64,000 nt of DNA, from contig JAABRO010000012.1 of assembly GCA_011390885.1 (NCBI GenBank), positions 12,979 through 76,978 on the forward strand. The letters run 5' to 3'. The notes under the pieces were generated by a model. It saw only the letters and a program-made list of their open reading frames with translations. It did no database searches and had not been told where the DNA came from. Positions 1 to 64,000 of this stretch are shown piece after piece (position 1 is the first letter of the stretch; each line of letters starts with the position of its first letter). The translations under genes and the position numbers were made by a program. The DNA is from Gemmatimonas sp. (GTDB lineage: Bacteria > Gemmatimonadota > Gemmatimonadetes > Gemmatimonadales > Gemmatimonadaceae).

Positions 1-2664
1 GCCCGGCGGCATGAGCACGGCATTGCGCGTCATGCCGGGCACCGCGCGCCCGGTGCTGTCGACCGCGATGTGCTCGGCGTACATCGGGCTCGTGCGCAGG
101 CGCGTCTCGAGTCCCGGTTCGTCGCGCAGGTCCCAGGTCACGCGGTTGAGGCCGGCCCGGTTGCTGCCGCGCAGGCGCCGCACCACGCGGCCGCTCGCAT
201 CGATGATCGTGAGGCGCGGCGACTCGGCAGCCGGCGCCGCGAGCCAATAGTTGAGGTTCGCGCCGTACGGCGGATCATCCCCGATGGTGGGATCGTCGTA
301 GGTGCTGCTCGGCGCGGTGATGTTGCGGAAGCGGTACGCCGCGCGCGGCGCGAAGAGGTGCGAACCAGCGGCGAGCACCTCGGGGGAGAGCTGCTGCAGC
401 GGCGCGAGGTCGTCGAGAATCCAGAAGCCCCGACCGTAGGTGCCGATGACGAGGTCGTTGAAGTGCTCCTGCACCACGATGCCGTACACGGGGGCGTGCG
501 GCAGGTTGTTCTGCAGCGGCAGCCACCGGTCGCCGTGATCGAACGACACGTAAATGGCGTTTTCGGTGCCGAGGTAGAGCAGGCCGGGGCGCACCGGGTC
601 CTCGGCGATCACCTTGGCGTAGCTCAGCATGCTGCGCGGCACGCCCTCGGTGATGCGGGTCCAGGTGGCGCCGTAGTCGGTGGTGCGGAAGACGTGCGGG
701 TCGCGGTCGTTCACCTGGTGGGCGTCCACCGCGATGTACGCCGTGCCGGCGTCATGGCGCGACGGGGCGATGCTGCGCACGGAGCCCCACTCGGGGAGGC
801 CGGCGATGTTCTCGGTCACGTTGGTCCACGTGGCGCCGTTGTCGCGCGTCAGCTGTACGAGGCCGTCGTTCGTGCCTGCCCAGATGAGGCCCGGCTCACG
901 CGGCGATTCGGCGATGGCGTACACGACGCCCGCGTACTCCACGCCGATGTTGTCGGGGGTGAGGCCGCCCGAGCTGCCCATGCGGGAGCGGTCATTGCGC
1001 GTCAGGTCGGGGCTGATCACCTCCCAGCGCTGGCCGCCGTTCTGCGTGCGGTGCACGTGCTGGCTGCCCACGTACACCGTGTTGTGGTCATGCGGCGAGA
1101 TGAGCAGCGGCGAATCCCACACGAAGCGGTACTTCACGCCGGACGCGGGGCCCCGCGACTGGTCGGGCCATACTTCCACGGTGCGGAACTGACGGCGGTT
1201 CTCCTCGTAGCGCACCACGATGCCGCCCACCATGCCGGAGCCCGACGCCGACGACCACACGATGTTCGGGTCCACCGGGTCAGGGGTGGCCCACCCGCTC
1301 TCGCCGCCGCCCACCGCGTGCCACATGCCGCGCACGATGCGTCCGCTCGCGAGCCGGCCGTTGCTGGGGCCGCGATAGGTGGGCTCGTCCTGCTTGTTGC
1401 CGTAGACGTTGTACGGAATCGCGTTGTCCACCGTCACGTGGTACATCTGCGCGTTGGTGAGGCGCTGCCGGAACCACGTCTCCCCGCGGTTCTGCGTGAT
1501 GGACAGCCCCTGATCATGCGCCACGATCATGCGCCGCGGGTTCGTGGGGTCGATCCAGATGTCGTGATGGTCGCCGCCGGGGGCCTGCGATCGGGGAATC
1601 ACGGCAATCGTGCGTCCGCCGTCGGTGGACTTCGCGAACGAGGCGGTGAGGAAGTACGTCTCGTCGGGGTCGTCCGGCGCGACGGCCATGCGCGAGTAGT
1701 AGTGGGCGCGGCCCATCGCGTTGCGGTCACGCGTGATCAGCGACCAGGTGCGGCCGCCGTTCTCGGAGCCCCACAGCTGTCCGTCTTCCGTGGGCTGGCC
1801 GTTCCAGGGAATGCCGTCGCCGGTCTCGATCAGCGCGTAGACGCGCTGCGTGTTGGAGGGCGCAATCGCCACGGCCACCTTGCCCACGGGCTTCGTGGGC
1901 AGGCCGTTGCCCACGAGCCGCGTCCACGTGGCGCCTCCGTCGCGCGACACGAACAGGCCGCTTCCGGGCCCGCCGCTGGTGCGTCCCCAGGTCTTGATCT
2001 CCAGCTGCCACATGCCGGCGAAGAGCACCTGCGGATCGGTGGGGTCCATGGCGAGATCGGAGCACCCCGTGTTCTCGTCCACCGTGAGCACGTGCGTCCA
2101 CGTCGCGCCGCCGTCGGTGGTGCGAAAGACGCCGCGCTCCGGCTGCGGGCCGTAGGCGTGCCCGAGCGCGCAGACGATGACCGTATTCGGGTCGCGCGGG
2201 TGCACCACGAGGCGCGGAATGCGCCCGGTGCGTTCGAGGCCACGGAGCGACCATGTTTCGCCGCCGTCGGTCGAGCGGTAGATCCCCTGGCCGAGCGAGA
2301 TGTGGCTGCGGATCTTCCCCTCGCCCGTGCCGGCCCACACCACGTTGCGGTCCGAGGGCGCGATGGCGAGCGCGCCGATCGACTGCACCGGATGGGCGTC
2401 GAACACCGGGCGCCAGTTCACGCCGCCATCGGTGGTCTTGTAGATGCCGCCCGATGCCGCGCCCACAAGGTAGGTGAGGTGGTCGCCGGGGATGCCCGCC
2501 GCGGCGGAAAAGCGGTTGCCCTCGGGCCCGATGTAGCGCCAGGGGAGCGCGCTCCACTGGTTGGGTGTGGGTGACGCAACTTGCGCGGTGAGGGGGCGTG
2601 CGGCGCCTGCCACGAGGGCAAACAGGCCGACGGCGGGGAGCGCGATGCGGACGAGCGGACTCAT
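1..2664 (-). CDS. Secreted BNR/Asp-box repeat protein (sortilin/VPS10-like glycosyl-hydrolase-like beta-propeller). Partial: the 3' end lies outside the window.
   Basis: The minus-strand frame is open from ATG (2664-2662) to the window edge, 888 codons with no stop. It is absent from the ORF track because it is incomplete. N-terminal signal MSPLVRIALPAVGLFALVAGAARPLTAQ. Repeated Asp-box motifs: YKTTDGGVNW, YRSTDGGETW, FRTTDGGATW, VSRDGGATW, GSENGGRTW, TRDNGATW, TTDYGATW. Confidence 0.8.
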   Translation of the reverse strand, partial: MSPLVRIALPAVGLFALVAGAARPLTAQVASPTPNQWSALPWRYIGPEGNRFSAAAGIPGDHLTYLVGAASGGIYKTTDGGVNWRPVFDAHPVQSIGALAIAPSDRNVVWAGTGEGKIRSHISLGQGIYRSTDGGETWSLRGLERTGRIPRLVVHPRDPNTVIVCALGHAYGPQPERGVFRTTDGGATWTHVLTVDENTGCSDLAMDPTDPQVLFAGMWQLEIKTWGRTSGGPGSGLFVSRDGGATWTRLVGNGLPTKPVGKVAVAIAPSNTQRVYALIETGDGIPWNGQPTEDGQLWGSENGGRTWSLITRDRNAMGRAHYYSRMAVAPDDPDETYFLTASFAKSTDGGRTIAVIPRSQAPGGDHHDIWIDPTNPRRMIVAHDQGLSITQNRGETWFRQRLTNAQMYHVTVDNAIPYNVYGNKQDEPTYRGPSNGRLASGRIVRGMWHAVGGGESGWATPDPVDPNIVWSSASGSGMVGGIVVRYEENRRQFRTVEVWPDQSRGPASGVKYRFVWDSPLLISPHDHNTVYVGSQHVHRTQNGGQRWEVISPDLTRNDRSRMGSSGGLTPDNIGVEYAGVVYAIAESPREPGLIWAGTNDGLVQLTRDNGATWTNVTENIAGLPEWGSVRSIAPSRHDAGTAYIAVDAHQVNDRDPHVFRTTDYGATWTRITEGVPRSMLSYAKVIAEDPVRPGLLYLGTENAIYVSFDHGDRWLPLQNNLPHAPVYGIVVQEHFNDLVIGTYGRGFWILDDLAPLQQLSPEVLAAGSHLFAPRAAYRFRNITAPSSTYDDPTIGDDPPYGANLNYWLAAPAAESPRLTIIDASGRVVRRLRGSNRAGLNRVTWDLRDEPGLETRLRTSPMYAEHIAVDSTGRAVPGMTRNAVLMPPG

Positions 2665-2732
2665 GCATGGCCTCGGGGTGGGGATGCGCCCATTCTGCGG
2701 TCCCCGCCGAAGCGGCGGAAGGGGCGTGGGCG

Positions 2733-4697
2733 TCAGGGCGCCAGCGGGTGCAGGGCGTCGAGTCCCCGCGGCACTGGGGAGACGGCCGCCGTCTCGTCGA
2801 ACCAGACGTACTCGTCGAACTGCATGGGGAGCACCGCCTCGAAATAGTGACTCTGTCGCTCCGTCTCGGGGCGATAGATCACGCCGATCGCCCGTTCGAG
2901 CATCGGCTCACGCAACCGCTCGCGCAGCTCGGCGTCGGCCGACTCCCCCAGGGCGAGCAGGAAGGCGGGGCGCTGCGTGTCATGCATGAGCGACTCGTAG
3001 CTCCCGGCCAGCGCGGGGCGCACCGTCTTCACGTGCACCGGACCGCCCCACTCGTCGGCGGCGGCGACCCTACCGTGGTCGGTGCCGAAGCCGACGAGGT
3101 ACGCCGAGGCGCCGAACTGCTCACGACACAGCTGTCCGATGTTGAGCTCGCCGCGCGCCGCCATCTCGGTCGCGGTCGCATTGCCGATGTGCGAGTTGTG
3201 CGCCCACACGACTGCGCGCGCGTCCTCGCCGCGCGCCGAGAGCACCGACGAGAGCGTGTCGAACATGTGCCGGTCGCGCAGGTTCCACGACGCGGCGCCG
3301 CCGTAGTACATGACGCGGTAGTACTGCTCCGCACTCGCGATCAGCGCCGCATTGCGTGACGCATCGAGGAACCGTTCGCCATCCTGCTGCGTGTACTCCA
3401 CGCGACGGGCGAGCAGGTCCTGCAGCATCGCCGTGACCGCCGGCTCGCAGCTGCGGTACTGCCCGGAGAGGGCGGCGCGACCGTACACCGCCGGATCCCG
3501 CTCCCATGGCGTGAGGCAGCCGTAGCGATGGCGCGCGAGCGCGGCCGCCTGCGGGTCCACCTCGTCGAGGTAGCGCAGCACCGCCGCGATCGACGTGTGC
3601 AGGCTGTAGAGGTCGAGCCCGTGAAACGACACGCGCCGGCTCACGTCGGATTGCCCGGCGTTCCAGGCGCGCAGCCAGGCGAGCAGCTCGGCCACCTCGC
3701 CGTTGCGCCACATCCACGTCGGGAAGCGGCTGAACGCCGGTTGTGCCTCGGAGGGCGGCGGCAGGCCACGCACGTACCGATCCACCTGGGCCGCGTCGGG
3801 CCAGTCGGCTTCCACGGCGACGATCGTGAAGCCCTTCCGGCGCACGAGCGCGCGCGTGATCCGGTCGCGGAACCGGTAGAACTCCGCGGTGCCGTGCGTG
3901 GACTCGCCGAGCAGCACGACGCGCGCATCACCGATGCGCTCGAGCAGTGGCGCGAGCGACGCCTCGTCGTCGCCGATCGGCTCGGCGCACTGGCGCGTCA
4001 GCTGCACGAGCGAATGGCGACCGCGTGACCCGCTCGAGCGCCCCGCGCCTTCCCACGCTTCGAGGCCAATGAGCGGCACGAACCGCACCGGCTCCAGCGT
4101 CTCCTCGTCGAAGTGTGCGTGATCACGGCGCGTGAGGCGGAGCAGCTGCTGGCCGTGCTGGTCGTCCCCCACCGGGATCACCAGCCGGCCGCCGATTGCA
4201 AGCTGCTCGCGCAGTGTGGGCGGGACGCGCGGCCCCCCGGCGGCGACCACGATGGCGTCGAACGGCGCGTGCTCCGCCCAGCCGAGCGTGCCGTCGCCAT
4301 GGCGCACGTGCACGTTGTCGTAGCCCAGCTCGGCGAGTCGCTCGCGCGCCACGTCCGCAAGCGCGCCGTGCCGCTCGATCGTGAACACTTCGCCCGCCGC
4401 GCGCGACAGCACCGCCGCCGCGTAGCCGGAACCGGTGCCGACCTCGAGCACGCGGTCACGCGGCGTGAGCTGCAGCTCGGCGAGCATGCGCGCGACGATG
4501 TACGGCTGCGAGATCGTCTGCCCCTCCTCGATCGCGAGCGGGGTGTCGTCGTAGGCGAACTCGGCGAGCGCGATCGGCACGAAGCGTTCGCGCGGCACGG
4601 TGCGCATGGCCTCGAGCACGCGCGCGTCGGTGATGCCGCGCGCCGCGATCTGGCGCGTCACCATGAGCTCGCGGCGGACAGGCAGGTCGAGCGGCAT
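2733..4697 (-). CDS. Fusion protein: N-terminal protein-L-isoaspartate O-methyltransferase (Pcm) domain plus C-terminal erythromycin-esterase/ChaN-like domain.
   Basis: 654-aa ORF with ATG at 4697. The N-terminus carries Pcm motifs (TISQPYIVARML, LEVGTGSGYAAAVL, FDAIVVAAGGP...GGRLVIPVG). The C-terminal two thirds resemble the EreA-like family (VVLLGESTHGTAEFY, IVAVEADWPDA, VVWAHNSHIG). Confidence 0.85.
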   Translation of the reverse strand: MPLDLPVRRELMVTRQIAARGITDARVLEAMRTVPRERFVPIALAEFAYDDTPLAIEEGQTISQPYIVARMLAELQLTPRDRVLEVGTGSGYAAAVLSRAAGEVFTIERHGALADVARERLAELGYDNVHVRHGDGTLGWAEHAPFDAIVVAAGGPRVPPTLREQLAIGGRLVIPVGDDQHGQQLLRLTRRDHAHFDEETLEPVRFVPLIGLEAWEGAGRSSGSRGRHSLVQLTRQCAEPIGDDEASLAPLLERIGDARVVLLGESTHGTAEFYRFRDRITRALVRRKGFTIVAVEADWPDAAQVDRYVRGLPPPSEAQPAFSRFPTWMWRNGEVAELLAWLRAWNAGQSDVSRRVSFHGLDLYSLHTSIAAVLRYLDEVDPQAAALARHRYGCLTPWERDPAVYGRAALSGQYRSCEPAVTAMLQDLLARRVEYTQQDGERFLDASRNAALIASAEQYYRVMYYGGAASWNLRDRHMFDTLSSVLSARGEDARAVVWAHNSHIGNATATEMAARGELNIGQLCREQFGASAYLVGFGTDHGRVAAADEWGGPVHVKTVRPALAGSYESLMHDTQRPAFLLALGESADAELRERLREPMLERAIGVIYRPETERQSHYFEAVLPMQFDEYVWFDETAAVSPVPRGLDALHPLAP

Positions 4698-4730
4698 ACG
4701 AGAGCTCCCGTGGCGACGATCGCTGATGGG

Positions 4731-4970
4731 TCAGTGGGCGAGCAGGTAGGCGACGCAACCGTCGAGCGTGGCGACGGCCTCGTAGTCGGATTCCGGGATG
4801 TCCACGCCGGTCGCCTTGTGCAACGCGACGAGGAAGCCGAGGTAGTCCACCGAGTCGAGGTCGACCTGTTCACGCAGCGGTCGCGCGCCGTCGAGCGCCG
4901 CGCCGTCCACCTCGGGCGCGATGCGCTGCAGCTCCGCGAGCACGAGGGCGCGCATCTCGTCCTGGGTCAT
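4731..4970 (-). CDS. Acyl/peptidyl carrier protein (phosphopantetheine-binding), 79 aa.
   Basis: Internal ATG at 4970 of track ORF 4731..5525. Sequence [19 protein letters not shown]...QVDLDSVDYLGFLVAL has a carrier-protein DS(V/L)D serine motif and a four-helix-sized length. The start overlaps the E2 stop as ATGA (4967-4970). Confidence 0.8.
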   Translation of the reverse strand: MTQDEMRALVLAELQRIAPEVDGAALDGARPLREQVDLDSVDYLGFLVALHKATGVDIPESDYEAVATLDGCVAYLLAH

Positions 4971-6277
4971 GCGTCCTCCGGGGCTTGCAGGCGCCGCCCG
5001 ATGTCGGCGAGGAATTGGGCGCCGCGGATGCCATCGCTGACGCGATGGTCGGCGGCGAGCGTGATCGTCACGACGGGGCGCACGGCCAGCATGCCGTCCA
5101 CCGCCCATGGGCGGTCGGCGATGGCGCCGAAGCCCACGATCGCGACCTGCGGCGGATAGATCACCCCGTGCACGGCGCGCACGCCACGGTCGCCGAGGTT
5201 GGTGATGCTGATCGTGCCGCCACCGAGCTCCGAGGTGCGGAGCGCGCCGGCGCGCGTGCGCTGCACGAGGTCGAGCAGCGCTGCGTTGAGTTCGGCCAGC
5301 GAGTGGGTCTGCGCGTCGGCGATCACGGGTGCCACCAGGCCACCACCGCGCAGCGCGGTGACGATGCCCACGTGCACCGCGGATGACGGAGTGAAGGCGC
5401 CGTGCTCGTGCACGCCATTCAGCTCGGGGACGCGCGCGAGCGCCTGGACGGTGGCGCGCACGAGCAGCGCCGCGGGCAGCACGCGCTCGGTGATGGGGCG
5501 GTCGGCGTTGTGCCGCGCCAGCCACGCGAGGGCCGCGTGCAGGTCGACGTCGTGCTCGAGGTAGTAGTGCGGGATGTCGCGCTTGGAACGCGTGACGGCG
5601 GCCGCGACCGCGCGGCGCATGCCGTCGACGATCGTCGCCGGGGTGTGCGCCGAGGCAGGCGTCGGGACCGGCGCCCCCGTCGGCGCCGCCGGCGTGGCGT
5701 CATCACGGGCCGCGAGCGCGCGCGCCACGTCGGCCTGCGTGATGGCCCCCTGCACACCGGTGCCGGTCACCCCCGCCAGGTCGAGCCCGTGCTCAGCGGC
5801 GATGCGGCGCGCCAGCGGCGAGACGTGCGGGTGATGCGGTGACGGTGACGGTGGCGGTGCGGCGGGTGCGGCGAGAGCCGATGGTGCGGCCGGTGCCTCT
5901 GGTGCCGCCGGTGCCTCTGGTGCCTCTGGTGCCTCTGGTGCCTCTGGTGCCTCTGGTGCCTCTGGTGCCTCTGGTGCCTCTGGTGCCTCTGGTGCCTCTG
6001 GTGCCTCTGGTGCCTCTGGTGCCGCCGCGGTGGGCACCGGGACCGCCTCCTGCAGTCGCACGATCGGCGTTCCCACCGTGACCTTCGTGCCGGGCGCAAC
6101 GAGCAGGGCCGCCACCACGCCGGCCTCGCGGCTGTCCAGGTCGAACACGCCCTTGTCGGTCTCGATCTCGCCGAGCAGGTCGCCCTTCTGCACCGCATCG
6201 CCGGGCGCGACGCACCAGGACACGATCGTGGCGGCGTCCATGTCGGCGCCGAGCGAGGGGAGGCGGATGTCGCTCAT
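4967..6277 (-). CDS. Dihydrolipoamide acyltransferase (E2) of a 2-oxoacid/acetoin dehydrogenase-type complex.
   Basis: Start [13 protein letters not shown] at 6277 (ATGA overlap with the E1beta stop). Lipoyl-lysine motif [10 protein letters not shown], (EAP)n linker, E3/E1-binding-like segment ([15 protein letters not shown]), catalytic motif ADHRVSDG. Confidence 0.9.
5892..6026. repeat. 9-bp tandem repeat (GGTGCCTCT)n, 15 units (12 consecutive perfect copies at 5910-6017), encoding the (PEA)n linker of E2.
   Basis: Read directly from the sequence at 5892-6026. It is in frame with the E2 CDS and is translated as [10 protein letters not shown]... Confidence 0.9.
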
Positions 6278-7326
6278 CGCGTCACCAGCGGGCGCACCGC
6301 GGCGAGGATGCCGTCCACCTGTGGAAGCGCGGCCTGCTCGAGGTGGCGCGCGTACGGCATGGGCACCTCCGCGCTGCAGACGCGCCGCAGGGGCGCGTCG
6401 AGGTCGAAGAAGGCCTGCTCGGCGATGCGCGCCGCGATCTCGGCCGACAGGCTGCCGCTCCGCCATCCCTCATCCACGATCACGGCACGATGTGTGCGCC
6501 GCACCGAGTCGAGGATCGTGGCCTCGTCGAGCGGACGGAGCGAGCGCAGGTCGATCACCTCGGCCTCGATGCCGTCGTCGGCCGCGAGCCGCTCGGCCGC
6601 CTCGAGCGTGCGGGCCAGCATGCCCCCGTACGTCACGAGCGTGACGTCGTGACCGGCGCGCCGCACGATGGCGCGGTCGAACGGCACGAAGGCGTCGGCC
6701 GGCGGCACGTCGCCCGAGACGTTGTAGAGCAGCGCATGCTCGAAGAGCAGCACCGGGTCCGGATCGGCGAGTGCGGGCGCGAGCATGCGACGCGCATCCT
6801 CCACGGTGGCCGGCGCAAGGATGCGCAGTCCCGGAATGTGCGCGTACCACCCCTCGAGGCTGTGCGAGTGCTGGGCCGCGAGCTGTCGGCCGGCGCCGGT
6901 GGTCATGCGAATCACGACCGGCACGTTGCACTGCCCGCCGGACATGTGCAGGAACGTGGCCGCCGTGTTCATGATCTGGTCGAGCGCCAGCAGCGAGAAG
7001 TTCACCGTCATGATTTCCACGATGGGACGCATGCCGCCCACCGCCGCGCCGATCCCGGCGCCCACGAACGCCGACTCGGAGAGCGGCGTGTCGCGCAGGC
7101 GCTCGGGCCCGAACTCGGTGAGCAGCCCCTTCGTGACCGCGTAGCAGCCACCGTACGCGCCCACATCCTCGCCCATCACGAACACGCGCGGATCGGCGTG
7201 CATCGCTTCGCGAATGGCCTCGCGGACCGCTTCGCGGTACGTCATGCGCACAGTCGCCGGCGTGGCGGGTGATTCGGGGGCTGGCGCGGCAGCGGACGGC
7301 ATCGGCGCTTGCGCCTGCTCAGCCAT
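6274..7326 (-). CDS. 2-oxoacid (pyruvate/acetoin/branched-chain type) dehydrogenase E1 component, beta subunit.
   Basis: [15 protein letters not shown]...VFVMGEDVG...[18 protein letters not shown] is typical transketolase-like E1beta. The ATG at 7326 overlaps the E1alpha 3' end by 8 nt. An alternative start lies at 7341. Confidence 0.9.
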
Positions 7327-8326
7327 GGCGCACCTCCTCACTCGTCACGAAGCGCAGCAGGTCGTCCATCGGCTCCCACGGGCTCTGCTCGGCGAACGTC
7401 ACGGCCTGCTCGACCTCCTCGCGCGCCGCCTGTTCGATGCCGGCCAGCGTATCGTCGTCGAGCCAGCCCGCCGCCCGCAGGCGCGCCGAATACGTGGCGA
7501 TCGGGCAGCGCGTCATCCACTGCGCGACCTCGTCGGCCGAGCGGTAGAGCCCCGGGTCGAACATGGAGTGCGGCCGGAACCGATACGTGCGCAGTTCGAG
7601 AAAGTGCGGCCCCTCGCCCGCGCGGATCGCCGCCACCGCGCGACGTGTCGCCGACTCCACGGCGTCCACGTCCATGCCGTCCACCGGCCACGACGGCAGC
7701 CGGTACGCGGCCGCCTTGAGCGCCAGGTCGGTCTCCGCCTGTTCGTGCGCGATCTCCGTGCCCATGGCGTAGAGGTTGTTCTCGCAGCAGAAGAGCACGG
7801 GCAGCTGCCAGAGCACGGCGAGGTTGAGCGACTCGTGGAACTCGCCTTCCGCGACGGCGCCCTCGCCGAAGAAGCAGGCCGTCACGCGGTCGCGCCCCTG
7901 CAGGCGGTCGGCGAGGGCGAGGCCGATGGCGAAGGGCAGGCCGGCCCCGACGATCGCGTGCCCGCCGTAGAATCGCGTGGCCGTGTCGAAGAGGTGCATG
8001 GAACCGCCGCGGCCACGGCTCGTGCCGGTGACCTTGCCGAACATCTCGGCCATGATCGCATCGGCGCTGATGCCGCGTGCGAGCGCGTGCCCGTGCTCGC
8101 GGTAGGTCGCCACGACGGCGTCGTCGGCGCGCAGGCACGACATCACCCCCGTGGCGACCGCTTCCTGACCGATGTAGAGGTGCAGGAAGCCGCGGATCTT
8201 CTCGTCCTGGTACAGCTCGCCGCACCGCTCTTCGAAGCGGCGGATGCGCAGCATGCTCGTCAGTCGCGCGATGGCGCGTCCGCGGTCCTGCTCGCGCTCC
8301 GGCGCAGGGGGCGTGAGAACGGTCAT
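7319..8326 (-). CDS. 2-oxoacid dehydrogenase E1 component, alpha subunit (ThDP-binding).
   Basis: Internal ATG at 8326 ([10 protein letters not shown]...) of track ORF 7319..9337. Motifs: [26 protein letters not shown], and the ThDP motif [17 protein letters not shown]...[12 protein letters not shown] overlap with the upstream ligase stop (8323-8326). Confidence 0.9.
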
Positions 8327-10140
8327 GGCGTGTGCTCCCCGCCGGCGGGCGGTGGCGCCGGCTCCTCGAGTGTGGACAGGTCCCCCTCGGGCAGGCCCAG
8401 TTCGCGCGCCTTGAGCAGGCGGCGCAGGATCTTGCCGCTGCGCGTGCGCGGCAGGCGCGGCACGAAGGTGATGGACTTGGGGGCGACAGCCGCGCCGAAG
8501 CGCTGGCGCGCGAAGCCGCGAATGGTGGCGGCCAGCGCGTCGTCGGCGGCCTGCCCCGGCTTCGCGACGACGTACGCCTTCACGAGTTCGCCCGCCACCG
8601 GGTCGGGCACGCCGATCACGGCCGCCTCGGCCACCGCGGGGTGCTCGAGCAGCGTGCTCTCCACTTCGAACGGCCCGATGAGGTGCCCCGACGACTTGAT
8701 CACGTCGTCGGCACGCCCCACGAACCAGAAGTAGCCGTCGGCGTCGCGGCGCGCGAGATCGCCCGTGAGGTACCAGCCATCGGCGAAGCAGCGCCGATAT
8801 CGCTCCTCGTCGTGCAGGTACCCGCGAAACATCGACGGCCAGCCGGCGCGCAGCGCCAGTTCTCCCTGCGCATCGGGCGCGTCGAGCACGCGCACCTGCT
8901 CGTCGTTGGTGCGCTCGACGATCGCGGCGTCCACGCCGGGGAGCGGCTTGCCCATGCTGCCGGGGCGCACGTCCATGGCGCGGTAGTTCGCGATCATGAT
9001 GCCGCCGGTCTCCGTCTGCCACCAGTTGTCGTGAATGGGCTGCCCGAAGGCCTCCTGGCCCCACACCACCGCATCGGCGTTGAGTGGCTCGCCCACGCTG
9101 GCCACGAAGCGCAGCGCCGACAGGTCGTGCGCACGCGCGAGCTCGGCGCCGGCGCGCACCAGCAGGCGGATGGCGGTGGGGGCGGTGTACCACACCGTCA
9201 CGCGCTCCTGCGCGAGCAGGCGATACCAGCGCTCCGGTTCGAAGTCGCCCTCGTCCACGAGGCAGGTCACACCCGCTGCGAGCGGGGCGATGATGCCGTA
9301 CGACGTGCCCGTCACCCATCCGGGGTCGGCGGTACACCAGAACACGTCGCCGTCCTGCAGGTCGAGCGCCAGCCGGCCCGTCGCGAGGTGCGCGACGATC
9401 GCGCCATGCACGTGCATCGCCCCCTTGGGGCGCCCCGTGGTGCCGCTCGTGAAGTGCAGCAGGGCGAGGGAGTCCGCCGTGGTGGGCGCCAGCACCGGAT
9501 GATCGGGTGCCGCGGCGAGCAGGGCGCGCAGGTCATGCGTGCCGGGCAGTGCCGCGACCTCCTCCGGCGTGCCCACGAGCAGCACGTGCTCGAGCGACGG
9601 CAGCTCGGCACGCTGCGCCATCACCTTGGCCTTGTACAGCGCCACGGTCGTGACGAGCACGCGCCCCTCGCCGAGTGTCACGCGCGAGCGGATCGGTTCG
9701 GGACCGAAGGCGGAGAAGAGTGGGGAAAACACACTGCCGTGCCGCAGCGTGCCGAGCGCTGCGACGTACAGCTCGGGGATGCGATCGGCCAGCACGAACA
9801 CGGTGCTGCCTGCGGGCACGCCGAGCCCGGTCAGCACGTGCGCGAACTTCCGCGTCGCGCGGGCGAGGGCCGCGTAGGTGAGCGCGGTGCGCCTGCCGTC
9901 GCGGTGCAGGAAGCGCAGCGCGTCCTGACCGGCGCGCGCGGAGGCCGCGTGGCGGTCCACCGCCTCGTGCGCGATGTTGCGTCCGCCGCCGGGTGACCCG
10001 TCGAGCGCGCGGGCTGCGTCCGTCCAGGTGAACGTGCGGCGCGCGTCGTCGTAATCGCGCAGGTTGGGCGGCACGGCCCATTCGCCTTGCGGCTTGCGCA
10101 GCGCGGGGGGCGCGATGGACGTTGGCTGGTCGAGGGACAT
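8323..10140 (-). CDS. AMP-forming acyl-CoA synthetase/ligase (acetyl-CoA synthetase-like, ANL superfamily).
   Basis: 605 aa, ATG at 10140. ANL motifs: [62 protein letters not shown]. Confidence 0.9.
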
Positions 10141-10262
10141 GGCGCACGTCGTCGGCGGGAGGAGCGGGGGGCCACCGGGGACCTTGCCGAGTCTAGCATG
10201 CGCCCGGAGCGCCGAGTGTCGGGGCTTCCCCGATGGCCGTGTCGGACGCTCGACGGCACCGT

Positions 10263-10925
10263 ATGCCCATGTCCCCCCGGCTCCGCCTGATCACTGTGCT
10301 GCTGCTGGCGTCGTTCGCGCCGGCGTGCAGCGTGACGCACGTGGCGCGCCCGCTGCCGCGCGGCGCCTCGCAGTGGACGATGTCGCTCGGCGGGCCGTGG
10401 CTCCCCGAGGCCGTGCCCACCAAGCTCGTGCCGTACGCCTCGCTCGGATTGCAGCGCGGCGTCACCGACGACCTGACGCTCGGCGGCGCGGTGCACGCCA
10501 CGATGGCGGCGTACAAGGTCGCGGCCGGCGAGCTGTCGGCCACTCGGCGCCTCGCCCAGGGTGCCGGCTGGCGCCCCGAACTCGCCGCGACGGCGAACGT
10601 GTACCTCTTCGCCGGTGACGGCGGCGCGCGCGTGTTTCCCGCGCTCGGGGGGGTGGCCAGCTGGCGTCCGGGCGAGAAGACGCTGCTCTTCGGCGGTGCG
10701 CAGGTGCTCGGGCAGTTCAGCGGCGCGCCGGCAATGCTCGTCACGCCGCTGGCGGGCGTGCAGCGGCGCATCCGGTCGCGGTTCGGCCTGCAGGCCGAAG
10801 TGAAGTGGATGGCCGCGAATGCCGACACGCGGGCCGGCGTGTTCGAGGGCGAATCGAGCATCAATGGACGCGGGGCGCTCGCGTTCCAGCTGGGCGCCAC
10901 GCTTGACCGAGGGCGGCGCAAGTGA
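10263..10925 (+). CDS. Hypothetical lipoprotein, possibly a beta-rich envelope protein.
   Basis: [22 protein letters not shown] shows a signal peptide and lipobox. GC3-rich codon usage. Tightly followed (overlapping) by the next gene. No recognisable catalytic motif. Confidence 0.6.
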
Positions 10926-11785
10926 GCGCGCGCGCACGCATGGCCGCGCTCGCGGCGCTGACCAGTTGCTCGCTGGCACTCGGCGCCTGCGCGCTCGACG
11001 AGAACCTGTTCAACGAGCGGCGCCTCGACGACTATGCGCTGTCGGCTGCGATCATCCCCGATTCCCTGCGCACGGAAGGCGCCTGGGACGTGGGCGGGGA
11101 TCGCGTGGCGTGGGTGTTCGCGCGGCGGCCGGGCAGCACGCCCCGCCTCACCCTCCTCTTCTGTCACGGCAACAAGTACAACATCGCGGAATACTGGCCG
11201 CGCGTGGAAACGCTCTGGCAGGCCGGATTCGACGTGCTCACGTTCGACTATCGCGGCTTCGGCAAGAGCACGGGCACGTCGAACGAGGCCACGATGCGTG
11301 CGGACAGCGAGGCGGCGCTGGCGGAACTCCGCACACGGGGCGTGGCCGACAGCGCGCTCGCCATCCATGGCTTCTCGCTCGGCGGCGTCTGCGCGATCCA
11401 CCTCGCGGCACGGGTGGTGACGCCGCGCGCGCTCATCGTGGAGGCCGCCTTCACGAGCGCGGGCGACCTCGTGCGCACCGGCACGGTGCTCGACGTGCCG
11501 GGCGGCTGGCTCATGCGCGATCCGTACGACAACCTCGACGCCATCCGGCTGGCGACGGCCCCCACGCTCGTGCTGCACGGCGACGCCGACACGTTTCTGC
11601 CGTTCAGGTTCGGCGAGGCGCTGCACGCCGCGTCGGGCGCGAGCGTGCGATCGCTGGTGCGGGTGCCGGGCGCGAACCACACCGACATCCCGGAGCGCCT
11701 GGGGCCGTCGGCGTACGGCGCGCTGCTGCACGGGTTTGCGCAGCAGCGGGGCTCGATGGCGAGCCCGGTGACGTCGCCCCCCTGA
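10922..11785 (+). CDS. Alpha/beta hydrolase (serine aminopeptidase S33 / hydrolase_4-like), lipoprotein signal.
   Basis: GTG at 10922 overlaps the previous stop (GTGA). LALGAC lipobox. LLFCHGN...FDYRGFGKSTG, nucleophile elbow HGFSLGG, VLHGDADTFLP, NH near the C-terminus. Confidence 0.8.
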   Translation: MSARARMAALAALTSCSLALGACALDENLFNERRLDDYALSAAIIPDSLRTEGAWDVGGDRVAWVFARRPGSTPRLTLLFCHGNKYNIAEYWPRVETLWQAGFDVLTFDYRGFGKSTGTSNEATMRADSEAALAELRTRGVADSALAIHGFSLGGVCAIHLAARVVTPRALIVEAAFTSAGDLVRTGTVLDVPGGWLMRDPYDNLDAIRLATAPTLVLHGDADTFLPFRFGEALHAASGASVRSLVRVPGANHTDIPERLGPSAYGALLHGFAQQRGSMASPVTSPP

Positions 11786-11842
11786 CGCCGTCCGCGTAGC
11801 TTGGGGGATGCCCTTCGCCCCTCGCCTTGCCGGAGCGCCCTC

Positions 11843-12391
11843 GTGGCGCTGACGTCCACGCTGTACACGCTCGAGATCGCGCTCTCGCACGTCGATCGCC
11901 ACGTCTACGAGACGCTCTCGCTCCGCGTGCCGATGCATCCGTCGGAGTCGGCCGAGTTCTTCGTCACGCGCGTGCTCGCCTACTGCCTCGAGTATACGGA
12001 GGGGATCGCCTTCTCGCGGGGCGTGTCCGACGCCGACGAGCCCACGCTGTTCGTGCGCGACCTGACCGGGGCGATGCAGGCGTGGTTCGAGATCGGGGCA
12101 CCCGATGCGGCGCGCGTGCACAAGGCGAGCAAGGCGGCGCCGCGGGTGGCCATCTACACGCACCGGGATCCCGCCATGGTGCAGCGGGCGTTCACCGGCG
12201 AGCGCATTCACCGGGCCGAGGACGTGCCGTTGTATGCGATCGACCGGGCGCTCATCGATGCCATCGCGGAACGACTCGAGCGCCGCATGAGTATCGATCT
12301 CACCGTCACCGATGGTACGCTCTACGTCACGATCGGCGGTGTCATGCTCACGGGCACCGTCACCACACACCCGTTGCAGCAAGCGACCTGA
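11843..12391 (+). CDS. yaeQ: YaeQ family protein.
   Basis: From GTG at 11843: ALTSTLYTLEIALSHVDRHVYETLSLRVPMHPSESAEFFVTRVLAYCLEY...DEPTLFVRDLTG...WFEIG. Colinear with E. coli YaeQ (about 181 aa) as I recall it. The track ORF begins at an upstream TTG (11801). Confidence 0.8.
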   Translation: MALTSTLYTLEIALSHVDRHVYETLSLRVPMHPSESAEFFVTRVLAYCLEYTEGIAFSRGVSDADEPTLFVRDLTGAMQAWFEIGAPDAARVHKASKAAPRVAIYTHRDPAMVQRAFTGERIHRAEDVPLYAIDRALIDAIAERLERRMSIDLTVTDGTLYVTIGGVMLTGTVTTHPLQQAT

Positions 12392-12472
12392 GCCGTACCG
12401 CCGTTGACGCACCTCGCCGGAGCACTCCCTCCCGCTTCGGCGCACGATGCCCCCTCTCGCCCGGAGTCGCCC

Positions 12473-13117
12473 ATGTCCCTGTCCTCCCGTTTCCTCCCCG
12501 CCGTCGTCCTGGCCCTCGGACTGGCGGTCGCCCCTCGGATCTCCTCGGCGCAGGGCGCGCAGATCGGCCTCATCGGTGGTGCGACGTTCTCGAACCTGCG
12601 CGGGCTCGAGGACATCGATGACGTCGACCTCGACTCGCGCACCGGACTCATCGGTGGCGGCTACCTGCTGCTTCCCCTCTCCGGTGCCTTGCAGCTGCAG
12701 CTCGAGGGGCTGTTCGTGAACAAGGGTGCCGAGCCGCGAACCGGAACCGACAACGAGTTCAAGCTGTCGTATCTCGAGGTGCCCGTCCTGCTGCGCCTCA
12801 ACCTGGGCGGCTCCTCGGCGCTGAACCCGCATCTCTACGCCGGCCCGTACTTTGGCCTGCGCATCAACTGCACCATCGGGGACGACACCGACTGCGACGA
12901 TGTGCCCGGCACCAGCACGAAGAGCGTGGACGTCGGCGGCGTGGCGGGGGGCGGTCTGGCCATCGACGTCGGGGGACTCGTGCTTACTGGTGGCGCGCGC
13001 TACGCGTTCGGCGTGTCCACGCTGGCGGAACTCTCGGGCGACGGCATCCAGGAGTCGGTGAAGCATGGCGGCTGGGCGATCTACGCCGGACTCGGCCTGC
13101 GGCTGGGGCGCCGGTAG
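12473..13117 (+). CDS. Outer-membrane beta-barrel (OMP_b-brl/PorT-like) protein.
   Basis: ATG at 12473. Signal MSLSSRFLPAVVLALGLAVAPRISSAQ. Alternating hydrophobic beta-strand pattern (IGLIGGATFSNL, GGGYLLLP, LEVPVLLRLNL, VAGGGLAIDVG, WAIYAGLGLRL). Confidence 0.7.
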   Translation: MSLSSRFLPAVVLALGLAVAPRISSAQGAQIGLIGGATFSNLRGLEDIDDVDLDSRTGLIGGGYLLLPLSGALQLQLEGLFVNKGAEPRTGTDNEFKLSYLEVPVLLRLNLGGSSALNPHLYAGPYFGLRINCTIGDDTDCDDVPGTSTKSVDVGGVAGGGLAIDVGGLVLTGGARYAFGVSTLAELSGDGIQESVKHGGWAIYAGLGLRLGRR

Positions 13118-13169
13118 TCCCGCGTCGACCTCTTCCGCCGCTTCCCTTTCCGCTGCACGTTCCCTCGAC

Positions 13170-14264
13170 ATGACGGACACGGTACGCATTCTCGGGGCCG
13201 GGCTCTCCGGCCTCTCCGCCGCGATCACGCTGGCGCGGGCCGGTCGCGCGGTCGAGGTGTTCGAGAAGCGCTCCGACTGCGGCATGCGCTTCGGCGGGGA
13301 CCTGCAGGGGCTCGAGAACTGGTCACGCGACGTGGATGTCGTCGAGGAGCTGCGCGCACTCGGCCTGCCGGCCGACTTCCACTGCGCACCGTTCGACGCC
13401 GGCGTGCAGACCAACGGTCGGCGTGCCGATCACTTCCGCTTCTCGCGCCCCGCGTTCTACCTCGTCAAGCGCGGGCGCGAGCCGGACACCATCGATCAGG
13501 CGTTCAAGCGCGCCGCGCTCGCCGCCGGCGTGACGATTCACTTCGGCGCGACGCGTGCCCCTCGCGCTGTGGACATCGACGCCAGTGGACCGGTGGGACG
13601 CACACCGTTCGCGGTGGACACCGGCATCGTGTTCGACACGGACGCCCCCGACCAGGCGATCGCCCTGCTCGACGACGAAGCCGGCAACAAGGGGTACGCC
13701 TACCTGCTCATCACGCAGGGGTACGGCTGCTGCTGCGCGATGTCCTTCGACGACTTCCCGGGCATTCATCGCGGCTTCGCGCGCGCGCGCCGTCTGCTGC
13801 TCGACGAGCCGGGGATCACGGTGCGCAATCCGCGCACCGTGGGTGGACTCGGGCACTTCACCACCGTCTCGTCGTGGCGCACGGGCGACACGGCGCGGGT
13901 GGGCGAGGCGGCGGGGCTGCAGGACTTTCTCTGGGGCTTCGGCATGCGGCTCGCGATCGGCAGCGGCGTGCTCGCCGCGAATGCGCTCGTCCACGGCACG
14001 GACTACGCCGCGGCCGCGGAGCGCGAGTTCGCCGCCGTGCGTCGTGGGGGCGTCGTGAATCGCTTTCTCTGGGAAGCGGGTCGCCTCTCGGCCTATCGCC
14101 CGATCATGGCCGCGCTGCGCTGGCGCGGCCCCGAGCAGGCGCTGCGCTGGCTGCACCGGCCGTCGCGCACGCAGGCGTTGCTCTGGCCCCTCGCGAACTG
14201 GTGGGCGCGCCGGACGTACGGCGCGCGCCTCGTGCCGAGGTCGGCGCCGTACACGACGGCGTGA
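13170..14264 (+). CDS. FAD-dependent oxidoreductase (geranylgeranyl-reductase/monooxygenase-like).
   Basis: ATG at 13170. Rossmann dinucleotide motif VRILGAGLSGLSAAITLARAGRAVEVFEK at the N-terminus. Later a GD(A/T)AG-like motif (GEAAGLQD). Confidence 0.75.
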   Translation: MTDTVRILGAGLSGLSAAITLARAGRAVEVFEKRSDCGMRFGGDLQGLENWSRDVDVVEELRALGLPADFHCAPFDAGVQTNGRRADHFRFSRPAFYLVKRGREPDTIDQAFKRAALAAGVTIHFGATRAPRAVDIDASGPVGRTPFAVDTGIVFDTDAPDQAIALLDDEAGNKGYAYLLITQGYGCCCAMSFDDFPGIHRGFARARRLLLDEPGITVRNPRTVGGLGHFTTVSSWRTGDTARVGEAAGLQDFLWGFGMRLAIGSGVLAANALVHGTDYAAAAEREFAAVRRGGVVNRFLWEAGRLSAYRPIMAALRWRGPEQALRWLHRPSRTQALLWPLANWWARRTYGARLVPRSAPYTTA

Positions 14265-14279
14265 GGTCCGGCGCGGGGC

Positions 14280-15623
14280 TCAGGCCAGCACGTCGGTGCG
14301 CGCGCCGGTCTCCACGAAGTCGCGCAGGTCCTGCACGGAACGTGGCACCGTGTACGTGATGGGCACGTCGTAGGCCACCTTGATGAGCGTGGCGAAAAAC
14401 AGCTCCGACGCCTTCACGTGCGTGTTCGGTGAGAGCTTTCCCATGAGCCGCTTCCACACGCGCGGCACATCCTCGACCGCGAGCTTGAGCAGCGCGTGTC
14501 CCGCGACCGGCTCCACGCCCACGCGCGCGCACCCGACGTCGCCGGCGAGGTCGCGCACATAGATGCGCACCACGCTGGTGCCGAGCAGGCGTCGCATCCA
14601 CCGCGGCATGACGTCGCGCAGCATGTTCACGTGCGCGTCCGCCAGCGCGACGCCGTCAGGGTTCTCGGCGATCGCGCGCTCGCGCCAGTTGCCGCTGAAG
14701 TCGGTGGGGCCGACGTAGTGGCGATGATACGTGGCGTAGAAGGCGCGTGCCTCGTCGAGCGTGGCGGGCATCGCATCGGCCTCGTCATCGAGCCCGGGAC
14801 GACGGATGCCGGCCAGGTGGCCGTACACGCGCCACACGTGGTAGTAGTCCTCCGCCTGCTGCGGCGTGAACGGAATGCCGAGCGCTTCCAGCCCGTCGAT
14901 CACGAGCAGCGAGAAGCCCAGGATGGTGCCGAGCATGTCCTCCTGGTTGATCGGCACCCCGTACTGCGCCACGAACGCATCGTGCGCGCGTTCGCCCATC
15001 GCATCGCGCGCCACGTTGGTGCGCACGCCCGCGTGCAGCAGGCGCATCTCCTTGGCGACGACCGTGCCCACGCCCCCCGGTTCGAACGAGCCTGGTGATC
15101 CCACATCCTGCAGCAGCTGCAGCGTGCCCATGAGCCGGTGGAATGGACGCGCCCGCAGCTCCCCCGAGAGGTTGAGGATCTTCGCCATGGAAGGGGCCGC
15201 GTAGCCTTCGGGCAGGCTCTTGCAGAGCATGACCAGCACGGAGGGCAGCGTGCACTCGCGGAACGCCTGCTGTCCGCGCAGGATGCGCTCGCGGTCGGCC
15301 CACACGGGGAGCGGTGCCTTGTCGCTCCGGCGCGACCCTTCGCGAATGTGCGCGAGGAAGTCGCGCAGGGGCGCCGGTGCGTCGTCAGGGAGCATCGCGC
15401 CAGGCGCCCGCAGGCGGCCGAAGAGCGGTCGCAACTGCGCCGCGGTCACCCCCGCCTGCGCCAGCGCGGCCGCGCAGTCGTCGGCTGCGGCATCACCCAT
15501 GTGTCGCAGCTGGTCGAGCACTCGCGGATCAGTCCACGACCACGCCGGCGCGGGAGAGGACGTGGGTGGCGTCAAGGCGTCCGGGAAGGCGGGACGTTCG
15601 GTGGAGCGGGAGGGCGTGTCCAT
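14280..15623 (-). CDS. MpaB/DUF2236-family oxygenase-like protein.
   Basis: ATG at 15623 (MDTPSRS...). Central region LPEGYAAPSMAKILNLSGEL...RLMGTLQLL...EMRLLHAGVR...INQEDMLGTILGFS resembles the DUF2236 (MpaB/rubber oxygenase) family. This is recognition by memory, not by search. Confidence 0.65.
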   Translation of the reverse strand: MDTPSRSTERPAFPDALTPPTSSPAPAWSWTDPRVLDQLRHMGDAAADDCAAALAQAGVTAAQLRPLFGRLRAPGAMLPDDAPAPLRDFLAHIREGSRRSDKAPLPVWADRERILRGQQAFRECTLPSVLVMLCKSLPEGYAAPSMAKILNLSGELRARPFHRLMGTLQLLQDVGSPGSFEPGGVGTVVAKEMRLLHAGVRTNVARDAMGERAHDAFVAQYGVPINQEDMLGTILGFSLLVIDGLEALGIPFTPQQAEDYYHVWRVYGHLAGIRRPGLDDEADAMPATLDEARAFYATYHRHYVGPTDFSGNWRERAIAENPDGVALADAHVNMLRDVMPRWMRRLLGTSVVRIYVRDLAGDVGCARVGVEPVAGHALLKLAVEDVPRVWKRLMGKLSPNTHVKASELFFATLIKVAYDVPITYTVPRSVQDLRDFVETGARTDVLA

Positions 15624-15752
15624 GACAGAGTCCGAGAAGGGGAAGGAGAACGTAGCACGCGTGGCCGGTCGCCGATACCTTGCACCCATCCACCGGCCGC
15701 ATCACGCAGCACACCGCAGGCTCCCGCGGCCGTCGCTCCCTCCCTGCCCTCG

Positions 15753-18700
15753 ATGACCTTGGCGTCGTCCACCACGATCGGTCATTTCGAAGTCATCCGT
15801 GCCCTGGCCAAGGGGGGCATGGGCGAGGTCTACCTCGCGCGCGACACGCGGCTCGGACGGGACGTTGCGCTCAAGGTGCTGCCGCCGCACCTGCTCGCGA
15901 ACACGCGTGCGGTGGAGCGCTTTGCGCGCGAAGCACGCGCCGCGTCGGCGCTGAGCCATCCGAACATCATCACGGTGTACGACATCGGCGAGACGACGGC
16001 CATGCCGTTCATCGCCATGGAGCTGGTGCGCGGCGAAACGCTCGATCGCGTGGTCACGCTCGACGCGCCGCTCGGTGCGGTGCTCGAGTTCTTCCGGCAG
16101 TGCGCGGCTGCGCTCGTGGCCGCGCATGAAGCCGGCATCGTGCACCGCGACATCAAGCCGGACAACGTGATGGTCCGGACCGATGGCTACGTGAAGGTGC
16201 TCGACTTCGGACTCGCCCGGCTCGCCCTCGGGGAAGCCGGCGACATGTCCACCTCCACGCAGGCCGGCATGGTGGTCGGCACGCTGCGCTACCTGTCGCC
16301 GGAGCAGGCGGTCGGGGAGCCGGTGAGCACGGCGAGCGACATCTTCTCGCTCGGCACCATGATGTACGAGCTGCTCACCGGCGCGCACCCCTTCTCGCAG
16401 GGGAGCGAGGTCGCGACGCTCGCCGCCATCGTCACGCGCACGCCGCCGCCGCCTGCCAGTGTGCGCGGCACGCTGCCGCCGGTGATCGACGCGCTCATCC
16501 AGGAGACGCTCGAGAAGGACGCCGCCGCCCGGCCCACAGCCGCCGAGGTGGTGCGTCGCCTGCGGCAGCTGTTGGCGGTGGCCGGCATTGGCGAGACGCC
16601 GACGTTCGTATCGTCGACGTCGCTGTCTGCAGCCAGCCTGCTCGAGCAGCCTGCACCGGACACGCCGCGCGCGATCACGGTGGGACGCGCGGCCGACGTG
16701 GCGCGGCTCATGACGGAATACCAGGCGGCCGCGCGCGGGCGCGGGCAGCTGCTCGCTGTGACCGGCGAGCCGGGCATCGGCAAGACGACGCTCATCGAGA
16801 CGATGCTCGCGGAGTGCAACGCCCTGCCCACGCCGCCGCTCATCGCACGCGGGCGCTGCTCGGAGCGACTCGCGGGCGCCGAAGCCTACCTCCCCGTCAT
16901 GGAGGCGCTCGACGACGCGATGCACTCGGCCGATCGCGTGCTGGTGAAGGACCTCGTGGCGCGGCACGCCCCGACGTGGGCCGCGATGCTCGCCACCGCG
17001 TCGCAATCGGAAGATGGCAGCGACGTCACGCGTTCCGTCGGCACGTCGCAGGAGCGGCTCAAGCGCGAAATGGCCACGCTGCTCGCCGAGCTCGCGCGCG
17101 TGCGACCGGTGGTGGTGTACCTCGATGACGTGCACTGGGCCGACGTGTCCACCGTCGACCTGCTCTCGTACCTTGGAGACCGTCTGCAGGGTGTGTCGGC
17201 GCTGCTCATCGTCACGTATCGCGACGCGGAGCTGCGCGCCTCGCGACACCCGTTCCTGCAGGTGCAGCGCGACCTGCAGGCGCGCGGCGCCGCGAGCGAG
17301 CTGCCCGTCGGCTTCCTCACCACGGCCGACGTGTCCGCGTACCTGGCCGCCGCCTACGCGGATCATCGGTTTCCCCCCGACTTCGCCGCCACGATGCACG
17401 CGCGCACCGAGGGGAACCCGCTCTTCCTCGTGGACGTGATGCGTTGGCTCGCGGCGCAGTCGATCATCGCGGAGGAAGCCGGCCACTGGCGCCTCGTGCG
17501 CTCGCTCGACGAACTCGATCGCGAGCTGCCGGCCTCGGTGCGCAGCATGATCGACCGCAAGATCGAGCAGCTCGGCACGGCGGAGCGCCGCCTGCTCGCG
17601 GCCGCTGCGGTGCAGGGCGCCGAGTTCGACAGCGCCGTGGCCGCCGCCGTGCTCGGCGCCGATCCGGCCGACGTGGAAGAGCAGCTGATGGTGCTCGACA
17701 AGGTGTACGCGTTCGTACGCCACGTGGGCGAGGAGCGCTGGCCCGATCGCTCCATGTCGGTGCGCTACCGGTTCGTGCACGCACTGTACCAGAACGCGCT
17801 GCTTGCGGGCATGGCGCCGAGTCGGCGCGCGTCGTGGAGCGAGACGGTGGCCGAACTGCTCGAGCGTCGGCATGGCGCGCGCGCGTCGGAGCTGGCCGCC
17901 GAGCTCGCCGTGCTGCACGAGACGGCGCGTGCGCACGACAAGGCGGCCGCGTGGTTCGCGGTGGCCTCGGCCAATGCGCGCGACCTGCACGGCTACGCCG
18001 AATCGGAGTCGCTCGCCCAGCGCGGACTCGAACAGGTCGCCTCGATGGAGCCGGGCCCCGCGCAGCTCGTGCAGGAGCTCGGCCTGCGGCTCGCGCTGGG
18101 TGTCGCGAGCCTCGTGCGACGCGGGTACGCGGCCCCGGAGACGGCCGACAACATGCGTCGTGCGCGCGAACTGTGTGCGGCGCTCGGCGACACGCCGGCG
18201 CTGTCGTCGGCACTGTGGGTGCTGCTGCTGTACAACATCGCCAGCGGCCGGCTGGCCGAGGCCGAGCCCATTGCGGCGCTGCTGCTGCGCCAGGGCGAGG
18301 CGACGGACGACCCGGAGCTGCGCATTGCCGCGCACTCCTCGTACATCGGCCTGTATACGCACATGGCGCGCTTCGAGGAGGCGCTCGTGCATCGCGAGGC
18401 GATGGACGCGCTGCTCACGCCGGAGCGTCACGACGCCGTGCGGCGCCGCTTCCAGCCCGAGCCGGTGATCATGAGCCGCGCCGAACAGCTGCGCAGCCTG
18501 GTCCTGCTGGGGCGACACGAGGAGGCGCGTCGCGTGCGCGACCTGGCGGAGGCCGAAGCCCAGGCGAGTGGCCATCCGCAGGACATGGCGTTCGTGGCGC
18601 ACTTCATCGCGGAGTACGAGCTGTTCATGGGTGATCCCGCGATCGCCGAGCAGCTGGCCCGCGCGGCGGTGGCGCTGTGCGACGAGTACGGCATCGCTTC

Positions 18701-18992
18701 GGAACGCCTGTGGGCGCTCACGTACCTCGGCGCCGCGCAGGCGCGAATCGGCCAGGAAGCGGAAGGGATCGCGCTCATGCGCGAGATGATCGGCACCCTG
18801 CTCGCGATCGGTTGCCCGATCACCGTGCCGGGCTTTCACATGCTGCTCGGGGACGCCGAACTGCGCGCGGGCGACGCGGCGCAGGCGGCAACCACGGCGC
18901 GAGAGGGGTTGGCGCTCGGCGAGCGCACGGGCGAACGCGCGTACGATGCCGAGTTGCAGGCCCTGCTCGCGCGGGCGACCGGGGCCGCCTGA
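15753..18992 (+). CDS. Ser/Thr protein kinase fused to an AAA/STAND-type NTPase and a TPR-like C-terminal region.
   Basis: ATG at 15753, in frame within track ORF 15138..18992. Kinase motifs: GKGGMGEVYLA, ALKVL, HRDIKPDNV, DFGLA, YLSPEQ. P-loop AVTGEPGIGKTTL. Walker B VVVYLDDVHWAD. About 500 aa of helical repeats follow. Confidence 0.9.
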   Translation: MTLASSTTIGHFEVIRALAKGGMGEVYLARDTRLGRDVALKVLPPHLLANTRAVERFAREARAASALSHPNIITVYDIGETTAMPFIAMELVRGETLDRVVTLDAPLGAVLEFFRQCAAALVAAHEAGIVHRDIKPDNVMVRTDGYVKVLDFGLARLALGEAGDMSTSTQAGMVVGTLRYLSPEQAVGEPVSTASDIFSLGTMMYELLTGAHPFSQGSEVATLAAIVTRTPPPPASVRGTLPPVIDALIQETLEKDAAARPTAAEVVRRLRQLLAVAGIGETPTFVSSTSLSAASLLEQPAPDTPRAITVGRAADVARLMTEYQAAARGRGQLLAVTGEPGIGKTTLIETMLAECNALPTPPLIARGRCSERLAGAEAYLPVMEALDDAMHSADRVLVKDLVARHAPTWAAMLATASQSEDGSDVTRSVGTSQERLKREMATLLAELARVRPVVVYLDDVHWADVSTVDLLSYLGDRLQGVSALLIVTYRDAELRASRHPFLQVQRDLQARGAASELPVGFLTTADVSAYLAAAYADHRFPPDFAATMHARTEGNPLFLVDVMRWLAAQSIIAEEAGHWRLVRSLDELDRELPASVRSMIDRKIEQLGTAERRLLAAAAVQGAEFDSAVAAAVLGADPADVEEQLMVLDKVYAFVRHVGEERWPDRSMSVRYRFVHALYQNALLAGMAPSRRASWSETVAELLERRHGARASELAAELAVLHETARAHDKAAAWFAVASANARDLHGYAESESLAQRGLEQVASMEPGPAQLVQELGLRLALGVASLVRRGYAAPETADNMRRARELCAALGDTPALSSALWVLLLYNIASGRLAEAEPIAALLLRQGEATDDPELRIAAHSSYIGLYTHMARFEEALVHREAMDALLTPERHDAVRRRFQPEPVIMSRAEQLRSLVLLGRHEEARRVRDLAEAEAQASGHPQDMAFVAHFIAEYELFMGDPAIAEQLARAAVALCDEYGIASERLWALTYLGAAQARIGQEAEGIALMREMIGTLLAIGCPITVPGFHMLLGDAELRAGDAAQAATTAREGLALGERTGERAYDAELQALLARATGAA

Positions 18993-19080
18993 CCGCCTGT
19001 CCCGGGTCGCGGTCCCGCCGTCCGTGTCTGTCAGGGAACCCCGGATCGGAGGCCGCCGGTCCGGGTATTAGCGTTCGACC

Positions 19081-19488
19081 ATGGGCCTGTTTTCGGATCG
19101 TCGCGCACGGGCGGTGCTGCTCGTTCTCTCCCTGCTGGGAGTGGGGCGGGAGAGCGTGCTGCCGCACGAGTGCGCCACGATGGCGGCGGCCACCTCGACC
19201 CACGCGACCGAAGCGTCCACGGCGTCGGCGACGCACGCAGGCCACGGGCATGCGGCCGCCGATGAACACGCACCCTCCGAAGCGCCTGCCGACCACGAGT
19301 GCGACTGCATTGGCGAGTGCTGCTGTGCGCCGGTGGCGACCCTCGTGCTCGCCAGCGCCGATGCGTTGGTGCCGTTCGCGATCGCCGAGGCCTCGGCACG
19401 TGCGACGGCGACCGACGAGCGCCTGCCCGTTGCGCCGCGCTACCTCCGTCCCTTCGCGATCGGCCCGCCCGCGGTGATCACCGCGTAG
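19081..19488 (+). CDS. Small Cys/His-rich membrane or secreted protein (candidate metal-binding protein, DUF2946-like in concept).
   Basis: 135-aa ORF with high GC3. N-terminal hydrophobic segment AVLLVLSLLGV. Motifs PHECATM, HAGHGH, DHECDCIGECCC. Lies directly upstream of a TonB-dependent receptor on the same strand. Confidence 0.5.
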   Translation: MGLFSDRRARAVLLVLSLLGVGRESVLPHECATMAAATSTHATEASTASATHAGHGHAAADEHAPSEAPADHECDCIGECCCAPVATLVLASADALVPFAIAEASARATATDERLPVAPRYLRPFAIGPPAVITA

Positions 19489-19651
19489 CGTACCGCCACC
19501 GTCAGCCGGCACCCGCGCGCTGACGGCTTCTCGCCCGACACGATGCAGTGCGGGCGCTGCGCAGACGATCCTCGTGTCCCTCACGGTCCGCCCCGCGCCT
19601 CCGGCGCCGGCGCGCGTCGTGTCCGATCCCCGTCTGCCCGGATTCTCCTTC

Positions 19652-22099
19652 ATGCTTCGATCGTTCGCCCTCGCGGGTGAGCGCGCGAGCCGTGCGCTGT
19701 CGCCTGTCGCGACCGCCACCGCTGCGCGCTGCCGCCGCCTTTCGCACGTCACGTTCGTCACCGCCCTCGCGCTCGCCACGAGCGGCCTCACCGCCTCGGC
19801 GCTTCGCGCGCAGGGCCCAACCGGCCAAGGCTGGCTCGACATCACGCTGGTCACGGGCGCGCGTGAACCGGTGGCCGGCGCCATCGTTTCGCTCACGCCG
19901 GCCGCGCGCGGTCCTGTCGCCGGCCAGAGCGACGAGCGCGGGCGCCTCACGCTGGGCCCCGTCGCGGCGGGGCGTGCGGCCGTGCAGGTGCGTCGGCTCG
20001 GGTTCGTCACGCATGACACGGCGGTGCTCATCGCGGCGGGGGACACGCTCCGCCTCACGGTCTCGCTCGTGGAGTCGGCGCAGTCGCTCGGCGAGATCCG
20101 CATCGTGAGCCTGCGCGGCGACCTGACGCCCGAACAGCGCGTGGACCGCGAGCAGATCGCGGCCTCCGTGCCGCACGACGCCAGCGAGGTGCTGCGGCAG
20201 CTGCCGGGCACCGATGCCATGCGCCGCGGCGCGCTTGGCCTCGACCCCGTGGTGCGCGGCCTGCGCGACACGCAGCTTGGCGTGTACGTGGATGCCGCGC
20301 GCACGCTCCCCGGTGGACCGGCGGGCATGGACACGCCGCTCTCGCACGTGGACCCCGCGCACGTGCAGAGCATGGAGGTGATCACGGGGCCCTACGCGCT
20401 CACGTGGGGCGCCGGCAACCTCAGCGCGATCCGCGTGGTCACCAACGCGCTGCCGTCCGCGAACGCGGCGCCGGTCGCCGCGCGCCTCACGAGCGGCTAC
20501 GACGGCAACCTGGGCGCCAGCGAGTTCGCCGGTGTGCTCGAGGGCGCACTCGGCCGCGAGGGGCGCGTGCGATACATCACCAGTGGCGCGTGGCGCGAGG
20601 GGAGCGACTACACGGCCGGTGATGGCACGACGGTCGCCTCCGGCTTCCGCTCCGCCGAAGGGCGCGCGAAGGTCGGCGTGCGCACGGGCACCAACGGACT
20701 CTTCTCGGTGATGGGCGCGTTCCAGGGGCAGCGCGACATCGACTACCCGGGTCGCCCGCTCGACGCCAGCTACTTCGATACGTACCACCTGCAGGCGGAG
20801 TGGGCGCTGCGTCGCGCCCCCGCGGCTGCCGGCGCGTCTGCCTTCCGCGTACGCGACGTGGACGTGATGGCCTACGTGTACGACGTGGACCATCTCATGG
20901 ACAACGACGACAAGCCGACGGCGCTGCCGAATCCGAACCGCATGCCGCCGTTCGCCACGAAGATCAACACCTGGTCAGGTGTGCAGGTGCGCGGCGCGCG
21001 AGCGACGGCGCGGATCGACGCGCCGGCCGGCTGGGCGCTCGAGGTGGGTGGTGACGTGTACGACGCCGATCACGAGGCGCGCCGCGAGGTGGATCGGCGC
21101 GACAACGGCCTGCCCGTACGACGCGACCTCATCTGGGGCGGCGCGCGCATCATGGATGCCGGGCTGTTCACACGGGCCGAGCGGTCCTTCGGGTCGGCAC
21201 GCGTGGCCACGACGGTGCGTGTGGACGTGGTCGAGGCCGACGCCGATTCGACGAGCGCCTTCTTCGCGCAGCAGTACGGCAGCGACGTGTCGTCGTCGGA
21301 GGTGAACTGGAGCGGCGCGGCCACGGTGCGCGTGCCGATCACGCAGCGCTGGGCGATCACGGGCGGTCTCGGGTCGGTGGTGCGCACGGCGGAGGCCAAC
21401 GAACGCTTCAGCGATCGCGCGGCGGCCAAGCGCGCGCAGACCAACGCCGAGTTCATGGGCGATCCCACGCTCAAGCCGGAGCGCAGCACGCAGGCCGACC
21501 TGTGGCTCGAGGCGCAGTATCCGAAGTTCGCCGTGCAGTTCAACGCGTTCGTGCGCCGGCTCGACGATTACATCACCATCGCGCCCACCAATCTCCCCAA
21601 GGCGCAGCCCGGCAGCCCGAACACCGTGTTCCGCTTCGTGAATGGTCGCGCGGACTATCACGGCGGTGAACTCGTGCTGACGTCGCCGATCACATCGGCG
21701 GTCACGCTCGGTGGCTCGCTGGCGTACCTGCACGGCGACGATGTCACGCTCGATGAGCCCGCGCTCGGTGTGACGCCGCTGCGGGCCGACCTGCGCGCGC
21801 GGCTCGAGCCGGTGGCGAGCCGGTGGTTCGTCGAGGCGGCCACGCACATGGCGGGTGAGCAGACGCGCGTGGCGACCACGCGCGGCGAGCGGGCGACCGC
21901 CGGCTGGACCACGGTGGACCTGCAGGCCGGCTACCGCCTGCGCGCGGCCACGCGCGGTGAGATGCTGCTGCGCGTGGGAGTGCGCAACCTCTTCGATCGC
22001 AGCGTGGTGCAGCACCTGACGGCGATCGACGCGTTCACGGGCGGCCGCATCCAGGAGCCCGGGCGTGTGCTGTTCGCGCGGGTGACGGTGGGGATCTGA
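19652..22099 (+). CDS. TonB-dependent outer-membrane receptor with an N-terminal carboxypeptidase-regulatory-like domain.
   Basis: ATG at 19652 (MLRSFAL...). Signal ending ASALRAQ. CarboxypepD_reg-like segment (ITLVTGAREPVAGAIVSL...DERGRLTL). Plug motifs (DASEVLRQLPG, DPVVRGL, MEVITGPYALTWGAG). Long beta-barrel region. Confidence 0.85.
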   Translation: MLRSFALAGERASRALSPVATATAARCRRLSHVTFVTALALATSGLTASALRAQGPTGQGWLDITLVTGAREPVAGAIVSLTPAARGPVAGQSDERGRLTLGPVAAGRAAVQVRRLGFVTHDTAVLIAAGDTLRLTVSLVESAQSLGEIRIVSLRGDLTPEQRVDREQIAASVPHDASEVLRQLPGTDAMRRGALGLDPVVRGLRDTQLGVYVDAARTLPGGPAGMDTPLSHVDPAHVQSMEVITGPYALTWGAGNLSAIRVVTNALPSANAAPVAARLTSGYDGNLGASEFAGVLEGALGREGRVRYITSGAWREGSDYTAGDGTTVASGFRSAEGRAKVGVRTGTNGLFSVMGAFQGQRDIDYPGRPLDASYFDTYHLQAEWALRRAPAAAGASAFRVRDVDVMAYVYDVDHLMDNDDKPTALPNPNRMPPFATKINTWSGVQVRGARATARIDAPAGWALEVGGDVYDADHEARREVDRRDNGLPVRRDLIWGGARIMDAGLFTRAERSFGSARVATTVRVDVVEADADSTSAFFAQQYGSDVSSSEVNWSGAATVRVPITQRWAITGGLGSVVRTAEANERFSDRAAAKRAQTNAEFMGDPTLKPERSTQADLWLEAQYPKFAVQFNAFVRRLDDYITIAPTNLPKAQPGSPNTVFRFVNGRADYHGGELVLTSPITSAVTLGGSLAYLHGDDVTLDEPALGVTPLRADLRARLEPVASRWFVEAATHMAGEQTRVATTRGERATAGWTTVDLQAGYRLRAATRGEMLLRVGVRNLFDRSVVQHLTAIDAFTGGRIQEPGRVLFARVTVGI

Positions 22100-22103
22100 G
22101 GCA

Positions 22104-22154
22104 CAGACACGAAGGCCGGGGCGACGTCGTGTCGCCCCGGCCTTCGTGTGTCTG
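22104..22154. terminator. GC-rich hairpin between convergent genes, a candidate bidirectional terminator.
   Basis: 17-bp perfect stem ACGAAGGCCGGGGCGAC / GTCGCCCCGGCCTTCGT with a 5-nt loop, extended by CAGAC/GTCTG with a 2-nt bulge. Lies 5 nt after the TBDR stop and about 40 nt from the stop of the convergent gene. Confidence 0.6.
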
Positions 22155-22192
22155 CGTGCGTGCGGACGCGGAGACGCGCCGCTACCGCATCA

Positions 22193-23482
22193 CTACCGTG
22201 CCGCGATGCGCGCCGAGAAGCCCACCGGCAGTCCGAGCCGGTAGCGCGCGTTGATGGCCGTCGCCGCCGCGTCGGCGAGGATCGCCTGCCCCTCCGCGCT
22301 GGGATGCACGCCGTCGAGGCTCATGTACGGGCCATAGGGCTGGAAACTCGTCATGAGCTCCCCCACGCTGAACGGGCCCTTGAGTCCCGGCTTGCCGTAG
22401 AGCGCATTCAGCCGGGCGTACGCCCAGCCGCGACGCTCCGCCTGCAGGCGGATGTAGCCGTCGATCTGCGCGAGCAGCGCGTTGACCTTGGCCGCCTCCG
22501 CCGGCGTGAGGGTGTAGTCCACTGCCGTCGGGTCCGTGCTCGCCGTGCAGGAGAAGAGGAACGGCTGCTTGGTCTGGTTGGCCGTCGCGATCGCTGTGGG
22601 GACACGCGTCGGTACGAAGATCAGGTTGGGGCTCTCCTCGCAATCCGGCTGGATCAGCACCCCGAACGTCTGAAACTCGGCGCTGTTCATCCAGAGTTCG
22701 TGCCCGGTGCGGAACGCGGGGAAATCCGCCACGTCGTCGATGAGCCCCATGAGCAGCGCGCCCGAGTTCACCGTGCGCGCAACCCGATCGAGGATGACGT
22801 CGTAGTCCGCCGCGAAGAAGGGCAGCGGCACCACGTTCTCGCCTGGCACGAAGCGTCCCTGCGTGCCACCGAGCACCTCGTTGGCGCCGAGTTCCACGGA
22901 CACGAACTTGGGATTCTGCCTCTCCATCGCCATGACCTGCGTGGTGTTCGGCGGGAGCACGCGAGCATAGAGTTGCTTGTTGCCGAGGTCAGCGGTGTTC
23001 TCGGGCGTGGTGCGCAGGGCGTCTGCGGCGCGGGCCGCGTTCATGGCCGTGTTGGCCGCCGGGACCTGCGCCGAGGGCGCGAGCGGGGCGCAACCGAGCT
23101 GCGGCGCCGGAATGCCCACCGATTCCTTCGAGATCCGCTCAAAGGTGATCAGCGGCGCGCGAAACGGCGACCGGCACCCGGGGAAGCCGATGTACGGCGC
23201 CGACATCTCGCGGCCCGCCCGCCGCGCGAGCTGCAGCGGCCAGGCCATTCCCTGTGACGACGCGATCACGCCTTCGGAGGCCCACCCCATGCTCACGCTG
23301 GTGCCGATGGCGACGTAGCGATGGAAGACGCCACGCGCGGCCTGGGATTCGTTGCGTGAGAAGGCGGGAGCGTCGGGTCCGGTGAATGGTGAGGCGTTGG
23401 TACCGGTGTCGCCGCAGGCCGCCAGGGCGACGGATGCCGCGAGGGCGATGCCGAGCGGGAATGAGCAAGTGGGAAGGGGCAT
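22193..23482 (-). CDS. SGNH/GDSL-like hydrolase lipoprotein (putative).
   Basis: ATG at 23482. Lipoprotein signal MPLPTCSFPLGIALAASVALAAC. Block-I-like AIGTSVSMG, block-III-like VELGANE, block-V-like DGVHPS. The family assignment is tentative. Confidence 0.6.
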   Translation of the reverse strand: MPLPTCSFPLGIALAASVALAACGDTGTNASPFTGPDAPAFSRNESQAARGVFHRYVAIGTSVSMGWASEGVIASSQGMAWPLQLARRAGREMSAPYIGFPGCRSPFRAPLITFERISKESVGIPAPQLGCAPLAPSAQVPAANTAMNAARAADALRTTPENTADLGNKQLYARVLPPNTTQVMAMERQNPKFVSVELGANEVLGGTQGRFVPGENVVPLPFFAADYDVILDRVARTVNSGALLMGLIDDVADFPAFRTGHELWMNSAEFQTFGVLIQPDCEESPNLIFVPTRVPTAIATANQTKQPFLFSCTASTDPTAVDYTLTPAEAAKVNALLAQIDGYIRLQAERRGWAYARLNALYGKPGLKGPFSVGELMTSFQPYGPYMSLDGVHPSAEGQAILADAAATAINARYRLGLPVGFSARIAAR

Positions 23483-23744
23483 GTGCAGGTGCCTCGTCGT
23501 GGGGGAAACGCGCTGCCGGTGCGCGACCGGCGGCAGGAACACGATGCAACCGCTGAGTCCGTGCGACATCAGGGTTTCCGTGACACGAACCCAGCCGTTC
23601 GGTGACAGTCGCCTCCGGCGCTTCGTGATGCACGGCACGGCGGACGCCTCCGCGACGCGTGCATGATGACGCTGTCGAACGTCAGAGCCCCCCGGATCTC
23701 CGGTGCTGCCGTCCGACACGATCAACCCTCCTGGAGCATCCCGC

Positions 23745-24500
23745 ATGTTCACGCGTTCCCACCCGGCCGTTCTCGCCGTCTCCGCGCTTGGCGCGGCGCT
23801 GTTCCTGTCCGCCTGCGGTTCCGACAATCCGTCCGGTCTCGATCAATCCCTCGCCGGCGGCTCCGCCGTGGGCAGTCAGCTCGGTGCCACCGCCGCCACA
23901 CGGGCTTCGGCCTGCAACGGCACGCTCGGCGCAGTCACGGTGGAGCTCGTCTCTGTGCCGGTGGGTGCGACGTGCGTGCTCGAGGGCACGCGCGTGCAGG
24001 GCGACGTGAAGGTGGCGCGGAACGGCAGCCTGACAGCCACGGGGGCGCGCGTGGCCGGCAACGTGCAGGCGGAAGACGCGCGCGCCATCACGCTGCTCGA
24101 GTCCACCACCGTGATCGGCAACGTGCAGGTGAAGCGGTTGGCTGCGGTGCGCGTGGAGAACTCCACGATCGACGGTGACCTGCAGCTCGAGGAGGCCGGT
24201 GCGTCACTCGTCGCGAGTGGCAACCGCATCGGCGGCAACCTGCAGCTCACGAAGGCCGGTTCGGCGAGCATCGCGAGCACGTTCGTGAACGGCGACCTGC
24301 AGCTGGTGGAGAACAGCGGCGCGCTGTCGTCGACGGGCGCCGATGTGCGCGGCAACTTCCAGGTGTTCAAGAACCTCGGCGGCGTGCGGCTGGTGAACAA
24401 CCGCGTGGCCCAGGTGCTCGAGTGCAAGGAGAACCTGCCCGCCCCGACCGGCTCGGGCAACGTCGCCGGCGAGAAGCTGGAGCAGTGCCGCGCGCTCTGA
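23745..24500 (+). CDS. Lipoprotein built of about seven 19-20-aa 'G(D/N)(L/V)Q(L/V)' repeats (predicted beta-helix/solenoid).
   Basis: ATG at 23745. Signal and lipobox MFTRSHPAVLAVSALGAALFLSAC. Repeats GDVKV..., GNVQA..., GNVQV..., GDLQL..., GNLQL..., GDLQL..., GNFQV... at a regular spacing. Confidence 0.65.
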   Translation: MFTRSHPAVLAVSALGAALFLSACGSDNPSGLDQSLAGGSAVGSQLGATAATRASACNGTLGAVTVELVSVPVGATCVLEGTRVQGDVKVARNGSLTATGARVAGNVQAEDARAITLLESTTVIGNVQVKRLAAVRVENSTIDGDLQLEEAGASLVASGNRIGGNLQLTKAGSASIASTFVNGDLQLVENSGALSSTGADVRGNFQVFKNLGGVRLVNNRVAQVLECKENLPAPTGSGNVAGEKLEQCRAL

Positions 24501-24518
24501 GCACGCGCGCGGCCTGCA

Positions 24519-25639
<1,121 letters not shown>

Positions 25640-26509
25640 TCACGCGAGCGCGTCGTCCGCGCGATGGGCGAGCACGGTGACCTCGTCGCCCACGTGGATC
25701 TCGCCGGCGTGGGCATGGGTGGCGTTCATGCCGAACATCACGCCCCCCGATGCGGCGCGCCGGTAGAGCGCCAGCGTGCGCAGCGGTTCGACGCCCTGCG
25801 CGAGCGAGTGCTGGTCGATGGTGGTGACCGCGCAGCGCGGGCAGGGGGAGCCGACGCCGATCTCGACCTCGCCGATGCGGATGTGCGCCCAACGGTCCTC
25901 CTCGTGCGGCGCGGTGGTGCCGAGCAGCACATTCGGCCGGAATCGTTCCACGCCGAGCTTGGCGCTGCCCGCGTCCGTGAGCCGCGCGTTGAGGGCGTCG
26001 AGGCTCGCCGCGCCGAGCAGCAGCAGCGGCGCGCCGTCGGTGACGCTCACGTCGCGTCCGGTCGCGTCGAGCGGGCCGGCGTACTTGGCCGCCAGGGCGC
26101 GGTGCGACGCGGCGGTCCAGTGCATGAGACGACAGGACACGCCCACCGCCTCGGTGCACCACGCCGCGGCGGCGTCGCCGGCATCGGCGAGCGCGACGTC
26201 GTCGTCCCACACGCGCACGGTGCGCAACGGCGCGCTCGGCGGCGCGGGGGGCACCACGAGCTGCACGGCGCCGTGCCGATGCAGGGTGAGTGGCGCATCA
26301 CCGGCGATCGCTCCGTCGTGCATGGGCAATTCCGCGCGGATCCGCGCCAGTCGCGGCACTTCGCGCTGCGTGAGCGCCACGCCGTGATCATCCATCAGCA
26401 GCCAGCGGCGGTCACCCACGGCCCCGAGCGCGTCGAGGCGCAGGCGCTGCACGCGCACTGGCGCGGCACCCTTGAGCGGGTGTACAAAGAGGTCGGTGAC
26501 GCGCGGCAT
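25640..26509 (-). CDS. MOSC domain protein (YcbX-like, with N-terminal MOSC_N beta-barrel).
   Basis: MPRVTDLFVHPLKGAAPVRV...GDRRWLLMD...ERFRPNVLL...SPCPRCAVTTIDQ, with the conserved Cys in PCxRC. Confidence 0.85.
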   Translation of the reverse strand: MPRVTDLFVHPLKGAAPVRVQRLRLDALGAVGDRRWLLMDDHGVALTQREVPRLARIRAELPMHDGAIAGDAPLTLHRHGAVQLVVPPAPPSAPLRTVRVWDDDVALADAGDAAAAWCTEAVGVSCRLMHWTAASHRALAAKYAGPLDATGRDVSVTDGAPLLLLGAASLDALNARLTDAGSAKLGVERFRPNVLLGTTAPHEEDRWAHIRIGEVEIGVGSPCPRCAVTTIDQHSLAQGVEPLRTLALYRRAASGGVMFGMNATHAHAGEIHVGDEVTVLAHRADDALA

Positions 26510-26570
26510 GACCGATGGCTCGGAACGATGGGGATCGGGGACGGTACGCAGGAGGCAGGAGGCCCGCCTG

Positions 26571-27410
26571 ATGGCAGATCATACGCCCGAGAGCACGATT
26601 CCGCAGGCACTCGGCCGATCCGAGCCCGGGTCGTCACCGCCGCCGGCGCATCGCGGCGGCCGCTGGCGGTTGCGCCTGCGCGTCACGTGGGCGGTGACGT
26701 CGATCATCCTCACCGAGAGCGTGATCCTCGGCCTGTCGGTGCTGCCTGCCGTCTCGTTCTGGACGTGGGTGTACCAATGGCGCATGATCCCGGAGTGGGC
26801 GCAGGTACTCACGATGGCCATGGCCTTCGTGCCCGCGTATGTGCTGTTCGCCACCAGCGTGCTGCTCTACTCGGCGCTCGTCACGCGCCTGTTCGGCTGG
26901 CGCACGCGCCCGGGGCTCGCGCTGCCGCTCGCCGAGATGTCCTGGCCGGTGCTCGACTGGGGGCGCTACCTCATGACGATTCATGTGGCGCGCACCTTCG
27001 CCGGCCCCGTATTCCGGTCCACGCCCATCTGGACCGTGTACCTCCGCCTCAACGGTGCGACGATCGGGCGTGGCTGCTGGGTGAACAGCCTCAAGCTCAT
27101 GGATCACAGCCTGCTCGAGTTCGGGGATCGCGTGACGATCGGCTCGGACGCGAGCGTATCGGGGCACATGATCGAGCATGGCCTGCTCAAGACCGCGCCG
27201 GTGCGGTTGGGCCGGCACGTCACCATCGGCATCAACAGCGTGGTGGGCATCGGCACGACGGTCGGGGACCACACGCAGGTGGGCGCGTTGAGCGTCGTGC
27301 CCAAGCATTCGCACCTCGACGCGAACGCGGTCTACGCCGGTGCGCCCGTGCGCTGCGTGAAGCGCGGCGGCGTGCGAGTGAATGACGCGGACAGCGACGA
27401 CGTCGCGTAA
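26571..27410 (+). CDS. Membrane-anchored left-handed beta-helix (hexapeptide-repeat) protein.
   Basis: ATG at 26571 preceded by GGAGGCAGGAGG. About 4 hydrophobic segments sit in the N-terminal half. The C-terminal half carries hexapeptide repeats (GATIGRGCWV, FGDRVTIGSDASV, LGRHVTIGINSVV, VGDHTQVGALSVV). Confidence 0.75.
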   Translation: MADHTPESTIPQALGRSEPGSSPPPAHRGGRWRLRLRVTWAVTSIILTESVILGLSVLPAVSFWTWVYQWRMIPEWAQVLTMAMAFVPAYVLFATSVLLYSALVTRLFGWRTRPGLALPLAEMSWPVLDWGRYLMTIHVARTFAGPVFRSTPIWTVYLRLNGATIGRGCWVNSLKLMDHSLLEFGDRVTIGSDASVSGHMIEHGLLKTAPVRLGRHVTIGINSVVGIGTTVGDHTQVGALSVVPKHSHLDANAVYAGAPVRCVKRGGVRVNDADSDDVA

Positions 27411-27436
27411 CGACGCCCCGCGACGACGCGGTGGTG

Positions 27437-28540
27437 CTACGCCCGCGCGGTCCGCGCGCCGGCGAGCGCGGAATGCACGCTCACGAACTCGCCCACGTTC
27501 TCCATGGTGAGCAGACCGACCAGCTCGCCGCCGGCGATCACCGGCATGGTGCGCACGCGCGACTGCTGCAGCCGCGCGAGCGCGACGTCGAGCATCTCGC
27601 GCGGATCGGCACGCGGCACGTCGGCCTCCATGGCGTCCACCACGCGCTGGTGATCGGTGCGCTTCGCGAGCGCGGCGAGCAGCGCCTGACGGGTGAGCAC
27701 GCCCAGCACCCGTCCCTCGTCGGCCACCGGGAAGTCCTGCTGGCTGCCGGCGAGCAGCAGCTCGACGGCGCGCGACAGGGGGTCGCTCGGTGACAGCGCG
27801 CGGAAGTCGGTGATCATGGCATGCGAGACGGGAATGCCGTCGAGCGCGCCCTTCATCTGCGCCGCCGCCGACTCCTGCGACGCGCCGATCCACACGAACA
27901 GCGCGATGAACATGAGGAACGGATTCGTGAAGAACCCGACCACCGCGAACAGGGCGGCGAACGCCTTCCCGACCGTGGCGGCACGCGCCGTGGCGCGCGC
28001 GTAGTCCATGCGCATCGCGAGCAGGGCGCGCAGCACGCGCCCGCCGTCCATTGGGAAGGCGGGCAGCAGGTTGAAGGCCACGAGCATCACGTTCACCGCG
28101 AACAGCTGCTCGAGGAACCCCGGCGACGCGCCCGCCTCGACGGCCAGCGCCGTGCTCGTGAGCGGGCGCCCGAGCAGCTGGAGCGTGATCGCAAGCAGGA
28201 GGGCGATCACGACGTTCACGGCCGGCCCCGCGATGGCCACCAGCAGCTCCTGCCGCGGCTTGTCGGGCATGCGCTCGAGCCGCGCCAGCCCGCCAATGGG
28301 CAGCAGCGTGATGTCGCGCGTACGGATGCCGTAGCGGCGGGCGGTGAGCGCGTGCCCGAACTCGTGCAGCACGACACAGCCGAACAGCGCCAGCACGAAG
28401 GCCACGCCGCTGAGCGCCGCCGTCGCGCTCTGCTCGGTCGTCCACGTGGAGAGGCCGATCCAGATGAGCAGCGCGAGGAACGTGACGTGGATCTGCACCG
28501 GGATGCCGGCGTAGCGTCCGACCGGGATCGACCACTTCAT
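27437..28540 (-). CDS. Site-2 protease family (M50) zinc metalloprotease with a C-terminal CBS pair.
   Basis: ATG at 28540 (MKWSIPVG...). HEFGHALTARRYG (HExxH), LLPAFPMDGGR, multiple TM segments. The C-terminal CBS-like region ends in LLTMENV. Confidence 0.9.
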   Translation of the reverse strand: MKWSIPVGRYAGIPVQIHVTFLALLIWIGLSTWTTEQSATAALSGVAFVLALFGCVVLHEFGHALTARRYGIRTRDITLLPIGGLARLERMPDKPRQELLVAIAGPAVNVVIALLLAITLQLLGRPLTSTALAVEAGASPGFLEQLFAVNVMLVAFNLLPAFPMDGGRVLRALLAMRMDYARATARAATVGKAFAALFAVVGFFTNPFLMFIALFVWIGASQESAAAQMKGALDGIPVSHAMITDFRALSPSDPLSRAVELLLAGSQQDFPVADEGRVLGVLTRQALLAALAKRTDHQRVVDAMEADVPRADPREMLDVALARLQQSRVRTMPVIAGGELVGLLTMENVGEFVSVHSALAGARTARA

Positions 28541-28665
28541 GCGCGCGGATGGACAGGGGACACGTGAGCGCAACGACACGACGCGGCGTCGTGCCTGCTT
28601 CGCAATATACCGCCCGACCCCTACATTCCGGCCATGCACCCGACGTGCCCGGCCCTCGCCTTCGC

Positions 28666-30966
28666 ATGAAGCGCCGCACGTTCCTGCTCGCGGGACTGGG
28701 CGCCGGTGGCGCCGTGCTGCTCGGCTGGAGCCTGCTGCCCCCGCGCCAGCGACTGTACCCGTCGCGCGGCATCCCGTCCGCGGACGGCCGCATCGCGCTC
28801 AACGGCTGGGTCGCGATCGCGCCCGACGACACCGTCACCGCCGTGCTGCCCAAGTCCGAGATGGGCCAGGGGGTGCACACCGCGCTGGCCATGATCCTCG
28901 CGGAGGAGCTCGACTGCACGCTGGCGCAGGTGCGCATCGCGCAGGCGCCGGTGGACGCGATCTACCACAACCTCGTCGTGGGGCGCGACGCGCTGCCGCT
29001 GCCGCCGGAATCGGACGGCGTGCTACGGCGCGTGGTGGAGTGGTACTCCGACAAGCTGCTGCGCGAGTTCGGCGTGATGACCACCGGCGGGTCCACGAGC
29101 ATTCGCGACTGCTGGGCACCGCTGCGCGACGCGGGCGCCATCGCGCGCGCCACGCTGCTGGAGGCCGCGGCGCGCCACTGGCAGGTGCCGGTGACGTCGT
29201 GTTCGACGCACGATGGCGTCGTGACCTGCGGTGACCGGGCGCTGCGGTACGGCGAGATCGTGGCGCTCGGTGGCGACCTCGCGCCGGCCCGCGCGTTCAC
29301 GCGCAAGGCGCCATCGACCTATCGCGTGATCGGCACGTCGCCGCCGCGTCTCGACGCGCGCGCGAAGACCGACGGCACGGCCATCTTCGGCATCGACGCG
29401 CGGCCGGCGGGTCTCGCGTACGCAGCGGTCACCATGGCGCCGGTGATCGGGGGCGCCCCATCGTCGTTCGACGCGGACGCCGCGCGTGCCCTGCCCGGCG
29501 TGCGCGAGGTGGTGGCGCTCTCCGGAGCGAACGGCAGCGCGCGAGGCGTGGCCGTGATCGCGAACGCCTGGCCCGTGGCACGGCGCGCCCTCGAGGCGCT
29601 CGCGGTGCAGTGGGACGCGGGGCCGAACGCGGCGCTCTCCTCCGACGCCGTGCTCGACGCGCTTCGCGCGCAGGCGCGCGAGGGCGGCGGACGCACCTTT
29701 CGCCGCGATGGCGACGCCGACGGCATGCTCGCGCGTGCGGCCGAGGGCACCGCGTCGGCGGCCGGCCGCGTCGTCGCGGCCGAGTACGAGGTGCCGTTCC
29801 TCGCGCACACCACGATGGAGCCGCCCAACTGCACCGTGCTCGCCCACGACGATCGCGCCGACGTCTGGGTGGGCACGCAGGTCCCCGGGCAGGCACGTGC
29901 AGCGGTGGCGCAGGTGCTCGGCCTCGATCCGGAACGTGTCACCGTGCACGTGGCCTACCTCGGCGGCGGCTTCGGACGTCGCCTCGAGGTGGACTTCATC
30001 GGCCAGGCGGCGGAGGTCGCGGCAGCGATGCGCGGCACCCCTGTGCAGGTGATCTGGAGTCGCGAAGACGATGTGCGCCACGACTTCTACCGGCCGGCGT
30101 GCGCCGCGCGCCTCGACGCGGCCCTCGGCGCGGACGGCACGGTGCTCGCGCTGCGCGCCTGCGTTGCAAGCCAGGAGATCACGCGGCCGTACGGTGCGCG
30201 GAGCGGCGTACGGCTCGCGCGCTTCGACGTGCGCAAGAGCTCCGTGGAGGGGTTGTTCGACCAGCCCTATGCTTTCGGTGCGCTGCAGGTGACGCATCAG
30301 CTCGCGCGCCATGCGGTGCCGGTGGGGTACTGGCGGGCAGTGGGACACTCGCACAACGCGTTCTTTCTCGAGGGCTTCGTGGACGAGCTGGCGCACGCGG
30401 CCGGCATCGATCCGGTGGCGTTCCGCGAACGCCTGCTTGCCGGCAACGAGCGGGCGCTGGCCGTGCTGCGCCTCGCCGCGGCGCGCAGCGGCTGGGGCAG
30501 CGCGCCTGGCGTGGCGGCGGATGGTGCGCCGATCGCGCGCGGCATCGCGCTGCATCGCTCCTTCGGCAGCATCGTGGCGCAGGTCGCGGAGGTGTCGCTC
30601 TCGCCGTCGCGCGCCATTCGGGTGCACCGCGTGACGTGTGCCGTGGACTGCGGCCTGGCCATCAACCCTGACGGCGTCGCGCAGCAGATGGAGAGTGCGG
30701 TGGTGTTCGGCCTCTCGGCGGCGCTGCACGGCGAGATCACGATCGTGAATGGGCGCGTGCAGCAGGGCAACTTCGACAGCTATCGTGCGCTGCGCCTGGC
30801 CGAGGCACCGGAGGTGGTGACACACCTCGTGCCGAGTGGCGAACCGCCGGAGGGCGTGGGCGAAGCGGGGCTGCCGCCCATCGCACCGGCCGTGGCGAGC
30901 GCGCTGTTCTCGCTCACCGGACAGCGGCTCCGCCGCCTGCCGCTGCGCCTCGCGGAGGACGCATGA
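28666..30966 (+). CDS. Molybdopterin-binding large subunit of a xanthine-dehydrogenase-family hydroxylase (IorB/aldehyde-oxidoreductase-like), with a Tat signal.
   Basis: ATG at 28666. Twin-arginine signal [19 protein letters not shown]. Family motifs [40 protein letters not shown]...[16 protein letters not shown]. Confidence 0.9.
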
Positions 30967-31451
30967 TCGCGCTGCGCGTGAACGGTGAGCTCATGGAGGT
31001 GGACGTGCCGCCGGAGACGCCACTGCTCTGGGTGGTGCGCGAGCAGCTCGCGCTCACCGGCACCAAGTTCGGCTGTGGGGCGGCGCTCTGCGGTGCCTGC
31101 ACGGTGCACGTGGACGGCGCACCGGTGCGGAGCTGCGTCACGCCGGTGTCGGCCGTGTCCGGCCGCGCGGTGACGACCATCGAAGGGGTCGCCCGCGCCG
31201 AGGCGACCGGCAAGGACACGTCGGCGATCGCGAAGGCGGTGCAGGATGCGTGGGTGGCGCACGGCGTCGCGCAGTGCGGCTACTGCCAGCCCGGCATGGT
31301 GATGACGGCTGTCGCCCTGCTGGCCGCCAACCCGCGCCCCGCCGATGCGGAGATCGACACCGCCTTCAGCGGCCACCTGTGCCGCTGCGGCAGCTATCAG
31401 CGGCTGCGCGCGGCCGTGCACGACGCAGCCCGCGCGCTCGACGCGCGCTGA
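30963..31451 (+). CDS. [2Fe-2S]-binding small subunit (IorA/CoxS-like).
   Basis: ATGA overlap with the preceding gene. Cys motifs CGAALCGAC...C and QCGYCQPG...CRCG. Confidence 0.9.
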   Translation: MIALRVNGELMEVDVPPETPLLWVVREQLALTGTKFGCGAALCGACTVHVDGAPVRSCVTPVSAVSGRAVTTIEGVARAEATGKDTSAIAKAVQDAWVAHGVAQCGYCQPGMVMTAVALLAANPRPADAEIDTAFSGHLCRCGSYQRLRAAVHDAARALDAR

Positions 31452-31553
31452 ATGCCTCGCCGGCCTGCGGTCGGCCGCAGCGCTTGCCCTCGCGTCGGCG
31501 TACGCGGACAATAGAGCGATCTCGTCGTTTTCGTCCCTCGCGGAGTCCTGCCG

Positions 31554-33713
31554 ATGTCCAGTCTGTGCACCCGCGCGCGCGTCGCGTGCGCCACCCTGCT
31601 GCTCGCCGCGGCATCGTTCGTGGCCGAGCCCCTCGTGGGCGAGCCGCTCTCGGCGCAATCCGCCCGCGGTTTCACGCTCGACCAGGTGAAGAGCGCGCCG
31701 TATCCCACCGAACTCGTGGCGGCCCGCACCGGCGATCGCCTCGCGTGGGTGTTCAACGAGCGCGGCCAGCGCAACCTGTGGGTGGCCGAAGGGCCGGCGT
31801 TCGCTGCGCGCCGCGTGACCGACTACACGCGCGACGACGGACAGGACCTCACGTCGGTGTCGATCTCGCCCGACGGGCGCTGGCTGGTGTACATGCGCGG
31901 CGGTGATTTCGGCTCGAACTTCGACGATGCGCTGCCTGTCAACCCGCTGGGCATGCCCACGCCCACGCGCGTCGAGATCTGGGCCGTGCCCTTCGCGGGC
32001 GGCACCCCGGTGTCGCTCGGCGAGGGCGAGTCGCCGGTAATCGCACCGTCATCGGACTACGTGGTGTTCGCGCGCGACCGGCAGCTGTGGCGCGTGCCGA
32101 TCGACGGGTCGTCACCGGCGAAGCGGCTGTTCACGCTGCGGGGCAGCAGCGGTGATCCGCAGTTCTCCCCGGACGGCTCGCGTCTCGCCTTCGTCTCGAA
32201 CCGCGGTGATCACGCGTTCATCGGCGTCTACACCAACGACACCACGCCGATCACGTGGATCGCGCCGAGTGTGGATCGCGACTGGGCACCGCGCTGGGCA
32301 CCCGACGGGCGTCGCCTGGTGTTCGCGCGGCGTGCCGGCAGCGGTGGGGCGCCGGCTGCCCCCCTCGAGGCCACACCTGCTCCGTGGTCGCTGTGGGTGG
32401 GCGACGCCACGACCGGGCGGGCGGAGCGCGTGTGGGCCAGTGACACCACGCTGCGCGCGTCGGTGCCGTCCACGCACGGCGGCATCAACCTGCACTGGGC
32501 GGCGAACGACCGCCTCGTGTTCATGCAGTACGCCGATGGGTGGCCGCACCTGTACTCGATGCCCGCCACGGGCGGCACGCCGCTCCTGCTGACGCCGGGC
32601 GAGTACATGGCCGAGCATGTGCGGCTCGCGCCCGATGGCCGTTCGGTGCTGTTCTCCGCCAACACGGGGAGCACGCCGGGCGACATCGACCGGCGGCACA
32701 TCGTGCGCGCGCCGATCGATCGCGCGGCGCCCGACGTGCTGACGCCCGGCACGGGCATCGAGTGGACGCCCGTGGTGCTCGGCAGCGGTCGCGTGGCGGG
32801 CCTCGGTGCCACGGCGCAGCGTTCGCCGCTGCCCATGGTGCTCGAGGGTGGCTCACCGCGCTGGATCGCCGCCGATCGCGTGCCGGCGAGCTATCCGACC
32901 GCGCAGCTCGTCACGCCCACGCCCGTGACCTACACGGCATCGGACGGCGTGCGCGTGCACGCCCAGCTGTTCCAGCCACCGGCAGGCGGAGCCGCGCGCA
33001 AGCCGGCCATCGTGTACGTGCACGGCGGGCCGCCGCGCCAGATGCTGCTGGGGTGGCACTATGGCGACTACTACGCCAACGCCTACGCGATGAACCAGTT
33101 CCTCGCGAGTCGCGGCTTCGTGGTGCTCTCCATCAACTACCGGCTCGGCATCGGCTACGGCTACGAGTTCCACCGGCCGCCGAACGCCGGCGCGCAGGGG
33201 GCCTCGGAATACCTCGATGTGAAGGCCGCCGGCGAATGGCTGCGGCAGCGCAGCGACGTGGACGGCGCACGCATCGGCATCTACGGCGGTTCGTACGGCG
33301 GGTACCTCACGGCGCTCGCGCTGGCTCGCGATTCGAAGCTGTTCGCGGCGGGTGTCGACATTCACGGTGTGCACGACTTCACCTCCGACGGTGGCAGCCG
33401 GTTCGGCGGCGGCACGTGGCGCTACGAGCGGAGCGCGTACGACCTGCAGCGCCTCGCCGAGGTGGCGTGGCAGTCGTCGCCCGTCTCGTCGGTCGCGACG
33501 TGGACATCGCCGGTGCTGCTCATTCATGCGGACGACGATCGCAACGTGCGCTTCGCGCAGACGGTGGACCTCGTACAGCGCCTGCGCGAGCATGGCGTGC
33601 CCTTCGAGGAGATCACGATCCCCGACGACACGCACCACTGGATGCGCTTCGCGAACCAGATGCGCGTGAACGCGGCGACCGCGGAGTACTTCGAGCGCAT
33701 CCTCAAGCCGTGA
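31554..33713 (+). CDS. S9 family serine peptidase (beta-propeller plus prolyl-oligopeptidase-type alpha/beta hydrolase).
   Basis: Signal peptide. WD40-like TolB-type repeats (FSPDGSRLAFVS, WAPDGRRLVF). Catalytic GGSYGGY, with DDDRNV and H in the C-terminal domain. Confidence 0.85.
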   Translation: MSSLCTRARVACATLLLAAASFVAEPLVGEPLSAQSARGFTLDQVKSAPYPTELVAARTGDRLAWVFNERGQRNLWVAEGPAFAARRVTDYTRDDGQDLTSVSISPDGRWLVYMRGGDFGSNFDDALPVNPLGMPTPTRVEIWAVPFAGGTPVSLGEGESPVIAPSSDYVVFARDRQLWRVPIDGSSPAKRLFTLRGSSGDPQFSPDGSRLAFVSNRGDHAFIGVYTNDTTPITWIAPSVDRDWAPRWAPDGRRLVFARRAGSGGAPAAPLEATPAPWSLWVGDATTGRAERVWASDTTLRASVPSTHGGINLHWAANDRLVFMQYADGWPHLYSMPATGGTPLLLTPGEYMAEHVRLAPDGRSVLFSANTGSTPGDIDRRHIVRAPIDRAAPDVLTPGTGIEWTPVVLGSGRVAGLGATAQRSPLPMVLEGGSPRWIAADRVPASYPTAQLVTPTPVTYTASDGVRVHAQLFQPPAGGAARKPAIVYVHGGPPRQMLLGWHYGDYYANAYAMNQFLASRGFVVLSINYRLGIGYGYEFHRPPNAGAQGASEYLDVKAAGEWLRQRSDVDGARIGIYGGSYGGYLTALALARDSKLFAAGVDIHGVHDFTSDGGSRFGGGTWRYERSAYDLQRLAEVAWQSSPVSSVATWTSPVLLIHADDDRNVRFAQTVDLVQRLREHGVPFEEITIPDDTHHWMRFANQMRVNAATAEYFERILKP

Positions 33714-33718
33714 TGCAG

Positions 33719-33752
33719 CGCGGGCGCGCCGCTTAACGGCGGCGCGCCCGCG
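33719..33752 (+). terminator. GC-rich hairpin after the S9 peptidase gene, a candidate terminator.
   Basis: 12-13-bp perfect stem GCGGGCGCGCCG / CGGCGCGCCCGC with an 8-nt loop, starting 6 nt after the stop. No clear T-tract. Confidence 0.5.
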
Positions 33753-33818
33753 TCGTCCACCTCACCGAAGCGCGGCACATGACCGCGACCATGCACATCC
33801 GACGGTGAGGAGCTGATC

Positions 33819-34409
33819 ATGCGAACGATTCCCCTCGCAGTACTTGCGCTCGCGCTTGGCGCGACGACGCTGGCCGCGCAGCCAGTCCGCGGTCGTGGCG
33901 CAGACGGCCCGCGTGGCGCGGCCATCGGCCAGCCACGCGGCGACATGACGCGCGGCACGATGGCGCGTGGCGCGGTCCCACCGGCCGCCGCGCTGCTCCG
34001 CCTGCGCACGCAGCTCGAGCTGAGCGACGAGCAGGTGCAGCGCCTCGAGGCGCTGGCGGCCACGCAGCGTTCGGCGCTGAAGCCGTCGCCGTCGCAGCAG
34101 ATGCGGCTCCGCGCCGACCTCATGGACGCGATGGCGGGTGACGGCAATCCGCAGGCCGCGCGTGCTGCGCTCGACAAGCTGAGCGCACTGCAGAACGAGC
34201 GCGTCGTGCTCGCCATGAACGCACGCAAGGAAGCCCGGGCCGTGCTCACGCCGGCCCAGCGCACCAAGGCGGAGGCGCGGCGTGGTCCGGGCAACCGCAT
34301 GCGTCCCGGCGCTCGCGGTCAGCGCGGCGATCGTGTCGGAGATCGCGCCGGAGATCGCGCCGGTGATCGCCGCGGACCGCGCGCCAGCGGGCGTCCGCAG
34401 CGGCCCTGA
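33819..34409 (+). CDS. Spy/CpxP-family periplasmic protein (LTxxQ motif).
   Basis: RBS-like GGTGAGGAG upstream. Signal MRTIPLAVLALALGATTLAAQ. LTxxQ-like motifs LSDEQ and LTPAQ. Helical, basic, low-complexity tail (GDRVGDRAGDRAGDRRG). Confidence 0.6.
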   Translation: MRTIPLAVLALALGATTLAAQPVRGRGADGPRGAAIGQPRGDMTRGTMARGAVPPAAALLRLRTQLELSDEQVQRLEALAATQRSALKPSPSQQMRLRADLMDAMAGDGNPQAARAALDKLSALQNERVVLAMNARKEARAVLTPAQRTKAEARRGPGNRMRPGARGQRGDRVGDRAGDRAGDRRGPRASGRPQRP

Positions 34410-34429
34410 CGTTCAACGGTGGTGCGCGC

Positions 34430-35743
34430 TCAGCGGGGAGCGCGCACCACCGAGCCGCGTTGCAGCACCGTGTGCACGTCGCGCAGCGCGCGCACGTTCG
34501 CCGTCGGGTCGCCTCGCACGATGAGCAGGTCGGCCGGGGCCCCGTCGCGAATCTCCCCCAGGCCATCGGTCGCGCGCAGCACGCGCGCCGCGGTCGACGT
34601 GGCCGCCACGATCGCCTGCATGGGCGTGAGGCCGTAGTCCACGAGCAGCTCGAGTTCGCGCACGTTGTCGCCGTGCGTGAACACGCCCACGTCGCTGCCG
34701 TTCGCGATCGTCACGCCCGCGTCGAGCGCCGCGCGCACGGACGCGCGCTTGGCGCGCACGCGCGTGGGTTCGGGGCCCGAGCCCGGCGTCCAGCCGCCGT
34801 ACTGGGCAATGGCGTGTCCGGCCGCCACCGTGGGCACGAGAATCACGCCACGTTCGCGCATGAGGGCGAACACCTCCGGCGTGCCGCCGTCACCGTGCTC
34901 GATCGTCTGCACGCCGGCCAGCGTGGCGCGGCGCATCCCTTCGGCGGTGGAGGCGTGCGCCACCAGCGGCCGACCGCTCGAGGTCGCGATCTCGACCGCG
35001 GCCCGCAGCTCCTCCACGGTGAACGCCGGTTGCGCGCTGCCGTCCGGCCCCCAGCGATAGTCGGCGTACACCTTGATCACATCGGCGCCGCGCGCGATCT
35101 GTCCGCGCACAGCAGACACGAGCTCCGGCAGGTTGCCGGCCTCTTCGGCCGCGATCGGCACGCGCACCTCGGGCGCGAAACCGCGGGGCGCGTAGCTGCC
35201 GCGCATCACGATCGCCTGCTCGGCCACCACGAGCCGAGGCCCCGGGATCACGCCCTTCGCGAGTGCCGCCCGCAGCCCCACGTCGGCGCTGCCGGCACCT
35301 TCCGTGCCCAGGTCGCGCAGCGTCGTGAACCCCGCGTCGAGCGTGCGGGCCAGGTGCACGGTCGCGCGCGCCACGCGCTCGCCGAGCCCTTCGCGCAGCA
35401 CCTGCTCATCCCACGGCACTTCGTTGTACGGGTGCAGGAGTACATGCGAGTGCAGGTCGATGAGCCCGGGCAGCAGCGTGGTGCCCGGCAGTTCCAGCAC
35501 GCGCGTGTCACGCGGCGTGCGGATCGAGGCACGTGGCGCAACGGCCACGATGCGCCCGCTGTCCACGAGCACGGCGAGTCCGGTGCGTGGTGCGGCGCCG
35601 CTGCCGTCCACGATGCGGTCGGGCACGAGCAGCAGCGGAGGCGCGGGTTGCGCGGCGAGCAAGGAGGGCGCAACGGCCTGACCGGCGAGCAGGAGAAAAC
35701 GCAGCGATCGCAGCATGGCATGGGGTTGAGGACGGTGAAACAT
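34430..35743 (-). CDS. Metal-dependent amidohydrolase family protein, secreted.
   Basis: Signal MLRSLRFLLLAGQAVAPSLLAAQ (an alternative ATG at 35716). LPGLIDLHSH metal-binding motif. Later HA...H and a D typical of the amidohydrolase fold. Confidence 0.85.
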   Translation of the reverse strand: MFHRPQPHAMLRSLRFLLLAGQAVAPSLLAAQPAPPLLLVPDRIVDGSGAAPRTGLAVLVDSGRIVAVAPRASIRTPRDTRVLELPGTTLLPGLIDLHSHVLLHPYNEVPWDEQVLREGLGERVARATVHLARTLDAGFTTLRDLGTEGAGSADVGLRAALAKGVIPGPRLVVAEQAIVMRGSYAPRGFAPEVRVPIAAEEAGNLPELVSAVRGQIARGADVIKVYADYRWGPDGSAQPAFTVEELRAAVEIATSSGRPLVAHASTAEGMRRATLAGVQTIEHGDGGTPEVFALMRERGVILVPTVAAGHAIAQYGGWTPGSGPEPTRVRAKRASVRAALDAGVTIANGSDVGVFTHGDNVRELELLVDYGLTPMQAIVAATSTAARVLRATDGLGEIRDGAPADLLIVRGDPTANVRALRDVHTVLQRGSVVRAPR

Positions 35744-35869
35744 GAAGCGGACTGGGCCGTGGTGTCCACGCGCCGCGCATTTCGTGCGCTCTCTGGACGC
35801 CCGGCGGTTCGTGTCGCAGCTTCCTGCAGTCGTCGTCCTGCGTCACGTTCACCTTCGGAGCGCACCGTC

Positions 35870-36760
35870 ATGTCCCCCGATCACCCGGAACGCGCGATTG
35901 TCGCGGACGAGCGCGAGGCAGGCGCCAAGCCACGAGACGAGGAGATCGACGTGTTCGGGCTGACGCACGCCGGCAAGGTGCGCACGCAGAACCAGGATCA
36001 CTTCATGCTCGCGTCGATCCACAAGCACGTGCACGTGCTGCACACGAGCCTCACCGAACAGCAGCGCCTTCCGCTCGCCGATGAACGGCTCGCCTTCATC
36101 GCGATGGTGGCGGATGGCGTGGGCGGCGGAGAAGGGGGCGAGCGCGCGAGCGCCACCGCGCTCGAAGTGGCCACCCGCTACATCACCACGAGCACCGACT
36201 GCTACTACCGGGCGGCGGCGGGCGATGAACCCTTCCTCGAGGTGCTGCAGGACGCGGCGCTCCAGTGTCACCACGCCGTGCTCGAGCAGGCGCAGCGGGA
36301 AGGCCACGGTCGCACGATGGCCACGACCCTCACGCTGTTCATGGGGGTCTGGCCGTACTACTACCTGCTGCAGGTGGGCGACTCGCGCTACTACCTCTAC
36401 CGCGAAGGGCAGCTCTCGCAGATCACGCGCGACCAGACGATGGCGCAGGACCTCGTCGATGAGGGGGTCTTCACGCGGGCCATGGCCGACCGCTCGCGCT
36501 ACGCGCATGTGCTCTCGAGTGCAATCGGCGGGCAGCAGGCGACTCCGGTGGTCACCCGCCTGCGCGCCGACTGGCACAATGTGCACATGGTCTGTTCCGA
36601 CGGGCTCACCAAGCATGTGAGCGACGAGCAGATCCGTGATCGGCTCGCCACCATGACGTCGGCGCGTCAGGTCTGCGAACAGCTGCTGCAGGACGCGCTC
36701 GACGGCGGTGGCTCGGACAACATCACGATCATCGTGGGGCGCACCCTACCGAAGCGCTGA
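35870..36760 (+). CDS. PP2C-family Ser/Thr protein phosphatase.
   Basis: ATG at 35870, in frame within track ORF 34460..36760. Motifs: GLTHAGKVRTQNQD, VADGVGG, GTMATTLT, VGDSRYY, CSDGL, GGSDNITIIV. Confidence 0.85.
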   Translation: MSPDHPERAIVADEREAGAKPRDEEIDVFGLTHAGKVRTQNQDHFMLASIHKHVHVLHTSLTEQQRLPLADERLAFIAMVADGVGGGEGGERASATALEVATRYITTSTDCYYRAAAGDEPFLEVLQDAALQCHHAVLEQAQREGHGRTMATTLTLFMGVWPYYYLLQVGDSRYYLYREGQLSQITRDQTMAQDLVDEGVFTRAMADRSRYAHVLSSAIGGQQATPVVTRLRADWHNVHMVCSDGLTKHVSDEQIRDRLATMTSARQVCEQLLQDALDGGGSDNITIIVGRTLPKR

Positions 36761-38170
36761 GCCCTGCAGCCATGCGATCGCGTCGGCGGCGGCGTAGTGG
36801 CCACGTCCGGCGGAGAGCGTGGCCACGCCGGCGAGATCGTCGCCGCAGGTGAGCAGCGAGGGTTCCTCGGTCTCGTCGCGCCACTGGGGCAGCCCCACGT
36901 CGGCGAGCAGGCCGTTGCACAGGCACCGTCGCCCCGTCGTGGCGGCGGCGTCCCCACCCTTGGCCACGAACTGGTCCACGGGCTCGGCGGGGCAGCGGTA
37001 GATGACGCGGCCGTCATCCTGCCGCACCGGCTGTCGCAGGTAGCCGAGGTCGCAGATGCGTTCGCGCGTCTCGAGCGCCGCTTCCGATTCGGCGAAGCGG
37101 AGCCGCTTGAACGGGTAGCCGGTGGGTGACGCGAGCGGATCGGTGAAGACCGCGGCATCTCCAGTTTCAACCGCGCGCAGCACGCGCGTGCGCAGCTCGG
37201 GCGTGATGCCGGACTCGTCGCAGCAGGCGAAGAGGGTGCCCACCTGGACGCCGGCGGCGCCCTCGGCGAGCGCCGCCTGCAGGCGCTCTGGGGTGCCGTA
37301 GCCCCCCGCGAGCCAGAAGGGCACGCCGAGTTCGCGCATCGCGGCGAGGTCCACCACGTCGCGCGCGCCGTAGATGGGTTCGCCGAGTGCGTTGAGCTGC
37401 GTCGCGCCGCGCGGCGGCGCGTTGTGTCCACCGGCCGTGGGCCCTTCCACGATGAAGCCGTCCACGCGCCCGTTCGACTTGCGCAGCAGGGTGGTGGCGA
37501 GCGACGACGCGGAGACGATCGGGAAGAAGAGCGGGCGCCGCAGCGGCGGCAGCACATCACCTCCGATGCTGGCCGGATCGAACGTGAGCAGCAGCGGTTC
37601 GGGTGCGCTCGGCCCTTCGATGTCGAAGCGCAGCGAGGCGCTCGCGTGCGTGGCGAGCGCGTCGAGCGCGCCCGGAATCTCGCGCGGAATGCCGGCGCCC
37701 ATGATCACCACGTCCACGCCCGCGAGCATGGCGCCGTAGAGCGAGGGGAGCGTGGGCATCTGCACCTTGGTGAGCAGGTTGATCCCCACCGGCGCCTCGT
37801 GTCCCTCCTTCGCGAGCAACACCTCCACGAAGTTCGCCATCACCGTCACGAGCTGCCGTTCGGGCGCCATCGTGCGGCGGTACATGGGGAGCAGGCGGTA
37901 CGGCTGGTCGGGTGCGCGGCCGTCGGGAATGTACCACGCCTCGAGCAGCGCGTCGGCGGCACCGGCGATGGGGAACTGCGCCAGGGCACGACGCATGTGC
38001 CCGCCGGGATCGCCGTCCTGCAGGCGGCGCACGAGCACCGTGTCGAGGGCCGTGCCGGAGACGATGCCGAGCTGTCCGGCGCGGCAGACGGCGTTGGCGA
38101 GCTGCCAATCGGACACCGCGATTCCCATGCCGCCCTGGATGATGCGGGGTAGCGAGATGCCTTCGGTCAT
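36746..38170 (-). CDS. Nitronate monooxygenase (NMO/2-nitropropane dioxygenase) family flavoprotein, long form.
   Basis: IIQGGMGIAVSDWQLANAVCRAGQLGIVSG at the N-terminus. TIM-barrel FMN-family motifs (GFIVEGPTAGGH, VPFWLAGG). Lies 83 nt downstream of the Rrf2 gene on the same strand. Confidence 0.8.
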   Translation of the reverse strand: MTEGISLPRIIQGGMGIAVSDWQLANAVCRAGQLGIVSGTALDTVLVRRLQDGDPGGHMRRALAQFPIAGAADALLEAWYIPDGRAPDQPYRLLPMYRRTMAPERQLVTVMANFVEVLLAKEGHEAPVGINLLTKVQMPTLPSLYGAMLAGVDVVIMGAGIPREIPGALDALATHASASLRFDIEGPSAPEPLLLTFDPASIGGDVLPPLRRPLFFPIVSASSLATTLLRKSNGRVDGFIVEGPTAGGHNAPPRGATQLNALGEPIYGARDVVDLAAMRELGVPFWLAGGYGTPERLQAALAEGAAGVQVGTLFACCDESGITPELRTRVLRAVETGDAAVFTDPLASPTGYPFKRLRFAESEAALETRERICDLGYLRQPVRQDDGRVIYRCPAEPVDQFVAKGGDAAATTGRRCLCNGLLADVGLPQWRDETEEPSLLTCGDDLAGVATLSAGRGHYAAADAIAWLQGSALR

Positions 38171-38252
38171 GACGCAACGAGAGTTGAGGGGGTGCCGCCG
38201 CGTGCAGGCATCATCGGCATCGATGGCGCGCTGGACGGAAGCGTTCGCGACA

Positions 38253-38708
38253 TCACGGGGCGGCCGCGGTGATCGAGGCCTCGCGGATTGCCGCCGTCAG
38301 CTGACGGCGCTTGGCCGTGAGGTCCGCCAGCGTGTAGCGGTCGAGCACGGCGAGAAACGCCTGCAGCGCTTCGTCGAGGGCCGGGGCCAGCTGGCACAGC
38401 GGTGCGATCGGGCAGGCCGAGTCGGCGTCGGCGAAGCACTCCACAAGCGCGAAGCTCTGCTCCGTCTGGCGCACCACATCACCCACGCGAATCTGGTCAG
38501 GTGCGCGGACGAGTCGCACCCCGCCTTTCCAGCCGCGGGACGTTTCCACGTACCCCAGCTGCGCGAGCTTCTGCACCACCTTCACGAGGTGGTCCGTGGA
38601 CATGCCCATGCGCTGCGCGATGTCGCGCGCCGTGCTCGACTCCCCGTCGTGCAGGGCGAGATAGGTGAGGCAGCGCAGGGCGTTGTCGGTGAACTGAGTG
38701 AGGCGCAT
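38253..38708 (-). CDS. Rrf2-family transcriptional regulator with a three-Cys Fe-S ligand motif (NsrR/IscR-like).
   Basis: MRLTQFTDNALRCLTYLA...STARDIAQRMGMSTDHLVKVVQKLAQLGYVETSRG (wHTH). Cys motif ECFADADSACPIAPLC (C-x8-C-x5-C). Divergent from nosZ. Confidence 0.85.
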   Translation of the reverse strand: MRLTQFTDNALRCLTYLALHDGESSTARDIAQRMGMSTDHLVKVVQKLAQLGYVETSRGWKGGVRLVRAPDQIRVGDVVRQTEQSFALVECFADADSACPIAPLCQLAPALDEALQAFLAVLDRYTLADLTAKRRQLTAAIREASITAAAP

Positions 38709-38857
38709 GTCCCGCGGAGAAGGAAGGCGTGCTGCTGATCACCGGATGCGTCGGGTGCCGTCCATTCGGCGGACGGGTGCATCCGGCGGCCGACACGAAT
38801 GCCGGCAGCGCCTTCGTACGGATATCAAACGCCGGCCGAGAGGGGTTCGTTGTCAGG

Positions 38858-38884
38858 GAATCCCCGGCCGGTCGACGGGGATTC
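38858..38884. promoter_or_regulatory. Inverted repeat in the Rrf2/nosZ divergent intergenic region, a candidate operator.
   Basis: GAATCCCC (38858-38865) / GGGGATTC (38877-38884) separated by the palindromic GGCCGGTCGAC. About 120 nt upstream of the nosZ ATG. Function not established. Confidence 0.2.
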
Positions 38885-39003
38885 GCCGTTAGTCAATGTG
38901 GTATCCAAGGTGCAGGTTTGCTGCCGTGACGTACCGCGCACGCGACGTCGCGTCCGATGGCGGGGATCGCCATCGCCTTCACCCGCTTCTCGAGGCTTTC
39001 CTC

Positions 39004-41130
39004 ATGATGCAATCCCGCTCCGTCGGCTGGTTCGTGGCCACGGCGAGCGTCGTGCTCGTCGCCAGCTACGGATTCGGCTGCACGCCGGCGTCCCGTCCTG
39101 GTGGCACGGTTGGCGCCGCCGGCGACAACGCGTCCAGGGTGTACGTCCAGCCCGGCGACCACGACGAGTTCTACGCCTTCCTCTCGGGTGGCTACAGCGG
39201 CCAGCTGAGCATCGTCGGCCTGCCGTCCGGCCGTCTGCTCAAGGTCATTCCCGTGTTCTCGCAGCACCCGGAGAACGGCTACGGCTACAGCGAGGAGACC
39301 AAGCCCATGCTCGAGACGAGCTACGGCTTCATTCCGTGGGACGACCTTCACCACACCGCGCTCTCGCACACCGACAGCGAAGTGGACGGCCGCTGGATCT
39401 TCGTGAATGGCAACAACACGCCGCGCGTCGCGCGCGTGGACCTCACGCACATGGAGACGGCGGAGATCCTCGAGATCCCCAACACGGCCGGAAACCACGC
39501 CTCCCCGTTCGTGACCACGAACACCGAGTACGTGATCTCCGCCACGCGCTTCAGCATCCCGGTGCCGAACCGCGAAATGTCGATCAGCGAATACAAGGGC
39601 AACTTCAAGGGCATGATCTCCTTCATCAAGGCGAACGAGCCCGGGAAGATGGACGTGGCCTTCCAGATGGTCGTGCCGGGCTTCAACTACGACCTGGCGC
39701 GCGCCGGCAAGGGACCGTCCAAGGACTGGGTGTTCTTCACCTCGTACAACACCGAGGAGGCCTCGGAGAAGCTCGAGATCAACGCGTCGAAGAACGACAA
39801 GGACTTCGTGGCCGCGGTGAACTGGAAGAAGCTCGAGGCGTGCGTGAACGGTGGCACGTTCACGAACTATGAGGCCGAGTATCGCCACAACGTGATGGAC
39901 GAGTTCTCGCGCGAGGGCAAGAGCGAGGTCAAGAAGGGCGTGAAGGTGATCGAGGCCACGCAGTGCCCCGGCGCCCTCTTCTACATGCCCACGCCGAAGT
40001 CGCCGCACGGCGCCGACGTCGACCCCACGGGCGAGTACATCGTCGCCGGTGGCAAGCTCGCCACGGTGATCCCCGTGCACTCCTTCTCGAAGATGCTCAA
40101 GGCCATCGACGACAAGGCGTTCGACGGGGATGCGTACGGCGTGCCGATCCTCAAGTACGAGGCCACCATCGCGGGTGAAGTGCAGGATCCGGGCCTCGGC
40201 CCCCTGCACACCGAGTTCGACGGCAACGGCTACGCCTACACGTCGGTCTTCATCTCGAGCGAAGTCGTGAAGTGGAAGCTGGGCACGTGGGAAGTCGTGG
40301 ACCGCATCCCGACGTACTACTCGGTCGGTCACCTCATGATTCCCGGCGGCGACTCGAAGAAGCCGTTCGGCAAGTACGCCCTGGCGATGAACAAGATCAC
40401 CAAGGACCGCTACCTGCCCACCGGCATGGAGCTCGCCCACTCGGCGCAGCTGTTCGACATCAGCGGCGAGAAGATGAAGCTGCTGCTCGACTTCCCGACG
40501 CATGGCGAGCCGCACTACGCGAACGCGCTACCGGCCTCCATGATCAAGGAGAAGCAGGCCCGCTTCGTGAAGCTGGCCGACAATACGCACCCGCAGGTGA
40601 CGCGGTCGGCCCGCGAGTCCGGCGTCGAGCGCCGCGGCAAGACGGTGCATATCCGCATGACGGCGGTGCGCTCGAGTTTCGCGCCGGACAACGTCGAGGG
40701 CGTGCAGGTGGGTGACACGGTGCTCTTCCACGTCACCAACATCGAGCAGGACTGGGACGTGCCCCACGGCTTCGCCGTGCTCGGCGCGCAGAATGCGGAA
40801 ATCCTCGTGATGCCCGGCGAGACGCGCACGCTCAAGTGGATTCCGCGCAAGCCCGGCATCTTCCCGATCTACTGCACCGACTTCTGCTCGGCGCTGCACC
40901 AGGAAATGCAGGGATATGTGCGGGTGTCGCCGCAGGGGTCCACCGTGCCGCTCACGGCCCAGACCACGCGCCGCTCGCAGCAGCTGGCCCGCCTGAACAG
41001 CGGCCAGGGGAACGCCGCCGAGCGTCGCGCGCTGGAGCAGATCCGCCCCGATCGCCCGCCCGTGCCCACGATCGACACGAAGGGCGACGTGGATCCGCAT
41101 GCGGCGCATCGCGCGCCGACGCCCCGGTAA
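39004..41130 (+). CDS. nosZ: Nitrous-oxide reductase NosZ, clade II (Sec-type/atypical).
   Basis: ATG at 39004 (MMQSRSVGWFVATASVVLVASYGFGC, with no twin-arginine). Beta-propeller with CuZ His motifs (WDDLHHTALSH, AGNHASPF, SPHGADV). CuA site CTDFCSALHQEM plus VPHGF. Followed by nosB/L/D/F/Y. Confidence 0.95.
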   Translation: MMQSRSVGWFVATASVVLVASYGFGCTPASRPGGTVGAAGDNASRVYVQPGDHDEFYAFLSGGYSGQLSIVGLPSGRLLKVIPVFSQHPENGYGYSEETKPMLETSYGFIPWDDLHHTALSHTDSEVDGRWIFVNGNNTPRVARVDLTHMETAEILEIPNTAGNHASPFVTTNTEYVISATRFSIPVPNREMSISEYKGNFKGMISFIKANEPGKMDVAFQMVVPGFNYDLARAGKGPSKDWVFFTSYNTEEASEKLEINASKNDKDFVAAVNWKKLEACVNGGTFTNYEAEYRHNVMDEFSREGKSEVKKGVKVIEATQCPGALFYMPTPKSPHGADVDPTGEYIVAGGKLATVIPVHSFSKMLKAIDDKAFDGDAYGVPILKYEATIAGEVQDPGLGPLHTEFDGNGYAYTSVFISSEVVKWKLGTWEVVDRIPTYYSVGHLMIPGGDSKKPFGKYALAMNKITKDRYLPTGMELAHSAQLFDISGEKMKLLLDFPTHGEPHYANALPASMIKEKQARFVKLADNTHPQVTRSARESGVERRGKTVHIRMTAVRSSFAPDNVEGVQVGDTVLFHVTNIEQDWDVPHGFAVLGAQNAEILVMPGETRTLKWIPRKPGIFPIYCTDFCSALHQEMQGYVRVSPQGSTVPLTAQTTRRSQQLARLNSGQGNAAERRALEQIRPDRPPVPTIDTKGDVDPHAAHRAPTPR

Positions 41131-41146
41131 CGAGCGTCGCACGGTC

Positions 41147-41180
41147 CGGCCCGGGTCGCCCTCAGGGGTGGTCCGGGCCG
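41147..41180 (+). terminator. Stem-loop in the 84-nt nosZ-nosB spacer, a candidate attenuator or processing site.
   Basis: CGGCCCGG (41147-41154) / CCGGGCCG (41173-41180) with an internal CCC..GGG pairing. No T-tract. Confidence 0.3.
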
Positions 41181-41214
41181 CGATCACCCGGCGTCTTCCT
41201 TCACCCTGCTGATC

Positions 41215-41877
41215 ATGCTGTCCAAATCCGCTCGAATCCTGCTGGCCACCGCGGCGCTGCTGCTCAGTGGTGCGTTCATCTTCCCACTCTGGCGCATTGC
41301 CCTCATCGCGCCGCAGTACCCCGAAGGACTCGGCCTGCTGATCAAGGTGAACACGGTGACGGGGGTCGAGCCGCAGGACCTGCAGAACATCAATGGCCTG
41401 AACCACTACATCGGCATGAAGGCCATCGAGCCGGACTCGATTCCCGAGCTGACGCTCATGCCGATCGCGCTCGGCGCGCTCATGCTCGGCGGCCTCGTGG
41501 TGGCCTGGCTCGGGCGTCGCACACTCGCGAAGGCATGGGTGGCGCTCTTCTTCATCGGGTCGCTCGCCGGCATCGCCGATTTCTGGTACTGGCAGTACGA
41601 CTACGGGCACAACCTCGACGTCGAGAATGCGCCGATCAAGGTGCCGGGCATGAGCTACCAACCGCCGCTCTTCGGCAGCAAGAAGCTGCTCAACTTCACC
41701 GCGACGTCGTGGCCTGACCTTGGTGGAATGGCCGCGTTCGCGTCGCTCGCACTGGCCATCGGTGCGCTCGTGGTGGACGCGCGCGGACGCAGGGACGATG
41801 ACGCGAGTGCAGCGCGCCCCCTGACGCCGTCGCCGTCCGGGCCTCCAGTGCTCGGCGCCTCCGGAGGCATCCGCTGA
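41215..41877 (+). CDS. nosB: NosB-like integral membrane protein, the gene type found directly downstream of clade II nosZ.
   Basis: 220 aa with about 4 hydrophobic helices (ILLATAALLLSGAFIFPL, LMPIALGALMLGGLVVAWL, WVALFFIGSLAGIADFW, AAFASLALAIGALVV). Position between nosZ and nosL. Confidence 0.65.
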   Translation: MLSKSARILLATAALLLSGAFIFPLWRIALIAPQYPEGLGLLIKVNTVTGVEPQDLQNINGLNHYIGMKAIEPDSIPELTLMPIALGALMLGGLVVAWLGRRTLAKAWVALFFIGSLAGIADFWYWQYDYGHNLDVENAPIKVPGMSYQPPLFGSKKLLNFTATSWPDLGGMAAFASLALAIGALVVDARGRRDDDASAARPLTPSPSGPPVLGASGGIR

Positions 41878-42377
41878 TGCGACTCGCCAGCTCGAGCATC
41901 CTCGCGTTCGCCATCATGGCAGGCAGCGCCTGTGCGCGTGACGTGCCGCGCGCCATCGTCGAAGGCGAGGACAACTGCACGCAGTGCCACATGGGCGTCG
42001 CCGAGCTGCGCTTCGCGGCGCAGGCGCGGACGCCCACCGGCAAGGTGCTGATCTTCGATTCGGTGGAGTGTCTCGCGCGGCACGTCGCCGAGGCGCCCGA
42101 GGGGACCACGTGGCGCGGACTGCACGTGACCGACCATGACGCGCCGGGCACATGGGTGCCGGTGGAGTCGGCGCAGTTCCTGGCCGACGGCACGATCTCG
42201 AGCCCGATGGGCATGCGTCTCGCGGCGTTCGCTGCGGAGGCGGCGTCTGACGACCTCACGGCGCGCTACGAGGGCCGCGTGGTCGACTGGGAGGGCGTGC
42301 TGTCCCTCGTGCGCGAGGCCGACGCCGCGTCGTCGCAGGGTGCCGCCGTGTCGCATCGGCACGAGGCGATGCCGTGA
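41877..42377 (+). CDS. nosL: NosL copper-chaperone lipoprotein.
   Basis: Lipobox AIMAGSAC. NosL-type motif NCTQCHM...FDSVEC...HV. 1-nt overlap with the nosB stop (TGATG). Confidence 0.85.
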   Translation: MRLASSSILAFAIMAGSACARDVPRAIVEGEDNCTQCHMGVAELRFAAQARTPTGKVLIFDSVECLARHVAEAPEGTTWRGLHVTDHDAPGTWVPVESAQFLADGTISSPMGMRLAAFAAEAASDDLTARYEGRVVDWEGVLSLVREADAASSQGAAVSHRHEAMP

Positions 42378-43747
42378 TTGCAGACGGAGGTTCGGTCTTC
42401 TCGCTGCTGATCGCCGGCCTGTTCTCCTCGCTGCAACCCGCGGTTCCCGCACGGGCCACGGGGGCGCCGCCGGCGGTCGCTGCCGACTCGCTCGTGGTCG
42501 TGTCTCCGAGCGGCCCCGTGCGACGCATCACCGATGCGCTGGCCCGCGTGGCTCCACGCGGACGGGTGCGGGTGGAGGCCGGCGTCTATCGCGAGCCGAC
42601 GATCGTGGTCGACCGCATGGTCGTGCTCGATGGTGCGCCCGGCGCCGTGCTCGACGGTGAGGGGGAGCGGGCGATCATGGTGGTGTCGGCGGACAGCGTG
42701 ACGATCCGCGGGCTCACCTTCCGCAACACCGGCGGGAGCCATGTGGAGGATCGCGCCGCGCTCCGTGTGTTCGACGCCTACGACTGCGTGATCGAGGACA
42801 ACCGCTTCGAGGCCACCTTCTTCGCGCTCATGCTGCAGCGGGTGGACGGCTGCTTCGTGCGGCGCAACACCATGCGCGGTATGGTGGGCACGCAGAGCGG
42901 CACCGCCAACGGCGTGCACCTCTGGACGAGCGCGAACGTGCTCGTGGAGGACAACGACATCACCGGCCACCGCGACGGCATCTACTTCGAGTTCGCGAAG
43001 CACGCGATCGCGCGGCGCAATACGGTGTCGGAGAGCCTGCGCTACGGGCTCCACTTCATGTTCTCCGATTCGTGCCGCTACGAGGCCAATCGATTCGAAG
43101 CCAACCGCTCCGGCGTGGCGGTGATGTACGCGAAGTACGTGACGGTGATCGGCAACGTGTTCGCCCGGAACCGCGGGAGTGCCGCGTACGGGCTCCTGCT
43201 CAAGGACATCAACGACAGCGACGTGCGGGACAACGTGTTCAGCGACAACACGGTGGGGCTGTTTCTCGAGGGCTCCAACCGCAACCGGGTGCAGGACAAC
43301 CGCTTCGAGGCCAACGGGTGGGCGTTGCGCCTGCTGGCCGATGCGCAGGACAACCGTGTCGAAGGCAACGCCTTCGCGCGCAACCTGTTCGACGTGGGCA
43401 CCAACAGCCGCAACCACTACAGCGTGATCCGCGCCAATCACTGGGACCGCTATCGCGGCTACGACCTCGACCGGGACGGCACGGGCGACGTGCCGCATGC
43501 ACCGGTGCGCCTGTTCGCGCTCGTGGTCGAGCGGGCGCCGGCCGCACTCGTGCTCGTGCGCAGCCTCGTGGCGGACGCACTCGACCTTGCCGAACGCGTC
43601 GCGCCGGTGCTCACGCCGGCCACGCTCGTGGATCAGGCACCGCTCATGCGGCGCCCCTCCTTCCCGGCCATCGAGGCCGGTCACCGTCCGGCCTCGCAGG
43701 CGGCGCGGGCCACCGCGATGGCCGCGACGCCCGAGGACCGTCCATGA
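42374..43747 (+). CDS. nosD: NosD periplasmic right-handed beta-helix maturation protein.
   Basis: GTG at 42374 (GTGA overlap). Parallel beta-helix repeats (IRGLTFRN, IEDNRFE, VRRNTM, VEDNDITG, ARRNTV, YEANRFE, VIGNVFA, VRDNVFS, VQDNRFE, VEGNAFA). Confidence 0.9.
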   Translation: MIADGGSVFSLLIAGLFSSLQPAVPARATGAPPAVAADSLVVVSPSGPVRRITDALARVAPRGRVRVEAGVYREPTIVVDRMVVLDGAPGAVLDGEGERAIMVVSADSVTIRGLTFRNTGGSHVEDRAALRVFDAYDCVIEDNRFEATFFALMLQRVDGCFVRRNTMRGMVGTQSGTANGVHLWTSANVLVEDNDITGHRDGIYFEFAKHAIARRNTVSESLRYGLHFMFSDSCRYEANRFEANRSGVAVMYAKYVTVIGNVFARNRGSAAYGLLLKDINDSDVRDNVFSDNTVGLFLEGSNRNRVQDNRFEANGWALRLLADAQDNRVEGNAFARNLFDVGTNSRNHYSVIRANHWDRYRGYDLDRDGTGDVPHAPVRLFALVVERAPAALVLVRSLVADALDLAERVAPVLTPATLVDQAPLMRRPSFPAIEAGHRPASQAARATAMAATPEDRP

Positions 43748-44565
43748 TGCCCGATCTCGCCTCGCCCACCGGCCTCCGCCACGCCGGTGACCGTGCGGCC
43801 GCTCCAGGCGCGCCCGCCCGCCTCGCCGCGCGCGGCGTGCGCAAGTCGTTCGGGGCGGTGAACGTCCTGGCCGATGTGGAGCTCGCGCTCGCGCCGGGCC
43901 GGATCACCGCCGTGCTCGGCCCCAACGGCTCGGGCAAGACCACGCTCAACAAGATCCTGCTCGGCCTCGTGCGACCGGATGCCGGGCGCGTCGAACTCGA
44001 CGGCGTGGACGTGACGGGCACCGACGCGTATCGCGCGCGCCTCGGGTACATGCCGCAGTCGCCGCGCTTTCCCGACAACCTCTCCGCGCGCGATGTGCTC
44101 GGCCTCGTGCGCTCGCTGCGGCCCGCCGCGCCGGTCGACCTGGACGCCTCGATCGAGGGCTTCGGCCTCGCGTCGTACCTCGACCGGCCGCTGGGCGTGT
44201 GTTCCGGCGGACAGCGGCAGCGCGTGAACGCGGCGGTGGCGCTGCTCTTCGGCCCCGATGTGCTCATCCTCGACGAACCCACGGCCGGCCTCGATCCGGT
44301 CGCGAGTGCCTCGCTCAAGGATCGCATCGCCGCCGAACGCCGCGCGGGACGCGCCATCCTGATCACGTCCCACGTGCTCAGCGAACTGGAAGACCTGACC
44401 GACGACGTCGTGCTGCTGCTCGATGGGCGGGTCCACTACACGGGCACGCTCACGTCGCTGCGCGATGCGACGGGTGCCCACACGCTCGAGCGAGGCGTGG
44501 CCGAACTGCTGCGTCGCACGATCACGACCGGCGCGCCGATCGGACGCGCGGAGGGGCAGGCATGA
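43744..44565 (+). CDS. nosF: NosF ABC transporter ATP-binding protein.
   Basis: ATGA overlap with nosD. Walker A GPNGSGKTT, signature CSGGQRQR, Walker B LILDEPTAGLD. Confidence 0.9.
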   Translation: MMPDLASPTGLRHAGDRAAAPGAPARLAARGVRKSFGAVNVLADVELALAPGRITAVLGPNGSGKTTLNKILLGLVRPDAGRVELDGVDVTGTDAYRARLGYMPQSPRFPDNLSARDVLGLVRSLRPAAPVDLDASIEGFGLASYLDRPLGVCSGGQRQRVNAAVALLFGPDVLILDEPTAGLDPVASASLKDRIAAERRAGRAILITSHVLSELEDLTDDVVLLLDGRVHYTGTLTSLRDATGAHTLERGVAELLRRTITTGAPIGRAEGQA

Positions 44566-45443
44566 GCACGCTGAACACGCGCTTCACGGAGATCACGGCG
44601 CCCTCGGCGCGCCTCGCGCCCGATGCCACGCGGGCGGCGGAGGAAAGGCGGCCCTCGGTGGTCGGCGCCGTGTGCACCGCGCAGTGGCGCGAGATCGCGC
44701 GCAACCGCTGGGTGCTCGCGTACGCCGTCGTGCTCGTGCTGCTCACCGAGGCGCTCTTCCGCATGGGCGGCTCCGGCGCGCGCGCGCTGACGAGCCTGCT
44801 CAACCTCGTGTTGCTGCTGGTGCCGCTCGTCACGAGCGTGTTCGGCGTGGTGTACTGGCATGCGTCGCGCGAGTTCACCGAACTCCTGCTCGCACAACCG
44901 GTGCCGCGTCGCAGCCTCTGGTGGGGGCTGTATCTCGGGCTGCTGGTTCCGCTCGCCGGTGCGTTTGCGGTCGGCATCACGCTGCCGCTGCTCTGGCACG
45001 GCGCGCTCGACGCGGAGTCCCTGCCGCTCTGGTCGCTGTATCTCACGGTGGGCGGCGCGCTCACGGCGGTGTTCGGCGCCGTCGCGCTCTGGATCGGTGT
45101 GCGGTACGACGACCGGCTGCGCGGCCTCGGGCTCATGCTCGGCCTGTGGTTTCTCGCCGCCGTCGCCTACGACGGATTCGTCATCTGGATGGCCACGGCG
45201 TTCTCCGATTGGCCGCTGGAGAATCCCATGCTCGCGGCCATGGCAGCCAACCCGATCGACCTGGCGCGCACGGCGCTCGTGCTGCGGCTCGACAGCGCTG
45301 CGCTGCTGGGCTACACCGGTGCGGTGCTCGCGCGGTCGCTGGGTGGCGCGACGGGGCTGCTCGTCACCGGGTTCGGCCTCGCGGTGTGGATCGCGCTCCC
45401 CGTTTGGCTGGCCGTCCGCGCGTTCCAGCGGAAGGACTTCTGA
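44562..45443 (+). CDS. nosY: NosY ABC-2-type permease.
   Basis: ATGA overlap with nosF. Six hydrophobic segments. Position after nosF. Confidence 0.85.
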   Translation: MSTLNTRFTEITAPSARLAPDATRAAEERRPSVVGAVCTAQWREIARNRWVLAYAVVLVLLTEALFRMGGSGARALTSLLNLVLLLVPLVTSVFGVVYWHASREFTELLLAQPVPRRSLWWGLYLGLLVPLAGAFAVGITLPLLWHGALDAESLPLWSLYLTVGGALTAVFGAVALWIGVRYDDRLRGLGLMLGLWFLAAVAYDGFVIWMATAFSDWPLENPMLAAMAANPIDLARTALVLRLDSAALLGYTGAVLARSLGGATGLLVTGFGLAVWIALPVWLAVRAFQRKDF

Positions 45444-45849
45444 CGCGCTTGGGTGGTGTGATGAGGGTGTCGAGCGTCGTGTTGCGAAAGAAGTCCGCGA
45501 GCGACGCGCCGAGCGCCTTCCAGCCTTCGTGCGCCTGGCAGGGGGTCGCGTCGCTGCAGGTCGGGCGCCCCATCAGGCACCCGCGCTTCGTCTCGACCGC
45601 ATCGAAGGGACCGACGATGTCGATGAGCGTGATCTCGGACACGGGGCGCGCGAGCCGGAATCCCCCGGTCTTGCCGCGCTGCGAGATGAGCAGGCCGTCG
45701 CGCGCGAGCTGGTGCAGGATCTTCGACAGGTAGTTGCTGGGAATCGACAGCGCAAACGCCAGGTCGGATGCAGGGATCGCGCGGTCGGTGCCGTGCTCGG
45801 CGAGATGCACCGCAGTGCGCAGGGCGTACTCGGCAGTCTGGTTCAGCAT
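45364..45849 (-). CDS. Second Rrf2-family regulator with a three-Cys Fe-S motif.
   Basis: ATG at 45849 (MLNQTAEYALRTAVHLAEHG...). wHTH IPSNYLSKILHQLARDGLLISQRGKTGGFRL. Cys motif GCLMGRPTCSDATPC (C-x6-C-x5-C). A basic 30-aa tail overlaps the nosY 3' end on the opposite strand. Confidence 0.8.
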   Translation of the reverse strand: MLNQTAEYALRTAVHLAEHGTDRAIPASDLAFALSIPSNYLSKILHQLARDGLLISQRGKTGGFRLARPVSEITLIDIVGPFDAVETKRGCLMGRPTCSDATPCQAHEGWKALGASLADFFRNTTLDTLITPPKRVRSPSAGTRGRPAKRGARSTPRGRTR

Positions 45850-45984
45850 GCGCGGGCGGCAGGGCGGGGAGGGGACAGCATCGGCGCGCGGGCGGTGGTG
45901 TCCCAATGTGCAGCAGCGGGCGCGTGGCGGCGAGCGCGGCCCAGGGGTGGCTCGGCGCGTGTCCGCGAGCGACCGCTGGATGGA

Positions 45985-45997
45985 ATTCGCGTCGAAT
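45985..45997. promoter_or_regulatory. Short AT-richer palindrome in the divergent Rrf2 / cytochrome c intergenic region, a candidate operator.
   Basis: ATTCG-CGT-CGAAT, flanked by GGAA...TTCC, in an otherwise very GC-rich spacer. Function not established. Confidence 0.15.
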
Positions 45998-46052
45998 GTG
46001 TTCCTGTCGTAGGATTTCGGTATCACTCACACCACTTTCACCCTCTCCGACC

Positions 46053-46583
46053 ATGCTGAACTCTTCACGATTCCTGCTGTTCGCAGTCACGGTGAGCAGC
46101 TCACTCCTCCTCGCGGCGTGCGGGGGTGGGGGCGATGCGCCGGCCGGCGACGCCGCGACCACTGACGCGGCCGAGACGCCCGCCGCGGGCGGCGCGACCG
46201 ACCAGCTCGCGCTAGGCCAGACCAAGTACGGCCAGGTGTGCGCCAGCTGCCACATGGCGGATGGCAACGGCTCACCGGGCGTCTTCCCGCCACTCGCCGG
46301 CTCGGAGTGGGTGAACGGCGATCCGAACGTTCCGATCTCGATCGTGCTGCACGGGTTGCAGGGACCGATCGACGTGAAGGGCACGCGCTACGAAGGCGCG
46401 ATGCAGCCCTGGGGCATGATTCCGGACAGCGACATCGCCGCGATCCTCACGTACGTGCGGTCGTCTTTCGGCAACAGTTCGTCGGCGGTCACCACCGAGC
46501 AGGTCACGGCGGTGCGGCAGGCGGAGGGTGATCGTGTGGCGTGGACGGCCGAGGAGCTCAAGGCGAAGTATCCGGGCTCCTGA
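46053..46583 (+). CDS. Monoheme c-type cytochrome lipoprotein, a candidate electron donor to NosZ.
   Basis: ATG at 46053. Lipobox SSLLLAAC followed by a Gly/Ala/Thr-rich linker. Heme motif CASCHM. Distal Met region (AMQPWG). Confidence 0.85.
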   Translation: MLNSSRFLLFAVTVSSSLLLAACGGGGDAPAGDAATTDAAETPAAGGATDQLALGQTKYGQVCASCHMADGNGSPGVFPPLAGSEWVNGDPNVPISIVLHGLQGPIDVKGTRYEGAMQPWGMIPDSDIAAILTYVRSSFGNSSSAVTTEQVTAVRQAEGDRVAWTAEELKAKYPGS

Positions 46584-46604
46584 GCTCCATGCCCGACCAG
46601 ACGA

Positions 46605-46634
46605 ACGGCCGCCGCTCCGAGGAGCGGCGGCCGT
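46605..46634. terminator. Rho-independent-type terminator hairpin between convergent genes.
   Basis: ACGGCCGCCGCTCC / GGAGCGGCGGCCGT (14-nt perfect inverted repeat) followed by TTTGCGTTT. Lies 22 nt after the cytochrome c stop. Confidence 0.65.
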
Positions 46635-46668
46635 TTGCGTTTCCCCTGCAGCCGCGCGCGACAGCGCG

Positions 46669-49600
46669 CTACGGCTTGCGACGATCGTCCGCGAGCGAGC
46701 GGTAGTACTCCTCGACGAGCGCGCGATACTCGGGCGGCACCGGCGCGCGCGCGCCAAGCGCGGGGCGCTGGCCGTCCCCGCCGAGTCCGTACGTGCGGAA
46801 GAGCGCGAACTCGAAGGTCTTGAGCCCCTCGATCACCGAGGCCTGCAGTTCGGCGAGCCCCTTGGGGTCGCCCATCGCACGACCGCTCTCCAGTTCACGC
46901 AGATCGCGAATCGCGCGATCGAGGTCGCGCACATCCACACCCTGCTCGGCCAGCTCGCGGCGCAGCGCCTCGGCGTTCTGACGACGCAGGCGGAACTCCC
47001 CACGCGCCTGCGCCGCGTCGCCGCTCGGCCCCCGATCGTCCACCCGCCCCGTCGGCGAGCCACCCATCTGCCCGCGCTGCCCATCGGACGCGCGCTGCGG
47101 ATCTCCGCGGCCTTCACCGCGACCGGCCTGCCCCTGCTGGCCTTGCTGTCCCTGCTGGCCTTGCTGCCCCTGCTGGCCTTGCTGTCCCTGCTGGCCCTGC
47201 TGGCCCTGCTGGCCCTGCTGGCCTTGCTGGCCCTGTTGGCCTTGCTGACCCTCTTGGCCCTGCTGCCCGCCCTGTTCCTCGGCGAGCCGGTCGCGCAGCG
47301 ACTCGAGCCCGCGTACGAGATCACGCGCCCGCTCCAGCGCGCGCTCCTGCTGCCGCGACGCCGGCTCCGCGGAGAGCGCGCGTTCGGCCGAGCCGAGCTG
47401 CTCCGAGGCCGCGCCCAGCGCCTCGGAAATCTGCTCCTCGAAGGCGTTGGCGTATTCGCTCGAACCGCTGCGGATCACGCCGCGCGAGTACTGAATGCGA
47501 TCGCGCACGCGCTGCTCGCGCATCGTCTCTGCCGCCTCGCCGAGCGCGCGCGCGGCGCCCGGCTGGTCGCGACGCGCTTCGCGCGCGAGCCGATCGGTCT
47601 CCGCCTCCAGCCGCTCCACGTCGCTGGCCAGGGTCTCCTTGCGTTCATCGAGGCGGCGGATCTGCTCCGCGCGCTCGGGCGAGGCGGCGCTCGGCAGCGA
47701 GCGCACCGACTCCTCCATCTGCTTCTGGCGTTCCTGCAGTTCGCGCGCCTGCTCGGCGAGGCGCTTCACCCCGTCGTTGATGCTCGACGACTTGGCCTGC
47801 TCGAGCTCGCGCGTGGCGCGCGAGAGCTCCTCGAGCGCCGCGTTGCCCTGTGCGGACGAGCCGGCGGCGGCGCGGCGCATCGCGTCGGCCGCCTGCTGCA
47901 TGCGCCGCGCCGCGTCGGCGAGCTCGGGCGAATTCTGCTCGCGCGACAGCCGCTCCAGGCGCCGCGCCTCCTCCTCTGCCTGCCGTGCCATCTCGCGCTG
48001 GGCGTTGCCGCCGCCACCGCTGCTCGCCTGCTGTCCTAGCCGCTCGCTCAACTCCTGCTGCATGCGCTGCAGGCGCTCGTTCACCTGCTGCTGCCGGCTG
48101 GCGAGCTGCTTGAGACGCTCGAGCGTTTCGTCCACTTCCTGTTGCGCGGACTGCTGGGCCGACTGCTGCACGGCCTCATACTGGTTGCGCAGCTTGTCGG
48201 TCTGCAGCTCGAAGAGGTCCGCCAGATCCTCGGCGTTCGGACTGCCGCCTCCACCGCCACCGCCGCCTTGCTGCTGACCGCCCATCTGCACCTGCACGTC
48301 GCGATAGAGCGCCTGCGCGCGCTGGGCGTGCTGCAGCGCCTTCTGCTCCGCCGGCAGCGCCTCGCTGCCCTTGCCGCGGCCGAGCAGCTCCTCGGCCTCC
48401 TTCATGGCCTTGGAGGCTTCCTGCAGCTCTGTCTGAATCAAGCGGAAGCTGGTGTCGGCGGTGCTCACCCCGCGCATCTGCATCTGCTGGGCGAGGGTGT
48501 TCACGTCGGCGCGCAGGCGCCCCTGCGCGATGGTGAGCGTGGTGAGGTCGGCGCTCCGCTGCCGCGCGCTGCGGCTGGCGCTGTCACGCTGCCAGTTGAA
48601 GGTGCCAGCCACGATCTCGCGCTGCCGCGCGACGAAGCCGTCGGGTGAATCGCCGCCCCCGCCTCCGCCACCACCACCGCCGCCGCCCTGCTCGGCCTGG
48701 CGGTAGTTGCGCGAGAACGGCCGCACCTCGAGGAAGTAGACGTCGCTCGTGCCCTCGTTGCCCGCGCCGTCCTTCGCCACGACGTGATACGCGATGAGAT
48801 CGCCGGCCTCGAGTTCGTACTCCTCGAGGAAGAGCGTGTGCGCGGCGCGCAGGTCGCGCGCGTCGCGGCGCGCGGTCCGTGCCAGCGACTGGCGCCGCTC
48901 CTCGCCTCCGTTCACGCGATAGCGCAGCTCGAGCGAAGTGACGCCATAATCATCTTCGGCCGCGCCGGCGATGGTGACTTCCTCGAGCGACGTGACCTTG
49001 GTGTCGCGCCCCGGCTCCTCGATGCGCACCGAGGGGGCGCGGTCCGGGATCGCGTCCACGGCGTACTGCACGTTGCCCGGGACCTGCCGTCCGTCGGCGG
49101 CCACCAGGTCGATGCGATAGAACCCGGTGCGGGCCACGGTGAAGGCGCCGCCGAGCGCACCGGCGCTGTCGGCGGTGAACGCCACCTGGTCGCCGCTGTC
49201 GAAGCGCAGCGCGCCGCTCTTCACCTCGCGGGTGATCGAGGGAATCACGCGCACGCGCGTGCCGACGACGGCCACGACGTCACCGCTGCTCTCGATGATC
49301 TCGGGCGCGAGGCCCGTATAGGCCGGATAGCGCAGTTCGAGCGTGATCGCGCGCACGGCGGGCAGGTCGCTCACCTCGAGCACGTACACGGGCGATCGCA
49401 CCCCGTCCGATTCCACGTAGTACTCGGTGCGCGCCAGCACGTCGAACATGCGCGAGGTGAAGCTGCCGGTGCCGATGACCTCGGCCGCGAGACTGTCGGA
49501 GAGGCTGTCGGCCAGCCCTTCGCGTTGCATGGGGATGCGGATCCACTCGCTGGTGGAGTCGGCGCGGAAGACGAGGTCGGCCGCGTCGGCGCCGAAGTTG

Positions 49601-50250
49601 ACGAGCTCCGCCTGCACGTCGAGCGCGCCGCCACGCGGCACGGTGGTGTTGCCAGGCTCCACGCGTACGGCACGCTCCACCGACGCGGCCTCGGCGGTGG
49701 TCCACGGCACGAACAGCAGGCGCGCCATGTCGCGCACGCTGCCGGGGCCGAAGGCGAGCAGCAGCGCGGCCGCGAGGCCCGCCCCGCCGGCGGTGCGCAG
49801 GGCGCGCCGCGTGGGGACCTGCTCGAGACGACGCTCGCGCTGGATCGGGGTGAGCGTCTTGAGCACCTGGGCGGCCAGTCGGGCCGTGAGCGCCGACGAC
49901 GCCCGCTCCTCGGGGGGGCGCGTCACCTCCGACAGCGCGGACACGAGCGACTGCCGCAGCTCCGGCGCGTGCTCCTCCACGTAGAGCGCGAAGCGCGCAT
50001 CGTCGGTGCGGCGGAGCAGCGGCCACACCGCGAACCGCGCGAGCATCCCGAGCACGACAGTCCAGCCGATGACCCGCACGAGCGTCACGGTGTCCGGCCC
50101 CGGGCCGAGCACGCGGAACAGGGCCCACCCGATCACGACGGCGAGCACGAGGCCCAGCACGAGCGCGGCGAGTCCCTCGATGAGCTGCCGCTGCCGCCAC
50201 TGCCGGCGCAGCTGATGCAGCGCGGCGAGAAGTTGCACGTCCGGGGTCAT
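46669..50250 (-). CDS. Large (1193 aa) membrane-anchored, low-complexity/coiled-coil protein, DUF4175-like. Terminal gene of the MoxR/VWA operon.
   Basis: ATG at 50250 (ATGA overlap with the upstream stop). N-terminal TM helices (LAALVLGLVLAVVIGWALF, VIGWTVVLGMLARFAVW). Beta-rich middle region. Poly-Gly tracts, a Q/E/R/A-rich coiled coil, a (GQQ)n tract, and the C-terminal motif PPEYRALVEEYYRSL. Confidence 0.75.
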   Translation of the reverse strand: MTPDVQLLAALHQLRRQWRQRQLIEGLAALVLGLVLAVVIGWALFRVLGPGPDTVTLVRVIGWTVVLGMLARFAVWPLLRRTDDARFALYVEEHAPELRQSLVSALSEVTRPPEERASSALTARLAAQVLKTLTPIQRERRLEQVPTRRALRTAGGAGLAAALLLAFGPGSVRDMARLLFVPWTTAEAASVERAVRVEPGNTTVPRGGALDVQAELVNFGADAADLVFRADSTSEWIRIPMQREGLADSLSDSLAAEVIGTGSFTSRMFDVLARTEYYVESDGVRSPVYVLEVSDLPAVRAITLELRYPAYTGLAPEIIESSGDVVAVVGTRVRVIPSITREVKSGALRFDSGDQVAFTADSAGALGGAFTVARTGFYRIDLVAADGRQVPGNVQYAVDAIPDRAPSVRIEEPGRDTKVTSLEEVTIAGAAEDDYGVTSLELRYRVNGGEERRQSLARTARRDARDLRAAHTLFLEEYELEAGDLIAYHVVAKDGAGNEGTSDVYFLEVRPFSRNYRQAEQGGGGGGGGGGGGDSPDGFVARQREIVAGTFNWQRDSASRSARQRSADLTTLTIAQGRLRADVNTLAQQMQMRGVSTADTSFRLIQTELQEASKAMKEAEELLGRGKGSEALPAEQKALQHAQRAQALYRDVQVQMGGQQQGGGGGGGGSPNAEDLADLFELQTDKLRNQYEAVQQSAQQSAQQEVDETLERLKQLASRQQQVNERLQRMQQELSERLGQQASSGGGGNAQREMARQAEEEARRLERLSREQNSPELADAARRMQQAADAMRRAAAGSSAQGNAALEELSRATRELEQAKSSSINDGVKRLAEQARELQERQKQMEESVRSLPSAASPERAEQIRRLDERKETLASDVERLEAETDRLAREARRDQPGAARALGEAAETMREQRVRDRIQYSRGVIRSGSSEYANAFEEQISEALGAASEQLGSAERALSAEPASRQQERALERARDLVRGLESLRDRLAEEQGGQQGQEGQQGQQGQQGQQGQQGQQGQQGQQGQQGQQGQQGQQGQQGQAGRGEGRGDPQRASDGQRGQMGGSPTGRVDDRGPSGDAAQARGEFRLRRQNAEALRRELAEQGVDVRDLDRAIRDLRELESGRAMGDPKGLAELQASVIEGLKTFEFALFRTYGLGGDGQRPALGARAPVPPEYRALVEEYYRSLADDRRKP
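47127..47272. repeat. Imperfect 9-bp tandem repeat (CTGCTGGCC-like) encoding (GQQ)n in the large protein.
   Basis: Read directly from the sequence. Translates on the minus strand to QGQEGQQGQQGQQGQQGQQGQQGQQGQQGQQGQQGQQGQQGQAG. Confidence 0.85.
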
Positions 50251-52325
50251 GGCAGGGCCTTCTCCGTTCCGGTGGGTGATCCTGTGGCAACAGTGAGGCG
50301 CGCGGCCCGCGCGCGCCATCCCCGGTTGGCCAGCAACGTCTCGGCGAGGAGGAGCAGCACGGCCAGTCCCAGCAGCCAGCGCCACCATCCCTGCCGCTTC
50401 TCCCGTTCGACTTCAGTACCCGGTCCCGCCGCGGCGGTCCCATCCGTCTCCGCGATCGCCACGCCCACGAGCAGTTCGCGCGCGTCCACCGGGGTGAGAT
50501 CGCTCTCGGTGGCCGGCGCGTTGACCGCCACGGTGAGCGACGGGTCGCCCGAGACGACGCCCTGATACGCAGCGTAGATGCCCCGCTCGGTGAGCGGCAC
50601 GGCGGCGCCGAGCGAATCGGTGGCGGCGGGGCGCAGCAGGTCGCCCGACGGCGTGGTCACGACCACCTCGCGCAGCGCGCGCGGCAGCGCCCAGGTCTGC
50701 CCGCTTTCCTGCCAGAGCGGCGCGGCTTCGTGTCCGGAGCCGTAGAGCACGAGCCGGCGAAGCAGCGGCAGGAACGCGGGCTGCAGCGGCAGGTCGCCGG
50801 TGCGCGTGTCGAGTGGTGCGAGCAGCGTGATGACGCGGCCCGCGCCGCGTCGGCTCTCGAGCACGGCAGGCAGGCCGTCGTCGAAGCGCGCGAGCACGTC
50901 GCTGCCGGCCGTTGGCACGGCGCGCGCGTAGCGCAGGAATCGCGCGCCCGTGAGCGCGCCCGGGCTCTCGCGGAAGGCGGCGAAGAGTGGGTGGTCGGTG
51001 CGCAGTTCGCCGAACGAGCCGCCGCGATCGGCGAAGCGATCGGCGGTTCCGTCGACCGTGACCACACCCAGCGGCACGCTGGCTCCCTGCTCGGCGAGCC
51101 GTCGTCCCACCACCACGACCGCACCGCCGCCCGCCGTCACGAACGCGTCGAGCGCGCCCGTCTCGCTCGCGGAGAGCGGCGTGTCCCACACGAACACGAG
51201 GCCGGCATCGCGCACCGCGCTCGCGTCGAGCGCACCCGGGCGCGTGCGCGTGACGCGCACCGTGGGCGCGCGACCGATGACCAGCGCGCGCTCCGTGAAC
51301 AGCGTTTCGTTGCGCTGCGCGTCGTCGGAGGCGAGCAGCACCACCGGCAGGGCGTCCTCGCCGGCGAGCGCGAAGTGGAAGGTGTCGTCGGCGGCGAGGC
51401 GATCGCTGTCGAGCACGATGCGGCCGCGCACGCGACCGGCCGGCAGCGGCACCGGCTCGAACGACACGAGCCGCTCGCCATCGACCGGGAGCTGCACCGG
51501 CTGCTCGCCGCTCGCGCGGCCGTCGATCTCGAGGCGCGCGTTCACTGTGCGCGGCGCGTCGAGGTCGCGGGCCATGACACGCGCCTGCACGGCGAGGCGG
51601 GTGCGCTCGGCGTCAGCGACGCGCCGCACGTCCACGCCGGCCAGCGACACGTTGCCGCGATCGGTGGCGGCCACGCTCACGGCGCGCACCGTGACCCGCG
51701 CGGGCAGTTCCAGTCCAACGAGGCCGGCCACGCCGCTGCGCTGCAGGTCGGTGATCACCACGACCTCGGCGGGCACCGACGGTGCATCGAGCAGCACGGA
51801 GCGCGCCACGCGCAGCGCCGACACATAGCGCGTGCCGCGCGTGCCGGGCGTGGCCCCGGCGAGCAGGGCGTCGAGGGTGGTGCGGTCGGTGGTGAGCGGT
51901 TGGGCGACCTCGGCGTCCTCGTCGAAGAGCACGAGCGCGGCGCGGTCGTTCGGGCCGAGTTCGCGCACGATGCGCCGCGCGGAGTCGAGGGCGGCAGGCC
52001 ACACGTCGGCGTGTCCCATGCTGAGCGACCGGTCGAGCAGCACGACCACGGCGCGCTCCGCCTCGGCACCCTGCTGCGCGGCGTTGCCGACGGCGAACGG
52101 GCGCGCGAACGCGAGCACGAGCAGCGCGAGCGCGAGCGCGCGCAGTGCGAGCAGCGGCCAGTCGGTGATGCGCTGCCGCTTGCTCGTGCGGATTGCCAGC
52201 TGCTCGAGGAACATGAGCGACGGAAAGCGCACCGGTTGCCCCTTCTCGCGATGCCGCAGGTGCATCGCGATCGGGATGGCCAGCGCCGCGAGGCCGGCGA
52301 GGAAGGCGGGGACGAGGAAGTTCAT
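50247..52325 (-). CDS. BatA-N-terminal-domain / VWA-domain membrane protein.
   Basis: ATG at 52325 (ATGA overlap with the DUF58 stop). N-terminal double-TM motif MNFLVPAFLAGLAALAIPIAMHLRHR...FPSLMFL. VWA MIDAS VVLLDRSLSM. C-terminal TM WWRWLLGLAVLLLLAETLL. Confidence 0.8.
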   Translation of the reverse strand: MNFLVPAFLAGLAALAIPIAMHLRHREKGQPVRFPSLMFLEQLAIRTSKRQRITDWPLLALRALALALLVLAFARPFAVGNAAQQGAEAERAVVVLLDRSLSMGHADVWPAALDSARRIVRELGPNDRAALVLFDEDAEVAQPLTTDRTTLDALLAGATPGTRGTRYVSALRVARSVLLDAPSVPAEVVVITDLQRSGVAGLVGLELPARVTVRAVSVAATDRGNVSLAGVDVRRVADAERTRLAVQARVMARDLDAPRTVNARLEIDGRASGEQPVQLPVDGERLVSFEPVPLPAGRVRGRIVLDSDRLAADDTFHFALAGEDALPVVLLASDDAQRNETLFTERALVIGRAPTVRVTRTRPGALDASAVRDAGLVFVWDTPLSASETGALDAFVTAGGGAVVVVGRRLAEQGASVPLGVVTVDGTADRFADRGGSFGELRTDHPLFAAFRESPGALTGARFLRYARAVPTAGSDVLARFDDGLPAVLESRRGAGRVITLLAPLDTRTGDLPLQPAFLPLLRRLVLYGSGHEAAPLWQESGQTWALPRALREVVVTTPSGDLLRPAATDSLGAAVPLTERGIYAAYQGVVSGDPSLTVAVNAPATESDLTPVDARELLVGVAIAETDGTAAAGPGTEVEREKRQGWWRWLLGLAVLLLLAETLLANRGWRARAARLTVATGSPTGTEKALP

Positions 52326-53224
52326 CAGCGCCCCGGGTGGCGCATGGCGCGCAGGTCGAGGTAGGCGTGCAGCGCGCGATCGAGCGGCTCCGCGGTGTCG
52401 AGCGGCACGTAGTCGGCGCGCGCGGCGGCCAGTCGCGCGGTGAGCGCCGCGCGGTGCGCGGCGAAGGCGTCGCGATACTGCGCGCGCAGCTCGTCGGGAC
52501 GGAGCGGCAGGCGCAGCCCGCTCTCGGCGTCCTCGATCGTGAGCGGCGCGGCGAAGGTGAGCTCGCGCTCGCCCGGATCGATGGGATGGAACACGATCAC
52601 GTCGTGTCCGCGCGCGCGCAGCGTGTCGATCGCGCGGCCGAGCCGGTCGGCGGGCTCGTAGCAGTCGGAGACCACCACCACCACACCGGCGCGCGTGGTC
52701 ACGTGGGCCACGCGTTCGATCGTGTTCAGCAGCTGACCGCGGCCGGAGGCCGGCGTGCGGGCCAGCGTGTGCAAGATGCGCTGCAGATGCCGAGCCGACG
52801 GCGGGATGACCTCGCCCAAGTCGTCGCCCATGGTCACGAGCCCCACCCGATCGCCCTGTCCCTTCGACAGCCACGCGAGCGAGGCCACCAGGAAGCGCGC
52901 GTAGTCGAACTTCGTGACGGCGTGCGTGGTGAAGTCCATCGAGGCCGACGTGTCGAGCGCGAACCAGACGCTCACGTTCGTGTCGGCTTCGTACTGCTTC
53001 ACGTAGTAGCGGTCGGTGCGCGCGAAGAGGCGCCAGTCCACGCGGCGCAGGTCATCGCCCGGCTGGTAGGCGCGATGTTCGGCGAAGTCGAGCGACGAGC
53101 CCTTGCGCGCCGAGCGGTGCACGCCGGCCATGAAGCCGTCCACCACCGTGCGCGCCAGCAGCTCCAGGTCCGAGATGCGGGCCAGGAGTGCCGGGTCGAG
53201 GAAGGCGGTGGGGGCGAGGGCCAT
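52325..53224 (-). CDS. DUF58 family protein, the usual MoxR partner.
   Basis: GVHRSARKGSSLDFAEHRAYQPGDDLRRVDWRLFARTDRYYVKQYEADTN is the hallmark DUF58 motif. Directly downstream of MoxR. Confidence 0.9.
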   Translation of the reverse strand: MALAPTAFLDPALLARISDLELLARTVVDGFMAGVHRSARKGSSLDFAEHRAYQPGDDLRRVDWRLFARTDRYYVKQYEADTNVSVWFALDTSASMDFTTHAVTKFDYARFLVASLAWLSKGQGDRVGLVTMGDDLGEVIPPSARHLQRILHTLARTPASGRGQLLNTIERVAHVTTRAGVVVVVSDCYEPADRLGRAIDTLRARGHDVIVFHPIDPGERELTFAAPLTIEDAESGLRLPLRPDELRAQYRDAFAAHRAALTARLAAARADYVPLDTAEPLDRALHAYLDLRAMRHPGR

Positions 53225-53260
53225 GTCAGCGCTCGGCGCGGAGGGAATCGCTCACGGTGC

Positions 53261-54301
<1,041 letters not shown>

Positions 54302-54316
54302 GCGAGAGCCTCGGGG

Positions 54317-55081
54317 TCAGCGGCTGAGGGCGTACACGATGTAGTTGATGCCGAGCTTGAACGATTCGTTCGACAGCGCGATCGGGAAGAAGCCGGCGTC
54401 GGCGAACTCCCAGTACTCGGCGATGTCGTTGTTGTAGTTGGCGATCACCATCAGGCGCTTCGTGGGATCGTTGTCCTCGAACACGCCGTAGTAGAGGGAC
54501 TGCGCGCCGTTGAGCGGATGCGACTGGTCGAGCGTGGCGATGCGGTAGAACGAATCGAAGATGGGATGCGACGCGTCGAGCGGCAGCAGCCGCGCACCGG
54601 GCAGCACGCGCTGCACCTGCGACTCGAAGTTGAACCAGTGATTGCCGGTGAAGTCGTCGAAGATCAGGAAGCCGCCCTTCGCGAACCACGCGCGCAGGCC
54701 GTTCACCTCCGCCTCGCTCGGTCGCCAGAAGCCCGGTTCCGCCATGTAGGCCACCGGGAACCGGAAGAACTCCGGGTTGTCGGTGCTGATGATCGTGCTC
54801 GCGTCGGTGCGCACGCGCACCGTGGAGAGCTCGTCGAGGATCTTGAGGAAGTTGCGCTCGGCGCGCGGGTAGTCGTGGCTCCAGGGCGCACCGCCGCCGC
54901 GGAACCCGAAGCTCTCGGGCTCACTGTAGCTGATGCGTGCAAACACGAAGCGGCCGTCGTACTCGGCGTTCGGGAACTGCTCCATGCCGCGCCGCTCGCG
55001 GCCGCGTCCCTGGGCGAACGCGAGGGACGCGGCGCCGAGCAGCAGGGCGGCCGTGACCAGCCAGGTGCGACGGCGCCTCAT
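54317..55081 (-). CDS. DUF4159 domain protein, secreted.
   Basis: Signal MRRRRTWLVTAALLLGAASLAFAQ. Motifs WSHDYPRAERNFL, FRFPVAYMAEPG, GGFLIFDDF, NNDIAEYWE match my recollection of DUF4159. ATGA overlap with the upstream stop. Confidence 0.8.
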   Translation of the reverse strand: MRRRRTWLVTAALLLGAASLAFAQGRGRERRGMEQFPNAEYDGRFVFARISYSEPESFGFRGGGAPWSHDYPRAERNFLKILDELSTVRVRTDASTIISTDNPEFFRFPVAYMAEPGFWRPSEAEVNGLRAWFAKGGFLIFDDFTGNHWFNFESQVQRVLPGARLLPLDASHPIFDSFYRIATLDQSHPLNGAQSLYYGVFEDNDPTKRLMVIANYNNDIAEYWEFADAGFFPIALSNESFKLGINYIVYALSR

Positions 55082-57582
55082 CGCGGGCCTCCCGGCGGCC
55101 GGCGCAGCTCGAGCAGCAGCGCCTGCGCCTTCTCGAAGCCGGGGGCCGACTCGAGGATGCCCAGCACCTCGCGGCGCGCCGCGCCGGCGTCGCCGGCCGC
55201 GGCGAGGGCGCGCGCGAGCTGGTACCGCGCTTCGAGCGGATCGGCAGGACCCGTGGCGAGCACCGCGCGGCGCTCACGCACCGCGATGGCATGCTGGCCG
55301 AGTCGCGTGGCGGCCTCGGCGAGGCGCACATGGACCGCTGCGTCGTACGGCGAGGACCAGATCACGCGCTCGAGGGCGGCCATGAGTCCCGCGTCGTCGC
55401 CGCGCGCCTCGAGCAGGTCGGCTTCCAGCAGGTTGGGCGCGAGCGCCGTCTCATGCACGCGCGTGATGCGCGCCAGCTGCGCGAGCGCGGCCGCAGTGTC
55501 GGCGCGCTCGAGGGCGAGGCGCGCGAGCTGCCACGACGCGCCATTGACCGGCTCGATCCCCGGCAGCAGCGCCTGTGCCTTCTCGAACGCGGCGCGGGCG
55601 GCATCGGCGCGCTTCGCTTCGAGGTGGCCGGCGCCTTCGCGCATCGCGTCCACGAACGGACCTTTCACGTCTCCGGGGCCCTCGCCGGCTTCGATCGCCG
55701 CGAGCGGCTTCGCGAAGCGCGTCTGCATGTAGCGCTGGAATCGCGTGTCGATGGAGTCGATCGGCAGCCGCGTGGCGCGCGCGAAGGCCTCCGGCGAATC
55801 GAGGCCGCTCCGATACGCAGTGAGCAGCGCGGGGAACACGGCCGCGCCGAACTCCGCCTCGAGCATCTCGCTCACGAGCGACGCCAGGTAGTAGCTGTAC
55901 TGCACCTCGGCGGGGTAGCGTGGCCGCACGAAGCCGTCGTTGAGCGAGCTCACCGGGCGCAGCTGGCCGGCCTTGTACGCCGCGAGGAAGTCGGGGGTGG
56001 CCGTGGCGCCCCAACTGCCGCGCGCCCGGCGCTCCTCGAGCACGGAGAGCCCTTCGCTCAACCAGCGCGGCACATGGTTCGCGCTCGCGCCGAGCGTGAA
56101 GGTGTGCGCGAGTTCATGCCACGCCGTAGAGCCCCAGTTGAAGGAGCCCGGTTCGCGCGCCGACGGCGCATCCATGGCGAGCACGTCGCCGAAGCTCACG
56201 CCGAGCGCACCGAGCCCGGTGAGGCCCACGGACCGCACGGAGAAGTCCGCATGGCGGCGGAAGATCTCGAAACGCACGGCGCGTTCGGGACGCCAGGCGT
56301 AGCGTGGCGCGAGCGAATCGAACGCCTCTTCGAGCAGCGGCAGCAGGTACAGCTCCATGAGCGCTGCGTCCTCCGGGGAGACGACGAGCTGGAACCGGCC
56401 GCGCGCGATCGTGGTGAAGCCGTCCATCTGGTCCAGCAGGTCGAGCGTGTTCTTGTGCCAGACGTTGTACGGATCGATGGCGAACGCGCGATCGAGTGTG
56501 GCGCGTCCTTCGGTCATCGCGCCGGTGCGGAGCTGGTTGGTGCCCAGCACACCGAGCGCGCGCACCGACGCCGAATCCAGCGTGACGGCCGTGGTGGCGA
56601 AGCGCACGCCGTCGACGTAGCGGCGATGGCGCACCGCCGACTCGGCCAGCGTGGCGTAGAAGTCCGACGGGCGCGGGTGCAGCGCCTCGGCGGCGGTGCG
56701 CGAGGCGGCGAACACCGTGGAATCGCCGGTGAACCACGCCACGGCCGCGCGCAGCGCCCAGGCCTCGACGGCGGTGCTGTCCACGGCGAGCGCGCGGTCG
56801 GCCGCGACGCGCGCCGAATCGTAGGCCTCCGCTTCGAGGTGCAGCCGCGCGAGCATCACGTGCGCCGGGGTGAGTGCCGGGTTGCCCGCGAGCGCCTTGC
56901 GCACCATGGCCATGGTCTCGCCGCGCCCGTCGAACTCCTGCACCCGCGCCATGCCGAGCGTGGCCGCCGGGTGCTCCGCCGCCACGGCGAGCACGTCCTC
57001 GTACGAGCCACGGGCGTCGGCGGCGTTGTACTTGTCGAGCAGCAGGTCGGCGGCGCGCACGCGGGCCTCGAGCAGCGTGTTGTCGGCGGCCCACGCGGCA
57101 TCGAAGGCGGCCAGCGCCTGCCGTGCGAGTCGTGCATCGCGCCGCCCGCGCAGCACGTACGCGCGCCCTGCCGCCACGTGCTCCTCGGGGAGCCAGGCGC
57201 GCCCATCGCGCTCGTACGCGGCGGTCAGGCGCTCGGCACGCGCAAGCGCCTCGGCCAGGGCACCGCGTCGCGCGTCGATCTCGGCGCGCCCCACTTCCGC
57301 GAGACGCGCGTAGGGCGCGCGCTGCGTGATGGCCGCGTCGTACGCCGAGTCGGCACTCGTCAGGCGCCCGCGCAGCACGAGCACGTCGCCCAGCGTGGCG
57401 GCGAAGGTCGGCCCGGCGGTGCGCGCGGCCGTTTCGGCGTCCTCGAGACGTCCCGACTCGGCCAGTGCGAGAATCGCGCGCCGGTCGGGCTGGTCCATGC
57501 ACCACGCACCGAGCAGCGGGGCGCAGGCCACGATGCCAAGCGCGCGCCACGACCGCTGTCGGAAACGACGCGTGCGCGTCAC
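55078..57582 (-). CDS. TPR-repeat protein with an embedded gluzincin (M1-like, HExxH...E) metallopeptidase domain.
   Basis: GTG at 57582 (GTGA overlap with the upstream stop). TPR-like helical repeats flank TAWHELAHTFTLGASANHVPRWLSEGLSVLEE (HELAH plus a downstream E in WLSEG). Confidence 0.7.
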   Translation of the reverse strand: MTRTRRFRQRSWRALGIVACAPLLGAWCMDQPDRRAILALAESGRLEDAETAARTAGPTFAATLGDVLVLRGRLTSADSAYDAAITQRAPYARLAEVGRAEIDARRGALAEALARAERLTAAYERDGRAWLPEEHVAAGRAYVLRGRRDARLARQALAAFDAAWAADNTLLEARVRAADLLLDKYNAADARGSYEDVLAVAAEHPAATLGMARVQEFDGRGETMAMVRKALAGNPALTPAHVMLARLHLEAEAYDSARVAADRALAVDSTAVEAWALRAAVAWFTGDSTVFAASRTAAEALHPRPSDFYATLAESAVRHRRYVDGVRFATTAVTLDSASVRALGVLGTNQLRTGAMTEGRATLDRAFAIDPYNVWHKNTLDLLDQMDGFTTIARGRFQLVVSPEDAALMELYLLPLLEEAFDSLAPRYAWRPERAVRFEIFRRHADFSVRSVGLTGLGALGVSFGDVLAMDAPSAREPGSFNWGSTAWHELAHTFTLGASANHVPRWLSEGLSVLEERRARGSWGATATPDFLAAYKAGQLRPVSSLNDGFVRPRYPAEVQYSYYLASLVSEMLEAEFGAAVFPALLTAYRSGLDSPEAFARATRLPIDSIDTRFQRYMQTRFAKPLAAIEAGEGPGDVKGPFVDAMREGAGHLEAKRADAARAAFEKAQALLPGIEPVNGASWQLARLALERADTAAALAQLARITRVHETALAPNLLEADLLEARGDDAGLMAALERVIWSSPYDAAVHVRLAEAATRLGQHAIAVRERRAVLATGPADPLEARYQLARALAAAGDAGAARREVLGILESAPGFEKAQALLLELRRPPGGPR

Positions 57583-58526
57583 GGCGTGCCTCCCGCTGCG
57601 CGAATGGCCTGCGATTTCTCCGCGATCGCCACGAGCAGCCGCTCGAGCTCCGCCTCGTACGCCGCGTCGGCCATGATCGCCTTCTTCGCGCGCAGCGCGG
57701 CGACCTGCTCTTCGAGGGCCTGTCGTTCCGCCACCAGGGCCGCCACGCGCGGGTCGCTGGACGCGGCACGGCCGCCGAAGGCCACGGTTGCCGCGAGCGT
57801 GGAGTCGGACAGCACCGCGTGCTCGGTGAGCATGCGGCTGTCGGTCTCGTACTCGCGCTCCACGGCGCGCCGCGCGTAGTCGAACGCTTCGAGCACGGTC
57901 ACGCGGCCGTCCTTGTTGGCGTCGGCCTCGAGCGACTCGAGCCCCTTCACGAAATGACCGGCAAACCGCGTGTCGTTGCGCTCCACGGCGCTCTTCGTGG
58001 ACGTGAGCACCACGCGCCGCGGGCCGGCGAGCACGCGCTGGAAGTCGCCGCTCGCGCTGGCCGCGTTCACGAAGATCACCGTCTGCTGCGTGAAGCCGCT
58101 CAGCCAGGTGCCGAAGTCGGCGGCGGTGGGGTCGGGTCCCGGCAGGTTCACGCGCGACTCGCCCGCCTGCCCGCTGCCGTGGCCGTGCAGGAACACGATG
58201 ATCACGTCGCCGGCCTTCACGCGCCGCGACATGGCCAGGAACGCCTCGCCGACGGCCTCCCTGGTGGAGCGACCATCGAAGCGCGCGGGATCGCGCGTGG
58301 CATCCTCGGTGAGCACGGTGACGTTGGCGGCCGGCACGTTCCACTTCGTGGTCGCCACGTCGTGCAGGCGGCGCGCCACATCGGCGAACGCCGTGCGGTA
58401 GGCCGGCTCACCACCGAGCCCGGTGATGACCAGCAGGTGCTGCTGTTGCGCGTCGGCCGGCGCGAACGCACCGGCCGCCGACAGCAGCGCGACCGCGGCC
58501 GCGCGTCGGAACATGGTGTGGAACAT
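57579..58526 (-). CDS. Secreted peptidase-C13 (legumain/caspase-fold)-like protein with an EF-hand-like loop and a C-terminal coiled coil. The catalytic Cys position is occupied by Ser.
   Basis: ATG at 58526 (ATGA overlap). Signal MFHTMFRRAAAVALLSAAGAFAPADAQ. VIIVFLHGHGSG (His-Gly dyad) and VIFVNAASASGDF where C13 enzymes have (E/D)ACxSG. DANKDGRVTVLEAF fits a DxNxDGxxxxxE loop. Confidence 0.55.
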   Translation of the reverse strand: MFHTMFRRAAAVALLSAAGAFAPADAQQQHLLVITGLGGEPAYRTAFADVARRLHDVATTKWNVPAANVTVLTEDATRDPARFDGRSTREAVGEAFLAMSRRVKAGDVIIVFLHGHGSGQAGESRVNLPGPDPTAADFGTWLSGFTQQTVIFVNAASASGDFQRVLAGPRRVVLTSTKSAVERNDTRFAGHFVKGLESLEADANKDGRVTVLEAFDYARRAVEREYETDSRMLTEHAVLSDSTLAATVAFGGRAASSDPRVAALVAERQALEEQVAALRAKKAIMADAAYEAELERLLVAIAEKSQAIRAAGGTP

Positions 58527-60817
58527 CAGGCCAACCCCCGCCAGCGGCGCCAGATCCATTCGGCGCCGAGCAGGAGCGCCACGAGGAGGAATACCGCCGG
58601 CATGTCCCAGAGGTCCCGTGCCTCGCGCACCACCACACCGCTCTCGGTGTACTGCACGTCCTCGAGCAGCCGCGCGGCGTCGGCGAGCGGCACGTAGCGG
58701 CCGCCGGTCTCCTGCGCCACGCGGCGCAGCAGGGCTTCGCGCTGTTCGGCCTGGGTCACGTCGGCGTCGGCATCGTCCACGAGCAGCGTACCGGTCGTGG
58801 TGCGTGTCGTGTCGCGTCCGCGCACGACCTGCGTGGAGAGCGTGTGTACCCCGGGCTCGGTCGGCACGTAGCGGCCGGTGTACACGCCGTCGGCGCGCAC
58901 CGACCAGTCGAGCGGCACGTCGGCGGCCACGCCCGTGGGGGAGATCACGGTGGTGGTGATGCTCGCGTCGTTCACGTCGAGGAACGCGTCGTCGGCCACC
59001 TGCGCGCGCAGCGTGACGGGCTCGCCGGTGCCGAGCCGATCCGGCGTGGCGGCCACGGTGATGCGTTCGGGAGCGCCTTCGCCAAGCCAGCGCAGGAGCT
59101 GGCGCCAGAGCACGAGGTGCGTGAGGTCATCGACCGCCATGTCGGCGTGCATGCGCCAGAGCCACGAGTCCTGCACGCCGAACACCGCGCCCACACCGCG
59201 CCCGTAGCGATGCCAGGCGAGCAGCGGCTGGTCGGTGGTGCTTTCGGGGGCGCGACCGGTGAGCAGCGCCGTGGCGCCCGGGCGCAGCGCACCGAGGGCA
59301 TTCACGCCGGTGAGCGGCGGCAGCGTGCCCCACTTCTGCGCGGACGCCGCGTCGGTCTCCGCAATCTGGAGCGCCGCGTGCGCCAGGCCAGCCGACGTGG
59401 GGCGGAGCGTGTACGTCACCGGTGCGCCACCCGTGTCGCGCGGCGCGCGGTCGAGCGCGATGGGCAGCACGTCGGCAAAGGGCGTGCCGCGATAGCCGCC
59501 CTCGGTGAGCGCACTGCGACCGCCGAGCGCGAGCAGGCCACCGCCGCGCACGTTCACGAAGTCGGCCAGCATGCGCAGCTGGTCGCCCGTGAAGAACGAG
59601 GCTTCGATGCTCCCCAGCACGATCGCGCGGTAGCCGAACAGCTCCTCGCGCGTGGACGGGAAGCCGGTGAGCAGCTCGAGGCTGTCGCGCACGCCCAGCC
59701 GCAGGAACTTGCCTTCGGCGCTGCGCAGCAACCCCACGAGCTGCACGCCGCTGTCGGCCGCGATCGCGCGGCGCAGGAAGGCGAACTCCGGGCGCGGCTC
59801 GCCTTCCACGTAGAGCACCCGGTCCGGCCCCGCGCGCACCTGCAGCACGGTGTGCGCGACGTTGTTCTCGGGCACGATCTCGTTCGGCACGGCGGAGGCG
59901 CGGACGGTGAGCCGGTAGGTGCCGGCCGGCAGCGGCGGCACGCGCAGCCGCACCGACAGCACGTCGCCGCTGCTCGGCGCGCGCACCGTTTCGGTGGCCA
60001 CGATCCGACCGTCCGCTTCGGCGGTCACCGTGACCGGGTCGGAGCCAGTGCCGCGCAGGCGCACCGACGCGTCCACCAGCACCGTGCCGCCCACGAGCAC
60101 GCTGTTCGCGGCGCTCACGCGCTCCACGGCCACGTCGCGCTCGAAGCGCGTCTGCCCCACGCCCACCGTATACACGGGCACCTGGCGCGCGCGCAGGCCG
60201 AGCAGGGCGGCGTCGAGATCACCGCCGCCATTGTCGGCGCCGTCCGTCACCAGGATCACGCCGGCGAGCGGCACGCCGGTGAGCTCGGCGCGCGTGGCCT
60301 CGAGCGCCTGCGCGAGGTCGGTGCGCGTACCGGTCGCGGCGAGTGCGCCCACGCTGTCCATGGGGCGCGTTTCGGCGGCGAAGCGCACAAGGCGTACCGC
60401 GAAACGCTCGCCGAGTCCGCGCATGAGCGCGCCCGAATCGGCGAAGGTGCGCTGCACGGCGGTGAGCCGTGACGAACCCTCGACATCCGCGATGCGCTGG
60501 CTGCGCGAGTCGTCGAGCAGCACCGCCAGCACGTTGCGCTGCGGCACGGCCGACGCCACCACCAGCGCCGGCCGCAGCAGGCACGCGAGCACGAGCAGGA
60601 GGGCGAGCGCGCGCAGCGCACCCAGCACCGCGCGATCGAGCGTGCGCACGCCCTCGAGGCGGCGATAGAGCCACGTGACCAGTCCCACGACGAGCAGTGC
60701 GCCGATCCCGACAAGGAGCGGCGGCACCACCGGCGCAAGCACGAACTCCCCGCGTTCGAACACGCGAGGCGAGTACTTGAACAGGAACGTGAGGAAGGAC
60801 TCGAGGTAGGCGGGCAC
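58526..60817 (-). CDS. VWA-domain plus class-I-glutamine-amidotransferase-like membrane protein. First gene of the operon.
   Basis: GTG at 60817. N-terminal TM helices. VWA MIDAS LLDDSRSQ and VILVTDGADNGG. ThuA/GATase1-like segment (YRAIVLGSIEA...GGGLLALGG). C-terminal TM VFLLVALLLGAEWIW. Confidence 0.8.
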   Translation of the reverse strand: MPAYLESFLTFLFKYSPRVFERGEFVLAPVVPPLLVGIGALLVVGLVTWLYRRLEGVRTLDRAVLGALRALALLLVLACLLRPALVVASAVPQRNVLAVLLDDSRSQRIADVEGSSRLTAVQRTFADSGALMRGLGERFAVRLVRFAAETRPMDSVGALAATGTRTDLAQALEATRAELTGVPLAGVILVTDGADNGGGDLDAALLGLRARQVPVYTVGVGQTRFERDVAVERVSAANSVLVGGTVLVDASVRLRGTGSDPVTVTAEADGRIVATETVRAPSSGDVLSVRLRVPPLPAGTYRLTVRASAVPNEIVPENNVAHTVLQVRAGPDRVLYVEGEPRPEFAFLRRAIAADSGVQLVGLLRSAEGKFLRLGVRDSLELLTGFPSTREELFGYRAIVLGSIEASFFTGDQLRMLADFVNVRGGGLLALGGRSALTEGGYRGTPFADVLPIALDRAPRDTGGAPVTYTLRPTSAGLAHAALQIAETDAASAQKWGTLPPLTGVNALGALRPGATALLTGRAPESTTDQPLLAWHRYGRGVGAVFGVQDSWLWRMHADMAVDDLTHLVLWRQLLRWLGEGAPERITVAATPDRLGTGEPVTLRAQVADDAFLDVNDASITTTVISPTGVAADVPLDWSVRADGVYTGRYVPTEPGVHTLSTQVVRGRDTTRTTTGTLLVDDADADVTQAEQREALLRRVAQETGGRYVPLADAARLLEDVQYTESGVVVREARDLWDMPAVFLLVALLLGAEWIWRRWRGLA

Positions 60818-61126
60818 GGCACCTCAATACGTACGGCGGGACGCGTGCGCTGGCGCGCACCGCGGAACGACACTGCTCGGAAGGTACCGCTCGACACACG
60901 ACCGCGAGTGCAGGACGGCCTCTCGCACCAGCGTGTACCCCGGTCCTGACCAGACTGTCCGGACCGGCATTCGTTAAGGCGAGGGCACCGCCGCCGGCGC
61001 GCATCGCCTCAGGCGAACGCGGCATCCGCGGCCCGGTTTCCGCACGGCGGCTGGCGCATCGCCCCTCCGAGCTGTCGATTGAACACGGTATCGTGTCTCC
61101 CCCACCTTTGGAGGTCTCCCGTGGAC

Positions 61127-62293
61127 ATGTTCTCCCGCCGTCAATGGCTCCGCACCACCGGACTCGGCCTTGGCGCCACGGTCGCCCTGCCCGGACTGCT
61201 CCCTGCGTCCGAGATGTCGCGCGTGCTGGGGGGCGGCGTCTCGTATGCGGACATGCTCGCGCAGATGGAGCGCGACGTGACCGCGGCGCGCCGGGCGGCC
61301 GGACCGATCCGGCTCTGCTTCAACGAGAACCCCTTCGGCATGTCCCCGAAGGCCAAGGACGCGCTCATGGACGGGTGGGCGCAGCACACCTGGTACATGC
61401 CGCCGGTGCGCGAGACCATCCGCGAGACCTTCGCGAAGCATGTGGGCGTGCCGGCCGATCACGTGCTCGTCACGCAGGGCTCGAGCGAGGTGCTGTCCAT
61501 CCTCGCCATGGCCTACAGCATGGAGGGGGGCGAGATCGTGGCGCCCTGGCCCACCTTCGAGGACCTGCCGCGCTGGGGCGAGACATTGCGGGCCACGGTG
61601 CACAAGGTGCCGCTCGACGCCAACCTCGATCATGACCTCGTGCGGATGCGGGAGCTCGTCGGCGCGCGCACGAAGCTCGTGTTCGTGTGCAACCCCAACA
61701 ATCCCACCTCCAACCTCGCCGATGGGCCGTCGCTGCGCCGATTCGTGTCGGAGGCGGCCACGCGCGCGCCCGTGATCGTGGACGAGGCGTACTACGACTT
61801 CGTGGACACGCCGGGCCATCGTTCCATGGTGGACCTCGTGCTCGCCGGCGAGAACGTGATCGTGTCGCGCACGGCCAGCAAGCTGTTCGGGCTCGCCGGC
61901 CTGCGCTGCGGCTTCGCGGTGGCGCGCCCAGACATCATCGAGCGGCTGCGGCAGTACATCACGGGCGATCCGAACGTGTTCGGATTGCACGCGGCCAACG
62001 CGGCGCTGCTCGACACCGACTACCAGGCATTCGTGCAGGCGAAGAACCGCGAGGGACGTGCCCTGCTGCTCGACGCGCTCGCGCGTCTCGGGCGCCGCGC
62101 CGCCCCATCGCAGACGAACTTCGTGTTCTTCGAGGCGGGCCGTCCCGTGGAGCGGCTGCAGCAGTACTTCCTCGAACGCGGCTTCCTGATCGGCCGCGCG
62201 TTTCCGCCGTACGCCGACTGGGCGCGCGTGAGCATCGGCACGCCGGAGGAGATGCGGCAGTTCGTGGACGTGCTGCCGGGTGCGCTGGCCTGA
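61127..62293 (+). CDS. Class I/II PLP-dependent aminotransferase (histidinol-phosphate aminotransferase-like) with a twin-arginine signal peptide.
   Basis: ATG at 61127 preceded by GGAGG. MFSRRQWLRTTGLGLGATVALPGLL (Tat-type). LCFNENPFG, NPNNPT, VIVDEAYYDF, SRTASKLFGLAGLRCG (PLP-Lys). Confidence 0.85.
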   Translation: MFSRRQWLRTTGLGLGATVALPGLLPASEMSRVLGGGVSYADMLAQMERDVTAARRAAGPIRLCFNENPFGMSPKAKDALMDGWAQHTWYMPPVRETIRETFAKHVGVPADHVLVTQGSSEVLSILAMAYSMEGGEIVAPWPTFEDLPRWGETLRATVHKVPLDANLDHDLVRMRELVGARTKLVFVCNPNNPTSNLADGPSLRRFVSEAATRAPVIVDEAYYDFVDTPGHRSMVDLVLAGENVIVSRTASKLFGLAGLRCGFAVARPDIIERLRQYITGDPNVFGLHAANAALLDTDYQAFVQAKNREGRALLLDALARLGRRAAPSQTNFVFFEAGRPVERLQQYFLERGFLIGRAFPPYADWARVSIGTPEEMRQFVDVLPGALA

Positions 62294-62353
62294 TCGCACC
62301 CGTGCCCGGCGGCGCGTGACACGCCGCCGGGCACGGCACGCTCACCGCACCGC

Positions 62354-64000
62354 TCACCGCATGCGGCGCGCGAAGAAGTCGAGGGTGGCCTCGTAGGCAC
62401 GCATCCACGAATCGTGCCGCAGGAAGCCGTGCACCTCGTCGGGGAACACGAGCTGCTCCACCGGCACCTGCTGTGTGCGCAGCTCGCGAATGAGCGTCTG
62501 CGTCTCGAGGAACCGCACGTTGCGATCATCGTCGCCGTGAATGAGCAGCACGGGGGCGCGCCAGTTCTTCACCTGCGCCAGCGGTGACGCCTCGAAGGCG
62601 ATGCGCGTGCGCTGCGGGTCGGCGTACAGGTCGTAGTCCGGCACGAATGTCTGGATGCCCACGTTCCAGTCGTGCACGCCGTGAATGTCCACACCGGCCT
62701 TGAACAGCTCGGGGTGGCGCGTGAGCCCCATGGCCGTGAGGTAGCCGCCGTACGAGCCGCCCCACAGGCCGATGCGCGAGGCGTCCACGTCGTCGCGCGC
62801 GCCGAGCCACCGGGCCGCGGCCACCACGTCACCATATTCGCTGCCGCCCGTGGCGCCCTGGTCGAGCGCCTCGCGGAACTCGAGGCCGTAGCCGATGCCG
62901 CTCCGGTAGTTGAGCGACAGCACCACGTAGCCGCGCAGCGCGAGCGCCTGGTTGAGCGCGTAGGCGTGGTGGTAGTAGCTGCCGTAGTTCCAACCAAGCA
63001 GCATCTGGCGACGCGAGCCGCCGTGCAGGAAGATCACGGCCGGCCGCTTCGCGCCGGACGCGGCGTTCGGCGGCAGGAACAGCTGCCCGTAGGACTCCAC
63101 GCCATCGGCGGCGCGCAGCGTCACCGCCGTGGGCGCCACGAGCGAGGCGGCGGGGAAGTCGGCCGGCATGGTTTCCGGCGCGAGCGGCTGCCACTTTGCC
63201 GCGCCACCGCTGCGCGCGAGCGCCGCGGCGTGCGCCGGCATGCGCTCGTCGCTCACCAGTGCGTGCAGCGTGCCTCGGCTCGATTCGACCGGCTGCCACG
63301 CGATGTGCGGCGTGGTCACGGTGGCCACAGGCGCCGACGAGCCGTCGGCGGCCACGGTCATCACGCGCCGCCGGTCGATGTCACCGATGTTCGTGCTGTA
63401 CAGCAGGTGGCGGCCGTCGCGGCCGAGTGACACGAACTCCACCTCGCCGTTGCCGGGCGTGAGTTCGCGCGGCTCGCCGCCGCTCGACGCGATGCTGTAC
63501 AGGTGCACCCACCCGGTGCGCTCCCACGGGAAGACGATGCGGTCGTCGCTCGTCCAGAAGAGCTGGTTGTCGGCCACGATCGCCCAGTAGGCGCTGCCGC
63601 GTCCCTCGGCGGCGCGGAACAGCTCGCGTGCCTGCCCGGTGGCCACGTCCGCCACGTGAATGCTCCACGGCTGCGCGGTGCGCGTGGCCCGGAAGCCGAG
63701 GCGCTGACCGGCATACGGCGTGCGCAGGAAGGCGAGGCGCGTGCCGTCGGGCGACCACACGGGCGCGTTGTCGCTGTCGGTGCTCGGAGCCATCCAGCGC
63801 AGCGACTTCGCCGCGCGATCGTACACGCCCACGAAGCTGTGCGTGCCGCGGTTGGACACGAACGCCAGCTGAGACCCGGAGGGCGACCAGCGCATCGCCC
63901 CGCCGCTGCCGCGCATGCGGAAAAGCTGGGTCACGCGCGTAGAGTCGCCGGCCACGGTCGCCATCCAGATCGCGCCGCGGCGCGTGAAGGCGAAATCCGC
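62354..64000 (-). CDS. S9 family serine peptidase, paralogous in architecture to 31554..33713. Partial: the 5' end lies outside the window.
   Basis: The frame stays open upstream of the track's ATG (63964) to the window edge (ADFAFTRRGAIW-MATVAG...). WSPSGSQLAFVS and WSPDGTRLAF propeller repeats. GGSYGGY nucleophile. HGDDDRNV; final H in DEVHGF. Confidence 0.85.
   Translation of the reverse strand, partial: ADFAFTRRGAIWMATVAGDSTRVTQLFRMRGSGGAMRWSPSGSQLAFVSNRGTHSFVGVYDRAAKSLRWMAPSTDSDNAPVWSPDGTRLAFLRTPYAGQRLGFRATRTAQPWSIHVADVATGQARELFRAAEGRGSAYWAIVADNQLFWTSDDRIVFPWERTGWVHLYSIASSGGEPRELTPGNGEVEFVSLGRDGRHLLYSTNIGDIDRRRVMTVAADGSSAPVATVTTPHIAWQPVESSRGTLHALVSDERMPAHAAALARSGGAAKWQPLAPETMPADFPAASLVAPTAVTLRAADGVESYGQLFLPPNAASGAKRPAVIFLHGGSRRQMLLGWNYGSYYHHAYALNQALALRGYVVLSLNYRSGIGYGLEFREALDQGATGGSEYGDVVAAARWLGARDDVDASRIGLWGGSYGGYLTAMGLTRHPELFKAGVDIHGVHDWNVGIQTFVPDYDLYADPQRTRIAFEASPLAQVKNWRAPVLLIHGDDDRNVRFLETQTLIRELRTQQVPVEQLVFPDEVHGFLRHDSWMRAYEATLDFFARRMR

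Follow-up and report, generated by a model that had tools for sequence, protein, structure and literature searches.

A horizontally mobile five-gene operon encodes pyruvate dehydrogenase-type E1 and E2 components, an acetate ligase and a dedicated acyl carrier protein

Within the 64-kb stretch of DNA analysed here (the window), five genes on the minus strand encode, in order of transcription, an AcsA-type acetate-activating AMP ligase (8323..10140, 605 aa), a ThDP-binding E1α of the pyruvate dehydrogenase (PDH) type (7319..8326, 335 aa), its E1β partner (6274..7326, 350 aa), an E2 dihydrolipoyl acyltransferase (4967..6277, 436 aa) and a dedicated acyl carrier protein (ACP; 4731..4970, 79 aa). 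All five domain assignments agree with both Pfam and NCBIfam. The best explanation we can offer, held tentatively and judged just short of probable, is that these genes form a mobile, low-oxygen-associated PDH and ACS module whose E2 passes acetyl to its own ACP. We found no published description of the five-gene module in the literature, where the job of the carrier protein appears not to have been worked out.

We re-checked the coordinates of the five genes and all four of their overlaps, and found them correct. The genes are chained by start/stop overlaps as the preliminary description had it: ATGA between the ligase and E1α (8323-8326), an 8-nt overlap between E1α and E1β (ATGGCTGA, 7319-7326), and again ATGA between E1β and E2 (6274-6277) and between E2 and the ACP (4967-4970). 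These overlaps argue for translational coupling; the fixed stoichiometry that had also been read from them does not follow from overlaps alone. Upstream, an intergenic stretch (10141..10232) separates the ligase from a divergent gene (10233-10925) and is the presumed promoter region.

The arrangement is not peculiar to this genome. We found 1584 relatives of the ACP, with 267 species-representative genomes containing one, and the order ligase-E1α-E1β-E2-ACP is identical in 65 of 65 fetched loci with enough upstream DNA, from Gemmatimonadota, Binatia, α-, β- and γ-proteobacteria, Actinomycetota and Desulfotalea; the arrangement is therefore far beyond chance. The start/stop overlaps are conserved across loci at all four junctions, and since no additional neighbour is universal, the five genes are the unit. 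The cassette is a horizontally mobile five-gene operon, often an extra PDH copy on a plasmid: cultured strains carry it on 34 plasmids or chromids, one of them a conjugative Desulfotalea plasmid, and it occurs both in stress islands on plasmids and in an organism that is strictly anaerobic.

The carrier protein matches the Pfam PP-binding family at 25.3 bits (cut-off 20.8). Its DLDSV serine site is present as first described, and the predicted phosphopantetheine residue, Ser40 (codon 4851-4853), lies in a DLDS[VM]D motif in which it is invariant among 28 aligned relatives. In an AlphaFold2 model (pLDDT 94.9) this serine opens helix II, and Foldseek matches the model to the Vibrio harveyi ACP with a TM of 0.84. 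Relatives of the 79-aa ORF are found widely, and the aligned ones keep the modifiable serine. In the related loci examined the ACP gene always lies directly after E2, the 4-nt overlap being kept in 61 of 88 loci, with a gap of 20 nt or less in 15 more. An invariant serine and constant adjacency to E2 bear out the original view of a hard-wired single unit with a genuine carrier protein. In line with a pairing of E2 and ACP, we also observed a natural full-length E2-ACP fusion lacking E1 and ligase (P0219, at locus L094), the only one among the best 120 hits; it could have arisen accidentally, by loss of the stop codon within the ATGA overlap.

The E1 component groups with the pyruvate clade. 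E1α scores 280 bits against Pfam E1_dh and 437 bits against TIGR03182 (PDH_E1_alph_y, cut-off 394), and matches human PDH E1α at 237 bits against 136 bits for BCKDH E1α; E1β contains the Pfam domains Transket_pyr and Transketolase_C and scores 403 bits against NF006667 (PDH E1 beta, cut-off 321). E1α, which passes the PDH equivalog cut-off, is thus of the E1_dh kind and not transketolase-like. E2 comprises the Pfam domains Biotin_lipoyl, E3_binding and 2-oxoacid_dh, that is, a lipoyl domain (aa 3-75, lipoyl lysine in EIETDKG), a PEA-repeat Ala/Pro linker, a peripheral-subunit-binding domain (PSBD, aa 150-184) and a catalytic domain (aa 217-435, DHRVSDG). The two motifs named at the outset, EIETDKG for the lipoyl lysine (here within GEIETDKG) and DHRVSDG for the acyltransferase, are thereby confirmed, and the closest solved structures are those of human PDH E2 (217 bits), with the catalytic histidine motif and (S/T)NLG aligned. 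By the family cut-offs, the cassette E1 belongs to the same class as the heterotetrameric-E1 PDH (the α-proteobacterial/mitochondrial 'y' type; TIGR03182; human PDHA1/PDHB/DLAT), and the human complex, whose E2 likewise has a lipoyl domain, a PSBD and a catalytic DHRxxDG, gives the best solved-structure matches for both E1α and E2.

What distinguishes the cassette from heterotetrameric PDH is the lack of E3 (~95 loci), the ACP after E2 and the acetate ligase that always comes first. Operons of the pdh and aco types usually carry lpd directly after E2, the slot taken here by the ACP. A Pfam scan of all gene calls found no dihydrolipoamide dehydrogenase in the 64-kb window, and across ~95 loci no E3 gene lies in or beside the cassette; an Lpd probe matched one of 97 sequences, an unrelated convergent operon. 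The reported absence of E3 from the operon is thus true of the window and of all related cassettes. It is less odd than it may seem, because the PSBD is kept in E2 and because several complexes commonly share one lpd, E. coli sucAB having none of its own.

The ligase, present as the first gene of every complete cassette, scores 868 bits against the NCBIfam acetate–CoA ligase equivalog NF003313 (cut-off 729), and its closest solved structure is the ACS 9g79 (572 aa; 536 bits over the full length). With AcsA-type ACS (NF003313/PRK04319; 9g79) it shares the acetate-pocket residues (S. enterica V310, T311, V386 and W414; conserved in 71-72 of 74 cassette ligases), the A10 lysine and an R584 equivalent, and the basic cluster at the R191 position is conserved as well. 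It differs from that family in the A8 loop, where the arginine (R526 in S. enterica, R528 in M. thermautotrophicus) has given way to Leu in the window ligase and to Leu or Met in every one of the 76 cassette ligases, the motif reading GHLIG in place of the GHRLG or GERVG found elsewhere. The second, CoA-dependent half-reaction of M. thermautotrophicus Acs depends critically on this arginine, and changes at R528 lower kcat 130- to 326-fold or abolish CoA saturation (PMC10455477).

The loss of this residue raises the alternative that the ligase is the partner of the ACP, an acetate:ACP ligase resembling CitC/CitD, with E2 then exchanging acetyl between ACP and lipoyl; its presence in every complete cassette and a partial protein (P0259) in which the C-terminus of a ligase runs into an ACP-like tail that is cut short are in keeping with this. 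We consider it unlikely: conservation of R584, which contacts the CoA 3'-phosphate, and of the R191-position cluster argues that the ligase still binds the CoA nucleotide; the ACP never adjoins the ligase; the stand-alone fusion at L094 joins the ACP to E2 and has no ligase; and P0259 is fragmentary, lying on a contig of 1.8 kb, with an N-terminus that looks out of frame and an ACP remnant that is atypical. The systems of citrate lyase and malonate decarboxylase do pair an AMP-forming acetate:SH-ACP ligase (CitC) with an acetyl-S-ACP carrier (CitD), but their carriers bear a 2'-(5''-phosphoribosyl)-3'-dephospho-CoA group, belong to other protein families and occur with no E1 or E2, so that the common acetate ligase and small carrier are a likeness by analogy only. 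Of the two roles initially proposed for the ligase, activation of the acid is favoured over loading of the ACP: with most CoA-site residues kept, the protein looks more like a CoA ligase, despite the loss of Arg526.

The same features sustain a second, more conservative explanation, which we regard as possible if somewhat doubtful: that hypoxia or stress induces the cassette as an ordinary auxiliary PDH plus ACS, which makes acetyl-CoA (the ACS possibly consuming it), and that the ACP is no acetyl acceptor. E1 and E2 score as canonical, with the PSBD and the catalytic histidine intact; E2, an ordinary-looking E2p with every canonical motif, could use just CoA; and the ligase combines acetate pocket, A10 lysine, R584 and R191-position cluster with a closest relative, 9g79, that is CoA-using. 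The ACP would then be a subunit with a structural or regulatory part to play, or would donate octanoyl privately when the incoming E2 is lipoylated, as mitochondrial ACP is an octanoyl donor in lipoylation. A conjugative Desulfotalea plasmid carries a lipoate-protein ligase after the cassette, showing that lipoylation is of consequence when the cassette is transferred; however, no LipB, LipM or LipA gene accompanies the cassette, and housekeeping AcpP would serve for lipoylation. Nor would an accessory ACP be expected to stay beside E2, with an invariant serine and a 4-nt overlap, in at least five phyla.

Our preferred reading, transfer of acetyl from E2 to the ACP, is one that we infer with the help of a precedent. 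In quinocarcin biosynthesis QncN, QncL and QncM pass an acyl group from lipoyl to an ACP and not to CoA, giving glycolyl-ACP (PMC6335953), so the E2-like-to-ACP transfer invoked in the preliminary description does exist. As in the cassette, a ThDP enzyme, a lipoyl/acyltransferase protein and a small ACP are encoded together in the Qnc, NapB/D/C and SclQ1-4 systems. In Qnc, however, the C2 unit comes from a ketose phosphate, pyrimidine-binding and transketolase-C domains are fused to the lipoyl/acyltransferase protein, and the genes lie in an NRPS cluster with a PPTase; going by these descriptions the cassette is set apart by its PDH-clade E1, separate genes, acetate ligase and lack of an assembly line nearby.

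That formal likeness to QncN/L/M and SclQ1-4 (PMC6335953) is what speaks for a special acyl-ACP (hydroxyethyl, glycolyl or branched) feeding an assembly line for a secondary metabolite or a lipid after the fashion of Qnc, Nap or Scl, as first suggested for this operon. We find this very unlikely. A Pfam scan of the 64-kb window detected no ketosynthase, condensation, adenylation-NRPS, acyltransferase or PPTase domain, upholding the earlier statement that it holds no PKS, NRPS or FAS gene; in ~95 related loci, none of the latter occurs among the gene families that recur nearby or in the flanks as annotated, nor did an AcpS-like PPTase match there. The neighbours are instead stress, hypoxia and dormancy genes, and the plasmid stress islands, the strict-anaerobe host and the FNR boxes described below point to primary metabolism or stress. 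The E1 is a PDH-clade E1_dh protein with E1β separate from E2, unlike QncL, and the partner ligase is acetate-specific by sequence. Acetyl is the most likely unit to be carried, judging from the PDH-clade E1 and the acetate pocket of the ligase.

We propose that E1 would decarboxylate pyruvate and reductively acetylate the lipoyl arm of E2, while the ligase would activate acetate, with acetyl-CoA as the probable product. The catalytic domain of E2 would shuttle acetyl among lipoyl, CoA and the ACP's phosphopantetheine arm, and the reduced lipoyl arm would presumably be re-oxidised in trans by the housekeeping dihydrolipoamide dehydrogenase from another locus. In the cassette loci we found no conserved gene downstream that would consume acetyl-ACP.

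In many bacteria the cassette lies in islands for survival of low oxygen, stress or dormancy. Enriched among its flanking genes are those for universal stress proteins (USPs), Hsp20, hibernation factor, PpsA/PPDK, RtcB, Prs, NAPRTase, PolX and P-type ATPase. Of the 61 loci that extend over 12 kb or more, 40 have one or more neighbours from a set of ten (HPF, Prs, RtcB, PpsA/PPDK, PolX, USP, P-type ATPase, NAPRTase, PCMT-Ere and Lon-like), a raw count with no formal background control. Individual islands combine a GAF sensor kinase and response regulator, USP and ppsA (Rhodococcus DK17), class II RNR, ack, pta and ppsA (Ralstonia), USP, Hsp20, NAPRTase and PolX (S. fredii), or USP, Hsp20, Crp/Fnr and ppsA (Leisingera). 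In the window itself, a PCMT-erythromycin-esterase fusion (2733..4697, minus strand, 654 aa; Pfam PCMT 207 bits, Erythro_esteras 444 bits) begins 33 nt past the ACP stop codon with no terminator-like site between, and is a possible sixth co-transcribed gene; the fusion is also found near the cassette in three other loci (L015, L019 and L054). The remaining neighbours of the window copy are not obviously stress genes, and a search of 10141..10232 for sigma-70-like, FNR-like and sigma-54-like sites gave none.

A perfect FNR/Anr box (TTGAYN4RTCAA) lies upstream of 13 of 59 cassettes, against 0.01 expected, the boxes being in proteobacterial copies; the actinobacterial copies yielded no DosR box. 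The Burkholderia cenocepacia lxa locus and the mycobacterial DosR regulon share with the cassette neighbourhoods USPs, Hsp20/α-crystallin, class II RNR, ack/pta, a PfkB-type kinase, a cation ATPase, Anr/FNR-type boxes and a GAF sensor kinase with response regulator. The published lxa gene list does not include the five-gene cassette (PMC3721108, Table 4), and the link to lxa and DosR is one of neighbourhood and predicted operator sites only. The context of the cassette does not fit secondary metabolism; its neighbours and predicted FNR boxes point to primary metabolism and stress physiology. From these we infer a role at low oxygen. The cassette would yield acetyl-S-ACP, acetyl kept in a pool of its own and shielded from bulk CoA.

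On re-check, the coordinates and overlaps claimed for the five minus-strand genes in the preliminary description were exact. The cassette that they form encodes, in order, an AMP ligase with AMP-binding and AMP-binding_C domains (8323-10140), an E1α subunit (7319-8326; E1_dh, 280 bits), an E1β subunit with Transket_pyr and Transketolase_C domains (6274-7326), an E2 with Biotin_lipoyl, E3_binding and 2-oxoacid_dh domains (4967-6277) and an acyl carrier protein (ACP) of 79 aa (4731-4970), and the junctions from ligase to ACP are ATGA, ATGGCTGA, ATGA and ATGA overlaps. The E2 motifs EIETDKG and DHRVSDG are present as claimed. The E2 linker (window ~5873-6028, minus strand; residues ~84-135) carries a long run of PEA tripeptides (PEAPEAPEA...), encoded by a tandem repeat of 9 nt. 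When the other gene calls of the 64-kb window were all scanned with Pfam, no E3, PKS, NRPS, FAS or PPTase gene was found, in agreement with the earlier claim for the first four of these. A Streptomyces-type secondary-metabolite locus, an idea prompted by the G+C content of 72%, was rejected on the grounds of the TonB-dependent receptors and OMP β-barrel protein that the window also carries and of its Gemmatimonadaceae MAG relatives; these point to a Gram-negative genome, probably of Gemmatimonadota, and not to an actinomycete.

The E1 is of the ThDP-dependent heterotetrameric α/β type and falls in the pyruvate clade: E1α scores 437 bits against TIGR03182 PDH_E1_alph_y (cut-off 394), E1β scores 403 bits against NF006667 (cut-off 321), and E1α gives 237 bits with human PDH E1α as against 136 bits with BCKDH E1α. 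Comparison with solved structures places the E2 closest to human PDH E2, with DHRVSDG and (S/T)NLG aligned with the catalytic motifs, and the ligase closest to the 572-aa AcsA-type acetyl-CoA synthetase (ACS) 9g79 (536 bits). The ligase has a full-length match to NF003313 'acetate--CoA ligase' (868 bits, cut-off 729). NWWQTETGG, with the acetate-pocket Trp, and SGKI, with the A10 catalytic Lys, are conserved in the cassette ligases, nearly all of which keep the acetate-pocket residues V310, T311, V386 and W414, the A10 Lys and the R584 equivalent (S. enterica ACS numbering). Because E1 and E2 are PDH-like and the ligase has kept its acetate pocket, the pyruvate and acetate routes converge on an acetyl thioester, and we infer strongly from these sequences that the unit carried would be acetyl. 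We also considered an acetoin dehydrogenase (AcoABC/L). The AcoC model NF011457 matches only residues 3-196 of the E2 (profile positions 5-134 of 372; 64 bits, cut-off 307), the C-terminus of the E2 is 2-oxoacid_dh, E1α passes the PDH cut-off and there is no E3; the operon thus has neither an AcoC-type E2 nor acoL.

The small protein at the end of the operon, for which a serine site in DLDSV had been noted, matches PF00550 at 25.3 bits (Pfam cut-off 20.8) and has 1584 relatives at E <= 1e-3. Across 28 diverse aligned relatives, Ser40 of DLDS[VM]D never varies, and neither do A18, P19, E20, R33, Q35, D37, D39, D42, V56 and P59. The window protein is acidic (pI 4.2), and its AlphaFold2 model (mean pLDDT 94.9) has the ACP helix pattern, a four-helix fold in which helix II spans residues 40-54 and the predicted modifiable serine, within a D-S-(L/M/V) motif, lies at the N-terminus of that helix. 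Foldseek superposes the model on Vibrio harveyi ACP with a TM score of 0.84, and many solved ACPs give similar values. Alignment and predicted fold thus both argue that this is a real member of the ACP family.

Scanning one genome per species, we found an ACP relative in 267 genomes. The best 80 loci of that scan belong to Gemmatimonadota, Candidatus Binatia, Burkholderiales (including the complete genome of Noviherbaspirillum sp. ST 5-3), Rhodocyclaceae, Rudaea, Steroidobacteraceae, Rhodospirillaceae, Actinomycetota and a Mycobacterium MAG, and the closest relatives of the window ACP and E2 are in Gemmatimonadaceae and Gemmatimonadota MAGs. The order ligase-E1α-E1β-E2-ACP was observed by tblastn in all 65 loci with sufficient upstream DNA. 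The E2/ACP junction, whose ATGA overlap is conserved beyond the window, is a 4-nt overlap in 61 of 88 loci and a gap of at most 20 nt in 15 more; 4-nt overlaps also join ligase to E1α (38/65) and E1α to E1β (50/65), while E1β and E2 overlap by 8 nt in 32 and by 4 nt in 26 of 76 loci. As clustering of all flanking ORFs across the loci yields no further universal neighbour, the conserved unit consists of these five genes. Two loci carry a second ACP-like copy just 3′ of the first (L078, 8330-8545; L073, 7575-7727).

Cultured strains carry the cassette too, on 34 plasmids or chromids. Their hosts include Paraburkholderia phymatum STM815, Cupriavidus, Ralstonia wenshanensis, Burkholderia savannae, Rhodococcus DK17, R. 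qingshengii, R. opacus, Leisingera (11 records), Sinorhizobium fredii, Methylocystis rosea, Azospirillum oryzae, Photobacterium and the strict anaerobe Desulfotalea psychrophila. The last of these has it on a large conjugative plasmid (L089), on which a lipoate-protein ligase gene (12336-13346) lies directly 3′ of the cassette and no E3 is nearby. PGAP labels the genes acsA, pdhA, E1 beta, 'dihydrolipoamide acetyltransferase family protein' and 'acyl carrier protein'. On Rhodococcus sp. DK17 pDK1 (L090, 6374-7101), two small ORFs, a hypothetical one and a 'dsRBD fold-containing protein' by annotation, overlap one another as well as the acsA start, and appear to extend the operon upstream.

Which enzyme acts with the ACP is suggested by gene arrangement. 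In 88 of 88 loci that have upstream DNA, an orphan copy (L095) being left out, E2 is followed directly by the ACP, and the ligase never adjoins the ACP; in truncated second copies of the cassette (L010, L031), E2 and ACP stay together. A query made of concatenated E2 and ACP found one clean natural full-length fusion, P0219 (507 aa), which joins lipoyl, peripheral-subunit-binding (PSBD), catalytic and ACP domains. Its gene (L094, 10001-11524) has neither E1 nor ligase with it; its neighbours are a host-attachment-family protein and a cation ATPase. The corresponding query with the ligase C-terminus and ACP gave P0259, a dubious partial protein with a truncated, atypical ACP tail on a 1.8-kb contig, and P0241, a duplicated ligase fragment. 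The outcome of the fusion queries lends weak support to E2 as the partner, and we consider it quite improbable that the ligase loads the ACP. Two other fusions were observed within the module: E1α with E1β in a 666-aa protein on a Leisingera methylohalidivorans plasmid (L093, 11845-13842), and, apparently, E1β with E2 in P0224 (727 aa), whose junction looks frameshifted. The orphan L095 (9995-10312), a 105-aa family member on Rhodococcus sp. DK17 pDK2, lies beside a response regulator in an Hsp20/ClpB/DnaJ/GrpE stress island with no E2 annotated adjacent; the sister plasmid pDK1 has the full cassette.

PDH complexes are textbook CoA-dependent machines, and to our knowledge transfer from an E2-type protein to an ACP has been documented solely in rare natural-product systems. 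In these, QncN/L/M and SclQ1-4 make glycolyl-ACP, a precedent for acylation of an ACP by an E2-type domain (PMC6335953). Like the Qnc, Nap and Scl systems, the cassette encodes a dedicated ACP together with a lipoyl- and E2-type acyltransferase protein. QncL fuses pyrimidine-binding and transketolase-C domains to the lipoyl/acyltransferase protein (PMC6335953), whereas E1β and E2 of the cassette are separate genes; the Qnc unit comes from a ketose phosphate, whereas the cassette E1α is a PDH-clade E1_dh protein; and the Qnc, Nap and Scl genes sit inside NRPS/PKS clusters with a PPTase, whereas no PKS, NRPS or PPTase gene was found in the window or among the recurrent neighbours and annotated flanks of related loci, and a search of these loci returned no PPTase. 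The preliminary description had envisaged supply of a building block, hydroxyethyl, glycolyl or branched acyl, to a lipid or secondary-metabolite pathway. Such units are unsupported by the classes of the E1, E2 and ligase, and this reading seems to us very improbable.

The cassette ligases depart from ACS at one position. The A8 loop reads SGHRLG throughout the solved ACS matches (SGERVG in 9g79), and in all 76 cassette ligases it reads (S/A)GHLIG, or GHMVG in Desulfotalea, so that R526 is replaced by Leu or Met in every one (76/76); in the window ligase (8323-10140) the region corresponds to residues 475-495. R191, R526 and R584 are the conserved CoA-site arginines of ACS, R584 contacting the 3′-phosphate of CoA, and the A8 Arg touches the adenylate phosphate in the thioester-forming conformation (PMC10455477). 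In M. thermautotrophicus Acs, where this residue is R528, R528K and R528Q lower kcat 130- to 326-fold, and R528A does not reach saturation with CoA (PMC10455477). The set of three arginines is therefore incomplete in the cassette ligases, and their second half-reaction is clearly remodelled. R584 is retained and the R191 region, where the alignment is ambiguous, holds a basic LY[KR]RKV cluster, on account of which the ligase probably still binds CoA. The cassette might be an ordinary auxiliary PDH/ACS whose ACP has an accessory role, for example in regulation or lipoylation; with the ACP set directly behind E2 in every locus, we regard this as possible but rather unlikely.

The preliminary description reported no E3, and this proved to hold across the family. 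An E. coli Lpd sequence, used purely as a probe, gave a single match over 96 loci and the whole window (97 sequences, 1.47 Mb), at 7195-8526 of L060 on the opposite strand, where it belongs to a separate convergent E2+Lpd operon outside the cassette; nor did the Pfam scan of the 64-kb window find a Pyr_redox/Lpd gene. A Pyr_redox_2 protein from L094 was dropped as an E3 probe because it is SQR-like and hence of the wrong subfamily. The PSBD (PF02817) is kept in 120 of 120 of the best E2 relatives. This domain docks heterotetrameric E1 too, and one lpd often serves several complexes, E. coli sucAB having none of its own. Since the PSBD is kept and lpd sharing is common, the missing E3 is a real family trait, yet no proof of E3-independent chemistry. 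A redox loop that would dispense with E3 by reducing acetyl-ACP through E1 run in reverse was set aside as thermodynamically unattractive.

Clustering of flanking ORFs, with identities confirmed by Pfam, revealed recurrent neighbours: a hibernation factor (S30AE+CSD; 11 loci), ribose-phosphate pyrophosphokinase (Prs) and RtcB (10 each), PEP synthase/PPDK (7), PolX, USP and hemerythrin (6 each), a P-type ATPase and NAPRTase (5 each), a Lon-like protease (4) and a PCMT-erythromycin-esterase fusion (4, the window counted). At least one of these families, hemerythrin not counted, occurs in 40 of the 61 loci of at least 12 kb, a raw count with no background control. The islands of cultured strains contain ppsA, a PfkB kinase, GNAT, USP, a GAF sensor kinase with response regulator and otsB (Rhodococcus DK17 pDK1); ppsA, class II RNR, ack and pta (Ralstonia); USP, Hsp20, NAPRTase, PolX and FtsH (S. 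fredii); and ppsA, PfkB, USPs, Hsp20 and Crp/Fnr (Leisingera). The neighbours resemble those of the B. cenocepacia lxa locus, but the cassette is missing from the published lxa gene list (PMC3721108, Table 4) and from the H111 micro-oxia paper, and membership in that locus was rejected.

A perfect match to the FNR/Anr-type box TTGAYN4RTCAA precedes the ligase gene in 13 of 59 loci, where shuffles give an expectation of 0.01; all are in Pseudomonadota and most lie 47-103 nt from the start codon. Five Binatia-type loci (L030, L035, L040, L042 and L044, from Binatia or 'delta proteobacterium' MAGs) have a sigma-54-like TGGCAC-N5-YNGCT sequence 19-30 nt upstream of the ligase start (0.11 expected), and several of them share an upstream TGCGTTCGGATACA-like element, possibly a site for an enhancer-binding protein. 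No DosR box (GGGHCNWWNGNCCC, at most one mismatch) was found upstream of actinobacterial copies.

The window copy has no recognisable promoter, terminator (scan of 2400-10400) or FNR box. Its only stress-type neighbour is a protein-repair fusion of protein-L-isoaspartate O-methyltransferase (PCMT) with an erythromycin-esterase-family domain (Ere; 654 aa; 2733-4697, minus strand), which starts 33 nt 3′ of the ACP, is probably co-transcribed with the cassette and lies near it also in three other lineages, in L015 (1-1212), L019 (21-1937) and L054 (90-2027). Such a fusion hints that the methyltransferase and the esterase-like domain act as a pair in methyl-ester turnover. The α/β hydrolase divergent from the window ligase shows no significant homology to that of S. 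fredii. Elsewhere in the window we observed an N2O-reductase cluster (38926-46583, plus strand; nosZ with nos_propeller, nosL, nosD, an ABC ATPase and permease, and a c-type cytochrome), which lies where G+C dips to 0.66 and has an Rrf2-family regulator upstream (38253-38708), and an 'aerotolerance'-type BatA/VWA/DUF58/MoxR-AAA/DUF4159 operon (50247-55081, minus strand), followed by a DUF4175 protein (46669-50250).

We hypothesize, with a confidence that falls a little short of even, that the operon is a mobile PDH plus ACS module associated with low oxygen or stress, in which E2 passes acetyl to its ACP and E3 comes from the host. E1 would acetylate the lipoyl arm of E2 from pyruvate, the ligase would convert acetate to acetyl-CoA, and the catalytic domain of E2 would equilibrate acetyl among lipoyl, CoA and the Ppant arm of the co-translated ACP, giving acetyl-ACP. 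No conserved consumer of acetyl-ACP was found near the cassette among related loci. The family of each component is already known, and E2-type transfer to an ACP has precedent. We found no description of the acsA-pdhAB-E2-ACP module in open-access full texts, though subscription journals may hold one; its fixed architecture, its mobile spread over several phyla within hypoxia/dormancy islands and the loss of the A8 Arg of ACS throughout the family appear to be undescribed.

A PDH-clade E1/E2, tied to a private ACP and to an acetate ligase, spreads via plasmids and chromids through Gemmatimonadota, Binatia, Proteobacteria, Actinomycetota and a sulfate reducer, and is repeatedly found in low-oxygen/dormancy islands. 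A bolder and rather doubtful proposition is that hundreds of species in at least five phyla share an unrecognised branch of central carbon metabolism, an E3-less PDH plus ACS under FNR or sigma-54 control that places acetyl on a private carrier rather than, or besides, CoA, as an insulated pool for survival under low oxygen or in dormancy. The question is directly testable, since cultured strains amenable to genetics carry the module. Should E2 indeed acetylate the ACP, then acetyl-ACP would count as a regulated metabolite of hypoxia in lineages from soil and rhizosphere and in opportunistic pathogens (Burkholderia, Cupriavidus, Ralstonia, Rhodococcus, Sinorhizobium), and the automatic labels 'pdhA', 'acsA' and 'fatty-acid-synthesis ACP' would mislead. 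Should the ACP be no more than an accessory, the module is still a marker of, and an experimental handle on, a pan-phylum persistence gene set.
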